Shown: positions 1 to 62,937, counted from the whole stretch's first letter. The stretch is 62,937 nucleotides of DNA, filler included, from Craspedostauros australis (GCA_030167865.1; 17 parts of 17 records of this genome joined end to end with filler, not necessarily neighbours in it); one strand, 5' to 3'. Numbers and translations: made by a program. The notes: generated by a model from the sequence alone, not told the origin.

Positions 1-1019
1 TCATCGAGCCGGATGATGTGGCCAGTGTTGTCTCGTTGCTTGACCTTCAAGCGAATGGATCCCATTTTGGGAGAGTCCAGCTTCATGCTATCTCCCACTT
101 GGACGAATGACTTGATGTGTCGCACGTTGAAGAGAGCGGCGTCTGAATTGACGATGTGACACGAAGCTCCACTGTCGGCGAGCCAGGTGTCCTTGTTGAC
201 CTTGTCCTTGTGCTTGGTGCTCAGCTTGTGGAGCTGCTCCACAGCTGCTGCAGCTGTATCGGTCATGAAGTTGTCTTCGTCTTCTTCGTCGACGTGGACT
301 CCATATTCGTTCCATGGATTCTCGTGATGTTCGTCGTCGGTCTCATCGGATAGCTGCGCGTAGTCCGATGGAGTCGTGTTGCTTCAGTGTGATCCTGTGA
401 CTGGATCGTATGGGTGGACGCGTGATCGCTCTCGCAAGAGTACACGCATACATCCTCCAAGGATGTAGTGCAGATCCGTTTCTGGGATCGTCTCTGTGTT
501 GTTCGCTTCCAGTATGCGGTTAATGATGATCGCATTGGCAAGGATCTCTTCGATTGATTCGAAGTGCTCGGATAGGATGGATCCCATCATGTTCACCCAT
601 ATCGGTCTGAGCACTCCTCGTGCGGTTCCTGAGAACAGTCGCATCCCCGCTTCCATTACGGCGTCAAAGATGAGCTGCTTTTGGATTATCAATGCTGTTG
701 CTGTTGCATTTGGGATGGTGCTGTGACGGAGGAGGTANTCGACGCTGTTGGGATCCTCAATAGGTGGGAAGTCGATGTTCCCTGGGTAGACGACACGCTC
801 GTTTGGGTTGAAGCTGTCGTCCGGATGATCTTCGGTTTCGTCGCTGTCATCTTCGTCGAAGATGCCCGATCTGTTGTTCCCCGCTGCTGGAGGAGGCGGC
901 GCTGCGCCGCGGTTTGCCTCGTCGTCTTCATCTATGCCGTCCTCGTCGGCGTCGTCGTCGTCATCGCTCATGGCCTCTTCGATGTCGCTATCGTTGGCCT
1001 CGTTGTCCATCTCAGCTTC
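1..1019 (-). mobile_element. Ty1/Copia polyprotein fragment: acidic/helical region, then aspartic protease; one in-frame TGA at 384-386
   Basis: Continuing the 384..1010 ORF past its TGA in the same frame gives ...KDTWLADSGASCHIVNSDAALFNVRHIKSFVQVGDSMKLDSPKMGSIRLKV. This contains the Copia protease motif WxxDSGASxH. The frame runs off both contig ends. Confidence 0.88.
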
Positions 1020-1119
1020 NNNNNNNNNNNNNNNNNNNNNNNNNNNNNNNNNNNNNNNNNNNNTTAATTAATTAANNNNNNNNNNNNNNNNNNNNNNNNN
1101 NNNNNNNNNNNNNNNNNNN
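1020..1119. other. Artificial contig-joining spacer (first of 16)
   Basis: N44-TTAATTAATTAA-N44, with stops in all six frames. The same 100-nt spacer recurs at 29386, 31187, 32715, 33897, 37656, 38969, 40275, 42817, 44836, 48483, 49749, 55251, 57080, 58252 and 59435. Confidence 0.98.
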
Positions 1120-2896
1120 CCCCACTGTATTCCAGATGATTTCTTTATGATGAACGCTTGATCACTCTCTCATGCCATCTGGGTGCCCTCTCATCCCACT
1201 CTATCATAGTGTTTTCCATGCGTATAGAGCCTATTTTCACAAAATTACATACATTTCGTTCATACAAAGTCCATAATTTCAACAAGCGCACATGGTAGTC
1301 ACTATGCGCAAAAAACAATGTTACAATTGAAGATATTTCGCTATCATTGTTTCTACCTTGTAAGTTTAACGCGATACTACATAAGCGCTAATCGGATGAG
1401 TATAGAGGCCTCATTGTCGGACTGGATCGTACCGTGTAATTTGCACTGTGTTGCTTGTTTGGTCATGAGTGCGATTCTCAAAGACATATTGTGTCAATTC
1501 GATAAAATGGATGTCACGCCAGTCGACTTTTCCAATGCAACCCCAAACTGCAAAAACCAGAGTCTCTCACAGGTTGTGCTCATGATTAAACAATTTCCCT
1601 CTCCGACAGGTCATTAATTTGGGACTAACTAAGGAAGAGCCTGCGGGTACTACGGATCGGTCATCGAAAATCCGAAGTACCATGGATGGGAGACACCATT
1701 TCATTTTCGAAGTTGATTTTGCGAAAAAACGATTCAGAATGAATTCTACAGAATTGAAACGTGAACTCACGAGACTAATGGCAAAGTAGTCTAATGAGTC
1801 GAATATCAAACTGTCTTATTTATCCACGACTAATCCAAGTACCGGACGGTACTGCCCAAACGTGATCCAGCGACAGTGAATGTTTGAGGTCGCGAAGTGT
1901 GTTTTGGTGATGTCTGTTCCTAGCGGGGCTCGCTTTCTGTGCGCATCTTCGATTGATGTTGTGCAATTGGGCTTCGAGGCCCACCCTTCACCTCGTAAAA
2001 CCACTCCATGACAGAGCTGGTGGGGGAGTGGTCCTCGGTCACCCTTCGCGTTTTGCCCGCGCTTGTTCCCAGGGCAAGGATGAATCCAGGGTACCTCCAG
2101 GATCGACGAGTGTTCTGGGTTCGGCCTGGGCCGTCTACTGTTGGCCAAGAGGACAGAACGCCGAAAATTGCATTCCGTTCGTGTTCTCCGACGTCCTAAT
2201 GTCGTATTCGTGTTCCGCAACGTTCTTATTCCCAAATTGGAAGACGCCCCGTGGTACCCCTTCATGAAGCAGGATCCTCTCTCACCGCAACAACACCCAA
2301 CGATCAATGAAGTATAGTAGTACGCTTTTCAGGTTTTCGGCTGGTTCACTTTTCTGTCTCGACGCTGTGTTTTGAGTCCCAGTATATTGAGTTACGAGTT
2401 CGCAACGTCAAAATCCGGCAATATGTAGGGTGTTCCAGTCACATTGGAAACCAAGATGATGATGTGAATGGAATACATAACAAACATGTCACAACAGAAT
2501 AGAAGTAGCACAATGACAGCCTCTCATAAGTACGTATGTACGATGACAATAGTATCATGAGTATGTCAAGTCTTGGGTACAGGCGATGACTACATGAATA
2601 GTTCCTGGGGCCAGAGTGTTTCTCTCGTCTGAGCACGATTCCGGTGAAGGGGCGTGGTGTATGTTGTATCTGTGTAGCAGAAGTCGCAGCCGTGAGGGTG
2701 CTTTGTCCTCCTCCGGTTGGAGACCTGAGCTGGTGTCGGTGGTTGCAGCATCACGGGCATCTCGCACACTCATGGCACATCGAACACGCAACACACTCGC
2801 GATATTCGCAGGAATCACTTCGTTGCCTTCGAAATCGACACAAAAGTCTCACAAAACAAATCAATCATCAGATTGGAAACGCCAGAAACCAGCAAT

Positions 2897-2947
2897 CAAC
2901 TAACAACTAACAACTAACAACTAACAACTGACAACTGACAACCAACA
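2897..2947 (+). repeat. 7-bp tandem repeat (CAACTAA/CAACTGA), about 7 units
   Basis: Read directly from the sequence. Confidence 0.9.
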
Positions 2948-3835
2948 GGGCATTGGAAGTAGACGACAAACCTCCCTGAGGCCGCAACGAAGAGAAACAA
3001 CTCAAAAGGTATGTGCACATCATGAAGAAAGGGGGATGGAAGCCTGGCTGATGCATGAAGAAGAATCGACAACTCACATGCACAGACGAGCACGCACAGA
3101 CGCACACCGACAAAACGGAGACTGCATTCATTTGCAAAACCGACGACAAGACGCACGCGAACCACGGATAGCGTCGCAGATGATGCGGCAGCACGCACCA
3201 ACGCGCAAGATGCAAGATACCTACGAGTATGAGCACCATACCTACTATATGGTCCAGTCAATCTTCGCGGCTCGTTATGCAGCAGTGCTGCGGCGCCTGT
3301 CGGTGGCGACTATCTCGTTCAGGATGCCTCATGTCATGCCAATGCCAGACGTGCACCACTCCACATCAAGGTGTTCAAATCCCGCACCTCCTCCAAGCCG
3401 AATTAACTCGTGCTGCTCTTTGCCATAACCATCTTTCCTTCTTTCCCCTTCCCTTCGCACACGCAACTAATGCCTCCTGTGTGTGCAATCTTGACGTGAT
3501 CGAATCTTCACGATGCTGTGTCGATTGATGGATATCGTTGATCTTCATTGATTGCCGTCGTTGTCTTTGCTCGCCACCACGTATTGCGTCATTTCACACC
3601 AACAATTCGGCACACACAAACGAACACATCACTGCAACGTTCACAATCGTTGCCGTTCTTTGTGGGACGAAACTCGCCGCCAAACTTATGCCTGATGCTT
3701 GCATTGCCAATCTCAACCCATACGTGATCTGTACCAACCCATTCTTGTGGCACGTACGCATACCTGTTCGCGTACAAATGCGCCCACCGTACAGAACCAA
3801 ACAGTGTCACGACGACGACGAAGACAACAGCAAAG

Positions 3836-6769
3836 ATGCTCTACACGAAGGCAGCCTTCGCGTCCTTTCTCGCTCTCGCCGAGACGGCAACGGTCCACGC
3901 CGTGCTCCGCGGCAACAGGACTCCCGTGGATCCAACCGAGAAACTCCACATGATGATGACGAAGACCCGCATCCTCAAGAACGCTGACAGCGACGTGAAA
4001 AACACCAAGGGCAACAAGAACAACCGAGTGCCACCCACTGAAAACCCGGCTGGTGCAGAAACAGCCGCGCCAACCGCATTGCCGACTGCCTCACCGACTG
4101 CCTCGCCGACCTCCCAGCCCACTCGCCTGCCAACATCCAAACCATCAGCTGCCCCAGCCGTCTTCGATTCTACCATCGAAGTTGTTTGCAAGCCGGATGG
4201 CACCACCACCCTCTCACTACAAGAGGCAAGCGCTAAGACCATCATTTGCGATGCGAACAAGCCATCCTGCCGCGAAGCCATCAGCGCCGTCAAACAATCC
4301 GAGCAGCTACAGAACTTCTTCGCATGCGCAGGAGATCTTGGCGAAGGAGCTGCACGCAAGCTCTTTACCAAGTACGCATCCAGCGACATCCTTTCTGGCC
4401 AATTGACCCTGGTCGCTGCGACCAACCCGCTCCTCGTCACCGAGCGAGCGGATGTCATGAACGCAGCATGCGCGGTCATCGCGGCGATGCAATCGCCTGC
4501 CGTCGCAGATCCATGCTGCCAAGGATCCTCGGGATGCACCTCAGTCACTGGTTCCGCCTCCAACTCCCCTCCATTCATGACCGTTGCGGTCACTGCATGC
4601 ACCGGCGACAGCGCCTGCAAGGATATGGGTCCCAATCCCCTCATCCTCGATTCCTCCTGCACTGGCGCGAGTGCATGTGAGTTGATGAATGAGAATGAGA
4701 TCAATCCCTTCATCACAGGAGTCGCCTTCGTTGGTGAGATGGCATGCACCACCCCTCAATCTTGTGAGGGAGTGGGACGCCGCTCTCATGGCGATGTTAC
4801 CATCCAGACCGGTGCATGCATTGGATCCGACGCGTGCAATGCAGCTGGTCGCCGTGTGAAGCAATCAGCACCATCATATCGCTTCCGCAGCCACATCGAC
4901 ATCGGGGCGAATGCGTGCGTTGGCGTCAACGCCTGCAAAGATGCCCATTCCACTGTCAACTATGGCACTGCTGGCAAATCGGCAGGCAGCCTGACCATTG
5001 GTGCTGGTGGCTGTGCCGCCGATGGGTCATGCGAGAAGATGGGGTTCAGTGAGAAGATGAGAACCGACCTCGTCGTCCCTCCTGGTGGATGTGGCAGTGT
5101 CAAAGGCTGCAGAGGATGTATGACGAAGACGGAGTGCGACTCCGACGAAGTTTACATCATCAGCGATGTTGATGGGGCCTGTCCAAAGGGAGGCAACGAC
5201 ACCAACAACAATCCCACTGGTGACAAGGTGGATGAGTATTGCATTGGCAAGGACACCTTGCCCACAGACTCTCCAACCTTTTCCCCCACCCCTTTCCCAA
5301 CACCTCTCACGCCAGCCCCTACATCAGCCCCCACTGCTCCAACTGCTTTGCCGACATCTGTGCCGACCAGCGCACCAACGAGCATGCCAACTTCGGCACC
5401 GACCAGCGCACCAACGAGCGCGCCAACTTCGGCACCGACCTCGGCCCCCACTGCTTCGCCGACATCTGCGCCGACTGGCGCACCAACTTCAGCACCGACG
5501 AGCGCTCCAACAAGCGCCCCGACTTCGGCTCCAACTTCAGCACCAACATCGGCTCCTACCTCGGCACCAACGAGCGCACCAACTTCGGCACCGACCTCGG
5601 CCCCCACTGCTTCGCCGGCATCTGCGCCGACTGGCGCACCAACTTCAGCACCGACGAGCGCTCCAACAAGCGCCCCGACTTCGGCTCCAACTTCAGCACC
5701 AACATCGGCTCCTACCTCGGCACCGACGAGCGCACCAACATCAGCTCCGACTTCGGCACCGACCAGCGCCCCAACTGCCCTGACATTCCTGTCTGCTCTC
5801 GGAACACCAGGCACAACCGCGGGAATGACCCTTCTCTCCATTATCCGAAACAAAGCTGATCTCCTTGGGATCTTCGAAAACCAGGTAAGCATTGCTGACG
5901 GCGTCGCTCTCTTCAATACCATCAGTGGAAAGACCGGTGTCCTCGATGTCTTCAGTGCGGCCGCCGCTGCTACCGGTGAGATGTTCACGGGAACCGATGT
6001 TGATGCCAGGGCTTGGTGTGGGATGGCAGGACGCACATGCTGCACCGGAACCAAAGCCTGCTCCTGGACCGGCATCGCGTCTATTGCATCCAACAGTTGC
6101 ATTGGGGGCAATGCCTGCAAAAGCATCGAGCCCCAGTCCATGATCTTCCAGGGATCCTGCCGCTCTGGCAGTTATTCATGCTCCAACTTCAACTTCAACT
6201 CTGGAAGTGACAAGGCCTCCATCATTGGGCCAGGGTCGTGCACTGGAAAAGCAGCATGCGAACGCTTTGCACGACATTCCAACGGCGACGCCATTATTGG
6301 CGCAGGATCATGCGCTGCGAGAAGTGCCTGCTATGGCATGGGTTCTGGGCCAGCAGACTACGCGACCGCCACACCCACCCAGGGCAACGGCGGTGTTGAC
6401 AACAAGCGTGTATCCAACACTATTGTGGGAGCCGGATCCTGTGTCAAACAACAATCGTGCGCGGACATCAACGCCTACTACTTCGATTTTTTCGATTTCT
6501 CCAGCGTCAACCAGTTTGAGGGAGACACAATTGTCGGTGATGGTACTTGCGTGCCGGCGAAATCCTGCATCCGCATGGGCTACGGCGAATACTTTACCGC
6601 CGACATCATTCTCTCCAGCAACGTGTGCAACCGTACCCCCGTCAGGAGCAACGCCAACTGTAACCGATGCCGAACCTATGTCAGTGAGCGCAACGCCTGC
6701 AATGATCCCACCGCTGTCTTGAGCATTGCCTCTGGCAGCTCTTGCCCAAGATGCACCAAAGCGGCCTGA
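3836..6769 (+). CDS. Secreted 977-aa protein: two Cys/Gly-rich repeat regions separated by a PTSA mucin-like stalk (putative cell-surface/adhesive glycoprotein)
   Basis: Long ORF with a signal peptide (MLYTKAAFASFLALAETATVHA-VLRG) and an RXL motif (TRIL). It has many [AS]CxGxxAC repeats and over 35 PT(S/A)(A/S) units. A paralog lies at 36685. Confidence 0.9.
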   Translation: MLYTKAAFASFLALAETATVHAVLRGNRTPVDPTEKLHMMMTKTRILKNADSDVKNTKGNKNNRVPPTENPAGAETAAPTALPTASPTASPTSQPTRLPTSKPSAAPAVFDSTIEVVCKPDGTTTLSLQEASAKTIICDANKPSCREAISAVKQSEQLQNFFACAGDLGEGAARKLFTKYASSDILSGQLTLVAATNPLLVTERADVMNAACAVIAAMQSPAVADPCCQGSSGCTSVTGSASNSPPFMTVAVTACTGDSACKDMGPNPLILDSSCTGASACELMNENEINPFITGVAFVGEMACTTPQSCEGVGRRSHGDVTIQTGACIGSDACNAAGRRVKQSAPSYRFRSHIDIGANACVGVNACKDAHSTVNYGTAGKSAGSLTIGAGGCAADGSCEKMGFSEKMRTDLVVPPGGCGSVKGCRGCMTKTECDSDEVYIISDVDGACPKGGNDTNNNPTGDKVDEYCIGKDTLPTDSPTFSPTPFPTPLTPAPTSAPTAPTALPTSVPTSAPTSMPTSAPTSAPTSAPTSAPTSAPTASPTSAPTGAPTSAPTSAPTSAPTSAPTSAPTSAPTSAPTSAPTSAPTSAPTASPASAPTGAPTSAPTSAPTSAPTSAPTSAPTSAPTSAPTSAPTSAPTSAPTSAPTALTFLSALGTPGTTAGMTLLSIIRNKADLLGIFENQVSIADGVALFNTISGKTGVLDVFSAAAAATGEMFTGTDVDARAWCGMAGRTCCTGTKACSWTGIASIASNSCIGGNACKSIEPQSMIFQGSCRSGSYSCSNFNFNSGSDKASIIGPGSCTGKAACERFARHSNGDAIIGAGSCAARSACYGMGSGPADYATATPTQGNGGVDNKRVSNTIVGAGSCVKQQSCADINAYYFDFFDFSSVNQFEGDTIVGDGTCVPAKSCIRMGYGEYFTADIILSSNVCNRTPVRSNANCNRCRTYVSERNACNDPTAVLSIASGSSCPRCTKAA
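5425..5736 (+). repeat. 156-bp direct duplication inside the PTSA-coding minisatellite
   Basis: 5425-5580 and 5581-5736 differ at only about 2 positions. Confidence 0.9.
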
Positions 6770-7765
6770 GGGAGCAGGGACACGCGGCAAAATGTCGAGT
6801 ATGACAAAAAACATTCACTAAATAGGAACGACAGTTTCAGTGACTGTTGATATTAAAACGGTCATTACGACTAAATTGATAATCTCATGCTGTCATGTGT
6901 CATTGGAGGGGTTCGAGTGGCTATTTTTTGGCATGGCCAGCGACTCCAGCCAATCAAATGGCTTAGACTTTATCACTGGCACGAGCAAGCCACCCCATTG
7001 AAGGGTGAATTCAGGGGAGTTTGGGTCATTTCTCCCGAGCCTTGTTGCCTGGGGTTCTCATTTGGAACCGTGTGACGCAAATGATCTGTTCCATGTCGGA
7101 TCGATTCTCGTCGTGAGCGCTGATAGAGGCGGTGGGATTGCGTGGGTGGTTTCGCACGAGGATTTGTGGAACTTCGTTAGGATTCGGGCGTAGTCAACGC
7201 GAATCGGTGGAGGATGCCTCGTGAATCTGCCGGCTTCGAGATAGCCGTGTAATGCAGTTCAAGAGAGGTGTACTGATTGAAGAGTTGTTACTGTAACGAG
7301 TAGTAGTAGATTGCTTTGTAGCTAATCCTTGTCTGTTTATTATGTGTTAGCTTATATTGTTGGTAGGGTGAAGAAACGATGCCACACAACTTGGTGAGAC
7401 CCTGCACTGATGTACTTGGTTCAGCGCTTGAGGGTAGACGACCATTACAGTTCCTTGCTCTCCACACACATAGACACACTGCAGCGTAGGTCATGACACC
7501 TGATAGTGACGGTCATGAAGCAGTGGATGTGGCTGGAGCTGGTCCTCGGATTCCATTGCTCGAGTTGAAGCAGGTTGGATACACACGTCAAGACTGCGGC
7601 AGTGGTGCAGTAGTCATCAGCATGAAGGGAATCGAGGTATGTTGTAGTAAAAGGATCTGAGGAGCATATAGTTCCCAAGGTGAGGTGTGAGTCAGGTTGG
7701 TTATGCTTGAGTCATGATGGACTCATGAATGGAGGAGAGAAAGGAGGAGAAAAGATTTGGTGGTC

Positions 7766-8557
7766 TGTTGAGATGTACATGTGAGTATATGTCAAGATGT
7801 GCGTGTATATGTGCATCGTTCATCCGTTATTCTCTCACACGCACTTGGACGGTACAACTACATTTGTGTCAATAGTATGATGTGATTCGTCAGAATTACA
7901 GGGGAAATGGAACACACGAAAATGAGCAAGATTTCTGGAGGAAATTTGCAATCGACGATTTCTGAGAGAATTAGAACATCGTCCGTCCATCCATCAATGG
8001 TACCAAGAGAATCTCGAGGTACTTCCCAACTAAACCTCAGATGACGATGTCATCTGACAGGCTGCTGCATCACCAATGGAACATGACATCTGGAGAGCAG
8101 AAGGATGCCTACTGACGTCGACAGGATGGCATCGTGTCACCATGTCAACATCTGTCTCCAAGTCAGAGCAGGAGGCGAAGATCCGATGACCCATGAAGAT
8201 CATGGATACAGGAGATGAACTTCAAATGGTAAGTACTCATGGAGTAGGAACCAGTACTGAATGAACAAAGTGTCGAATGCGGAGTACGCATTCAACACGG
8301 AGTATTGTGTAGCACGAACACACAATGCTGAGACAGAGAGAGAGAGAGAATATGAAGAGTAGCGAGAGAGGATCTCGCGTACCGACTCATAGTCGGAGAC
8401 CGAATCTACGAGACAAGTCAAACGTGCCAAGATCATCGGGCAAGAGAGAGGACACCAAGAGGATCAGAGTCTCAACATAATGAAATAGCAAACAGAATGA
8501 CTATCAACAACACCGTCTTCCACTATCATAGGCTTCCAACCATGGAACTTGCCAACA
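7766..8557 (+). mobile_element. Complete (792-bp) solo LTR of a Copia family, CpG-decayed
   Basis: TGTTG...CAACA termini. The 5' part matches 32046-32714. The 3' end (GGAACTTGCCAACA) matches 31591, 40729 and 39106, and the 39106 copy is followed by a Copia gag ORF. Confidence 0.9.
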
Positions 8558-9590
8558 AGAACCTCAGCCACCATGAGCTTGAGGCAAAGCCGCAGTGCAG
8601 CACTGACGGAGGCAGAAAAATTGCCTGTCCGCCAAGGCAGAAAGTCCCACTTCATGGGCATAGTTTTGATTCCAGAGGCATTGATGTCATGGAGAGTCTG
8701 CGAAGGCAAAGTGACAAGATAGCCATCATTGCCATTTTCATCTCTGTTACTGTTGTCATCTCCATTGCTCGTGCTGTCAATATTGAAGCCCACACTTCCA
8801 TTGTTATCATTGTCGGAGTTGGTGTTGGCATTGTTGTGGTTGTCATTGTTGTTGCTGGTGTTGTCATTGCCACTGTTGAGGCATGCATGAAGGCCAGTGG
8901 CAACACCAATCAAGGATTGGTTTGGCACAACTGAAATATGTCAAGGTGGACTCTGGGACACTTGATGGATGTCACCATTGGCAGGTGCTGTGGTTGGCTG
9001 TGGATTTGGGCCCTGTGTTGCATTGTAAATGCTGCATGCACCAGTGCTGACACCCTGCCCATTGTTTGCATTGATGATGATGATGCTGTCCATCACTGGA
9101 GTGGAAGTTGATTGAGTGTGCTGCTGTTGGTTTTGTGAATTGTTTGCATTGATGATGCTGTCCATCACTGGGGTGGAAGTTGATCGAGTGCGCTGCTGTT
9201 GGTTTTGTGAGAAACTGGAAAGAAGGCATGCTTCAATTGTGTTTTGCCAGAGCAGAAGAAGTAAGTGTCATTGCAATGTTGGCATGTTGAAGTGTGGGAT
9301 GGACAGATTGCATGTGCAAGTTGAACATGTGCTGATGTGGAGGAAGATGGGGAAGTGATGTGTGTGATGGGAAGACCAGTGGAGTGGCGATGGAGAAACG
9401 ACGAGGTTGTGAATGTTGTTGGCGAGTGTCAACAGGCAACAGTGAATGCAACCGAAATTGCGGAACAGGTGTGTGCGAGTGCCTGGAAAACATCAACCCA
9501 CGATGACAGCAAATGCAAAATCACAGCAACGGTGCGACACGACAAGGAGGGTGGCGCTCGACGCATGATGATTGTTTGTTCAATTCCCAC
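8558..9590 (-). pseudogene. CpG-depleted degenerate coding-like relic containing a 78/72-bp tandem duplication (9061-9210)
   Basis: Broken low-complexity ORFs and a strong TG/CA excess. The duplicated units differ by CG>TG changes (GATTGAGTGTG vs GATCGAGTGCG). Origin unknown. Confidence 0.4.
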
Positions 9591-9767
9591 AACTGCAGCG
9601 ATTATTATAAATTTAAGACATGAGTCATGTCATGAGTCGAGATGGCCAGCGCAAGAGGATTTGAAAAAAAACGGCTTTGCGTAAAGTGTATTTGAGAGAG
9701 TCCGTTGAGTCGCCGCTTGCGCCCGGACGCAAGCCATGTAGGCCAGCACCAGGCCAAAATCATTAGG

Positions 9768-9909
9768 GCTATTTACTTGTGCTCGATTTCGTGATGTGAT
9801 TTTGGCAAATTGCAGTCCACTATCAACACGAATGTAGTTGTACCGTCCGTACATGATTGTAAGAGAATAACGGATGAACGATGCACATACACACATGTAC
9901 ATCCTGACA
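9768..9909 (-). mobile_element. Diverged 5' fragment of a related LTR, inverted relative to the 7766 copy
   Basis: The reverse complement TGTCAGGATGTACATGTG...GCATCGTTCATCCGTTATTCTCT...GGACGGTACAACTACATTCGTG aligns with the LTR 5' end. Confidence 0.8.
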
Positions 9910-10293
9910 GTCATCATGTAAATATCTCTGGGTCACGAAGGGATAATCAGCTACGAATCAAGGGTCAAGATAATAGACGGGGACGTGGAAGAGAGCGTCC
10001 CTACTCGCAGTACGCTTTGGGTCTCCACCCTTCAACATTCATGGGAGATGTTCTGTGCCGCTGGTACAAAGGGGTGGAAAGTCGTATTTGTTGGACTATT
10101 GAAGGTACTATGGTGTTCTACAATCACTTCAGCATCAAGCGATTTGTACCCTGATTGCCTTGTGTGAAGGAGGAGGTCATCATCGCATGTGTACGCCGCC
10201 TGCTACAGCCAGTCTTGTTGCGTTGGGCATGACGCCGCGATGCATGCTGAGCTTTTTGGACCAATTCCTGCACTCCGCAACAGAGTTGCATGT

Positions 10294-11022
10294 TTAGCAA
10301 GTCCCACCGACGGCCTTGATGGAATAGAGATCGACCGAGAAATCTCCCATCAGGCCTTGCGCCCAAATCGCTATTCCCATGATCTCATCCAACGCATGCG
10401 CAGGTGGGCAAACCTGAGGGTCTTCGGAGCACTTCGTTGTGATCTCACCCGTCACAGTGGTCCAGCGGTTGCTGAAGTCGGTGAATGGAACAGTGACTGT
10501 GTATTTGTCGGTTCCGGGCGCGCTGATCTGAGCGTGATAATCCCCAGTAGGAATATAGAACGCGCCCCATTCGGCAGCATCGAAATCTCCTGCTTGATGC
10601 ACTTTGATATCGCCCTCTGCTGTTGAGACTAGCACATTTGCCAAGCCGATGTAGTATCTGTACCCCGCAATGAGTGGTTGCAGGGTGACCTCGAGGCCCA
10701 TGCAGCCAGCAAGTCTTGGAAATGTGTCTCTTGCGAAAACAAGTGCAAATGGATCTCCACGAATGGTCTCAAACTCGTGGGTCACCTCGTTGAAGGAGTG
10801 CTGGACCTCGTTGCTCGGGCCAAGGCCACCCTCAAACACGACTTTTCCACCTCTTTCTGTAAGAACCGTTTTGTGCTTGTCCTGTGTTGAATACTCCGAA
10901 GTATCCATTACGTCCCAGTTGTGGATAGGTCTACCGAAATCCTCTAGTACGACATCCGCGTTGGTGGCAACGGGCATGGCCGTGAGGACGGCAGCGACGG
11001 CTGAAGAAATGGAGACCTTCGT
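10294..11022 (-). CDS. Secreted CIA30-like (galactose-binding-fold) domain protein; expected initiator codon is ACG
   Basis: LEDF..P.HNW, FP.L.GC.GL, TVTVPFTDFSNRW...TGE....CSEDPQVCP, IAIWAQG..G.FSVDLYSIKAVG match my recollection of the algal CIA30-like family. A signal peptide (T/M)KVSISSAVAAVLTAMPVATNA begins at ACG 11022-11020. Confidence 0.75.
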   Translation of the reverse strand, partial: TKVSISSAVAAVLTAMPVATNADVVLEDFGRPIHNWDVMDTSEYSTQDKHKTVLTERGGKVVFEGGLGPSNEVQHSFNEVTHEFETIRGDPFALVFARDTFPRLAGCMGLEVTLQPLIAGYRYYIGLANVLVSTAEGDIKVHQAGDFDAAEWGAFYIPTGDYHAQISAPGTDKYTVTVPFTDFSNRWTTVTGEITTKCSEDPQVCPPAHALDEIMGIAIWAQGLMGDFSVDLYSIKAVGGTC

Positions 11023-12303
11023 GGTGTTGGTGATATGCTGCTGATGCTCTGATCGTGATCTCTCGTGGTGCAATGGGATATGCTACCGCTCTGTTGTTCA
11101 GAGGTTGTGCGCTTGTGTTTTTGTGACGAGAAAGTATGGCGCAAGTGGCTCCGTGTGGCAGAGTATGGTATCGCATTCAAACCTGGTATGATACGAGTGG
11201 ACACACAGGGAGATCACTGCACAAATAGAGCAGCAGGCAGAGCGCGAATGTGGCGTTGGGTCTGATTCACTGCTGGCAGACATTGCTGGAAGGTATGAGG
11301 AAGATCCAGATTCAACATGTTCATGCACCAACCACAAGATTCTGGCATGGGTGTGTTAACTACAAACGAACCTGCGCAAACGTCTGGTCCACCATAAATC
11401 TGAACGATCTTGCGACCAATAACACGTCACACTGGGATGCTGGATCACTCAGACATCGGTACCAACTTCCGGATAGCGTCATCACATTTTCACACAGAAC
11501 TCAACTCGACCAAACTCCACTCAACACAGAGCTGACCAATCACAGAGAGTCACCAACGGTCGCGCTCTCCCCTGCTGGGTGTCCCTGTTGGTTGGCGAAG
11601 TCGTATGACTATTGGCCCCATGTGCCTTTCACTTCGATTTCGACTTTCTGTTTGTATGAGGAGTCGTATGCTATCCAGTCAATCACCGGACCTCGCAAAG
11701 AGACAACACAACAATGACATCTGTTCTCTCCTTCTCTCTCTCTCTAGAGAGGGAGACAGAGAGAGACAGAGGACAGTTGAGAAATGCACCTGTTGCCTCC
11801 TTGTTTTCGTTTGCCTTCGGTGCGTCCTATGCAACTCATCTGCCCCTGCTGGATTTCGCAAAGGGTGTCGCATCTTTTCAACAAGATCGAAAAAAGCGTG
11901 TGGCACATCTCAAATACGGACGACGGTGAACAACATCGCCGAAACAGGTCGCTGGGAAAGAAGACTGGAAGATCTATCAGGATCAGCACAAAAGTCTCGG
12001 CGCGATGAATAGGAATCAAATCTCTCCAGGGCGGAGACACCATGTGTTGGCACCTCGAGAATGGGCGTTCTCGTAGGTTGACTGCGAATATTATGCAATG
12101 ACGACCGCCCATCCCCCAATGCATGGTGTCTCTCGTAGCAATGCCTCTGCCGCCATTCGAGCAATGAGCGGGGTGCCACAACATCGAGACGATTTTCCCA
12201 TCTTCCAATCACGCCGCATGTACAAGTGGTGAGCTTTCGCCTTCGCAATGTAACTCGACCACTGCTCGCATTGCGCAATTGCTGCCCAAACGCAAAGCAT
12301 CTA

Positions 12304-13758
12304 CTACGCCGTCGCATTCGCCATCAATGCCCGAAACTGCGTCACGTTGCAGTCAGCACGCTGCGTCATGCAGAAGGAGTGCAGCACAACATGACACACG
12401 GATCCCGGCTGTCCCGCATCGCCTTGTGTCAACGCGTTGTTGAGGTGCAGCGTGTGACTGTGCTGAAAGAGCTTCTTGCCGAACATTCCCGCGAGGCCTA
12501 ACTCCGTGTTTGTCAAGCATCGTGGTTTGACTTCGCGATATTGGAAAGGATACAGATAGGAATGGGGGTAGATGTGGATGAGGACATCCTGCTCTGTCAT
12601 CGTCGTCGCTGTGCTGCTACCGTCTTTGCCAAAATCCACCACGACGCCGCGCCGCCGCACCTGCAATTGCTGCACCGTTCTGGTGATGAGCTGCGGTCCG
12701 TTGGATCCCCAAACCTTGGCGTTGTACTTGCGAAAGTAATCCTGCAAGCACAGCTCCACGAAGATGCTGTGCGGCCGATCGAATTTGAGCACGGCGTTGT
12801 TGACGATGGTCATCTTCTTGTCTTCGTATCCTGCCACGTTGTCGGGCAGTGCGTCATGCATAGATCGCAGCAGGACGATGTCGGTGTCGATGTAAATGCC
12901 GCCAAAGAGGTAGAGCGCGGCCAGTCGCGTGAAATCGGAGAGATTGACGGTCCAGAACTTGGAATGGATGTGAAAGGAATCGAATTTGTCCAGGAATGTC
13001 TGCGTCTGTTCTCGAACGTTGCTCAACGTCGTGGTGTTGGTCTTGTTGTTGCTGCTTCTGCTGGAGCTGTCGTGTATACCAACTTCGGACGCAAACTCTG
13101 ATGCAAAATCACGGTCCAGCAGATCCCGAATGAGATCCTTGGCTTGGAATGGAACGATATGAATATCGCACTGATGCTTATCGATGAGATCCTGGAACGG
13201 CGCCGTCGTCAAGATGGGCTTTCGGCTTTCATCGCGATCGATGGGAACATGGATGAGGACGGATACGTTGTGGACGCCGTAATGATAGAAGATGGATTCG
13301 AGGCTCTTGCGATTGTTGGCATTGAAGGTGTCATCGCCCGTGGTGAAGACGAGATGAAAGATGATGGGGTGTTGCGGTGTGCCGCTGGAAATGGTACGTC
13401 GTTTTGCATTGGCTTGGATGATGTCGTGGCATGTTTGGTACCACTGGGATACTCGCAATGCTTGGATTCGTTGCTGCAGGTCTTGCTGTTGTTGCTGTTG
13501 CTGTTGCTGTTCGTGCAATTGCTGTTGTTCAGAAGAAGAAGACGACTCTAATGCTGCGGTCGAAGCAACATCTGTCGCTGTGAAGGCTCTGAAGATGGGA
13601 GCAGTGATGTTGGTGGTGAACGCAATGGATGACAGCGACAAGAAGATAATGAGCGCAAGTGTGATGATGGATCGTACCGATGCCCTCCCTTGGCCTTTTG
13701 GCGCATCTTTCATCGTCTTTGTGCTTGTATCATCGAGGGCGGTCGTTCGTGCGTTCAT
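12304..13758 (-). CDS. GT32 alpha-1,4-glycosyltransferase (A4GALT/A4GNT-like), type II membrane protein
   Basis: N-terminal TM anchor and Gln-rich stem. Motifs SLESIF, NLSDFTRLAALYLFGGIYIDTD (DxD), NNAVL, WGSNGPQLITR and LHLNN. Confidence 0.92.
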   Translation of the reverse strand: MNARTTALDDTSTKTMKDAPKGQGRASVRSIITLALIIFLSLSSIAFTTNITAPIFRAFTATDVASTAALESSSSSEQQQLHEQQQQQQQQQDLQQRIQALRVSQWYQTCHDIIQANAKRRTISSGTPQHPIIFHLVFTTGDDTFNANNRKSLESIFYHYGVHNVSVLIHVPIDRDESRKPILTTAPFQDLIDKHQCDIHIVPFQAKDLIRDLLDRDFASEFASEVGIHDSSSRSSNNKTNTTTLSNVREQTQTFLDKFDSFHIHSKFWTVNLSDFTRLAALYLFGGIYIDTDIVLLRSMHDALPDNVAGYEDKKMTIVNNAVLKFDRPHSIFVELCLQDYFRKYNAKVWGSNGPQLITRTVQQLQVRRRGVVVDFGKDGSSTATTMTEQDVLIHIYPHSYLYPFQYREVKPRCLTNTELGLAGMFGKKLFQHSHTLHLNNALTQGDAGQPGSVCHVVLHSFCMTQRADCNVTQFRALMANATA

Positions 13759-14392
13759 TAATCGCTGGTGCTTATGGTGGTGATGTTGCGTTTATTGTTG
13801 TCGACGGTGGTGTCGGTGATGTGGGATGATGAAGGAAAGAGCACCCTGTTGCAGAAATGTGGCGATTGTTGCGGTCACAATGATTTTTGCGAGAATGGTA
13901 TCGTGAGTGAATGTAACACAGGACTGCCGTGAACAATTAGTCGAGCTATTCGAATGCTTGACGTGGCAGTTTTAGAACAGTTGACACAGAAGTCGCCAGA
14001 ACCTCTTGCGTGTGGGTTTGGCAACGAGAGGCGTTCTTGGGCGCAGTTGCGGTTCTGGTGGTGATGTGGCGCTGTTGCGCTGTTCTGTGCTGCGCCATGG
14101 CGACGTTGTCATCGTCGTTGCTGTTGGACCCTTCCCGAGAGCGCACAAGAGTGGCAGAGCACTCCTTTGAACCCTGGAACCGTGGTACATGGGGTGTGAG
14201 AGTCAATGTTGATACAGAATACCCCAGAGAGAGAGAGAGAGAGAGAGAGAGCCCATTGAAGCTGTTTGAAAGGAAGAGAGGAAGAAAGACAGAGCAAAGA
14301 TACCACGCATCGCATTGAACATAATATAGTATTATACTATAGCAGAGCAGAGCGAGCACGAGAACGCGGACAGAATCGCAAGAGCGAGAACC

Positions 14393-16141
14393 ATGACGAA
14401 CATGGAATCATGCTGCGTGCCTGAATGCGCTCAGAGCAGCAGCAGCATTATCAGCATTGATCGATGCGATGGAGATTCGGAGGAAGGCAACCAGCGACAG
14501 GAAGTCCCACTGCGAGCATGCACAAGAAGAATGACTCAACGATCAGGCATGACAATGATGACAATGATGATGATGACCATGATGGTTATGATGATGGTGG
14601 ATGGAACCTCTGCCTTCAGCTGCCACCATCACAGTCATCACGGCCATCAGCGCCATCACAGCCAAACGAATGCCAATTCCAACAGCCAGACGGCACTGCG
14701 GGACATCTCCGAATGGCGAGATCTGTGGTTCGACGACTCCAATTCCGACGCCAACCAACCCGCAACGCTGACCACGCCATCTGCCGCCAACGATCCGCTG
14801 CCCAAACGCGAGATCTGCATCCTGCCGTTCCCGTACCAGGAGGTGCTGCTGCAGGGCGAGACGAAGCAGCTGCGGCTCTACGAGGACCGCTTCCTCCAGC
14901 TCTTCCAGCACGCCGTCGATCGACACTGCGGCGTCGTGGCCATGGGATTGCTGGCCGACACGGGCATCGTCAAGACCGTCTCGTTGTGCGAGCTCGAGGC
15001 CTACAACCGCCTCGACGGCTTTGGCATCTTCTGCACGATAAGGGTCGTGGGACGGGCCGAGCTGTGCGAGCTCACGCAGCAGGAGCCCTACCTCACGGCC
15101 TACTGTCGCGAGATCACGGATACGATACCCATCAATCTCGAGCTGCCCGATCTCATGGCGACGTCCGTCGAGACGGCCATCGGCACCATCGCCAAGATGG
15201 AGCAGCAGCTGGAGCAGGCCAAGCACGTCATTGATGATAAAGGCGAGGAGGATGCTGACAATGAGACTGCCAATGAGGATGGGGAGTTGAATGGCGAAGT
15301 GCTTGGCAACAACCTCAACAGCACCATGGTCAATGATGCTCACAAAGATGGCGGCGAGAACAATGCCACCGCTGCCAACGGTCAGGGCGTCAGCAGAACC
15401 AGTGGCATGGATCGAAGGATCCAAATTGCCAAGCTGGTAAGTGCTCTATTGTCTGGTGCTGTGCTACGTGCTATATTTTCACAAACATATACTTGCACGA
15501 ACATATACTTGCACGAACGTGTTCTTGTATGGTCCCGCGTGCATGTGTGCCTGCGTGCGTGGTATTCACTCATTCATTTTCTCTTTTTTTCTGTCACAAT
15601 TCCGTGCACGCCATGCATTGTCCACATCTTTTGACACAATCGTCGTACAACTCGCAATGCACCAATGCAACGCAATGCACAAAAGGAGGACCAATTCTAT
15701 GAGGAACAGGAATCAGCAACTCTCAGCTCGGATGGCAGTGACAATGAAGATGATGACGACGACGAGGATGATGATGACGAGGATGACGACGACATGGACC
15801 GACGCGGTCGATTCCGCGAGGCCTACAACATCGCGCTGGCCACAGACACGCAAGGATACCAGCTCTCCAAAATTGCCACGGCGCTCTGTAGCAATGATAG
15901 CAGCTTGCGTCGAGAACGTACGCCGCAACAGCTAGCCGCGATCAGCTGGGCCGCCTTCTGCACGGAACCATTCCCGGAACAGGATGCCACGGTGCGCATA
16001 CGGGCCTTGGATTGCGACAACCTCTTTGATCGGCTCAAGATGGCGATGCATATGCTGGGCGAGAAGAAAACGGCCCTCAAGAATGCCATGAAGGAAGCCG
16101 GGTTGAAGATATCCAACGAGGACACGGAAGATGATCTGTGA
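14393..16141 (+). CDS. LON-N (substrate-binding) domain protein, probably plastid-targeted; intron 15437-15685
   Basis: ILPFPYQEVLLQGETKQLRLYEDRF...IRVVGR is a LON_substr_bdg signature. The GTAAGT donor and AAG acceptor join in phase 0 with ORF 15665..16141. The true start may be about 14531-14549, giving a Met-rich signal followed by TSAF. Confidence 0.85.
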
Positions 16142-16372
16142 TTTGTGCGGGACATATATCCATACGTACAATACATTCCACCAAACGAAGATGATGAAGA
16201 TGAACAAGAAGCATAGAGAGCACTGCAATAATACATCCTGAAGACAACAAAGACGATAACGAGACTAACAGCACAATAAATTTTGCCAAAAGTTATTGCA
16301 TTCCACAACATGTCAGCTGCTCTATTCTGCACTCACCGAATACTTGTGCTGTGCGCTTTCGTGCACACGTGA

Positions 16373-17911
16373 TCAATCTCGTTTCTTCGCCCGCACCAAC
16401 GCCACCAGGTCACGATAGAACTCCTTCTCCAAACTAAGGAACAACGTTGCGATACCGATCACGCAACTGACGCCCACACCAATGTGCTGCAACGTCCGCA
16501 TCACCCACACCGCATCGCGCACGCTGTACGTCTCAAAGAAATCATCGTGGTGCAGCTGCGTCACCAACGAATACCGCGTCGCTACGTACGACGCCGCAAA
16601 GCACACTAGAATGACAGGATGCGGCACCAGCTTGCGCACGGGCCGCCCCGCGAACCACACCGAATACGCGGTGCGCAACGCCATGGCCAAACAATTGGCC
16701 GCGACGAGACCCACCGTGCCATACTGCCGCACCAACGCGGGTGCCGTGACGGCGAAGACGACGCCCGTCACCGTGTGGACGATGCCCAACTGCGTGATGG
16801 ACGTCGCGACGGCGTAGACGTAGGCCTCCGTCATGCCGTTGCAGGCCAGGAAGGCCGTGTAAACGCAGAATGCGCTTAATGTGCGTGACGCTTCGGGATT
16901 GCGCGCCCATGTGGGGCCCGCCACGATGTGCAGCAGGATGCTCGTGTAGTTGGTGGCGAAGCATGCAAAGACGCACCCGATGTAGACGACGAGCTTGACG
17001 AGGATCGTGTAGGAGCGCTGCGCGTGCTGCGATTTCGTCCACAACAGTCGGGAATTCTCTTCCAAGGGCTGGAAGAGGAGACGCGCCGCCATGCCGCCGT
17101 ACGCGCTGGCCATGGCGTAGACGCCCTGATCGTAGCTCGTGCTGATCCACGTCAAGACGATCTTGTCGGCCTCCGTCAGCAGGTGCTTGAAGAAGCCTTG
17201 CAGCGTGAAGCTCAGCGTGAGCTTGGCGATGTGCACGTCTTCTTGCGTCATGGCCATGGACGGTGCTCGCAGATGCGGCCACGCCTTGTGGTACATGTAG
17301 ACGGCGAACGTGACGCCGTATCCCAACTGCGCCAACCCGAAGATGGTGACGCTGCTGCTCTGCAGCCCGACGGTGAGGATGGACTTGACGATCGTCGCCA
17401 ATCCTTCGGCCTGGATGCGCTTCGAGATGTCCATCTGGCACAGAAAATGCAGCACGGCAGGTTCCGCGATGCCTTCGCACCAAGATGCGAGGCAGTAGAG
17501 CAGGCCAGCATGATGGAAATCGACGTCCGACGCATGCATGCGATGATGCCGCAGGGCCGCGCCGCCCGCTAGCACGGTCGTGACGGGAATCGTCCACCAT
17601 CCCACTGACGACGTCTGTGTTGCGCGCGTGCAGGATAATCGGAATCCCTCGCGGCTGATGAAGAGGATGGTGGACAGCAGCAGCTCGAGCTGGATGTTGG
17701 CCCTGCCCAGCACTTCGGGATTGGAGACGAGGCGGAACGTGAGCTGCGACAGTCCGAAGCTGAAGATGCGGAAGAGGAAGGAGATCAATGTCCCACGCGC
17801 AGCAGCGTTGCCGAATGTGGATGATGACGATGATGGTGGTGGTGTTGGCTTGGCATCTTGCGCTTTGGCATCTTCATCATCATCTTTTGTGGTGGTTACT
17901 TCCGATGACAT
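16373..17911 (-). CDS. RFT1: Man5GlcNAc2-PP-dolichol translocation protein RFT1
   Basis: LELLLSTILFISREGFR, KHLLTEADK, DQGVYAMASAYGGMAARLLFQPLEE and LACNGMTEA motifs. Multi-TM protein with C-terminal KKRD. Confidence 0.95.
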   Translation of the reverse strand: MSSEVTTTKDDDEDAKAQDAKPTPPPSSSSSTFGNAAARGTLISFLFRIFSFGLSQLTFRLVSNPEVLGRANIQLELLLSTILFISREGFRLSCTRATQTSSVGWWTIPVTTVLAGGAALRHHRMHASDVDFHHAGLLYCLASWCEGIAEPAVLHFLCQMDISKRIQAEGLATIVKSILTVGLQSSSVTIFGLAQLGYGVTFAVYMYHKAWPHLRAPSMAMTQEDVHIAKLTLSFTLQGFFKHLLTEADKIVLTWISTSYDQGVYAMASAYGGMAARLLFQPLEENSRLLWTKSQHAQRSYTILVKLVVYIGCVFACFATNYTSILLHIVAGPTWARNPEASRTLSAFCVYTAFLACNGMTEAYVYAVATSITQLGIVHTVTGVVFAVTAPALVRQYGTVGLVAANCLAMALRTAYSVWFAGRPVRKLVPHPVILVCFAASYVATRYSLVTQLHHDDFFETYSVRDAVWVMRTLQHIGVGVSCVIGIATLFLSLEKEFYRDLVALVRAKKRD

Positions 17912-18426
17912 GGCGGATGGATATGAATGATGTCACTGGAATGAATGATGCTACTGGCTGGTGGATGCTGTGAATACCAGAGTACTCGTATAATAGAATG
18001 GAAGAACAAGGAGAAGAAGACAATGGAGAGCGGAAGCTGCAACCATACGAGTATGTATTGCTATGGTATGATACATCCCAGAGAAGAGAATGGAAGTATG
18101 GCGCAAACGCAGTTGGAGTTTGGTTGATGTGTGATGGACATCATCATGGTCATCCACGATTGAATTGCGTTTGTGGGACTGAAAGCATCAAACACAAACG
18201 AGAGAAGGAGATTGGAAACTGACTCACTCGACCACGTTGTCTTCCACTTGTCGTGCTCACGTCAGTTGCGGTTGTGGTTGTGAGGATTTCTCTGCTGATG
18301 GCCATGACACAGAAACTCCAAGAGAAATCGAACATCACGCAGCTGTTTGGTCGATGATGGCGATGGTGATGGCGATGACGAAGTCAAGAGAGAGCTGAGT
18401 TGAGTTGAGTTGATGCCTTTGTTGTT

Positions 18427-18457
<31 letters not shown>

Positions 18458-18657
18458 CCATTAGACATCGATCACATCAACCAAACGAGAGGAAGACAGA
18501 GAAGCTTTTCCATCGGAAGAGAGTCAGTCAGTGACAATCAATACTCCACTTGACGAGATCCATCTCCATCGTCATCTCAGTCACGAGACAGAAGACATTG
18601 ATTGCATCTCAACAACACAAATCCAACACAATCCAATCCAATCCAATACTCAACGAT

Positions 18658-18741
18658 AGCATTCCATTGAGCATTCCATTGAGCATTCCATTGAGCAATC
18701 TATCGAGCAATCTATCGAGCAATCTATCGAGCATTCCATTG
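18658..18741 (+). repeat. Compound 12-bp minisatellite (AGCATTCCATTG)x3 (AGCAATCTATCG)x3 plus one more unit, upstream of the gene at 18783
   Basis: Read directly from the sequence. Confidence 0.85.
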
Positions 18742-18782
18742 CGTGCCATCACACAGGAGCAGTGCACTAATATTCAGAAACG

Positions 18783-20742
18783 ATGTTTGTCCACCACCAT
18801 GCCGCGCTTGCGCTGTGTCTGATGACATCATCGGCCTCGGCCTTCCAGGTGCCCTTGCCATCACAGTCAATCACTAGCGTTAGCAGCACGGAATTGATGG
18901 CCAAAAGCCGCAAGGCCAATCGCAAGACGGAGCAGAAGATCTCCCAGAGCCGCCCCAACAAATTCTTCGAAGCCATCGAAGATGCGCAAGGCAAGGAGAT
19001 CCCGTTCGAGGACAATCCCAAGAAGAAGAAGAAAAACAAGAAGGATAAGAAGAACAAGAAGAAGGACGAGCCACCACCGCAGCAGCTGTCCGAAGCCGAG
19101 CAGAAGATCCAGGAGCGCCCGCTCGTCTCCACCTCGATCATCGATGAGGAAACCGGCATGGTCATCGTGCAGCAGGGACAGAAGGTCATGGACGTCGTCA
19201 CGCGCAAGGCCGTCAAGCTCAGCGATCTGGGACCCGAGTACCGTCTCGCGCAGATGTTCCCGGGCGTGCCGCCGGATGTGCGTGAGAAGTACCGCTTCGA
19301 TTGGCCCAACATCGAGGTGCCGCAGATGGTCGAGGAGCTGCGTGCGGCGTGCTCCGTCAAATTGCCAGGTTCCGACGAACGCGGCATCCCGGAACATCCC
19401 AACGTCGCCAGCAAGGCCATCGACTTCATCCTCGCCAACCGCGATTACCTGGGATACAGCATGAAGCTGACGCTGTGCCGCTTCCAGCTCAGCGCCATGT
19501 CCAACGGCAACAAGGAGGAGGCCGAAAAGTACGAGAAGTTCTTTCACAATTTCCTCACGCTCGAAAATCACATCTCGGCGCCGTTCCGACAGATCATACA
19601 GGACTCCGAGGCGCGCATCGGACCCAACTTTGGCAACCTCGATCTCCCCTCCTTCGCCAACGGCCACCTCTACGAGCGCATCGCCAACTACATCGTCCTC
19701 AAGGGCATGGTCGCGCACTGGGAGACGAAGGTCGTCGACGCCGATTTCGTCGAACGCACGGAGGAAACGCCCGAGAATGAGATGGAGATCATCGCTCGCG
19801 GCGATCCCAACCGCTACCTGCCCGATCCGCCCATCCTCTACACGTTGAAGGAATGCACGCAGGTCTGTGCCATGGCGCAGCAAATGTGCGTCGCATTCAC
19901 GAGCGACGCCGAGCTCTTCGCCGACTTTCCACCCGAGATCGCCTTCTTCGAACAGGCCATGTCGATCAAGGGCGGCACGGCGTTGCGCGAGTACATGATC
20001 AACGACTTTTGTCCGCAGCGCGGCATCACGCCGGAGGGATTGCGCGAAGGCATGCGACGATGGTACCAGCAGATGGGCAACATGCAGATCGATCCTTACG
20101 CCGACCTCACAATGAAGATTCACGAACTCCATCGTGCCATGGCCATCGGCACTCCCGATTGCGAGAGCCAGCGCAGTCCTTACGATCCATACCTGCACAC
20201 GATTGAGGGAGAAAATCCGGCGCCGTTCCAGACTTACACCTTCAATCATGCCAAGTTGTCGATCGTGCGATTTTTGGACATGAAATACGTGTCGGCCCAG
20301 GAACGCGCCGAAGCGCAGATGACGAAAGCCGATCTCGAAGATCAAGATGAAGGCGGAGTGAGTATTCTTCAATTGGGGTGTTGCGCACAGTTTGCAGCTG
20401 AATTTGGTGCAGTTCCATTGATTGATTGTTTCAATGTTTTGCTGGATCACGCGTCTCACGCTGTTGCCTTTCCGTTTGTTTGTCGTCAATGCCAAACAAT
20501 ACCCATCCCACAATCAATGACAGATGCAGTTCGATTTGTTCGGAATGGGCGAATCGAACGAGAGGAACTTGCGTCCCGAACAACCCGCGGAGGAAGAGGA
20601 ATGGGTCTACGAGGTCCCCGAAGAACGTGCTGTGGGGCGTCCGCATGAACTGGGATGGTTGAACATGCTCGATAAGGATCCATCCGAGATCGTTCGAATG
20701 GGGGACATCCCATCGGGTAGAATCATCATGGAGGAAGACTAG
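18783..20742 (+). CDS. Plastid-targeted protein of unknown function (about 597 aa); intron 20358-20523
   Basis: Signal peptide plus ASAF motif (SSASAFQVP) and strong GC3 codon bias. The GTGAGT donor and CAG acceptor join in phase 0 to ORF 20524..20742. Confidence 0.85.
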
Positions 20743-21153
20743 TTTGCTCCAGAGGGTGGATTGCAGTGGAGTAACGGAGATCAAGAGAGAGCGAGAGAGA
20801 GAGAGGGAGCGACGACGACGACGAGAGGATGACACGTAACACTCTACTGGCACTGACACTGACACTGCCACTAACACCATTGCAAGAACACTTGCTATTG
20901 TGACTAGCACAACACAGCCAAAAACACTAGCACGTCAAGATGGAATTGCGCAATTACATTTCTGTCTGGAGAGAGTATAGTGCTCTATTGCGATACTTCG
21001 AATACAATTCCTCCTATTATTATCTAACAACAATTACGAGTGCGACGAGCATTCCTTTATTTTTTGTCCACGAGCATATACTACACTCGTCGAAGCGCTC
21101 ACTACCACATCCATCCTGCTCTCTCCCTCTCTCTCTGTCTGTCCGCAGAGTTA

Positions 21154-21459
21154 TTATTCACCGCCCCCAACTGCTGCTGCCGCCGCCTTCGTCGTCGTCG
21201 ACTCGACGCCGCTGGACGTCACGTACGCTATCACGCGAGTCATCCACATCAACCCCGTCACGCTCAGAATGACGACGCCGGCCATGATCAGGATGGCCTT
21301 CGTGCGATGCTTGCGACCCGAATTGCGCAGCTTCACCACGCGCACGACATCATGCTGCAGCTCCGTCACCACCTCCTTGTCGGGTGTTGCGGCATCCTCC
21401 GTCACGGCGATGCCCGATCGCAGTTGGTACTCAAAGTCCAGTTCCTCCAAGTCGTTCAT
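21154..21459 (-). CDS. Possible small single-pass membrane protein (or last exon of a gene)
   Basis: 101-aa ORF with coding-like codon use and a hydrophobic segment AILIMAGVVILSVTGLMWM preceded by basic residues. Confidence 0.4.
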   Translation of the reverse strand: MNDLEELDFEYQLRSGIAVTEDAATPDKEVVTELQHDVVRVVKLRNSGRKHRTKAILIMAGVVILSVTGLMWMTRVIAYVTSSGVESTTTKAAAAAVGGGE

Positions 21460-21900
21460 CGTCTTCTTCCGTTTTGTGAGGACTTTGCGATGTTTCGCGG
21501 AATTGTATCGTGGCTAGGTCAAATGTTGCGGGACTTACATGGATGACACGATGGACTCAACTGTGACACCTCGAATCACACGACTACAGCTCCAAGGATT
21601 TTGGTCATGTTGAAGTTCGCCGACACACGCGTCGTTTCGCTGGTTTGGTGGAATGCGCAACATGCCGAACGTGGACCGAACAAATGAAATGACCACCGAT
21701 CATTCTGTTGACACCGTGCATCAATTTGGATCCGAAGAAACAACGACGCCAACAAAGACGGCAACCATGATCAGAGCCAAAGAACGCGTGACATCTTCAG
21801 CCTCTGGAGCCATTCCGCACCATCCAAATCACTTTCCCACAACAATTTGCACGGCGATCACATTCATTCGATTGCTGCAAGAGAGAGAAACAGAGGCAAG

Positions 21901-24464
21901 ATGATTGGAAAGTCAGGACTGATCGTGGCCGCCATGGCCATGCTGAGCATCAAGGATGCCGATGCCTTCACCCCAGCATCGCGATCCTTCGTACACAGGG
22001 CAGGCACCACCTCCGTGCTGCGCTCCACAACGGAGGAGGAAGCCGCCGCCTCGGCCGACGCCACCCTCAAGAACGTCGCGCAGACCGAGGACACATCGCG
22101 TGACAAGATCATGACGTTCTCCTACGACATGTCCATGGAACCCAAGTACGAAAAGCCCACCTACCCAGGCACGGGCAACGGCCAATCCGGTGAATCCGGC
22201 GAGTACGACGTCGTCGTCATCGGCTCCGGCATGGGCGGCCTGGCCTGCGGTGCCTTGTCGGCCAAGTACGGCGACCGCGTCCTCGTGCTCGAATCGCACA
22301 TCAAGTGCGGCGGATCGGCCCACACCTTCTCGCGCATGCACAACGGCGGCAAGTACTCCTTCGAGGTCGGCCCGTCCATCTTTGAAGGTCTCGATCGTCC
22401 CAGTCTCAATCCTTTGCGCATGATCTTCGATATTTTGGGCGAGGAGATGCCCGTCAAGACCTACACCGGCTTGGGATACTGGACGCCAACCGGATACTGG
22501 CGTTTCCCCATCGGCAGCAAGCAGAAGTTTGAAGACCTGCTGTTGGAGCAGGCTGAAGACGGCCCCAAGGCTGTTGAGGTACGGATGTCGACGCATAGTA
22601 GTAGTGGGCCAGAATTGTGCACATCATGGGGTGTTTGCCATGATTGATTGTGCTGAGGCAACCGTTTTGTATCTTTGGGACGCGAGCGGATGTGGTTTAC
22701 TGCAGCCTTTGGTAACGAAGCGAATGGAAGGACGGAAGACCCACCCTTGTCGTTGCAGACTCTATCAGAATTGTGAAAAGCAAACCAGCACACGAACACA
22801 TGTTCAATCGGTTAACGCCAGCCTCAAAATCAATCATCCCAATTCGCGATGCTCATGCATCTCATTTCTCCAACTTGCCTTGTCAACCGCAACCTTCTAA
22901 CGTCGCACACCACCATTCACTGTCATTTCGGTTTGTGCAACGATTTTCGAACTCAATCCAATTCACAACTTACGACACCCACGCCATTTTGATGCATCCA
23001 TCATCATCGCTATCATCGCCGTCGTCGCCACCACGATCACCAACAAAACTGCAATAACAGGAATGGAACGCCCTCCGAGCACGCCTCAAGACCCTCGGTG
23101 GGTCCACAACAGCTGTTTCCCTCCTCAACTTGCGCCAGGACCCAGGTTTCCTCGCGACCACGGCAGGAAGTCTCCCATTCGTCGCCACCCACCCCGATGT
23201 CTTCCTCGACCTCCCGCTCACATTCGACTCCCTCCACAAGACCGTCGATGAGATCGTCACCGTCCCCTTCCTGCGCAACTTCATCGACACCATGTGCATC
23301 TTCTGCGGCTTCCCAGCCAAGGGTGCCATGACTGCCCACATGCTCTACATCCTCGAGCGCTTCTTCGAAGAATCCGCCTGCTACTCCGTCCCCATCGGAG
23401 GAACTTGCGAGATGGGCAACACCCTCGTGCGTGGGCTCGAAAAGTTCGGAGGCAAGATCCAGCTCAACGCCCACGTCGACGAGATCCTCGTCGAGAACGA
23501 CCGTGCCGTCGGTGTCCGTCTCAAGAACGGAAGCCTCATCAAGGCCAAGAAAGCCGTCGTCAGCAACGCCACGCCGTTCGACACCGTCAAGATGCTTGGC
23601 GATCAGCAGGAACTCCCAGAGGGCGTCACCAAGTGGAAGGAGGCGCTCGGCAAGCTCCCACGCCACGGTGCCATCATGCATCTCTTCATCGCCATCGACG
23701 CCGAGGGACTCGATCTGTCCCACATCGACGATCCGGCCCACCTCGTGGTACAGGATTGGGGACGTTCTCTGCAGGACTCTCAGAACCTGTGCAGTTTCTT
23801 CATCCCAAGCATCCTCGACAAGTCCCTCTGCCCAGAAGGCAAGCACGTCATCCACGTCTACTCCTCCGGTGGTGAGCCATATGAACCATGGGAGAAGCTC
23901 AAGCCAGGCTCCGACGAGTACGAGGCCTACAAGGAGGAACGTGCCTCCGTCTTGTGGGAGGCCGTCGAGCGCTGCATCCCAGACATCCGCGAACGCGTGG
24001 AATTCTCCATCATTGGATCGCCGCTGGCCCACGAGGCGTTCCTGAGACGCGACCGCGGCACCTACGGTATGGCCTGGGCCGCCGGAACCTCCGCTCCATA
24101 CTCCGGACTCTTGCGCAACATCCTGCCATTCCCATTCCCCGACCTCAAGACGCCAGTCGACGGTCTCCTCCGATGCGGCGATTCCTGCTTCCCAGGCATC
24201 GGAACTCCAAGTGCCGCCGCGTCCGGTGCCATCGCTGCCAACACCATGAATCACGTGTCGAAGCATCTGGATCTGCTCAAGGAGGCCAGCACCATTGACC
24301 CCATGTACGAATTTCTGAATCCAGGTATCTTGGGAGACGTTTACAAGCCAATTGTGGGGGGCTTTACACCAAGCTCAGAGCTCGATGCGTCGCAGATCGG
24401 ATTCCAGACGAACATTCCATCCACGAAACCAGCCTCCACATCGGAGTCTGCCGAGCAAGTGTAG
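21901..24464 (+). CDS. CRTISO: Plastid carotenoid isomerase-family FAD enzyme (CRTISO5-like); intron 22579-23060; about 693 aa
   Basis: Signal peptide plus DAFTP. FAD motif [43 protein letters not shown] and C-terminal [17 protein letters not shown]. The GT/CAG splice is in phase 0 (AVE|EWNAL). Confidence 0.92.
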
Positions 24465-25599
24465 GAGTAACAGCATTTCCGTAATGTGCATAAATGAATG
24501 GCAACAGATATTTCAACAGCAGGAGCAGCGGCAGTACTGAAATCATCAGCCCACCAACTATCTATGTTGGTGCACTCTCACGAAGGAGAAACAATCTTGC
24601 GCATAGTCGGTCGTCATCTGTTGCTCTTGTCAACTACCATCGCCTTGATCCTTGACACCTTCTGAGCTACGTATTCCCTCGTGCATCAAAGCCCAGCCAA
24701 TGGGACATGCCGATCTTTTCGCCCATCGCAAGTCTTCACTGGTATGTTTGTATCTTTCCACCGACTCAAGACGAGCGTAGCATTCCAAGATCTTTGAATG
24801 AGACTTGATTCATTCCAACCAGGCCGTGATGACGGGGTCCTTGACTACAAAACCTGCCGGCACGTGGTCTGCGAGGCGCTTTTCGAACTAGCCAACGGCG
24901 GTTGCACACAATGGTGCTGGTTCTGACCAACAAAGATTGGCTCCACAAGTTGCATCTCCACCGCTGCCATGAGAACGCGCTTCATCAACAACGCCAGACG
25001 GCAACGCCGGCGAGAAAACCTCACTTGAACATGCAATCATCAGCCAGTTAGCTGCAGCGCTATCTGCAGCGCTATCTGCAGCGGTAAACTTCGATAATAT
25101 AATACATAACATGCTAATGATGAGTTTTTGTGCATCCGCGGATCGACAGAGCGTTGCTTGGCGTACAGACATGCTCATGACCTTTTGGTTCTGTTTCTAG
25201 GTTGTGTGCTTGTTGTTGGCGCGGCAACTCGATGCGAATAGGCGGCACGATGGAACGCTTGGAGACATGGTAGAGTTGCTCGGACGCTTGCTTTTCGCAG
25301 ATCTGCGAGCGTCGTGGACCGAAAGCGTGTCTCCAAGTGTCCAATACCAGACCAGTAACGAACCGCACCCCATGATCGACAGAGATGGAACGGTGATGCA
25401 GTCGGACATATTGTTACTTTCGTCTCGTCTGATACTTCTTTCATTTCTTCGTCTCTGAGCTTCAAGTTCAGGCAGTCGCTTGAGATCCCATGACAAGTCT
25501 TGGTTGGTTGGATGGTTGTCCTATTGTTGGGTTGCACTACTCTTATCGCTCCACAGCTATTGTGGATGCACCCTGAAATGCATTCATTCATTCGTTCAT

Positions 25600-28500
25600 T
25601 CATTCGCGGTCCGTCAAGACCGACACGTCTTCATCGTCGAGAGTCGCATCCATGCTGCTCTTGCTTCCATTGCCGCTACCCTGCCCATGCCTCATATCAC
25701 CAGACTGCGACGAGCTGCTTTGAATCGACGTTCGCTGCCCCGCGCTTCCCACCATCACGCTCTGCCCGGCTGTGCCAAAGTGGAACTGAAGACGGTTGTT
25801 GGTTGCTCGCAGATGTGGAGGAACGCTTGCTTGTCCTGACGACGGCTCATACATCTGGATGAGCTCGCCAATTTGGTCTTCATCGATGTATTGCGAATGG
25901 CTTTTGCGTAGATCACCGACCTTGGCTATAGCTCCCCATCGTTGGTAGTATGTGCATGCTTGAGTCATATACTTGGTGACATCGGCGTTCATCTTCATCA
26001 TGATCAGGTATTTCGCAAAACGTTCGCATGCAAGCCCTGCTTCATGGACGTGGCCAATTTCGCTTGACACGAAGATCGCATCCCGGAATGCCGCCTTGAC
26101 TGCATCGACGCTGCTTTTATCACCGTTCTTCGATGTAGCAGCGATGTATTCGGCCCGAATGATGAGATGCCTGTTCTTGTAGCATTCACCCCTTATGAGC
26201 CAGGCTGATCTGCTGTTTTTGTACGTGGTCTTGAGCAGTCGCTTGAACTTTGGACGCTTGGTGTCACGGTACAACGAGGCAGCCATCAGGCCGACGCAAA
26301 GGAACCGAGAGCTGTTGTAGTGGTATCCTGGATCGTCGGAAGAATTCTTGTCCAGGCGTTTGAATAGACTGTTCGTGACATCAGACCTCTGGAAGTAGGT
26401 TGCCAAAAGGATTCGTATCCAGTAGCCGACATGAAGGAAGAAAGCGTTGGCTTGCGTCTTCACGATACCCTCACCAAAGCGGGCTATCTCATTCCAATCT
26501 ACTCCCTCTTCTCCAAGCAAGATCGCTGATACCTTGGCATGCTCCTTGAACCAATCAATACTTGATGACACTTTGAACAGTGCCATCTGCTCAAACATTG
26601 CTTCGTATGAATATTGTATCTCCCCCAAGGGATGGCCCTCCCACGCAGCGACTAGATTGCTGGCTAGCCAAGCGAAGAAGCCAGTCTCAAAGTCGCCCTG
26701 CTGCATACATACAGAGAAGCCTCGATGAATTTTCTCAAGGATCGAAGCTGCTGGTTCATGCCACCCAGATATGAAGAGGCCGTCGATCATGTCAATCCAC
26801 GCCTTGATGTACGGATCATTATATTGGCGGATAATAGCATTCGCAATGCCAGCAAGGCGTACTGCCATATCTTGATTCCCTTGAGCAGACTGCACCATGC
26901 CAAAGCTGACAAAACCCAAAGCAGCCTCTGGGCAGAGACCATGCTCGAGCGACATCCTCACAGTCTTCATCGACGACATTAGCCATTCCAATGCCTCTGC
27001 TCCGGTGTACGCACGAATCATGATCTGGAACATGAACTTGTTTGAGAGGATCTTCTTCTTGTCATTCAGTACCGGAAGCGATAGGATCTGCTCATCCGTG
27101 TGGCGTCTGAGGTATGATGTCAGCCATAACATATCCCGAATCACGTGCAGCACATATCCGCGCTTGGGGTACCTTCCAAGCAAGCGGACAGTCTCTCTGT
27201 TCATTTTCATGCAGAGATCTTGCCTGTCCTGCTTGGCGTATGCTACTGCCATACAGGAATATACCGACAGCTTCTGTTCGGTTGTGTCTGCCCTCTCCAA
27301 TACCTCTCGACCCAGATCGTATCCCAGCTGGTAGTGGCCCAGTGTGAGCTCCGCATCAGCTCGGAGCTGATGTAGACGAAGCGAAAGATCATAATGGTTC
27401 TCCCACGGGGCGCGGAGCTTGCGGAATGCATTGTAGGCCAGCTGCAAGTACATGGCTGCTGGTGCCAGCGCTGCCATCTTCAATGCCTGCTCTCCGACTT
27501 CCAAGTTGAGCTGAAGGGAGAATGGATGATCCTTGGTTGGTATGCAGTTGAGATGGTCGGCGGCAACGAAGAGCAGGCTCGCATCGATGGTTGGAAGTGA
27601 CTGGCCACCGCCTTCGTTGCCGCCGCTGCTGACTGTAGATGGAAGTGGAGATGTTGTTGTTGCTGTCGTTGCAAGCGGAAGTTGGTTCTGTTCACAGTAC
27701 ATCCTCCAGATGTACAGCCCGATCCTGTGTTTCAATTTGCTTCTCATTTCGCCGAATGGGACGAGTCCCAATGCAGCCTGCTGGATGCGATCATGAGCGA
27801 AACGGAATGTCTTGCTCCCGACTGGGTTGGAGAGGAGACCTTCCAGCACCGCTTCTTCCAGATGATCCGACAGCAGCATTGAATCTACTCCAGATGTTGA
27901 GAGCGTCTCTGCTCCTCCGCCACCATCGTGTTTGACGGTGTTGGTACCTGCAAATACGAACCCATCCATCGGAGGCTTCTGAATGCTCTCTTCTCTCAGC
28001 ACAAACTCCAACAGATCAACATCAAAGCTGAAGCGGATATACGACGCGATGATCAGGGCGGTACGAAGTTCGGCGGGCTGGTTGTTGAGTTTCATCGCCA
28101 TCAGCTGGACCACGTTGCCTGCAGATGCGAACGCTTGTTTGCGGCGCTGTTGATCTCCATATTGGGACATGCTCAGATCGTTGCTGCCAAGGGATGCATC
28201 ATCAGGGATGTGCCACTCCCATTGGAATGAGATGCGGCTGTACACGATGGCGTTGCACCGCTCAAGCTCCTCCAGGAGCTGCAGCATGAAGAAGACGTTG
28301 CCTTCCGTCTTGGTGTAGATCTTGGATGTCAACGGTTGCAGCTCCTCCACTTCGCGGTCGAGAAGCTGCGACAGCCACAGTCCGACATCATCCTGCGTCA
28401 TGTTGGCGAGATGGATGTCGGTCCATATCGCGCTTGCGTCTTGTGCTGGTGGTGGTTTGGGCCATAATTGGGGATGCTTGGGAGACGCATGGTCTTCTGC

Positions 28501-29385
28501 GTGATGTTGAGAGCTATGCAGCTTGTCGAACATGCTGGCGAGTGGAGATGTCGGGGCTAACTCCAAGGGACAATCGGAGTGCGGGTTTGCTTCCTGACGG
28601 ATGGCACCGATCAAGAGGAAGTTGCTGAGCTGTTTGTCTTGCAGCAACGTGGCGAGAAGATCCAAGGCCACTTGGGAGCTCCACTGCATGTCATCAAGGA
28701 ACATGACGACCGGTCGCTTCCTCGTCGCGATGGCCTTGATGAATGATCCGAACATGTACTGCAGCTTGTTCCATGCCTTGTCGCTGGAGGTCACCATTTG
28801 TTCCACACTGTCGCTCTCGATGGTGCAGTTTGTGCGTTGGTGTCCACCTTGGATTTGATCTCTTGTCGATGATACTGCAGATGATGGTGGCGCCGGCGAT
28901 GCTCCTCCACCGGCCTTGCTTCCACTGTTTCCCTTGCTTCCCTTGCTTCCCTTGTTTGCCTTGTCCCTCTTCTTCTCACGCGGCCCATCATGCAAAGACT
29001 CCGTCTCCAGCAAGGATGCGATGGATGGCACGATGGTTGCCATCATCTGCACTTCGCCACCGATAGTGTCGCGAATGATGTCGGTCATGCGTTTGCGTTC
29101 ATCTTTGGGTTCGCTGATGACCTGTTGACAAAAGTCGCTCAAGGTTTGAACGATGGCCGAGAATGGGTCCTTGGATCCTGTCGTTTCATCGTTCTTTCCT
29201 TGGATGAAGTATGCGCGCTGTGTTGGCTGCGAATGATTGGCGTTGGTGTTGGTGTTGGTGTTCGTGTCGACTGGTTGATCGTCAGGATTGTTGCCCTGCT
29301 CACCAGCAGCACCAAGGGACGCTGCAAGCTGCTTGACGAGTCTGGATTTGCCAGTTCCGCTGAGTCCCCAAAGGAACGCGGCAGG
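25600..29385 (-). CDS. STAND-type AAA_16 (COG3899-like) ATPase with a long TPR-like helical C-terminus, 5'-truncated by the contig end
   Basis: The frame is open to the contig edge and includes Walker A GLSGTGKS (29367-29344). Also Walker B VMFLDDMQW, KTEGNVFF, FRFAHDRIQQAA and terminal YQRWGAIAKV. Confidence 0.9.
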   Translation of the reverse strand, partial: PAAFLWGLSGTGKSRLVKQLAASLGAAGEQGNNPDDQPVDTNTNTNTNANHSQPTQRAYFIQGKNDETTGSKDPFSAIVQTLSDFCQQVISEPKDERKRMTDIIRDTIGGEVQMMATIVPSIASLLETESLHDGPREKKRDKANKGSKGSKGNSGSKAGGGASPAPPSSAVSSTRDQIQGGHQRTNCTIESDSVEQMVTSSDKAWNKLQYMFGSFIKAIATRKRPVVMFLDDMQWSSQVALDLLATLLQDKQLSNFLLIGAIRQEANPHSDCPLELAPTSPLASMFDKLHSSQHHAEDHASPKHPQLWPKPPPAQDASAIWTDIHLANMTQDDVGLWLSQLLDREVEELQPLTSKIYTKTEGNVFFMLQLLEELERCNAIVYSRISFQWEWHIPDDASLGSNDLSMSQYGDQQRRKQAFASAGNVVQLMAMKLNNQPAELRTALIIASYIRFSFDVDLLEFVLREESIQKPPMDGFVFAGTNTVKHDGGGGAETLSTSGVDSMLLSDHLEEAVLEGLLSNPVGSKTFRFAHDRIQQAALGLVPFGEMRSKLKHRIGLYIWRMYCEQNQLPLATTATTTSPLPSTVSSGGNEGGGQSLPTIDASLLFVAADHLNCIPTKDHPFSLQLNLEVGEQALKMAALAPAAMYLQLAYNAFRKLRAPWENHYDLSLRLHQLRADAELTLGHYQLGYDLGREVLERADTTEQKLSVYSCMAVAYAKQDRQDLCMKMNRETVRLLGRYPKRGYVLHVIRDMLWLTSYLRRHTDEQILSLPVLNDKKKILSNKFMFQIMIRAYTGAEALEWLMSSMKTVRMSLEHGLCPEAALGFVSFGMVQSAQGNQDMAVRLAGIANAIIRQYNDPYIKAWIDMIDGLFISGWHEPAASILEKIHRGFSVCMQQGDFETGFFAWLASNLVAAWEGHPLGEIQYSYEAMFEQMALFKVSSSIDWFKEHAKVSAILLGEEGVDWNEIARFGEGIVKTQANAFFLHVGYWIRILLATYFQRSDVTNSLFKRLDKNSSDDPGYHYNSSRFLCVGLMAASLYRDTKRPKFKRLLKTTYKNSRSAWLIRGECYKNRHLIIRAEYIAATSKNGDKSSVDAVKAAFRDAIFVSSEIGHVHEAGLACERFAKYLIMMKMNADVTKYMTQACTYYQRWGAIAKVGDLRKSHSQYIDEDQIGELIQMYEPSSGQASVPPHLRATNNRLQFHFGTAGQSVMVGSAGQRTSIQSSSSQSGDMRHGQGSGNGSKSSMDATLDDEDVSVLTDRE

Positions 29386-29485
29386 NNNNNNNNNNNNNNN
29401 NNNNNNNNNNNNNNNNNNNNNNNNNNNNNTTAATTAATTAANNNNNNNNNNNNNNNNNNNNNNNNNNNNNNNNNNNNNNNNNNNN

Positions 29486-31186
29486 TTCGCTGACGCGAAT
29501 TCTTACCACGTCCTCTCAGATGACGACGACGAGGACGATGACGACACCAACAACAACACGAGTGCGAAGAAGAACTCACCAGGTCTCGCGAGCGAGACGG
29601 CGACCACACCAGTGGACGAAGGGACTGCGTCCGAAGAAGAGATTGACGCGATTCCTGTCGACGACGACACAGTGACCGACATTGAAGATGTCGCCCCACC
29701 GAGTGTCCCGCCAAGCATCCTCCGCACTCCGCCAACGTCACGCAAGCGTTCGCACGAAGCGAACGATGACCCGAAAGTTAGTCGCACCACGACTGCTGAT
29801 CCCCCAAGACGACCAAGCAAGCGCGACACCGCTCGCAGCGAACGACAACAGCGATACATCGAGCGAAGCAAGCATCAAGCAAAAACGAATGCGAAGTCGC
29901 GTGCATCGCTGCCATCCAACGTGAAAGGAAAGAGCGAATTGCGCAACCTTGCAAACTACAACAAGCCAGGAAAGAAAGAGAAGCATGAAGACAAGCGGTT
30001 CACTACCAACCTATCCGTCTTCAATAGGGGAAGCGACACCGATGACGACAAGAGCAACACAGACCACGATCAGGACAACAGCGAGGAGACCAACGACGAT
30101 GACGAAAACAATGGCGACACCACCGACGAGAATGAGGAGAACAACGAAGCTACAGACGACGAAGACAGCGATTCTCCTCCATCGGACATCACCAACGCAG
30201 TCACAGATGCTCTATTCGGTAACAACGCAATCAGCACCGACGACTTCGAGATAGAGATCTGCGCAACCACCGAAGATGAGACAGGAGAGACATCGACGCA
30301 CATCGAGCCATCAACCTTCGACCAAGCATTCAACCATCCGAATGCAACACACCAGAAGGGCTACAGAGCTGCCATCGCAAAGGAGTTCGGTTCGATGGAT
30401 GCTCGATCCGTCTACAGCAAGATCAAGCGCTCATCGATTCCAAGGGACCGCAGATGCTGCAAGTGCAAATGGGTGTTTAAATTAAAGCGCAATGGAACCT
30501 ATCAAGCGCGTCTGGTGGCGTGTGGCTACTCACAGATTGCAGGAGTGGACTACCAAGAGCACCACTCGCCTGTCATCCACGACGTCACGTACTGTGTGAT
30601 GATGGTGATCATGATGCTACAGAAGATGGATTGTGCACTCGTGGACGTGGTCACGGCATTCTTGTACGGCGACCTCGAAGAAGAGGTGTACATGAATTGT
30701 CCAAGCGGAATGGACAGCACACCTGATGAGGCGCTGCTGCTACACAAGCCAATCTACGGGCTGGTCCAGAGCGCACGCCANNNNNNNNNNNNNNNNNNNN
30801 NNNNNNNNNNNNNNNNNNNNNNNNNNNNNNNNNNNNNNNNNNNNNNNCTCTTCCATCGCAAGACGAAGAACGAAACAGTCATCGTGGCGATCTACGTTGA
30901 CGACTGCTTCTGCTGCGGACATCAGAAGGCACTCGACCAATTCATGATCGACATCCAGAAGAGCAAGTTCAAGGTCACCATCGAGAAGGGTTTGGGTGAC
31001 TACCTCAGCTGCAACATCCAGCTCAACGCAGACAAGACGAGAGCTGTCCTACGCCAGCCACATCTGATCCGAAACCTGATCACCGAGTTTGGTGCAGAGG
31101 TAGAGAAGATGCAGCGCTACGCGACGCCAGGGACGCCAAGCCAGAGCATCGTTCGCCCATCCGAAGAGAACGGATTGCAGAAGGTG
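29486..31186 (+). mobile_element. Copia (CoDi-type) reverse transcriptase fragment
   Basis: EPSTFDQAFNHP, CKWVFKLK, ARLVACGYSQ, DVVTAFLYGDLEEEVYM, IYGLVQSAR and YVDD (RVT_2). The frame is open across the contig. Confidence 0.96.
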
Positions 31187-31286
31187 NNNNNNNNNNNNNN
31201 NNNNNNNNNNNNNNNNNNNNNNNNNNNNNNTTAATTAATTAANNNNNNNNNNNNNNNNNNNNNNNNNNNNNNNNNNNNNNNNNNNN

Positions 31287-31591
31287 TGAACGAACGGAGT
31301 GTCGAATGCGGAGTACGCATCGAGCACGGAGTATCGTGTGGCACGAGCACACGATGTTGAGAGAGAAAGAAAGAGAGAGAATACAGAGAGGAGCGAGAGA
31401 GCATCTCGCGTACCGACTCATAGTCGGAGACTGAATCTACGAAACAGATTGAAGCNCCGAGAGCATCGGGCAAGAGAACGGGNGTACACCNAGAGGATNG
31501 GAGTAGCCAACTAATGAAATAGCAAACAGACGACTATCAACCAACACCATCTTCCACGATCGTAGGTTACCGTGAGCGGAACTTGCCAACA
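31287..31591 (+). mobile_element. 3' part of Copia LTR
   Basis: Matches about 8258-8557 and 40375-40729; ends GGAACTTGCCAACA. Confidence 0.9.
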
Positions 31592-32045
31592 CATATTAGG
31601 TTCTCAGGGACGCGTCGACTTGTTCAGATATATTGGTTGTCGCGCTCATTCGATTCACTCATGGGCTGGTATGTTGCTATTGTCATAGATCTCTCGGTTC
31701 CCGACCGTTATCGGGACATGTCCGAGTAGGCCACTGGATGAGGGTGCTTGTATGTCGCATAAGACAGGTAAGGCCATTGGGCTGTCCGAGTGCAACTGAT
31801 CGTTTGCTAGGTTGCGGTTTGTCTGGAAGATGCTAGTGGGGGTTGCGGCAATCTTGGATATCTTTGCATAATACCATTTCGGTTCCAGTCAGTCCTCATG
31901 GGAGCTGCGGTGGAACAAGGTATCTTTGCAAAGTCATACCCCCGATTCCTGACATCGGTGTAGGTCGAGCGGTTCTGCCCATGCACCATCTTCGCTGGGG
32001 TAAAAGCATTGTCCGTCGGCTATGGCGATGCTGAGGACCTCGTTG

Positions 32046-32714
32046 TGTCGAGATGTACATGTGAGTATATGTCGAGATGTACGTGTATATGTGCATCGTT
32101 CACCCGTTATTCTCTCATACGCACCTGGACGGTACAACTACATTCGTGTCGATAGTATGCTGTGATTCGTCAGAATTACAGTAGAAATGGAACACACGAA
32201 AATGAGCAAGATTTCTGGAGGAAATTTGCAATCGACGATTTCTGAGAGAATTAGAAGATCGTCCGTCCATCCATCAATGGTACCAAGAGAATCTCGAGGT
32301 ACTTCCCAACTAAACCTCAGATGACGATATCATCTGACAGACCACTTCATCACCAATGGAACGTGACATCTGGAGAGCAGAAGGACGCCTACTGACGTCG
32401 ACAGGATGTCATCGTGTCACCACGTCGACATCTGTCNNNNNNNNNNNNNNNNNNNNNAAGATCCGATGACCGAAGGGCATCAGCATCATGGATACAGAAG
32501 GTGAACTTCAAATGGCGAGTACTCATGGAGTAGGAGCCAGTACTGAATAAACGGAGTGTTGAATACGGAGTACGTATCGAACACGGAGTATCGTGCACGA
32601 CGAGTACACGATGTTGAAAGAGAGAGAGAGAGAATACAGAGAGAGAGAGAAGCGAGAGAGTATCTCGCGTACCGACTCATAGTCGGAGACTGAATCTACG
32701 AAACAGATTGAAGC
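32046..32714 (+). mobile_element. 5' part of a second Copia LTR copy
   Basis: Begins TGTCGAGATGTACATG and aligns with 7766-8420; truncated by the contig end. Confidence 0.9.
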
Positions 32715-33998
32715 NNNNNNNNNNNNNNNNNNNNNNNNNNNNNNNNNNNNNNNNNNNNTTAATTAATTAANNNNNNNNNNNNNNNNNNNNNNNNNNNNNN
32801 NNNNNNNNNNNNNNCAGTGATGTGTGTCTTCATGCTGGTCACGAACACAACATCGCTGCCCCTTGTGACATGCAATAGTGTATTGGATGTTTGCATTACC
32901 CTTCACAGTCATCACCATTCAATCCACACTTGTCATTCGCCATTCGTCTCAGGACAGCCTTCGCCTCATCATGTACCTCACATTTTGATGCTCATAATGT
33001 CACATCGGGAGGTGCGGTAATTTAGTGTTTCACAACACTTGACTCCAAATACTCCTGGGAGGTGCGGCAATCACGTGTTTCATAACACCCGATTCCTGAC
33101 AAGTGGTTAATTGTTGTACTTGCTTGGTGTGGAACAGAACGGACATGTCTCACGCAAGAACAACTCGTTTGTTGCCATGAGGATGATGGACGTCGTTGCT
33201 TCGTTGATGTTGTGTATGCAGGCATGTTTCCGCACAAGACAGACACATGTGCGTTGTTGTGGCAAACAGTCACGTCGCCATGAAGTCCAGTCGACAACGT
33301 GCGACGTTGGTGGGACCAGCGTGCACACCAAGCTGATCAACATCCGACGTCAGTATGCAATCAGCAGACAAATATCATACATCAGTATGATGTATGTATG
33401 ACATGTTACATCCGTTATTGACATTTTTGCAAGGAGTAAGGCTAATCACACCAATTTAGACACCCCCTGTAGAGATAACTATAATATTAATGGGAACAAA
33501 AGCGCCACTACGTGATAGGGGAGGCCTCCTTTGGTCATTCTATGTGTCTAGTTGCAAACTAATCATACTCAGTGACTGCAGAGGGGGGTGGCAAGTTGCG
33601 CCTTCGAAAAGTGGAAAACCCTGCCACCGCAATGTCATACTTCACCTTCACTTCAGTCAAACATCGGTCAAACATTGATCGGACGTCAGATGACGTAGGT
33701 TGGTTGTTGAGATGACATGATCCGACGGAGGTACGACTTTGGTCGGATGTTGCAACGACATCGTCTTCCCCACGCAGTGTGTTGGAAAGGCGCGGCACAC
33801 TGACATTCCACACGTCCAAGAAACACGAAGCAGCAGACAGCCATTCTCCAACAACGCGTGCATGAACTTGACACTGGCTCGATGGTAACGGACAGANNNN
33901 NNNNNNNNNNNNNNNNNNNNNNNNNNNNNNNNNNNNNNNNTTAATTAATTAANNNNNNNNNNNNNNNNNNNNNNNNNNNNNNNNNNNNNNNNNNNNAC

Positions 33999-34586
33999 AT
34001 CAACTGCAAAAACAACGATGGTGACACTCCCCTTCATCGGGCATGCTGGAACGGCCACCTGGAGTGTGTCAAGTGCCTCATCGAATCATGTGAGGCGAAC
34101 ATCAACTGCAAAGACAACAATGGTTCCACTCCCCTTCATGAGGCATGCCGCAACGGCCACCTGGAGTGTGTCAAGTACCTCATCGAATCATGTGGGGCGG
34201 ACATCAACTGCAAAACCAACAATGGTTCCACTCCCCTTCATCGGGCATGCTACAACCGCCTCCTGGAGTGTGTCAAGTACCTCATCGAATCAGGTAGGGC
34301 TAACATCAACTGTCAAAACAACAAAGGTGAAACTCCCCTTCATTGGGCATGCACGCGTGGCCACCTGGAGTGTATGGAGTCCCTCATCAGAGGACTTTCA
34401 CCTTCAGCTCACCCACAACTACAACAACTGCAGCAACACTTACAACAAAACGAACAAGCAAATGAACAACCACAAGAACAGTTGAGACAGCAGTTGAAGC
34501 GAAAGACCCAAGAGAATGAACACAAGCACAGCAGCAACAAGAGGACCAACGTCAGCATTGGAGAAGACCGACTCAAATCCTTCTAA
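33999..34586 (+). CDS. Ankyrin-repeat protein, 5'-truncated; four 34-aa (102-bp) repeats followed by a Gln-rich coil
   Basis: This frame is not in the ORF track. It reads INCKNNDGDTPLHRACWNGHLECVKCLIESCEAN / INCKDNNGSTPLHEACRNGHLECVKYLIESCGAD / INCKTNNGSTPLHRACYNRLLECVKYLIESGRAN / INCQNNKGETPLHWACTRGHLECMESL. The same frame reopens after TAA 34584-34586. Confidence 0.93.
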   Translation: MNCKNNDGDTPLHRACWNGHLECVKCLIESCEANINCKDNNGSTPLHEACRNGHLECVKYLIESCGADINCKTNNGSTPLHRACYNRLLECVKYLIESGRANINCQNNKGETPLHWACTRGHLECMESLIRGLSPSAHPQLQQLQQHLQQNEQANEQPQEQLRQQLKRKTQENEHKHSSNKRTNVSIGEDRLKSF

Positions 34587-35758
34587 ACTGGGAACAGGGC
34601 AGACACCATCTCCTTGTGTGGACAGGGCGACGAACAGCAACCAATCAAGACAAATGCCGAAGTTCTCATGATCGCTTTCCCATCCATCGAGACACTGATC
34701 GACGAAGGAATCCAACATCAGCATGCGAACGATGGCAACCAAGACGGCGTGCCCCCATCCAAACAACCATCCCTCTCCCCAACCTTCAACCAAAACAAGT
34801 CCGATACTTCCTCCAATACGACTATGTTGGATGCTGTTGTTCGATTTCGGCGTTGTTCGTTTTCTTGCTTCGATGATGTATGCCAACACGTGTTACATGA
34901 CTGTTCAATCATTAACCGCTATTTACCTGTTACTCCAATTTTGACACTGTTGGGGAAGACACCTACATTCCCGGTCTACCAGTGGTTTCGTTGCATCCCG
35001 ACGAAGACCAGACCAGGCAAGGAAACCCAACCGAGACCACACGATCGCTGTGCCAAGTCAGCGATAAGATCACAGCAGCAACAAACAGCAACAAAGCAAA
35101 GAGAGCAAACAAACATTATAAAGATCAATTGTAACTATCTGATTTACCACCCATAGTAGTACAATCACACAGCAACATCGTCTGGAACTGTCCTTCGGCT
35201 CGAAGCCGGGTAGAGACAGGCGAGAGCGCTGTTGTTTCAACAACAATTGCTGCAACGAGTAAGGAACACCCGGTAAAATGGGTCGAATTAGTCCATCGTT
35301 GAGAAAGCTGGCCCAGCCAATCAAACCTTGTTGAATTGGCAATGACAAATCTTCCTGCGAAAAGAATGCTCTCGACTCCAATCTTCGTTCTCAGGAACTC
35401 TTCGTGGGTCGTCGCTGACAGTTTCATTTATGGCAGAACCGAGGATAAACTCCGAAAGTGAACCTGAAGTTGTGTGTCGTGATTTGATCCCGAACAGTCA
35501 TGTAACAACGACGCCCATGATTTAAATAGCCTTCATTAGATTTCAATAGCCGCCTCCAGACTTTACTAGCTGTTGTTAGAGAAATTTAGATATTGGATCT
35601 GTGTGTCATCGGTATTGATGGGACTCGATTCTGCAGGCAAGTGACATTTGTGGCTCGCTGTATTTCTCCGGAATACAGCCAACAGACGATCGTGCGAAGT
35701 TCTTCGAAGGAAGACTTGTTCTTCGTCAATGGCAGGATGTCCATTGTGACATTCTCGT

Positions 35759-35837
35759 GTCTCGGTGACAAAATCGTTGTTAGGTGTCGAATTAGTCGCA
35801 CTAGTCGAATTTCCGTTTCCGTTGCTTTTTGCGGGTG
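35759..35837 (+). repeat. Dispersed repeat (about 80 bp), also at 55351-55430
   Basis: GGTGACAAAATCGTT..GGTGTCGAATTAGTCG.ACTAGTCGA.TTTCCGTTTCC.TTGCTTTTTGC is shared between two contigs. Confidence 0.8.
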
Positions 35838-36684
35838 GATTTGTTGAAGAGATCTCGGGAACTGGGTGAACAAATCAAGGAAAAAAACTGGCGCGCAGCG
35901 TTCCTCCGCACACGCACTTTTCCACAAGCGAGTGTCGTTCCTGGGAGAACGACAACAACACAGCCCCATCGCACTATTCCTCTCTGTGTGTCTCACTGCA
36001 CGTGCACTTGTGTTCTCATCTGCGACGATCACTTCCTTGGCAACACACCATCCACACAGCATCTGGCAACAAAATACAATCAACGAACAGATTGTACTCC
36101 GAAGCACAGCATCACCACACAGCAATCGACAAGCGTTGCCAGGTGTTCACAAACCTCTCTCCGGCCGAAGCCAGATACAAACCAAAGGTACGTTCCGCTC
36201 ATCAATCAATTGCAGACGCAGATTTGCAACATGAATGAATGTCTGTATGGCCAAGAGTGAATGATGGGAAGATTCGTTCGCAACTCTCGTCCTACCCGAC
36301 GCAGCGTGATGCCTCAAGTTGGAGCACACATCGAGAGCATCGGCATCACCGGCAGCATCTGGGGAGGATGCTCCCTCCGGATCAGCTGCCATCGTCATGG
36401 GAGGTGTGATGCGTAATTATGCCACGCGTCCCCCACACTTGTCGTTCCGATCACATGCTTGCCTTTGCATGTTGGTTGCATACGGTGTCATCGCCGCCGA
36501 CTCCGCTCTAATCTGTTCTGCCCAACTCAACTCAACCCCACACGTTTCGTACCCCACCGGTACGAGTACTTCTGTTCCCGCACTTCGCAATGCGCTGCGC
36601 TACACTACTCCATCCGTGTCAATCACGTACATGAATCGCAGTACACAATCCAAGCAACCGACAAGCAGCAACCACCAAGCAACC

Positions 36685-37655
36685 ATGATCCACACCAAGG
36701 CAGCCTTGGTCGCCTTTCTCGCTCTCGCCAACACGGCGACGGTCGACGCCGTGCTCCGCGGCAACAGGACTCCCGTGGATCCAACCGAGGAACTCCACAT
36801 GATGATGGCGAAGACCCGCATTCTCAAGCAGGCCATCGGCGACACGAAGACCAACAAGAACAACCCCACTGAGAACCCGACTGATCCAGAAACAACTGCG
36901 CCAACCGCATTGCCTACGGGGCCGCCGACTACCTCGCCAACCCAGATGCCCTCCATGACGCCTGTCGCTCCGCCAACCGCGTCGCCAACGTCTCAACCAA
37001 CTCTCCTGCCAACATCCAAGCCATCAGCTGCCCCAATCGCAATCACCTTCGACTCCACCATCGAAGTCATTTGCAGGCCGGATAGTATGACCGCCCTCTC
37101 ACAGCAAGAGGTAAGCGCCAAGACCATCATCTGCAACTCTGCCAAGGCATCCTGCCGTGTGGCAGTGGCCGCCGTCAAGGAATCCGAGCAGCTGCAGAAC
37201 TTCTTCGCGTGCGCAGGAGACCTGGGAGAAGCGGCGGCACGCAAGCTCTTCAACAAATACGCATCCAGCGACATCCTTGCTGGCCAATTGGCGTTGATCG
37301 CTGCCACCAACCCGCTCCTCGTCACTGAACGTCCGGATGCAATGAAGACAGCATGCGCGGCCATGGCGGCGATGCAATCGCCTGCCGTCGCAGACCCATG
37401 CTGCCAAGGATCTTCGGGATGCACCTCAGTCACCGGTTCCGCCTCCAACTCCCCTCCATTCATGACCATCGCAATCACGGCATGCACTGGCGACAGCGCC
37501 TGCAAGGATATGGGCCCCAATCCCCTCATTCTCGATTCCTCCTGCACTGGCACGAGTGCATGCGAGTTGATGAACGAAAATGAAATCAACCCGTCCATCA
37601 CGGGAGTCACCTTCGTCGGTGAGATGGCATGCACCACCCCTCAATCTTGCGAGGG
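36685..37655 (+). CDS. Paralog of the secreted Cys-rich/mucin protein at 3836, 3'-truncated by the contig end
   Basis: MIHTKAALVAFLALANTATVDAVLRGNRTPVDPTEELHMMMAKTRILK...PCCQGSSGCTSVTGSASNSPPF aligns with 3836-4770, with mostly synonymous changes in the core. Confidence 0.9.
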
Positions 37656-39068
37656 NNNNNNNNNNNNNNNNNNNNNNNNNNNNNNNNNNNNNNNNNNNNT
37701 TAATTAATTAANNNNNNNNNNNNNNNNNNNNNNNNNNNNNNNNNNNNNNNNNNNNATGGGAAAGGGGAGGTTGGGCCTGAGCGATCTACACGCTCCGAAT
37801 TGATGTTGCTCGCAATCCTCTTGCGAGGGCTCCGGACTCCGGCAGACAGTTTGTTGACTTTCAATTGCTCGCGGATCCGTGTGGTGTTGGCCTTTTCGAA
37901 TTCCACCAATGGAAGGAGATGAACATGACATTCATACATCAGGTTGCGCAGGTTTGCGGATGACGCGGATGCTGGAGATGGTGCGGGGCATGATTTCCTA
38001 CCGCTTGGCATCACGAGGCCAACGACTCAAGCAACAGAATTGACGATCAGCGACGGCAGTGGACAAATTGCAGCGGCTCCCGAAATATGTGAAACTACGG
38101 ACACGCTCCTGCACCATTGTGAGCGCTGCGCTTTTGTGGTTCCATCATGGTTCGAAGATCGACTTGGCGTCGTCTACTTGTCTCATACTCGACAATACAC
38201 TGCATGCCTTGGTCGATGCCCGATCCAGTTTTGTTGTCTTGATCGAAAATGTGGGTGTGAAATTGGCGCACTTCGGTCGAATCTGATTGGATGGGAATCA
38301 TCAATGGTTAAGTGCAAATGTCGTTTGTTGCTCGCAAGGACAAACTACATTTAACAAACGAACAACGAAGAGCCAAAGTATGTCCGAAAATCAAGAAAAC
38401 GACACGACGAGATCACCAATGATGGATTCGTGTACCAACCACCCAATCTCCGACGCACCAATCAAAAGCAACAAGCAGAACAGAATGTCCGCCCCCAGCA
38501 AACTCACATCACACATCGCACACCCAACGACTATGCTCTTTCCCATTCACTGCGGATGCTTCAATCGTCGCATCTGAGACGATCGGCGCCGACAGCCAAC
38601 ACAACTCCAAATGGCAGCCAACGAAGAACAGATCGATTGTATTCTACCNTGTTGCGTTCGGCCACCAGGGAAGTAATCATTACACACTCGATCGTCTCTC
38701 ACGATGCCAAGGCAAATGATGAGAAATTGAGGCTACAATCGATGAGAATAAAAAGTAAAAATCAATAGAGAATGAATGGACAGACGGATTGATGTAGCAC
38801 TTGTTGCTCTCTCTCTCTCTCTCTTGCACTTGCTCTCTCGTTGTGTTGGCGCTGCGTCACACTCACTCATTCGCCAAAATAAATATCGCATACAGTTGCA
38901 CATACATTCTCCAATCACAACCACGTATGCACCAATGAGCGACCGTTGAGCTGTTGCCGCCGATCTCCNNNNNNNNNNNNNNNNNNNNNNNNNNNNNNNN
39001 NNNNNNNNNNNNTTAATTAATTAANNNNNNNNNNNNNNNNNNNNNNNNNNNNNNNNNNNNNNNNNNNN

Positions 39069-40274
39069 CCACGATCGTAGGTTACCGTGAGCGGAACTTG
39101 CCAACACGTTTATAAACGATAGATCAGGGCAAGCCCGCGGATCGGATCGTGCAAGGAAGACGAACATCATTCAAGAGCAGCAGGCTGAATGAGCGAGAAA
39201 GAGGAATTGAAAGACATCCCTCTGTCCAATCCGACTATCAAGAGAGAAGAAGGTGCAAGTGAGACTCCACCACGAGAAGAGAAGGAAGCAGCCGCGGCTA
39301 CTGTCCTATCAAGCGCAGACGCAAGCGCGATCGACGAGACCGAAGAAGAACAGTCTGCAAGACTACACCATAAGGAGAAGAGGATTCTCAAGGCGATCAA
39401 GCAAGAGGAGACTGGTGTGACGAAGAGCTTTCGCACAGCCAAACAGGGTGGGAAAAGTGAGACACCACCAGGAGGAGAATTTGTGACGAAAACAATCTCC
39501 GCGCAACAACAGGCGAAAATCGAAAAAGTGACAACACAGAAACTGACGGAAATCAAGGGCGCGAGCGCACCAACGACGAAACAACGAACCAACATGGCGA
39601 CATCAACCAACGTGAACAAGCGACGCATCAAGGCGCCGATGTTCAGCGGTGAACAGGAAGACTACAGCGCATGGGAGTCCCAAGCGAAGGCATACGCTCG
39701 TACACAGAAGACGAGAGACGTGATGTTGGGCAAGACCAAGGTGCCAACAGTGAGGGAAATCGCGGCAGCCGCCGATGAAGACAAGGAAGCGATGGAGGAG
39801 ATCTACGAACTGGGATGCGACTGCTTCAGTGATCTGATCCTCATGATAGATGCAGAGAAAGGAAAAGGCAAGCAGGCCATCCAATACATCAACCAATGCA
39901 TCTCCGACGACTACCCTGAAGGAGACGCACACGCAGCGTGGAACGTTCTCGCGGAGAAGTTCCGACCATCCGANNNNNNNNNNNNNNNNNNNNNNNNNNN
40001 NNNNNNNNNNNNNNNNNNNNNNNNNNNNNNNNNNNNNNNNNNNNNNNNNNNNNNNNNNNNNNNNNNNNNNNNNNNNNNNNNNNNNNNNNNNNNNNNNNNN
40101 NNNNCGGACGAGGAAATGATCATGCAAATCCTCAGCACGGTGAGCAACGAATACAAAACTCACATCGTGAACTTCCAACACCAACTCATATTCAATCCGG
40201 AACTGGTTACCATCAACACGATCAGAGGAGTACTCCGCACTGCATACGCCACGCACAGAGGAGGCAAAGCATAT
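39069..40274 (+). mobile_element. Copia 5' LTR end (to 39106), leader and gag ORF (39189 or 39594 onward)
   Basis: LTR end GGAACTTGCCAACA, then Gag motifs PMFSGEQEDYSAW, FSDLILMID, DYPEGDAHAAWNVLAEKFRP and DEEMIMQILSTVSNEY. Confidence 0.9.
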
Positions 40275-40374
40275 NNNNNNNNNNNNNNNNNNNNNNNNNN
40301 NNNNNNNNNNNNNNNNNNTTAATTAATTAANNNNNNNNNNNNNNNNNNNNNNNNNNNNNNNNNNNNNNNNNNNN

Positions 40375-40729
40375 ACTGAAGGTGAACTTCAAATGGTAAG
40401 TACTCATGGAGTAGAAGCCAGTACTGAATGAACGAAGTGTCGAATGCGGAGCACGCATTGAACACGGAGTATCGTGTAGCACAAGCACACGATGTTGAGA
40501 GAGAGAGAGAGAGAGAGAATACAGAGAGGAGCGAGAGAGGATCTCGCGTACCGACTCATAGTCGGAGACNGAATCTACNAAACAGATTGAAGCGCCGAGA
40601 GCATCGGGCAAGAGAACGAACGGACACCGAGAGTATCGGAGTGCCAACGTAATGAAATAGCAAATAGACGACTATCAACCAATACCATCTTCCACGATTG
40701 TAGGTTACCGTGAGCGGAACTTGCCAACA
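40375..40729 (+). mobile_element. 3' part of Copia LTR
   Basis: Matches 8210-8557 and 31287-31591. Confidence 0.9.
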
Positions 40730-42484
40730 GAATCGAACTACATGTTCTTCCATACGTTGTGAAGCTCTGCCTGCCACCAATGGCGTGAGGACTCGGTCGA
40801 CTGATTGTCGGTCGGTCCACAACCACCCCCCACATTAGCACTTCAATACAGGAGAGTAGAGTAATAAGTATACTCCTACGTATTGACGTACCACCGTGTG
40901 ACAATGTGAAGGAAGCTGCACAGGTCGCAATGAACATACAGGATGACCGTCGAAATGAGCACGTCATTTTGTTCCAAATCGAGCTTCCCACCAAGCAAAA
41001 CACAAAGAAAGCGAAAATCAGATAGAAATGGGTGCCACGTGTAGTGACAGGAGCTCCCGAAAAAGCGAATTCTGGCCGCTTGCATCACGTTTTGCCTCTA
41101 AAACGCTAGGCTGGCGCCATCATAACTTTATAACCAAAGGCTGGACTCACTGTCTAGAAGCTGGTACTTATTACCAATGTGTTAAAGTATGTATGGTTAA
41201 ATTTTAGTCTCCATAGGAGCCCATTTTTTCAGAATCCTGCCATGGTCGTACGGTAATTGGCTGACGTAGGTCCTATGGATATTGCATCATGCGTGGAAGC
41301 GATCTGAATCACTTCTGAGTCATACTGCCGACGGAGTTGCGTCTGTCGTCGTTCCCTCTCGGATGTGATGGCTCGTCCACGAAATGTCCGATGAGATTGT
41401 CCTCTGCTGAACAAAAGGTCGCGCCACACCACATCACCGATGTGCAGTTGATCATTGAAGTCCCCAGACGCGTATCTTTGTGCCATCGATGGCGTCGTGG
41501 TCAAATTGGTTGAGAAGTCGAGGACAGACGATGCCGCCGACTTTCGACACAAACGCGCCCCCACACGATCGTCATCCAAGGCGGAAGCCAGACGAGCATG
41601 GGAGCCTTCGTTCTATATGAATGATAGTACTATGTATCAGGCCGCCAAATTTTCCAGAGCGCATGGTCAGTAAACACAAAGTTCCTTCGTCACACGTGCA
41701 TCGCTTGGGCTTGCGCAGGCATGGGCCAGATGGCGGGCTTCGTTCGAGCGGAATGGTCGGAGTTGTGGCATCTTGGTGTCCCAAGCGACACCTTCATGAC
41801 TAGACTCCGTGTCTCGTGTTCAGTGTAAACATGTCCGAACGGAGAAGTGATGAAGAAGGTCAAGCCGGAACGGCCAACGATGATCCTCTCTCGCTTCAGT
41901 ACGTCCGTTTGAATCCCCGAAATCCTCTCTGCGACATCGGAGGCGCTATTTTGACAGGCCAATCAGCGTTCACGGACCAATTGAACAGAAAAGAGGCGCG
42001 ACCAATCTCAGACGCGCTTCCCAAGAGTGGTTTTTTACACGCTACAAACATGAAATGACGAATTTGGCGATCAAACTGACATCTGATTCCGTTACCTTGT
42101 CCGGTGGTCTGCTTAAGCCCTCCATAGTTGTGTCTCATGTGTTCGGATCCACCCGCGGGATTTTGTCAACGCCAGCGTCAATTTGGGTTCGTGCTCTCGT
42201 TTTGTGTTCTGTCTGTGTGCTTGCCGCTGAAATTGTGGCGAGGACCACGTGCGAGACGCAAACCCACGCAATCGTAAACTTGGGGCAATCGTTTGCCACC
42301 GCGAAAGGAATATGGCGATGGTGGTCCCCCACCGCGTCTTTCGCCAACCCACTGGTGGAAGGACCATACCATACCACACCACACTGCACTCCACAACGCA
42401 TCGAGCAGTACTCGACTGCACATCTTCCCCACCTTGTTGGTAGCTCTGACTTGACTGCTGCTTCGCACATCGTCGCGACAAAGA

Positions 42485-42548
42485 GCACAAGCACAAACAA
42501 GCACAAACAAGCACAAACAAGCACAAACAAGCACAAACAAACACAAAG
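42485..42548 (+). repeat. 10-bp tandem repeat (GCACAAACAA), 5 or more units
   Basis: Read directly from the sequence. Confidence 0.9.
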
Positions 42549-43340
42549 ACATCCAAGAGCGGCCTCTTCCTCTCACAAAACTTGATCATCTCACAATCCA
42601 AACCGACAAGCAACCACAACCAGCTGCAGAACAAACAAAAGGTAAGAAGACATGCAGCACTCTCCACCCCCGACAGTGACTACCGTTGCCATCGCGGCTG
42701 AAGCAAGTTGCCATTCCAATGACAAACACAAACATCATGGCGGTGGCAGCGGCAACGGCAGCAGGGCCATGGCAGATCGACTTCAACATCGCAGACGTCC
42801 ACACGGTGGCGCAGACNNNNNNNNNNNNNNNNNNNNNNNNNNNNNNNNNNNNNNNNNNNNTTAATTAATTAANNNNNNNNNNNNNNNNNNNNNNNNNNNN
42901 NNNNNNNNNNNNNNNNACTGCATCTTGTTGTTTTTTGGCTTTTTTCATTCTGGTCCACGGATCCTTCGCCTCTCCATGCGATTCCACACATTCGACAGCC
43001 ACAGAGCCAGCATGTTCCCCTCTCTTCGAAGGGGGGCTGCGGATGTTGTTCCAACTCTCTTGCCAGTTGGCTTGTTGCATTCCATCAGCAGGATTCATCT
43101 AGTTACAACAATCAAAGGTTGCACATTCTGACTCCACTATTTATGGTATGCTCGTTTGCCTTGCTGATGTGGTTTACTTGCATCACCGCGGCTCTGTCGT
43201 GCAGCCCTCCCCCGGGTCCTCATCCCAGCAGTAGCAGCCTCTCCTGGTTCTTTCTCTTTGTCATCATACTGGTGTTGTGATTATTGTTGTTCTTCCATAC
43301 CTTCTTCTGCTGTTGTTGGTGGCGCTGCTGCAGGCTGCAG

Positions 43341-44210
43341 TGCGGTGTCAACGGAGATGACGGACAACCCCGATGTCCATATCCCTGGTCCCATCACAGA
43401 GGACGAGATCCAGGTACCGAGATCGTTCCTGTCGGCTGACCGGCACTCAAAGATGACGGCCGAAGAGCTCAGCGATCGGTGGCACCTCAGCCTCGAGCAA
43501 GCACGGCTTACTCTTTGGGCTACGACTTGGAACCTCGTGCGATCGGCGGTCATGCTGTTGGCTCGGCGCTACCGTGCCGATCGCATGTACATCCTAAAGC
43601 GGATCCAGGGGACTATGGCAACGGATACGATGCATGCCCGATGTGAGGATCTACATGGGCACAAGTACTCGCAGATCTTCACATCTCCTCAATTCTTCGT
43701 TGAGGCATACCGCATGTTTCGGAAGTCGGAGGCACATGAGGCTCTTGACACCTTCGTCCGTGACTATGGGGCTCCGGATATACTCGTCGCAGACGGTGCG
43801 CCAGAGCAGGTTGGACCACACAGCCAATTCCGAAAACGATGTCGCAAGTACAACATCCAGTTGCATGTCACGGAAGTTGAGCGGCACAACCAGAACCCGG
43901 CGGAAGGTGTCATTCGNNNNNNNNNNNNNNNNTGGTACAGGGTCATGTTCAGGACGAACTGTCCCAGACGATTGTGGAGCTACGGGTTGACCCACCTCGC
44001 TGCCATCATGCAGCGCACAGCCAGCAATGCAGGAGGCTTACAGGGACGCACACCGATTGAGCGATTGACTGGTGAGACGCTGGACATTTCGGAGTACCTC
44101 GATTTTGGATTCTACGATCGAGTGTGGTTCAAGCCGAACGCGGGGCTGGGTGAAATACAGGTGGGGCGATTCCTTGGTGTGGCACGGACGACAGGATCGT
44201 TGATGTCATA
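43341..44210 (+). mobile_element. Integrase fragment of a second Copia lineage (CoDi-I/Blackbeard-like)
   Basis: RHSKMTAEELSDRW, LARRYRADR, TDTM (D), VADGAPEQ (D), HNQNPAEGVI (E), RLWSYG, TGETLDISEYLDFGFYD and GRFLGV....GSLMSY. Homology stops abruptly at 44210. Confidence 0.92.
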
Positions 44211-44435
44211 TGACCCGGGTGAGTGAGTCGACCAACCTTTGGTAAAGTAGAGTGGCAATTTTTCTTCGATTACAACGGAACTAAGCATGCCAACCTAATT
44301 ATTATAGTGTCCATAGCAACAGGAAAATTACCCAGAATCTTAAAGTTTATAATTTAAGTTTTATGGATCATCAAATATTTGGAATCGTTTGGGTCAAACG
44401 TAGTGTTCCACAATGTAGTTTTGCCGGAAGTTCTT
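44211..44435 (+). mobile_element. Putative Tc1/mariner-type DNA transposon terminus inserted at TA
   Basis: TA + 10 nt + GAGTGAGTCGACCAAC...TTTAAGTTTTATGGA. A homologous end lies at 49855-50081 (minus strand). No transposase is seen. Confidence 0.55.
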
Positions 44436-45283
44436 TGCTATTCCGAGTTAATAACGATTGGTGTCCATTCACGTTGGTGTCTCCAGCTTTTTCCTTCCTC
44501 CTCGTTCGTTTGGAACACGTTAAACAACGTTAGCTGCTGCGGAATCGATTGACATTTTGTGCTTGTCGGCATCACACACATCATCACCACATGCGCACGC
44601 ACACATCGTCGCCACGCAGACACAAAAAAAACCGTCACATTTTTTGCATCTTTCCAAAGGTGCCTCCGCCGATGCAATGCTCATTGCATCTGTTTTGCTG
44701 CGGTTGTAGTATGAGTAGTGAGAGTACTAGTGACATTGGCGGTTGTTGTTTTCGCTGCTGCATCCAACACCTCCATCGGCATCACCTCCTCCACCCGCTT
44801 TCATTCAGCGTTCTACGGTGCGATTCATCAATCAANNNNNNNNNNNNNNNNNNNNNNNNNNNNNNNNNNNNNNNNNNNNTTAATTAATTAANNNNNNNNN
44901 NNNNNNNNNNNNNNNNNNNNNNNNNNNNNNNNNNNCAGTCATGGATGCTGTACAGCACACATTCTCAGTACTCTTGAAATGCTTAGGTCGATCAAGTCGA
45001 AAATTCAGAATGAGAAGTCCTCCACAAAATCTGAACACGAAACAACAACAATCGAAGGGAAGAAAAGATCCAACATGTGAAGTATCACTCACATCGACAC
45101 TCGTGCTGATGTCCACAATCTCATCGGAGCAGAAGCAAGAACACCCACTCCACGCAGCTGCTTTGATCCATACGTGATTGTATGGTGCACACACAGGAAG
45201 TCTCCAATTTCATCATCTCAGAATCGCAGACAAAACACACAACACACAGAGACACAAACAGAGAGCAGGACGCGCCAACAACC

Positions 45284-46012
45284 ATGCCGTCAGGAAACAC
45301 CTCCCGAAAGAATAACTCGGCCAATGCGAAAGTATCCATGCACCAGATATTCGACGAGGGTGCATTCCGCTACGTCTACAAGGGCAACTACACGAGTGGC
45401 CCACGCGCTGGAGAAGAGTGCGTTGCCAAGAAGTTCAAGACCGGCAGTGTCTATGAGGCGCACTACTTTGACACGGATATCAAGACCGTCGACAAGGCCA
45501 TCAACATCATCGAGAAATGGAATCAAAAGAGTTTCATTGACAAGATGGTCATGGTCAACACTCCAGGAGTTTGGGAGTTGACAGACGGTGAGGAAGCTGG
45601 CGCAAAGCTGCTTGTGGAGCCGTTCATCGAGAACTACGAGAAATTCAACTCCAACAGCGGCTGGAACGAGACCGGCATCGCCTGGGGACGCGCAATGCAG
45701 GCGCTGTCCCATTTCTCCTACCACATCACCGGTGGTCAGTGCCTGCTCTGCGATCTGCAGGGCGGATCCTACTCCAACGGCATCGTCCTCACGGATCCCG
45801 TCATCATCTCCAGAACGCAGGGCGCCTACGGTCCCACCGATCTTGGTCGCACGGGCATCAGCTCCTTCTTCTCCAGCCACCGTTGCAACGAATACTGCAG
45901 GCGCGCGTGGTCGATGCCCACGGATCGAACCCGCTATCACGAACAGAACCAGGGCACGAGCATGATCCATGTGCCCACGCAGTACAGTCGATTTCCCATG
46001 AGCCGGCGTTGA
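45284..46012 (+). CDS. Stand-alone alpha-kinase (eEF2K/MHCK family)
   Basis: FDEGAFRYVYKG, CVAKKFK, LVEPFIENYEKFNSNSGW, QALSHFSYH, LCDLQG, LTDPVI, GPTDLG and FF..H.CN..C. The start could alternatively be 45182. Confidence 0.95.
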   Translation: MPSGNTSRKNNSANAKVSMHQIFDEGAFRYVYKGNYTSGPRAGEECVAKKFKTGSVYEAHYFDTDIKTVDKAINIIEKWNQKSFIDKMVMVNTPGVWELTDGEEAGAKLLVEPFIENYEKFNSNSGWNETGIAWGRAMQALSHFSYHITGGQCLLCDLQGGSYSNGIVLTDPVIISRTQGAYGPTDLGRTGISSFFSSHRCNEYCRRAWSMPTDRTRYHEQNQGTSMIHVPTQYSRFPMSRR

Positions 46013-47187
46013 TCATGGACGCACACGGAGTTTTGGTATCCAATCGATCCTTTCTTGTGAAGTATTATACGAAGACCTTGCGCAAGTTGGTCCACGAGCA
46101 TGGTGCGACCACAGTTCCGAATCAAAGACAGTTGGGACGAAGGTAGTGTCCTAACCGGGAGTAATGTAGGTAGAGTCCGCTGCAGGAGGCCGTTGTAGCT
46201 ACTCAAATAAAGTTGGAGTTGTGCACATTTCTAACTAAGCAACTGTCGCAGGCCCCCGAATGCAGTGTTCGATCCCCACCTTGTGTTCAAGAGTATTGTA
46301 CGTGCGCATTCATGAACTTACTTCCTCACTCTCCAATATTCCAATCGCGCAACCTTCGTAGACACAGCGACTTTCGAGTATCATGTCGCCGTGATTTCCT
46401 GATCAGTGGTCTTCTCCAGCGCATCGAAGCTCATACGTCGGGGAAGAGGACGAGCAGAGCGTGCAATTCGATGGCTTCCCGGAAGGACTCCCATCTCCCG
46501 GCCGGCCCATGACCGCGCTCACATCTTCCCCTCACGTTGTCATCTTCCTGAATTCTCATCATTCCTGTTTGTTCGATGATCCAGTTTCCCAATCAGGAGG
46601 CGCACGTTTGGAAGATACCAGCCACAGTCAACTTGGTGTCAAAGAGTGTCAAGGAGTGTCGCGGATCCTTCAGCCACAAGCCCTTTTCGTGAAACTGGAT
46701 TCATTTGTTCCACGAGTTTCTCTACTTCCGCCATGTTCCACCATTCTTCTGTTGTATAATATTATATTGTATGATTGATCTTGCTTATAATCATTACAGC
46801 AACGGCCGAGTATGGAGAGCACTCTTCTCTCCTCTCCTCTACTCTGCCATATCTGCTATCTTGTGGTGCGTCATACTTTTCTTTGTCTTGAGCAACTGCG
46901 CGCCATGGCAACCTACCCCTTCGCCCATTCATCATCGCGTCTCTGTCTGTCGATGCTCTGCGTAACTTCATCGCTTCGGGTAAGGATGGCGTCGTCAGCT
47001 GTGGTATATTCTTTCCGTCGGTTCTAACACCGGTTCCAGCCAGCGTGTATGGTGAGACATCGTCTGTGCTCAGCTGTCCTGTTGTTGTTCAATTGCGTTG
47101 GCAGAAATGGAGAGGAGCTGGATTCATCTGCTGCGCTCGCGCTCTGTAACCACCACTTTGCTGGACCTGCGTGCTGCGATCATGGAT

Positions 47188-48395
47188 CTAGTTGCTGCCA
47201 CAACCTTCTCCAAAGTCACGGACGCCTCCGGTGCCGAAGTTTCCGCCACGGTACACTACGGTTCCATCGTAGGTCAACACGAGCTCTCTGTTGCCCTCCA
47301 AACCATCGCCGTAGCTGTCCACCATCTCGTAACGCCAGCACAAGGTGGGATCGACGCACACGGTTTGCGTGTCACGTTGGAATTGGCTGTAGTTATCCTC
47401 AAGCCAAAGCACTGCGTCGGTGGCACGGTTTCTCACAGAATGGGTGATGTCACCTGGGAAGCGATCCAATTGGATGTCCACGCGGATCTCCTTGCAGGCG
47501 ACATCGCCACCGCCGTTATCCTCGTCTCCGCTGGTTTCGTCACCGCCGCCATCACCTCCACCGTTGCCGTTGTCGGTGCTGTCCGCTACCACTTTCATGG
47601 CGCCCAACGCATCCACGATGCCTTCTCCGTAGCTACTGTCCTTGCCAGCGGCTCCACGGTCTTCCGCTGTGGACGTCATGGCTTCAAAGAGCTCCTGGGT
47701 GGTCAAATCCTTGTTGTAGCTCTTGAGCAATGCGGCCACACCACTCACGTGTGGGCATGCCTGTGTTCATGAGACGATTTAGTAGAACCAAAAGAGCAGC
47801 GATTGAATGCTTGCAAGAGAGTGAGATCACGCCGAAAGACGAGCGTTCAAGTATCATCATTGTCGTTGTCGTTGTCGTCTCGTCTCGTCTCGTCTCGTCA
47901 TCTTCAATCATCACTCGCAGCATGTACCGCACTTACCATGCTCGTTCCGCTGATCGAGGCATAACGTCCATCATTCCATGTGCTGCGGACGTTGACTCCT
48001 GGTGCAGCGATATCGACGCGGCTGTTGCGAGTTGAGAAGCTGGCCAGTCGCTTGGAAGAGTCCACGGCTGCCACGCTGACGACGATGTCGTACGCCGCTG
48101 GATAGTTGACCGAGTTGCCTTGCGATCCAGAGTTTCCGGCAGCCGCCACAGACAGAACGCCTTCGCTGTACAGCTTCTCGAAGAATTGACGTTCTCGACT
48201 GTTGGAACCACCTCCGCCGAGACTCATGCTGATGATGTCCGCACCAGCGTTTTGGCACTCCGCCGCGGCCTTCATCAGGTCCGAGCTGAAGACTCCACGG
48301 TCGTTGAAAACTCGGACGGTGAAGACATTGGCTCCAGGTGCCACGCCGACGACTCCCACGGTGTTGTCCGAGGCTCCGATCGTTCCAGAGACGTG
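47188..48395 (-). CDS. Subtilisin (S8) serine protease, last two exons (48395-47937, 47760-47188); 5' part beyond the contig end
   Basis: HVSGTIGA, ISMSLGG, AAAGNSG, DIAAPG and GTSM|ACPHVSGVAAL joined across a GTAAGT...CAG intron (47936-47761). C-terminal DSYGDG beta-domain. Confidence 0.93.
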
Positions 48396-48582
48396 CTGTG
48401 GTTCGGAGGAATGTCGATGGAGCGATTGAAAGGTATGAAAGGTATGAAAGGTTTGGTACCGTAACAGCAGTAGCAGCAGCAGNNNNNNNNNNNNNNNNNN
48501 NNNNNNNNNNNNNNNNNNNNNNNNNNTTAATTAATTAANNNNNNNNNNNNNNNNNNNNNNNNNNNNNNNNNNNNNNNNNNNN

Positions 48583-49005
48583 CTCGTCGAATATCTGGTG
48601 CATGGATACTTTCGCATTGGCCGAGTTATTCTTTCGGGAGGTGTTTCCTGACGGCATGGTTGTTGGCGCGTCCTGCTCTCTGTTTGTGTCTCTGTGTGTT
48701 GTGTGTTTTGTCTGCGATTCTGAGATGATGAAATTGGAGACTTCCTGTGTGTGCACCATACAATCACGTATGGATCAAAGCAGCTGCGTGGAGTGGGTGT
48801 TCTTGCTTCTGCTCCGATGAGATTGTGGACATCAGCACGAGTGTCGATGTGAGTGATACTTCACATGTTGGATCTTTTCTTCCCTTCGATTGTTGTTGTT
48901 TCGTGTTCAGATTTTGTGGAGGACTTCTCATTCTGAATTTTCGACTTGATCGACCTAAGCATTTCAAGAGTACTGAGAATGTGTGCTGTACAGCATCCAT
49001 GACTG
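48583..49005 (-). repeat. Apparently identical copy of 44936-45358 (alpha-kinase 5' end and upstream region)
   Basis: The reverse complement matches and the ORF translations are identical. Both segments sit at contig ends. Confidence 0.9.
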
Positions 49006-49854
49006 CCACGCGTTTCTTGGGGCGCAGACGCGACGATTCTGCAGAACACAATTGCCGTTGCTGGATGTTCGATACGGACAAATTTGTTATGGCTGTTGTG
49101 GTCGTTTCGTGTCGTTACACATTGCGCTGCACTAAAACTGCACGCAGCTCCGAGAGGCGATACCTCATCTGACTGGATGTCAAGAACCGAGTTGACGTCA
49201 ATGTGTTCTCATGTGTCGACATTGAAGTTTGGCTTGGGCAAAAAGAAGAGGACACCGAAGCCATTTCGGCACCTGTAAAAGCCACCGAGCAAGATGACGC
49301 CGCGATGGTCCGCCACTTCTCGAAGGAACCGATCTGTGGAGGAACCGCAGGCCGCGACTTTCGCATCAAAAGCGAAGCAGACGCAACACCACCATTCACC
49401 ATCTGTTGTTGTCGCACAACACAAGGCAATACTTCTGCTCTGCGAGTGCTACCTATAAAATGCTATACATACTGCAAAAGGTTCCATTCCATGACATGCA
49501 CCATTATTTTATAGAATAGAATATAATAATACATGCATTAGTTGACGATGCCGTCACCAGCGCTGAAATCGTCGCGAAGCGCAAGCTTCGTGCACAACCT
49601 CGAGACGGCCATAATGGAGCTGACGCAGGACGATGGCGACGAAACCCTGCATTCCGCCCATGCTCAGACCGTTGCCGGCCGCGATGGACTTGCCACCATC
49701 AGCGATGCACCGACGCATGACAGCGACAATGACAGCACGTCCCGTCTGNNNNNNNNNNNNNNNNNNNNNNNNNNNNNNNNNNNNNNNNNNNNTTAATTAA
49801 TTAANNNNNNNNNNNNNNNNNNNNNNNNNNNNNNNNNNNNNNNNNNNNATGATA

Positions 49855-50081
49855 GAACCTTCTGCCAACAACAACGGGTTTTGTGCTGTTGGATCAACGC
49901 GACTGCAATGCACACATAGATCACTCCATAAAACTTAAAATAAGGATCTAACAAAAAATGTAACGGTTAATTATGTATAAAGAGACTATAGGTATTACGA
50001 ATATGTGCTTGGTTTGGATATCGCAGATGAAAAGTTAGAATGTCCATTTCAAAGTGTTGGTCGACTCACTCGAGGGGCTCG
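49855..50081 (-). mobile_element. Putative Tc1/mariner-type terminus, same family as 44211
   Basis: The minus strand reads TA-CGAGCCCCTC-GAGTGAGTCGACCAAC...TTTAAGTTTTATGGA, with the same 147-nt span between the two blocks. Confidence 0.55.
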
Positions 50082-52174
50082 TATGGTAGGTCGTACACGT
50101 GTGGCGCCTTCGTAGGAGGCTTGTTAGCCTGCTGTTCCAATTGTCCATGGACCAAAACGAACTGAAGGCTCGAGACGATGACAGCTTGGCGTGAATGGTG
50201 CGTCCCGATCTACTCGCGCTAGGTCATCGATGTGATCTGCAGCGACATCTTGCGAATGAGCGTTGACGGAAGCGTGATACAGATGGAGGTTGGGGGAGAA
50301 GGTACCAGAATACCATCTACTCTTCCACGCCGCATTCCGCATTCCGCTTCTACCATTGTGGCTTGTGGCTTCTGCCATTGTGGCTTGTAGATCGTCGTGC
50401 ATTCAAAAATACCCCATGAAAATTGCGGAGTGCTGGGGCGATTCATGTGCGGTGCAATCACGATAGAGTCGGTGGGAGCCACAGGGGTCCTATTTGAGCG
50501 AGTGTTTGTGTGGCTGCCAAGTATTATCCTCTATGCAGAGTTGTGAGAATCATGTGCGATTGCTCCTCCAAAGCGTTTACTGGCACACGCGCACTCACAG
50601 TGGACAGCATTTAGCATTCGTATCAGCATGGTTCTGGTGCAGCTCGTAGAGAGCACAATCAAACCGTGAATGCTCATGGAGGAGCTGGTGCGCGTAGGGC
50701 ACTTATCAACGGAGTCGAAGCCAGATAATGGGGTGGAACCCCAACTATTCGTAGTTTCGGACACCTTGTGCGAGATGCTTTTGGAAGCGACAATGGCGAT
50801 GATGGCTCGCACTGCACGGAGTGGCTTTGGTGATGCGTGTGATACAGGTGGCAATGGTCGGTCCCCCAAGCACGACATCATCACGCACCGTCACGGCGCC
50901 GCCTCTTCAAACCATCACATCATCCAAACATCCTGTAAGGCGGCGTGGAGCGAAGCTCAAACGCCTTTCGGTCATCTCCCTCCCATTGACCGATTGTGAC
51001 ATCCGCAACAATCACAACATAACCTCGAATAGCATTGGCGTGGAGATAAGTGCCGACCACATCCAGATGGCGAATTGTTACCGTTGCGGTCATGGATGGA
51101 ATGGCCCTGGCGATGGTGCGCGTTTGAAGTTCGTTTGTGTGTGGTCACAATCGTTCTGCTTTGCGATGATTGTGACGTTCCAGCAGTTTCCAGCGACTTC
51201 CCACTGTTCCACACAGCCCCGACAATTAAGCGACGAAACTGTTGCACTTGTTTCACTACCCGAACCTACGCAGTCACAAGTTAGTCGCCCTGCGACGTTC
51301 TCCCAAAGGTGATCCAATTAGAGACACGCACAGTTGGCGGACATCAGGCTATTTAGCCAAACAGACAACACTTATCCTTGTCACAACACAGACATCGAAT
51401 CACTCGAGGGTTTCGCGCGTTAGTGAACGAAGTGACAATCTGTGTGACCAAAGTCATCAAAGGGGCTTGCACCCGACATTTGATCTAACCTGCGATGACA
51501 ACAGCGCGAGTATGATGTGTCCGCGGCCACAAATTGTTCTCATCACCAACCGCGCACGAAGACCCGCAAATACGCTCACTCGGTGAAAAGCGGTTGTTCA
51601 TCACGCTCCGTTCCACCAAAATGCAAAGTGTTGTGTTGTGAATGCGCTCTCAGGTGGGAGAACGGCGTTCATGCGCGGAGCAAAGGGAAGAAGTGTTTTT
51701 CGTGAAGCGTTTCTTCCGTTGTGCCAACCACGCTTTACACGAGATGGGGGTTTCGTGGGCGGAATCCGCGCTGTGCCACACCGCACGTGGAGATCGCACG
51801 GCAGAGCAACCGCACATCGGATCACAACAATGGACCAAAGTTGTGAGCGTGTGGGATGGTTCTGCTCCCTCACTCTCTTCTTTTCCGGACCAGAGGAGAT
51901 CACAGCAAACTCCCACAAATCACGACGCACAAAAGTTCCCAACCCACAAACAAACCAAACCAAACCAAACCAAACTGAACCAAGGCCACAGCGTAGCAGA
52001 CCGCACGAAGGACGCCAACAAGCAGGGGCAGACGAGAACATAAAACAAACAAGCCGCCCTCACAAACCAGAAGCTTTCGGCCATCAACCTTTGTGCCACA
52101 AAACAGAAGCATCAACATCATCAGCAACATCATCAGCAACATCACCACCAACATCATCACCAACACAACGCAAG

Positions 52175-53593
52175 ATGCTGCCCGTCAAAAGAAACGCACC
52201 AAACAATCAGGAGGACATCGCAACAGACCGTTGCCATGGCCTGAAGCGACGCAAGCGCAACACATCAGACTCATCGCATCTCCGCCTTACCTCGCCATTG
52301 CGACAGCAGCAACATGGCCGCTCCTTCCGCAAGCAGCAACATCAGCAGCAGCGACAGCAACCACCACATGATGGCCAGAGTCGCGGCTGCAGCATCAACA
52401 ACGTCAGCGCCAATGCGACAGGCCACATCCACAATGTTGGCAACAACATCGATCGCTTCCTGGATTCCCAGATGGTGATCTCGAACAACAAGGGTGCGTA
52501 CTTCCTGCTCATGCAGCACGACACTGCCTTGGCGGTGAACTGCCTGCGCGTGGCGGTGGAAACGGTGGAGGAACGGATGCGACGCCACTCTGCTGCTGCT
52601 GCAACCTCTGTCCCTGCTGTAGAACGCAACGGATCAACCGCCGAGGCCGGCAGCAACAGCAACAACAACAATAACAACACCCCACAAACCGATTCGCCGA
52701 CGAGAGAGGAAGTGGCAGACGAGTCAAGCTCAAGAGCCGACGCTGACGACAACGGCGCTGTGAAAGCAGAAGACCGAAGCGAATGCAATTCCATCAACAA
52801 TGCGGACATCGACAACAAACACAAGCGAACCTTCAGCTGCATGATGTCCGCCGATCCATCATCTTCATCGACACCCAACTCACGAAGAGGAGAAGGCCAC
52901 CAGCACCAGCAGGAACAACGACAAGGACAATCACAAGGACAGCAACGACCAGCTGCGGGGCAGTCGACGCCATTGCCATCTGGCAACGACCACGACAACC
53001 CGCTCGATTGCGGCTTTTGGAAACGCAACAGCCACATCAACAGCAACATCAACGGCAACGCCAACGGCAGCAGCAACGGCAGTTCCAGCAAAGCATTCAT
53101 CTTCGAGAATGTGATTGCGCTGATGCATTACGATGCCACCAAGATCATCCCGTCGGCCTACCTTTGCACCATCGCCATCATCGCGCACTACAACCTCGCT
53201 TTGGCCTACCACATGCACGGGCTGCGGTGCAATGACCGCAGATCATTGTCAAAGGCGCTGGAACACTACGAGATATCGTACAAGTACCAGATGAAGAAGC
53301 ACATCACCAACGACAACGCCAATGCCAACGACGGCGGCGCACCATCCCGGCTGCTCGTCCGACCGCAGCTGGCCATGTCCATCCTGAACAACATCGGGAC
53401 CATCCACCAGCATCTGGGCAACGCGCCGCAATCGACGTTGTTCTTCCAGTACCTCCTCTCCACCATGACCTTGCTCCAGGAACGCACACTCTCCTCGTCT
53501 TCATCGGCCGAGTGGAAGTCAACCTGGGATGGGTTCTGGTGGAACGTCTCGCAGGTTGTGTTGAAGCAAGGTCTCACCGCCAACGCGGCATGA
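52175..53593 (+). CDS. TPR-like helical protein of a diatom-expanded family (about 472 aa)
   Basis: SNNKGA..L, FIFENVI, HYNLALAYHMHG, LSKALEHYE, ILNNIGTIHQHLG and GFWWN...ANAA terminus. Basic NLS-like KRRKR. The upstream in-frame extension from GTG 51638 looks like UTR. Confidence 0.8.
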   Translation: MLPVKRNAPNNQEDIATDRCHGLKRRKRNTSDSSHLRLTSPLRQQQHGRSFRKQQHQQQRQQPPHDGQSRGCSINNVSANATGHIHNVGNNIDRFLDSQMVISNNKGAYFLLMQHDTALAVNCLRVAVETVEERMRRHSAAAATSVPAVERNGSTAEAGSNSNNNNNNTPQTDSPTREEVADESSSRADADDNGAVKAEDRSECNSINNADIDNKHKRTFSCMMSADPSSSSTPNSRRGEGHQHQQEQRQGQSQGQQRPAAGQSTPLPSGNDHDNPLDCGFWKRNSHINSNINGNANGSSNGSSSKAFIFENVIALMHYDATKIIPSAYLCTIAIIAHYNLALAYHMHGLRCNDRRSLSKALEHYEISYKYQMKKHITNDNANANDGGAPSRLLVRPQLAMSILNNIGTIHQHLGNAPQSTLFFQYLLSTMTLLQERTLSSSSSAEWKSTWDGFWWNVSQVVLKQGLTANAA

Positions 53594-53687
53594 GTCGCTG
53601 TTGAGGTTGAAACGCTGGCGCACGTGCGTATGTATGGTATTGGGCAAGAGAAGAAGGAAAGTTGCAGCAACCACCAGCGACAACGAC

Positions 53688-53734
53688 CAGCGACAGCGAC
53701 CAGCGACAGCGACCAGCGACAGCGACCAGCGACA
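53688..53734 (+). repeat. 13-bp tandem repeat (CAGCGACAGCGAC), about 3.5 units
   Basis: Read directly from the sequence. Confidence 0.8.
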
Positions 53735-55572
53735 TCACCAGCAGCGATAACCAACAGCGACAGCGCCAATGACAATGACAGTAAGAGTGAACGCATGGGA
53801 GAATAGGGGGCAATGGTATTGCGGTATCATGGGCGAGTGCAAAGGAGAGGAGTTGAACCGGAAGCTGGATGAAAGGGAAGGGACTTCCACATGCGTTCAC
53901 AAGTGTAATAGGAATGCTTGATATCTTCACTGCCAGTGCGCGTACCAGTACTCCACTCTACTTTTTAGAAAGCGACGAGTTTCCGCCAACTTCTCCACGT
54001 CCTGCGTTCACTCTATTCAGCGCCCGCTGTGCGGTAGCGGCGCCAATGACGCTGTCATCCACGGCCAAGGTCAGGACAGTGCTTTATTGCGTCAGTGGTG
54101 CCATGTGCAGGCACGATCATTGCCGCCCTCGGTGGTATCACCAATCTCAAAGGGAACTGGCGGAGCAGAAACGGAAACATGATATTATTGATCATGACAA
54201 TCGAGGCCAGAGCGCCAACAGACAAGAGAAGAGGAGAGAAGAGTACGCGTGAAGCATCATTGTCTCCCTTCGGCCTGCTTTGATTCGCTCTGCTTCTGTC
54301 CTGCTGTGTTCGATACCATGTGTCGAGGAGTCACTCTGCTGTTCGCAATTCGCTCACGCGGGTGAGTATAGCATTAAATGATGCGTATGGTGGAAGAGGA
54401 GACGAGTAGATGTGTGAGTGTGAGCGCATGTGTGCGTGTGCCAGATCGTCACCCCTCGGGAGTCACTTGTCTGCAGAGAGAGAGAGAGAGAGAGGAAGCG
54501 CCTCGGGTTCCTTGAGGTTGCAGCGACAAGAGGATCGAGAATGGCCATGGGCGACAGCGAACCCGTTTCCGACAAACCATAATCTCGTGGAGCGGATCAA
54601 TTGTTGTGCCACCACTCTCCTGCTGGTTGCGATGGTACTCTCCATAATTTCGTTCCGTGGCAACTCTTGTGGTATTGTACCCTGGGAGTCATCGTAAAAG
54701 TTACAAAATAAAATAGTTTGTATTTAGGTCACGAATTATCAACGTTTCGTCACAGTCGAGTAAATCGACAACGGCAATCCATTTGGTGGTCGGATCGCGA
54801 CTGTGGCAAGTCAGGTTTGTTGTGTTCGTTACTGTTGCTACTATCGGTGTTGGCTTATTCTAGTAGCGCACTGACTTGGTTCTGTTTGTTTGTGGGTGTT
54901 GTTGTTGATGTGTGTGTGTCTTGGTTGGTGCTCATTTGTTGCCCATTGTGCGCTTTTCACTGCCTGGTGTGTTGTTGAGCGAGCATCCTCTTGCAACATG
55001 AACTTGGTTGGGGCTCATGCATGCACTGTTGATGCAAGTCCATCCTCAGAGACAGCAGCTGAATGAACTCCTGTTGTGACAGATCTTGGAACACCATCCA
55101 TTCGTTGGTGTACAGAATCGTTTCGGCTCAGCACATTGTCATTCTCGCGACGATGGACAAACCCAGCAGTGGGGGCTTGTGGCATGTCCGAGATTGAGAA
55201 GGTGGTGTTGTCAATGTTGGTTGCTGCTGCGCGCTGCTGCTCCACCATGCNNNNNNNNNNNNNNNNNNNNNNNNNNNNNNNNNNNNNNNNNNNNTTAATT
55301 AATTAANNNNNNNNNNNNNNNNNNNNNNNNNNNNNNNNNNNNNNNNNNNNGTCTGGGTGACAAAATCGTTCTTGGGTGTCGAATTAGTCGTACTAGTCGA
55401 GTTTCCGTTTCCTTTGCTTTTTGCTGGGTGTCCCAGAACGCAATGCACCTCGCGCCCACTTTTCTGCTAGAGACAGGCAAGCTACGATCAGGAATCTTTT
55501 CCGCAACTCCAGCGCTAATCAATACCATCTCTCATAAATATTAGCGAACAACATTGATTCACTCACTCAGTC

Positions 55573-55875
55573 CTATTGACAGAGGGACTCGATACACTCC
55601 AGGTGGCCGTTGCGGCATGCGAAATGAAGGGGAGTGGAACCATAGCTGTTTTGGCAGTTGATGTTCGCCTCACATGATTTGATGAGGTACTTGACACACT
55701 CCAGGTGGCCGTTGTTGCATGCCCAATGAAGGGGAATCCAACCACTCCATTGTGTAACCTTGTTGATGCCAACTCCTTCATTCTGCACCTCGTTCTGCTT
55801 CTTCCATTCCTTCAACACCGACAAGTCACCTGCCCTGGCAGCATCAATGAGTTGTTGGTCTGTGACATTCGGCAT
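55573..55875 (-). CDS. Ankyrin-repeat protein (N-cap plus 2 repeats), same family as 33999; probably truncated by an insertion at 55581
   Basis: LIDAARAGDL, PLHWACNNGHLECVKYLIKSCEANINCQNSYGSTPLHFACRNGHLECIESL. Scaffold codons are nearly identical to the 33999 repeats. Confidence 0.85.
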   Translation of the reverse strand: MPNVTDQQLIDAARAGDLSVLKEWKKQNEVQNEGVGINKVTQWSGWIPLHWACNNGHLECVKYLIKSCEANINCQNSYGSTPLHFACRNGHLECIESLCQ

Positions 55876-56304
55876 TTTGAGGGGATGGTCGATGGCGTTG
55901 GATTGGCTGTTGAGGAAGCGCGTAGTCTGAGCTATCTATGGCCGAGATATCGATCATGTGTCTTCAATAGGTTGTATTAGTATTTGGATGCGTACCATGC
56001 ACTGTGTGGTATCTCGATGTCTGTTGCTGATGTGCTCGAGTATGGGAGTGAATGGTGTGTGTTGTCGTGGGTGTTTCGAATGCGATCCCGAGGTCCCGTC
56101 ACTCAAACGAGTCGTACGAGTGAAGAGCGATTCGCGACTCCACTTTGTCGCGTGTGTGTGTATCCTTGACTCAGAAATGTTCGCCATCTACGTTCGCTCA
56201 GATTCTCCCTCGAGAAGACAGGAACACACATTGCACAAACTTCGACCCAAACACAATACGTACTCTTCTCGAGAGTAAACATCATACGACTCCCTTGCTC
56301 GACG

Positions 56305-57079
56305 ATGATCAGATCGCATTGCCTCGTCGCATGCTATGCGTTCGCATGCTGTCTTTCAACAAGCATTGCGTTCGTTCCTTCATTGCCTTCATGGCCTTCA
56401 TCAGCTTCGATAGTAGGCCACGAGGCTCATGGGGATGCTGGTGCTTGCGCCGCTCGGAGACTTCCTTCGTTGCGCCTGGCAGCCAAGCAAGAGATCACCT
56501 TTGATGCGCTGGACGGAAAGAATGTCCTGGTGGTCGGTGGATCGGGACGTGTGGGCGGAAGCGTCGCGGCGCAGCTGCTGAAGCGAGGGTCGGCGGCCAC
56601 CGTGGGTGGCACCAGCGTCGATTCCTTCCTCGCGGCGCAGCAACGCTGGCGCACCAGCTTCCCCAACCTGCTGGTGGACGATGTGTAATTCCAGGCTCTG
56701 GACCGCGAGGAGGAGCAATCCGTCGCATCGGTGCTGCAGCGGGGCAGCTACGATATGTGTGTCCACACGGCCGGTCCCTTCCAAGGCAAGGTCAAGACAC
56801 CCAACGGTGTTATCGCGGCCTGCGTGTCCAACAGCGTTGCTTACATCGACGTCTGCGATGACTATTGCACAGGCTCTGCCGCCAAGGCGAAGTACAATGC
56901 CAAGGCCATCGAATCCAACGTCCCTTGCATCATCAGCACCGGATGCTGGCGAGGCATATCCAGTCTCATGGCCAAGTAGCTCGTGCGGCAAGTCCTGCAG
57001 CAAACCAAGAACCTCAAGCCGGCCAATCTCAATGTCGATTTCGGGTTCTTTACAGCGGGATCGGGCGGTGCCGGAGCAA
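56305..57079 (+). pseudogene. Plastid saccharopine-dehydrogenase-like oxidoreductase (At1g50450/HBFD-like) with two premature stops, 3'-truncated by the contig end
   Basis: A single frame reads signal + IAFVP, VLVVGGSGRVG, *56686-56688, VHTAGPFQ, YIDVCDD, GCWRGISSLMAK, *56977-56979 and FFTAGSGGAG. Confidence 0.88.
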
Positions 57080-57179
57080 NNNNNNNNNNNNNNNNNNNNN
57101 NNNNNNNNNNNNNNNNNNNNNNNTTAATTAATTAANNNNNNNNNNNNNNNNNNNNNNNNNNNNNNNNNNNNNNNNNNNN

Positions 57180-57503
57180 GAGGAGGACCATGAACTGACG
57201 TCCCATGAGGTAGCGATCGAGGTTGTCACCCTTGTGGGCGAGGGAGGTGCACTGGTGGGCGGTGGGGTGGGATTCGACGTAGAGGTCGCGGTCGACTGGT
57301 GGGAGACCGACGAGGGAACCCTGTCCTCCCTCAACCATGTTGAGCCACACGAGGGCCGTGATCATGANNNNNNNNNNNNNNNNNNNNNNNNNNNNNNNNN
57401 NNACCTTGGTCTGCTCATTGAAGATGAGTCCGCAGACGATGGTGATCGAGAAGATGAGGAGTCCGGTGGAGTACACCGACTTGACGAGCTGAACGGGATC
57501 CAT
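57180..57503 (-). CDS. SIT: Silicon transporter, N-terminal fragment (copy 1)
   Basis: YSTGLLIFSITIVCGLIF..QTK, WLNMVEGGQGSLVGLPPV, ESHP and GDNLDRYLMGRQFMV, including both N-terminal GXQ motifs. Confidence 0.96.
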
Positions 57504-58351
57504 CTTGTTTGTTTGTTGTTGTTGTTGTTGTGTTGATACTCTGGTTGTTGCTGTGATTGAGCGTTGCAGGGATTGCAAGATTTGAGATTGTGAGATGAAG
57601 GAGGAGTGAAGAGTGGAAGTCGATTTGAGTTGACGATCTTTGTTGGCGTTTGTGTGTTGTTTGTGTGGCGTTTGACTTGTGATAGTGCGTGTTATTGACA
57701 CCGTCGATACCGTTGACACCGTTGACACTGTTGATACCGTTGTCGGAGTTGTGGATGTTCTCGTTGCGGTGGAGTGGAGATGGTGTGGATACCCCACTCC
57801 ACACTTCTCCAATGTTCCTATTTCTCGGACTACAGCAGAGAAGATACTCACCTTTACCTTCAGCGCAACTCACCTTCACCCATGTTCGGTAGAAAACAAA
57901 CATGAAAGATGAAAGATGAAACATCAGCGATGGTTTGGCTCCGCATCTTTGATTTTGGTGGGTTGCGGACTGTCATTGTTGCTGCCATTGTTCTGTGTTT
58001 TGATGATCGTCTTCACCTTTGTGGCGGAATTTGTGAGCACGTTTGACTTTGGCGACAGCGTGCCATGCTTTCCAAGATTGACCGGTGTGTCGTGCGACAT
58101 CGTGTCTGGCCTAAATGGCCGTTGGAGACAAGATCCCACTACTGGGTCGATGTGGTCGAATGGACGCGCACGCTCGTTTGTGGGATCGGTCCTGCTCGGT
58201 GTCACGTTTTGAGAGAGCGGAGTGATGCCAATCACAACGGATCATCCGCATNNNNNNNNNNNNNNNNNNNNNNNNNNNNNNNNNNNNNNNNNNNNTTAAT
58301 TAATTAANNNNNNNNNNNNNNNNNNNNNNNNNNNNNNNNNNNNNNNNNNNN

Positions 58352-58675
58352 GAGGAGGACCATGAACTGACGTCCCATGAGGTAGCGATCGAGGTTGTCA
58401 CCCTTGTGGGCGAGGGAGGTGCACTGGTGGGCGGTGGGGTGGGATTCGACGTAGAGGTCGCGGTCGACTGGTGGGAGACCGACGAGGGAACCCTGTCCTC
58501 CCTCAACCATGTTGAGCCACACGAGGGCCGTGATCATGANNNNNNNNNNNNNNNNNNNNNNNNNNNNNNNNNNNACCTTGGTCTGCTCATTGAAGATGAG
58601 TCCGCAGACGATGGTGATCGAGAAGATGAGGAGTCCGGTGGAGTACACCGACTTGACGAGCTGAACGGGATCCAT
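58352..58675 (-). CDS. SIT: Silicon transporter, N-terminal fragment (copy 2)
   Basis: Same translation as copy 1. The contigs differ only by about 3 upstream SNPs and an 11-bp indel. Confidence 0.96.
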
Positions 58676-59534
58676 CTTGTTTGTTTGTTGTTGTTGTTGT
58701 TGTGTTGATACTCTGGTTGTTGCTGTGATTGAGCGTTGCAGAGATTGCAAGATCTGAGATTGTGAGATGAAGGAGGAGTGAAGAGTGGAAGTCGATTTGA
58801 GTTGACGATCTTTGTTGGTGTTTGTGTGTTGTTTGTGTGTTGTTTGTGTGGCGTTTGACTTGTGATAGTGCGTGTTATTGACACCGTCGATACCGTTGAC
58901 ACCGTTGACACTGTTGATACCGTTGTCGGAGTTGTGGATGTTCTCGTTGCGGTGGAGTGGAGATGGTGTGGATACCCCACTCCACACTTCTCCAATGTTC
59001 CTATTTCTCGGACTACAGCAGAGAAGATACTCACCTTTACCTTCAGCGCAACTCACCTTCACCCATGTTCGGTAGAAAACAAACATGAAAGATGAAAGAT
59101 GAAACATCAGCGATGGTTTGGCTCCGCATCTTTGATTTTGGTGGGTTGCGGACTGTCATTGTTGCTGCCATTGTTCTGTGTTTTGATGATCGTCTTCACC
59201 TTTGTGGCGGAATTTGTGAGCACGTTTGACTTTGGCGACAGCGTGCCATGCTTTCCAAGATTGACCGGTGTGTCGTGCGACATCGTGTCTGGCCTAAATG
59301 GCCGTTGGAGACAAGATCCCACTACTGGGTCGATGTGGTCGAATGGACGCGCACGCTCGTTTGTGGGATCGGTCCTGCTCGGTGTCACGTTTTGAGAGAG
59401 CGGAGTGATGCCAATCACAACGGATCATCCGCATNNNNNNNNNNNNNNNNNNNNNNNNNNNNNNNNNNNNNNNNNNNNTTAATTAATTAANNNNNNNNNN
59501 NNNNNNNNNNNNNNNNNNNNNNNNNNNNNNNNNN

Positions 59535-62144
59535 CTCGGCAACCCTCAGTTCCGACATCAAGCCAGAGATGGAAGATCGCCACCGCAGCTGTACATGGAA
59601 AAGACAACTGACGAGGCATTCCGTGACCGGGTGCTACTGTACTGCTCTGCCAGCGGGAGTGGCAAGACAGCCGAGCTCGCAGCGAGCGCGTTCTCAAGAG
59701 ATGCTGCCTTTTCCATCCATCTGGATGTCGAAAAGGACATTCCTACTACTAAGCGCGGCGATGAGCGACAACGTGAAGCACGAATCAGTCTCAAGGAAGC
59801 CATTGACGAGGTCGTGGGTCGAGACAAGGGCACCCGAGCTCTTTTTGTCGAGATCGCTCAAATGATCAAGGACCGCAGCACCAAGGAAGACAAGGTGCGA
59901 ATCGTCGTCGCCATCGATGAAGCAGGATCACAACCCAACCTCGTCAATGAGATCATCCGCAACTACCAAGATCTTGGTGAGGATCTTGCTGCATTCATCA
60001 TGATGGGATGCAACAACCCAGACGAAAGCGGAAACCGTCTCAATGAGGACAACTGGAAGAAGACGCAGAAGGAATCACTGCAGGTGGTGTTCTCCATTGC
60101 AGGGACAGGCCTCCATGGTGACATGCAAGGAACCGTGCATGAGAACTTCAAGCAACTTCAACCAATTGCCAAAAGAAAGGCTGAAGATGTCTACAAGGTT
60201 CTCTGTAAAGAGTATCCAGGCTTGTCCCACAAATTTCCACCCTTTCAACAGCTTCCAGAATATCCCCTCCTCAACGATATCGTCCACCACAACTCAAGAA
60301 TGACCTCTGCCTTGGTGTTCCACCTTGCAACCACAAACTTCTCATATGATGATCCCCGTCATCAAGCCAAGATCATCACAACTGTTTTTGTGTACTTCTG
60401 CGTGACCAACGGCATATCGTCCGTGTGGGAGAAGCTACACTTTCGCTTACAGGTTGCGGCAAGCGCTTACGCTGCCCTCCTCTTCCAGAAAAAGGTCACG
60501 GTGTATCCTGGTGACGCTCCCCATGTCATCCGAGAGAAGGCTCTGAAAGATGCCATCCGCTTCCAACACTTTGATGAGCACTACGTCAACAAACGCGATC
60601 TCCTTGGCAAGTTTGGCCTCCTGACAATACAATCATTCGCGGATCTCTCCAGACGGGCAGAACAGGAGGACAGGGGAGTTGAGATGTACCCTTTCCTCAT
60701 GGATCCTGCCATGCAGCGACTCTGTAGCTGGATGATCGCTGGCGGAAAAGTCATGGCACATGCCGATGAAGCCTTGGGGACAACACCATTCGCATATGAA
60801 GCACTCGCAGTCCAATTCCTCTCCAGTGTGATAGCAGCAGCCACGACTGTGGAACCAGAAGATCGAAAGGATCTGAAATCGATGCTCGAGGATGGCGCTG
60901 CAATGTATGCATCGGAAGTGAGAGGCGATGGTGGTACTCTCAAATCTCTATTCGTGGGCAAGGACATAGAAGACTCGTGGGAAGGGCTTCGCGGATGGTA
61001 CCCTGTTGCTTTTCCATCAGAGTTTGCCATGAAGGGCATGTACCTTCAGAAGTCACCCATGGGCTTGTCATTGGGGCAAACACAACCACAACACAGCCCA
61101 AAAGAGGAGGAAGAGAACCAAACCTACTGGAGAGATCTGCAAGGTTGGGAAGTCGAACACAACAATCGTACTCCCTTCGCTGACATCAATGAACTCCGGA
61201 AGTATACCCCTCTCCAGTATAGTAGCGAAGACACGCTGACCATTGACAAGGACTACCTCAATGGACTCTGGGTCCTGCAAAACGCCATCATCGAAAGACC
61301 AACGCTGGAGGAAGGGACACAGGCGTTCCACCCTCCAATCGCAAGCGTTGCAGAAGGCAGCAGCAACTTGGCAGACGGATACGTGTCCGTCGTGGTTGCT
61401 CGAAAGAAGGAGGAGGATGACTACAACGATGACTACAACGATGACTACGGCGATGACTACGGCGATGACGACGACGACGACGACGACTACGACGACGACG
61501 ACTACGACGACGACGACGACTACGACAACGACAAGACCGTGTGGAAGGACTTCAAGCTTGTCACCATTTGCATCCAGGCAAAGGATAAATCAACCCATCG
61601 GAAGATTTCCAACAACGCCATCCGCGACAACAAGAACAGCGTCCTTCACGAGCTTCTCCACATTCCATTTGGCGAAGATCGCGTGTATTGTGTGGCGAGC
61701 CGACCAGAAAGTCTTGTGAATCAAACGATGAGCCAGGCCGATGTTGCTGAGGCCAAACGCGAAAGAGATCAAGCTGCTGGTGATAGCGCTGTCGCCGATG
61801 CATTGGGCAAAGAACACGACGCCATGAAGAAGGATGACTTCATCAAAGTGATGGAACAAGCGGCACCCAAGTACGCGACGGAGGAAGATCGAGAACAGGA
61901 GTTTCAAGAATTCCTGACAGACGTCAAAGACGGGATCGACAAGAAGCTGGAAGCAATCGAGGAGGAAGCCAGAAATGCAGCCATAGCACAAGCAGAAGCT
62001 GATGAGACCCACCTTGCGCCATACATCGCCGTACCGATCGGCAAGTCCCCAGCTTCGAAGGTGCTGGCGGACGCGGGTATTCACCGTGATGAGCATGGGA
62101 AGACCGAGAGTTTCGGTGTCCAGTTGAAGTACTCTTCAGCTTGA
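59535..62144 (+). CDS. P-loop NTPase + putative PD-(D/E)XK nuclease protein (Crinkler/RHS-like), 5'-truncated by the contig end
   Basis: The frame is open from the contig edge. Walker A ASGSGKT (59649-59669) and Walker B IVVAIDE (59901-59921). C-terminal LADGYVSV...TICIQAKD with a poly-Asp insert. Confidence 0.75.
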   Translation, partial: LGNPQFRHQARDGRSPPQLYMEKTTDEAFRDRVLLYCSASGSGKTAELAASAFSRDAAFSIHLDVEKDIPTTKRGDERQREARISLKEAIDEVVGRDKGTRALFVEIAQMIKDRSTKEDKVRIVVAIDEAGSQPNLVNEIIRNYQDLGEDLAAFIMMGCNNPDESGNRLNEDNWKKTQKESLQVVFSIAGTGLHGDMQGTVHENFKQLQPIAKRKAEDVYKVLCKEYPGLSHKFPPFQQLPEYPLLNDIVHHNSRMTSALVFHLATTNFSYDDPRHQAKIITTVFVYFCVTNGISSVWEKLHFRLQVAASAYAALLFQKKVTVYPGDAPHVIREKALKDAIRFQHFDEHYVNKRDLLGKFGLLTIQSFADLSRRAEQEDRGVEMYPFLMDPAMQRLCSWMIAGGKVMAHADEALGTTPFAYEALAVQFLSSVIAAATTVEPEDRKDLKSMLEDGAAMYASEVRGDGGTLKSLFVGKDIEDSWEGLRGWYPVAFPSEFAMKGMYLQKSPMGLSLGQTQPQHSPKEEEENQTYWRDLQGWEVEHNNRTPFADINELRKYTPLQYSSEDTLTIDKDYLNGLWVLQNAIIERPTLEEGTQAFHPPIASVAEGSSNLADGYVSVVVARKKEEDDYNDDYNDDYGDDYGDDDDDDDDYDDDDYDDDDDYDNDKTVWKDFKLVTICIQAKDKSTHRKISNNAIRDNKNSVLHELLHIPFGEDRVYCVASRPESLVNQTMSQADVAEAKRERDQAAGDSAVADALGKEHDAMKKDDFIKVMEQAAPKYATEEDREQEFQEFLTDVKDGIDKKLEAIEEEARNAAIAQAEADETHLAPYIAVPIGKSPASKVLADAGIHRDEHGKTESFGVQLKYSSA

Positions 62145-62937
62145 ACCGGCTTCCGACACACATCGTCGAAGTGAATGGAACGACAGAGAACAGGAGGTGG
62201 CTGGAGGCAACAGTGGTGGAATGTGGATGTGGTGAGAACCAACGCCAACGCAGACTGCATGCAGGACAGTGTGGAAGTGGAACCACTCAGCTGATGCCAC
62301 CACGTCCACGATGGGTGATGCAAGAGGGTTGAAGATGTGGCAACAGAGGGGCGGTCCATGACAGTCCATGACATTGGAGTGATGTGGCACAGCATCTGTG
62401 AAGTCGACAAGGAACCATCATCAGACCATGTTGTGTCATGTGTGCTATATATGTAACATGGTAGATTTCTGATATTTGTGATATTACTCGTGGAGAGTGG
62501 TCCACAATGAACAGGCCGCTGTTCTGTGCATTGCATCCTGTCACTGTCCAGCCAAGGTCGGCTTGTGGTTGTTCTTGATCTGTTCCTGTGCGGTCATTGT
62601 GTATCCCAGTGAGTCCATCTGGTTGGTCAGTCCTTCCCTCGCTTCTGGTGTGGTTGGGAAGGGCTTGGAATGCCTACTTCGTGGTGTTTCACCCAGCCTG
62701 TTGGTGTTCCATGTTGTGTGGTATCCTCAGTTTCCTCCTTGTGCTGGACCTGGTCATCCACTTCAGTATCCTGTTCAGTATCCTCTTCCGTATCTTCCTA
62801 TGTACTATATGGTGTTGTACTTGCGCTAGTATGTGTAGAGCAAGTACAATTTCCAAAAGGAACCAAAATTCCGGAAGAAATTGTCGCAGCAAACAAACAC
62901 GAATAAACAAATCAAAGAAAGACAACAGACAGCAAAA

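Follow-up and report, generated by a model that had tools for sequence, protein, structure and literature searches.

The described systems closest to the ankyrin genes treated here are the repeats of fungal NLR proteins, the designed ankyrins, and repeat families of brown algae. Fungal NLRs carry ANK, TPR, or WD repeats which, in the available text of PMC4986451, evolve in concert, vary in repeat number, and have positively selected sites on the concave face, shown with many alleles. The same text gives an HIC criterion of >85% protein identity between repeats over at least 100 aa, and puts DNA-near-identical, highly conserved repeats at 0.4–1.2% of the ANK/TPR/WD repeats of plants, animals, and dikarya. 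For the designed protein ANK-N5C, the available text of PMC4308713 states that its five randomized positions were picked for the highest entropy among natural ankyrin repeats. Arrays that keep near-identical DNA yet vary at the residues facing the ligand are uncommon, and those that have been studied mark recognition proteins that evolve fast.

We analyzed two loci of the diatom Craspedostauros australis that combine ankyrin units of near-identical DNA with residue variation at such positions. An earlier note on this DNA had read them as a multi-locus, recombining, and diversifying recognition system, possibly immune. The large family and the in-register rearrangement of units have since found support; positive selection and an immune role have not. 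Our own reading, to which we assign a probability of roughly 0.6, is that both loci are members of a large family, specific to its lineage, of consensus-like genes for small ankyrin proteins in a raphid-type diatom—a set of binders of which one copy (locus A) is seen truncated and another (locus B) complete.

Two ankyrin loci and their repeat units

The window—the whole stretch of DNA analyzed, 62,937 bases long—consists of 17 short contigs joined by 16 artificial linkers (N44-TTAATTAATTAA-N44). One of these linkers, to which no strand applies, occupies 33897..33996 and marks a contig boundary. The array of locus A opens at 33997, the first base of contig 33997–37655 and directly after the linker's end at 33996; the gene is therefore truncated at its 5′ end, its 5′ part missing upstream. 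Locus B lies on a separate contig (55351–57079), and the joined order of the window carries no linkage information for A versus B. By self-BLAST, the 102-bp unit occurs within the window at these two loci only.

Tandem Repeats Finder places the locus A array at 33997–34388 (period 102, 3.8 copies, 85% matches, score 544), and self-BLAST aligns it with itself at 85.2% identity over 290 nt (E 5.6e-92). The open frame, on the plus strand from 33999, comprises 196 codons: four 34-aa units, a Q/E-rich tail, and a TAA stop. Unit A1 occupies 33999..34100, A2 34101..34202, A3 34203..34304, and A4 34305..34406, each of 34 codons. A2 is nearest to the family consensus. A4 resembles a C-terminal cap, with AlphaFold2 (AF2) helices at residues 113–120 and 123–132, and its helix 2 (ECMESL...) is similar to that of locus B's last unit. 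The C-terminal tail (34407..34589, plus strand, TAA at 34587–34589) has two helices in the AF2 model. Self-BLAST found no second copy of the tail and 3′ flank in the window, and Pfam gave no family match for the tail or for ORFs in the flank. Read-through of the TAA at 34587 by way of an intron was considered and rejected: by eye there is no plausible GT..AG pair, and there is no protein-like downstream frame, no Pfam match downstream, and no such joint in the sequencing run described below.

Locus B, on the minus strand, is complete: its 100-aa ORF runs from an ATG at 55875 to a TAG at 55573–55575. Its start codon and N-terminal capping repeat (MPNVT..., residues 1–37) span 55765..55875; unit B1 (residues 38–71) spans 55663..55764; and unit B2 (residues 72–100), C-terminal cap-like and ending in the TAG, spans 55573..55662. 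B and A are 89.6% identical in a 154-nt alignment spanning a unit boundary (self-BLAST).

The repeats are nearly codon-identical, as the earlier note had said, and its counts proved exact. Between A1 and A2, 8 codon differences are non-synonymous and 0 synonymous; between A2 and A3 the counts are 8 and 1, and A1 and A3 differ at 9 non-synonymous codons. Of 34 positions these leave 76%, 76%, and 74% protein identity for A1–A2, A2–A3, and A1–A3, with 87–89% nucleotide identity among the three. Recounting across the six units of both loci gave R, E, R, W, W, F for the residue following PLH and W, R, Y, T, N, R for the one following AC. Ten residues are invariant in all six (G8, P11, L12, H13, A15, C16, L21, E22, C23, and L27), each with one codon throughout (10 of 10), and in the six-unit codon table only two codons vary synonymously: position 3 of A4 has TGT, and position 33 of A3 has GCT. 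Codon bias was ruled out as the source of these identical scaffold codons: by reference to six Pfam-supported ORFs of the window, nine of the codons stand at 12–52% of synonymous usage and TGC at 81%, and the joint probability of sharing them from codon usage alone is ~10^-19.5. Identity beyond codon usage implies units of recent common ancestry or undergoing homogenization, and the six units are shown to be young copies of one another.

Family size, unit turnover, and relatives

A public sequencing run, X1, contains 52% of sampled words of 33997–35400; its data type (DNA or RNA) is a guess, and it is possibly the data underlying the assembly. Among its 30,610 contigs, 904 align at an identity of at least 80%, a count that de Bruijn graph fragmentation inflates. 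Nearly all of them lie on 33997 to ~34850, a span running from the array through the tail to ~260 bp beyond the stop codon, and the 3′ flank (34590..34850, plus strand) is common to many. By identity, 82 of the 904 are at ≥99%, 238 at 95–99%, 346 at 90–95%, and 238 below 90%; 197 of the aligned contigs fit two places on the stretch. Summed word depth, which is not to be read as copy number, is 1,873–14,591 over 33997–34850 versus 36–39 over 34851–35216. Beyond ~35340, much of contig A is uncovered and the run is uninformative either way. Even with an inflated contig count, the matches to array, tail, and 3′ flank rule out a family of merely two copies, in keeping with the multi-locus family that had been proposed. 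Two further runs of the same study, X2 and X3, come from another organism; of their contigs 0 aligned, which is no proof of absence.

The X1 contigs also record how units are rearranged. At array joints with known inserted letters (8 joints, 9 letter rows), offset plus insert is an exact multiple of 102: the sums at the eight joints, taken by hand, are 102, 102, 204, 204, 204, 306, 306, and 408. Other members or alleles therefore hold the same units in differing number and order, in register, and such rearrangements suit the recombination between units that the earlier note had proposed. Unaligned letters at the joints (by hand) fall mostly at positions 5–9, 13–18, or loop 29–34 and encode other residues, positions 17–18 being D-G and Y-S in two contigs. 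Because some of the letters differ synonymously in helix 2, codon identity does not extend to the wider family.

Protein searches covered 5.8 billion proteins: with A at near lengths, with B, and at longer lengths. The closest proteins were P0041 and P0121, both from transcriptome MMETSP1442, whose organism is printed "Craspedostau...": the partial protein P0041 (138 aa) shares 72% identity with A and 49% with B, and P0121 (58 aa) shares 74% with B. Each opens with the N-cap seen in B (M-P-N-x-T ... A-G-D-L-S-V-L), followed in P0041 by three units with the shared scaffold and all four Cys. The transcriptome origin of the two indicates that the family is transcribed in a diatom.

Other searches returned more distant ankyrins. 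P0041 (72%) apart, none of the 120 matches listed for query A at near lengths was close; nor, P0041 and P0121 apart, was any of the 12 candidates for query B. At longer lengths, the search gave generic long ankyrins only, at most 51% identical. A metagenome scan with the family alignment yielded 548 ankyrin relatives, of which the best 80 (78 distinct loci) were all ≤49% identical; these are therefore generic ankyrins and add no family DNA. The N-terminal alignment was also used as a profile against 1.84 billion representatives. The profile expanded to 104 positions, and the result was uninformative on the family, the 150 matches listed being proteins of 964–6,572 aa with 9–90 matched stretches. 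ESM Atlas, queried with B, gave generic small-ankyrin clusters only.

In layout, the proteins consist of an N-cap followed by n units and a C-terminal unit, in some cases with a tail; inspection by eye revealed no signal peptide. Those whose N-terminus can be seen have no other attached domain: B and P0041 start with Met and then the ankyrin cap, with no NACHT or NB-ARC upstream of the repeats and no NOD, Roc, TIR, or death-type domain (Pfam for B), and there is no Pfam match to Roc or COR in A's tail or in B. The 5′ end of A lies beyond the contig, so an upstream domain is possible for that copy, a point against the main account.

Ankyrin fold and placement of the variable residues

Pfam Ank (PF00023) matches locus A over four stretches at E 6.7e-45 and 149 bits (cut-off 21.1) and locus B over two stretches at E 1.1e-20; Ank families are the only Pfam families in B. 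The AF2 model of A, made without an alignment (mean pLDDT 71.9), has two helices per unit (e.g., residues 11–17 and 21–31) and tail helices at residues 138–154 and 156–177 (block pLDDT 57–81). Foldseek comparison of this model with the PDB gave best 50 matches listed that were all designed or engineered ankyrins, mostly DARPins, with rmsd of 1.3–2.6 Å and TM up to 0.90 by target length. The designed protein 4ANK (1n0r) is 54% identical to A (TM 0.90 by target length, rmsd 1.7 Å), as is ANK-N5C (4qfv), and DARPins are 40–47% identical. The profile and structural matches support consensus-like ankyrin units, in keeping with the earlier description of them as DARPin-like. "DARPin-like" is a fair description of A's sequence, by resemblance only, designed proteins not being a natural family.

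Positions were mapped through HMMER alignments to DARPin chains, with an offset of +4 from designed-repeat to unit numbering and an extra residue, Cys31, following helix 2. Entropy was compared among nine units, the six from the window (with DNA) and three from P0041. Their seven top-entropy unit positions—17, 7, 5, 9, 14, 6, and 18—cover all five randomized positions of ANK-N5C (2, 3, 5, 10, and 13, equal to unit positions 6, 7, 9, 14, and 17; P 7.5e-5) and five of seven DARPin positions (P 0.0014). The DARPin set agrees with the modules in the DARPin chains aligned; in DARPin-like designs, variation is confined to positions 2, 3, 5, 13, 14, and 33. The variable residues, including the one after PLH, thus lie where the earlier note had put them, on the beta-turn and helix-1 face randomized in designed ankyrins (5/5 N5C positions), and the nine-unit entropy is concentrated at beta-turn/helix-1 positions and not evenly spread over the repeat. 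Unit positions 5, 14, and 32 vary too, as does the scaffold in units A1 and A3. Since the N5C positions are generic high-entropy ankyrin sites, the protein-level pattern is as in any ankyrin protein. What is unusual is the combination of generic variable positions with near-identical DNA, and nothing else in the pattern.

The scaffold itself, which had been described as frozen, has changed in two units. A3 carries R-L at the site of the G-H motif, G for Cys31, and R at 32 (G32R), with G-H and Cys31 kept in the other units, and A1 has C where the remaining units have Y26. Changes at 34075 (Y26C in A1) and at 34257 and 34296 (both in A3) are private to copy A at framework positions: another letter accounts for 8882.7 of 8924.5, 2395.6 of 2454.9, and 438.1 of 489.7 of the summed X1 depth at the three sites, respectively. 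With scaffold-damaging private changes of this kind, copy A may be decaying.

Selection, rival accounts, and known systems

One rival account takes the family for a multi-locus repertoire, a kind of natural DARPin library, whose paratope positions would diversify under positive selection to recognize pathogens or other non-self in the manner of fungal NLR or brown-algal ROCO/NB-ARC repeats; we regard it as unlikely. Nei–Gojobori pN/pS exceeds 1 in 14 of 15 unit pairs and reaches 3.1–5.4 among A1–A3. The 18 segregating sites of A1–A3 are distributed 9/7/2 over codon positions 1/2/3, a third-position deficit (P 0.033) that favors selection, as do the 8 of 18 sites inside the five N5C-equivalent codons (P 0.0024), the 2–3 nucleotide differences at codons 9, 14, and 17 amid identical scaffold codons, and a large family with in-register unit shuffling. 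The same combination of features is described for fungal NLR ankyrin repeats in the available text of PMC4986451. Same-codon clustering of differences reaches P < 0.05 in 3 of 9 comparisons. Against this, the one-sided binomial P falls below 0.05 in just 1 of 15 pairs (A1–B1, 0.045), and the pairs are not independent. Relative to the A1–A3 majority consensus there are 1.5 synonymous and 18.5 non-synonymous changes, and neutral simulations on a pooled star tree give P(synonymous ≤ 2) = 0.16, 0.10, and 0.05 for kappa 1, 2, and 4. The non-synonymous excess is thus suggestive and not significant (P 0.05–0.16), and the six DNA units compared do not establish the positively selected sites that had been claimed. 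With the a priori DARPin set, 6 of 18 segregating sites are covered (P 0.148); the variable positions are the high-entropy sites of any ankyrin repeat; part of the non-synonymous changes lies in the scaffold; protein identity, at 74–76%, is under the 85% of the fungal criterion; and no evidence links the family to pathogens. With no NOD, Roc, TIR, or death-type domain at the visible N-termini of B and P0041, comparison with NLR and ROCO proteins is by analogy only, "immune" is speculative, and the immune-receptor reading has no direct support.

Drift offers another account, which overlaps the main one and which we consider possible, though well short of an even chance: in a recently amplified, redundant family, many copies, A among them, would drift under relaxed constraint, the surface positions varying simply as the sole sites where an ankyrin fold allows change. 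The private changes at 34075, 34257, and 34296 fit it; private scaffold changes swell the non-synonymous excess and suit relaxed constraint at least as well as adaptation. A pN/pS near 1 in pairs with A4 (0.83–1.50), an excess below significance, and an entropy pattern generic for ankyrin repeats point the same way. Drift sits less well with the intact frames (196 codons in A, 100 in B), with a scaffold that, four Cys per unit included, is kept between the window and the Craspedostauros transcripts at 66–74% overall identity, and with the depletion of third-position changes (P 0.033). Copy number might instead be that of a mobile or satellite-like repeat within which gene and 3′ flank were amplified, and so reflect the element and not a cellular function. 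Similarity to hundreds of X1 contigs does run ~260 bp past the stop to a sharp end at ~34817–34850, and the assembler broke the contig inside the array. But contigs A and B hold no transposase, reverse transcriptase, or integrase—their remaining ORFs have no Pfam match and no transposon gene, and the sole reverse transcriptase in the window lies at 29486–30778 on another contig—while the 3′ flank of B differs from A's and the related transcripts resemble ordinary mRNAs that start at the N-cap; we judge this account quite improbable. Least credible of all is an assembly artefact, array A being collapsed or chimeric across paralogues, with unit order and private variants unreal. The array does border a contig end, redundancy is seen in other parts of the assembly (57180–58251 is 98.4–100% identical to 58352–59434, and 44936–45358 is the exact reverse complement of 48583–49005), and identity to the array is just ~84% in the longest X1 contigs displayed across it. 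Yet the array is in frame throughout, and a summed X1 depth of 42–59 keeps the window's letter at the three private positions, X1 itself perhaps being the assembly's source.

The reading we prefer remains the large lineage-specific family of small binders. Unequal crossing-over or gene conversion, among paralogues as well as inside each, would let its arrays grow, shrink, and swap units, and residue differences would persist mostly at five to seven beta-turn/helix-1 positions. Because the variable positions form the concave binding face, the family may comprise cytosolic binders of differing specificities, with positions 5–9, 14, and 17–18 setting the specificity of each small protein; the tail of A may mediate self-association. 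The small number of units compared, nine (six with DNA), the non-synonymous excess short of significance, the guessed type and inflated contig count of run X1, the private scaffold changes, and the generic nature of the variable positions are points against this account. A bolder version would make the family a natural DARPin library: tens to hundreds of free-standing cap-(34-aa unit)n-cap genes, constantly re-assorted in register, with selection preserving diversity at five to seven paratope positions. We think this rather unlikely, and no less doubtful is the use such a library might have in intracellular recognition of viruses, parasites, bacterial effectors, or mating and self cues, untethered to NOD or Roc signaling.

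Compared with described systems, the diatom family comes close to several and matches none throughout. As far as the available text of PMC4986451 goes, fungal NLR repeats likewise include 33–34-aa ankyrin units that are near-identical in DNA, and likewise change repeat number and exchange sequence between repeats and paralogues. Fungal repeats, however, are C-terminal to NACHT or NB-ARC and accompanied by effector domains, whereas the diatom N-terminus is an ankyrin cap and one gene is only 100 aa long; the 74–76% protein identity of the diatom units also places them outside the fungal HIC class as that text defines it. Failing two defining features of the fungal system (>85% identity and a NOD domain), the family may work alike but is not a member. 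The exon-shuffled LRR-ROCO and NB-ARC-TPR candidate receptors of brown algae, in the available texts of PMC3341825 and PMC11378527, are likewise stramenopile repeat families with proposed diversification by unit shuffling, yet they use LRR or TPR, carry one repeat per exon, and have attached Roc-COR or NB-ARC, none of which is found in the diatom loci.

The best long matches, the eukaryotic ANK-Roc-COR proteins P0132, P0133, and P0163, are 50–51% identical. They have similar 34-residue units, internally conserved stretches, a Cys loop (C-x3-C before K), and a VKYLIE helix 2, but they are 1,100–2,000 aa long with a Roc GTPase and COR, space their Cys differently, and fall far below the 72–74% identity of the Craspedostauros proteins; the likeness lies in the units, and the architecture is not shared. 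Diatom dAnk proteins, likened by description in the available text of PMC11151724, are ankyrin-repeat proteins put forward as binders of cytosolic tails on other proteins; they are set apart by the same description as few proteins tied to silica morphogenesis, not a large near-identical family. In a literature search on diatom ankyrin expansion, diversifying selection, and the C. australis genome, such a family was not described in the main-text passages retrieved, and the word "ankyrin" is absent from the main text of the Seminavis robusta genome paper as retrieved.

If the family is merely a drifting multicopy gene, the finding is an ordinary one and chiefly flags a repeat that breaks short-read assemblies. 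We know of no described innate-immune receptor repertoire in diatoms, and a very large family of free-standing, consensus-like ankyrin binders would therefore be a concrete candidate. That it forms a diversifying recognition repertoire, as resemblance suggests, is a worthwhile hypothesis. In layout the family resembles the designed proteins: DARPins, 4ANK, and ANK-N5C (4qfv/4o60; available text of PMC4308713) likewise consist of an N-cap, near-identical modules, and a C-cap, an arrangement also seen in B and P0041. The diatom unit departs from the designs in its 34-aa length with the extra Cys31 after helix 2; in its variable position 5, which is Asp1 in DARPins; and in its four conserved Cys, which correspond to Ala, Ala, and Ile in the designs, Cys being left out of designed libraries. 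Copy A adds a helical tail. The family would also be a natural counterpart to engineered binder libraries, built on an unusual scaffold with four Cys per unit.

Contig composition and assembly redundancy

Sixteen artificial linkers, each of the form N44-TTAATTAATTAA-N44, are distributed across positions 1020-59534 of the window and join 17 short contigs (for example, at 33897-33996 and 55251-55350). Gene neighborhood or "linkage" read across these linkers is meaningless. The underlying assembly is also redundant: The contigs at 57180-58251 and 58352-59434 are 98.4-100% identical to one another, and the 423 nt at one contig end (44936-45358) are the exact reverse complement of the start of another (48583-49005).

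Other coding features

A 1,261-residue frame on the minus strand (25603-29385) carries an AAA_16 ATPase domain at its N-terminal end (E = 1.6e-16) and could encode a STAND-type ATPase. This open frame continues past the contig end and is without linkage to the ankyrin loci. A Copia-type reverse transcriptase fragment (29486-30778, plus strand; RVT_2, E = 2.9e-22) stands alone on its own short contig. The 1,013-residue ORF at 3728-6766 (plus strand), with PT-repeat and DUF7640 matches and an internal 156-bp tandem repeat (5339-5775; 2.4 copies, 93% matches), looks like a low-complexity protein, possibly secreted or wall-associated. Downstream of the promoter side of locus B, the complete two-unit ankyrin gene, inspection by eye identified an ORF (56305-57079, plus strand) beginning with a hydrophobic presequence; the GxGxxG-type motif that follows, VVGGSGRVGG, likewise read by eye only, suggests a targeted NAD(P)-binding protein.

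Long ANK-Roc relatives and unit cysteines

The best matches outside the family are P0132, P0133, P0163, and P0008, very long eukaryotic ANK-Roc(-COR) proteins whose ankyrin units combine internally conserved stretches with a Cys-containing loop. These four may represent a separate candidate receptor family.

Within the family, Cys is conserved at unit positions 3, 16, 23, and 31—four per 34-residue unit—in A1-A3 of locus A (the 5′-truncated four-unit locus), in B1 of locus B, and in the units of P0041, a partial Craspedostauros transcriptome protein. A weak Pfam match to Prok-RING_1, below the cut-off (E = 0.00043), was also obtained. Designed ankyrins, in contrast, carry Ala, Ala, and Ile at the matching sites, and the fourth family Cys is an inserted residue.
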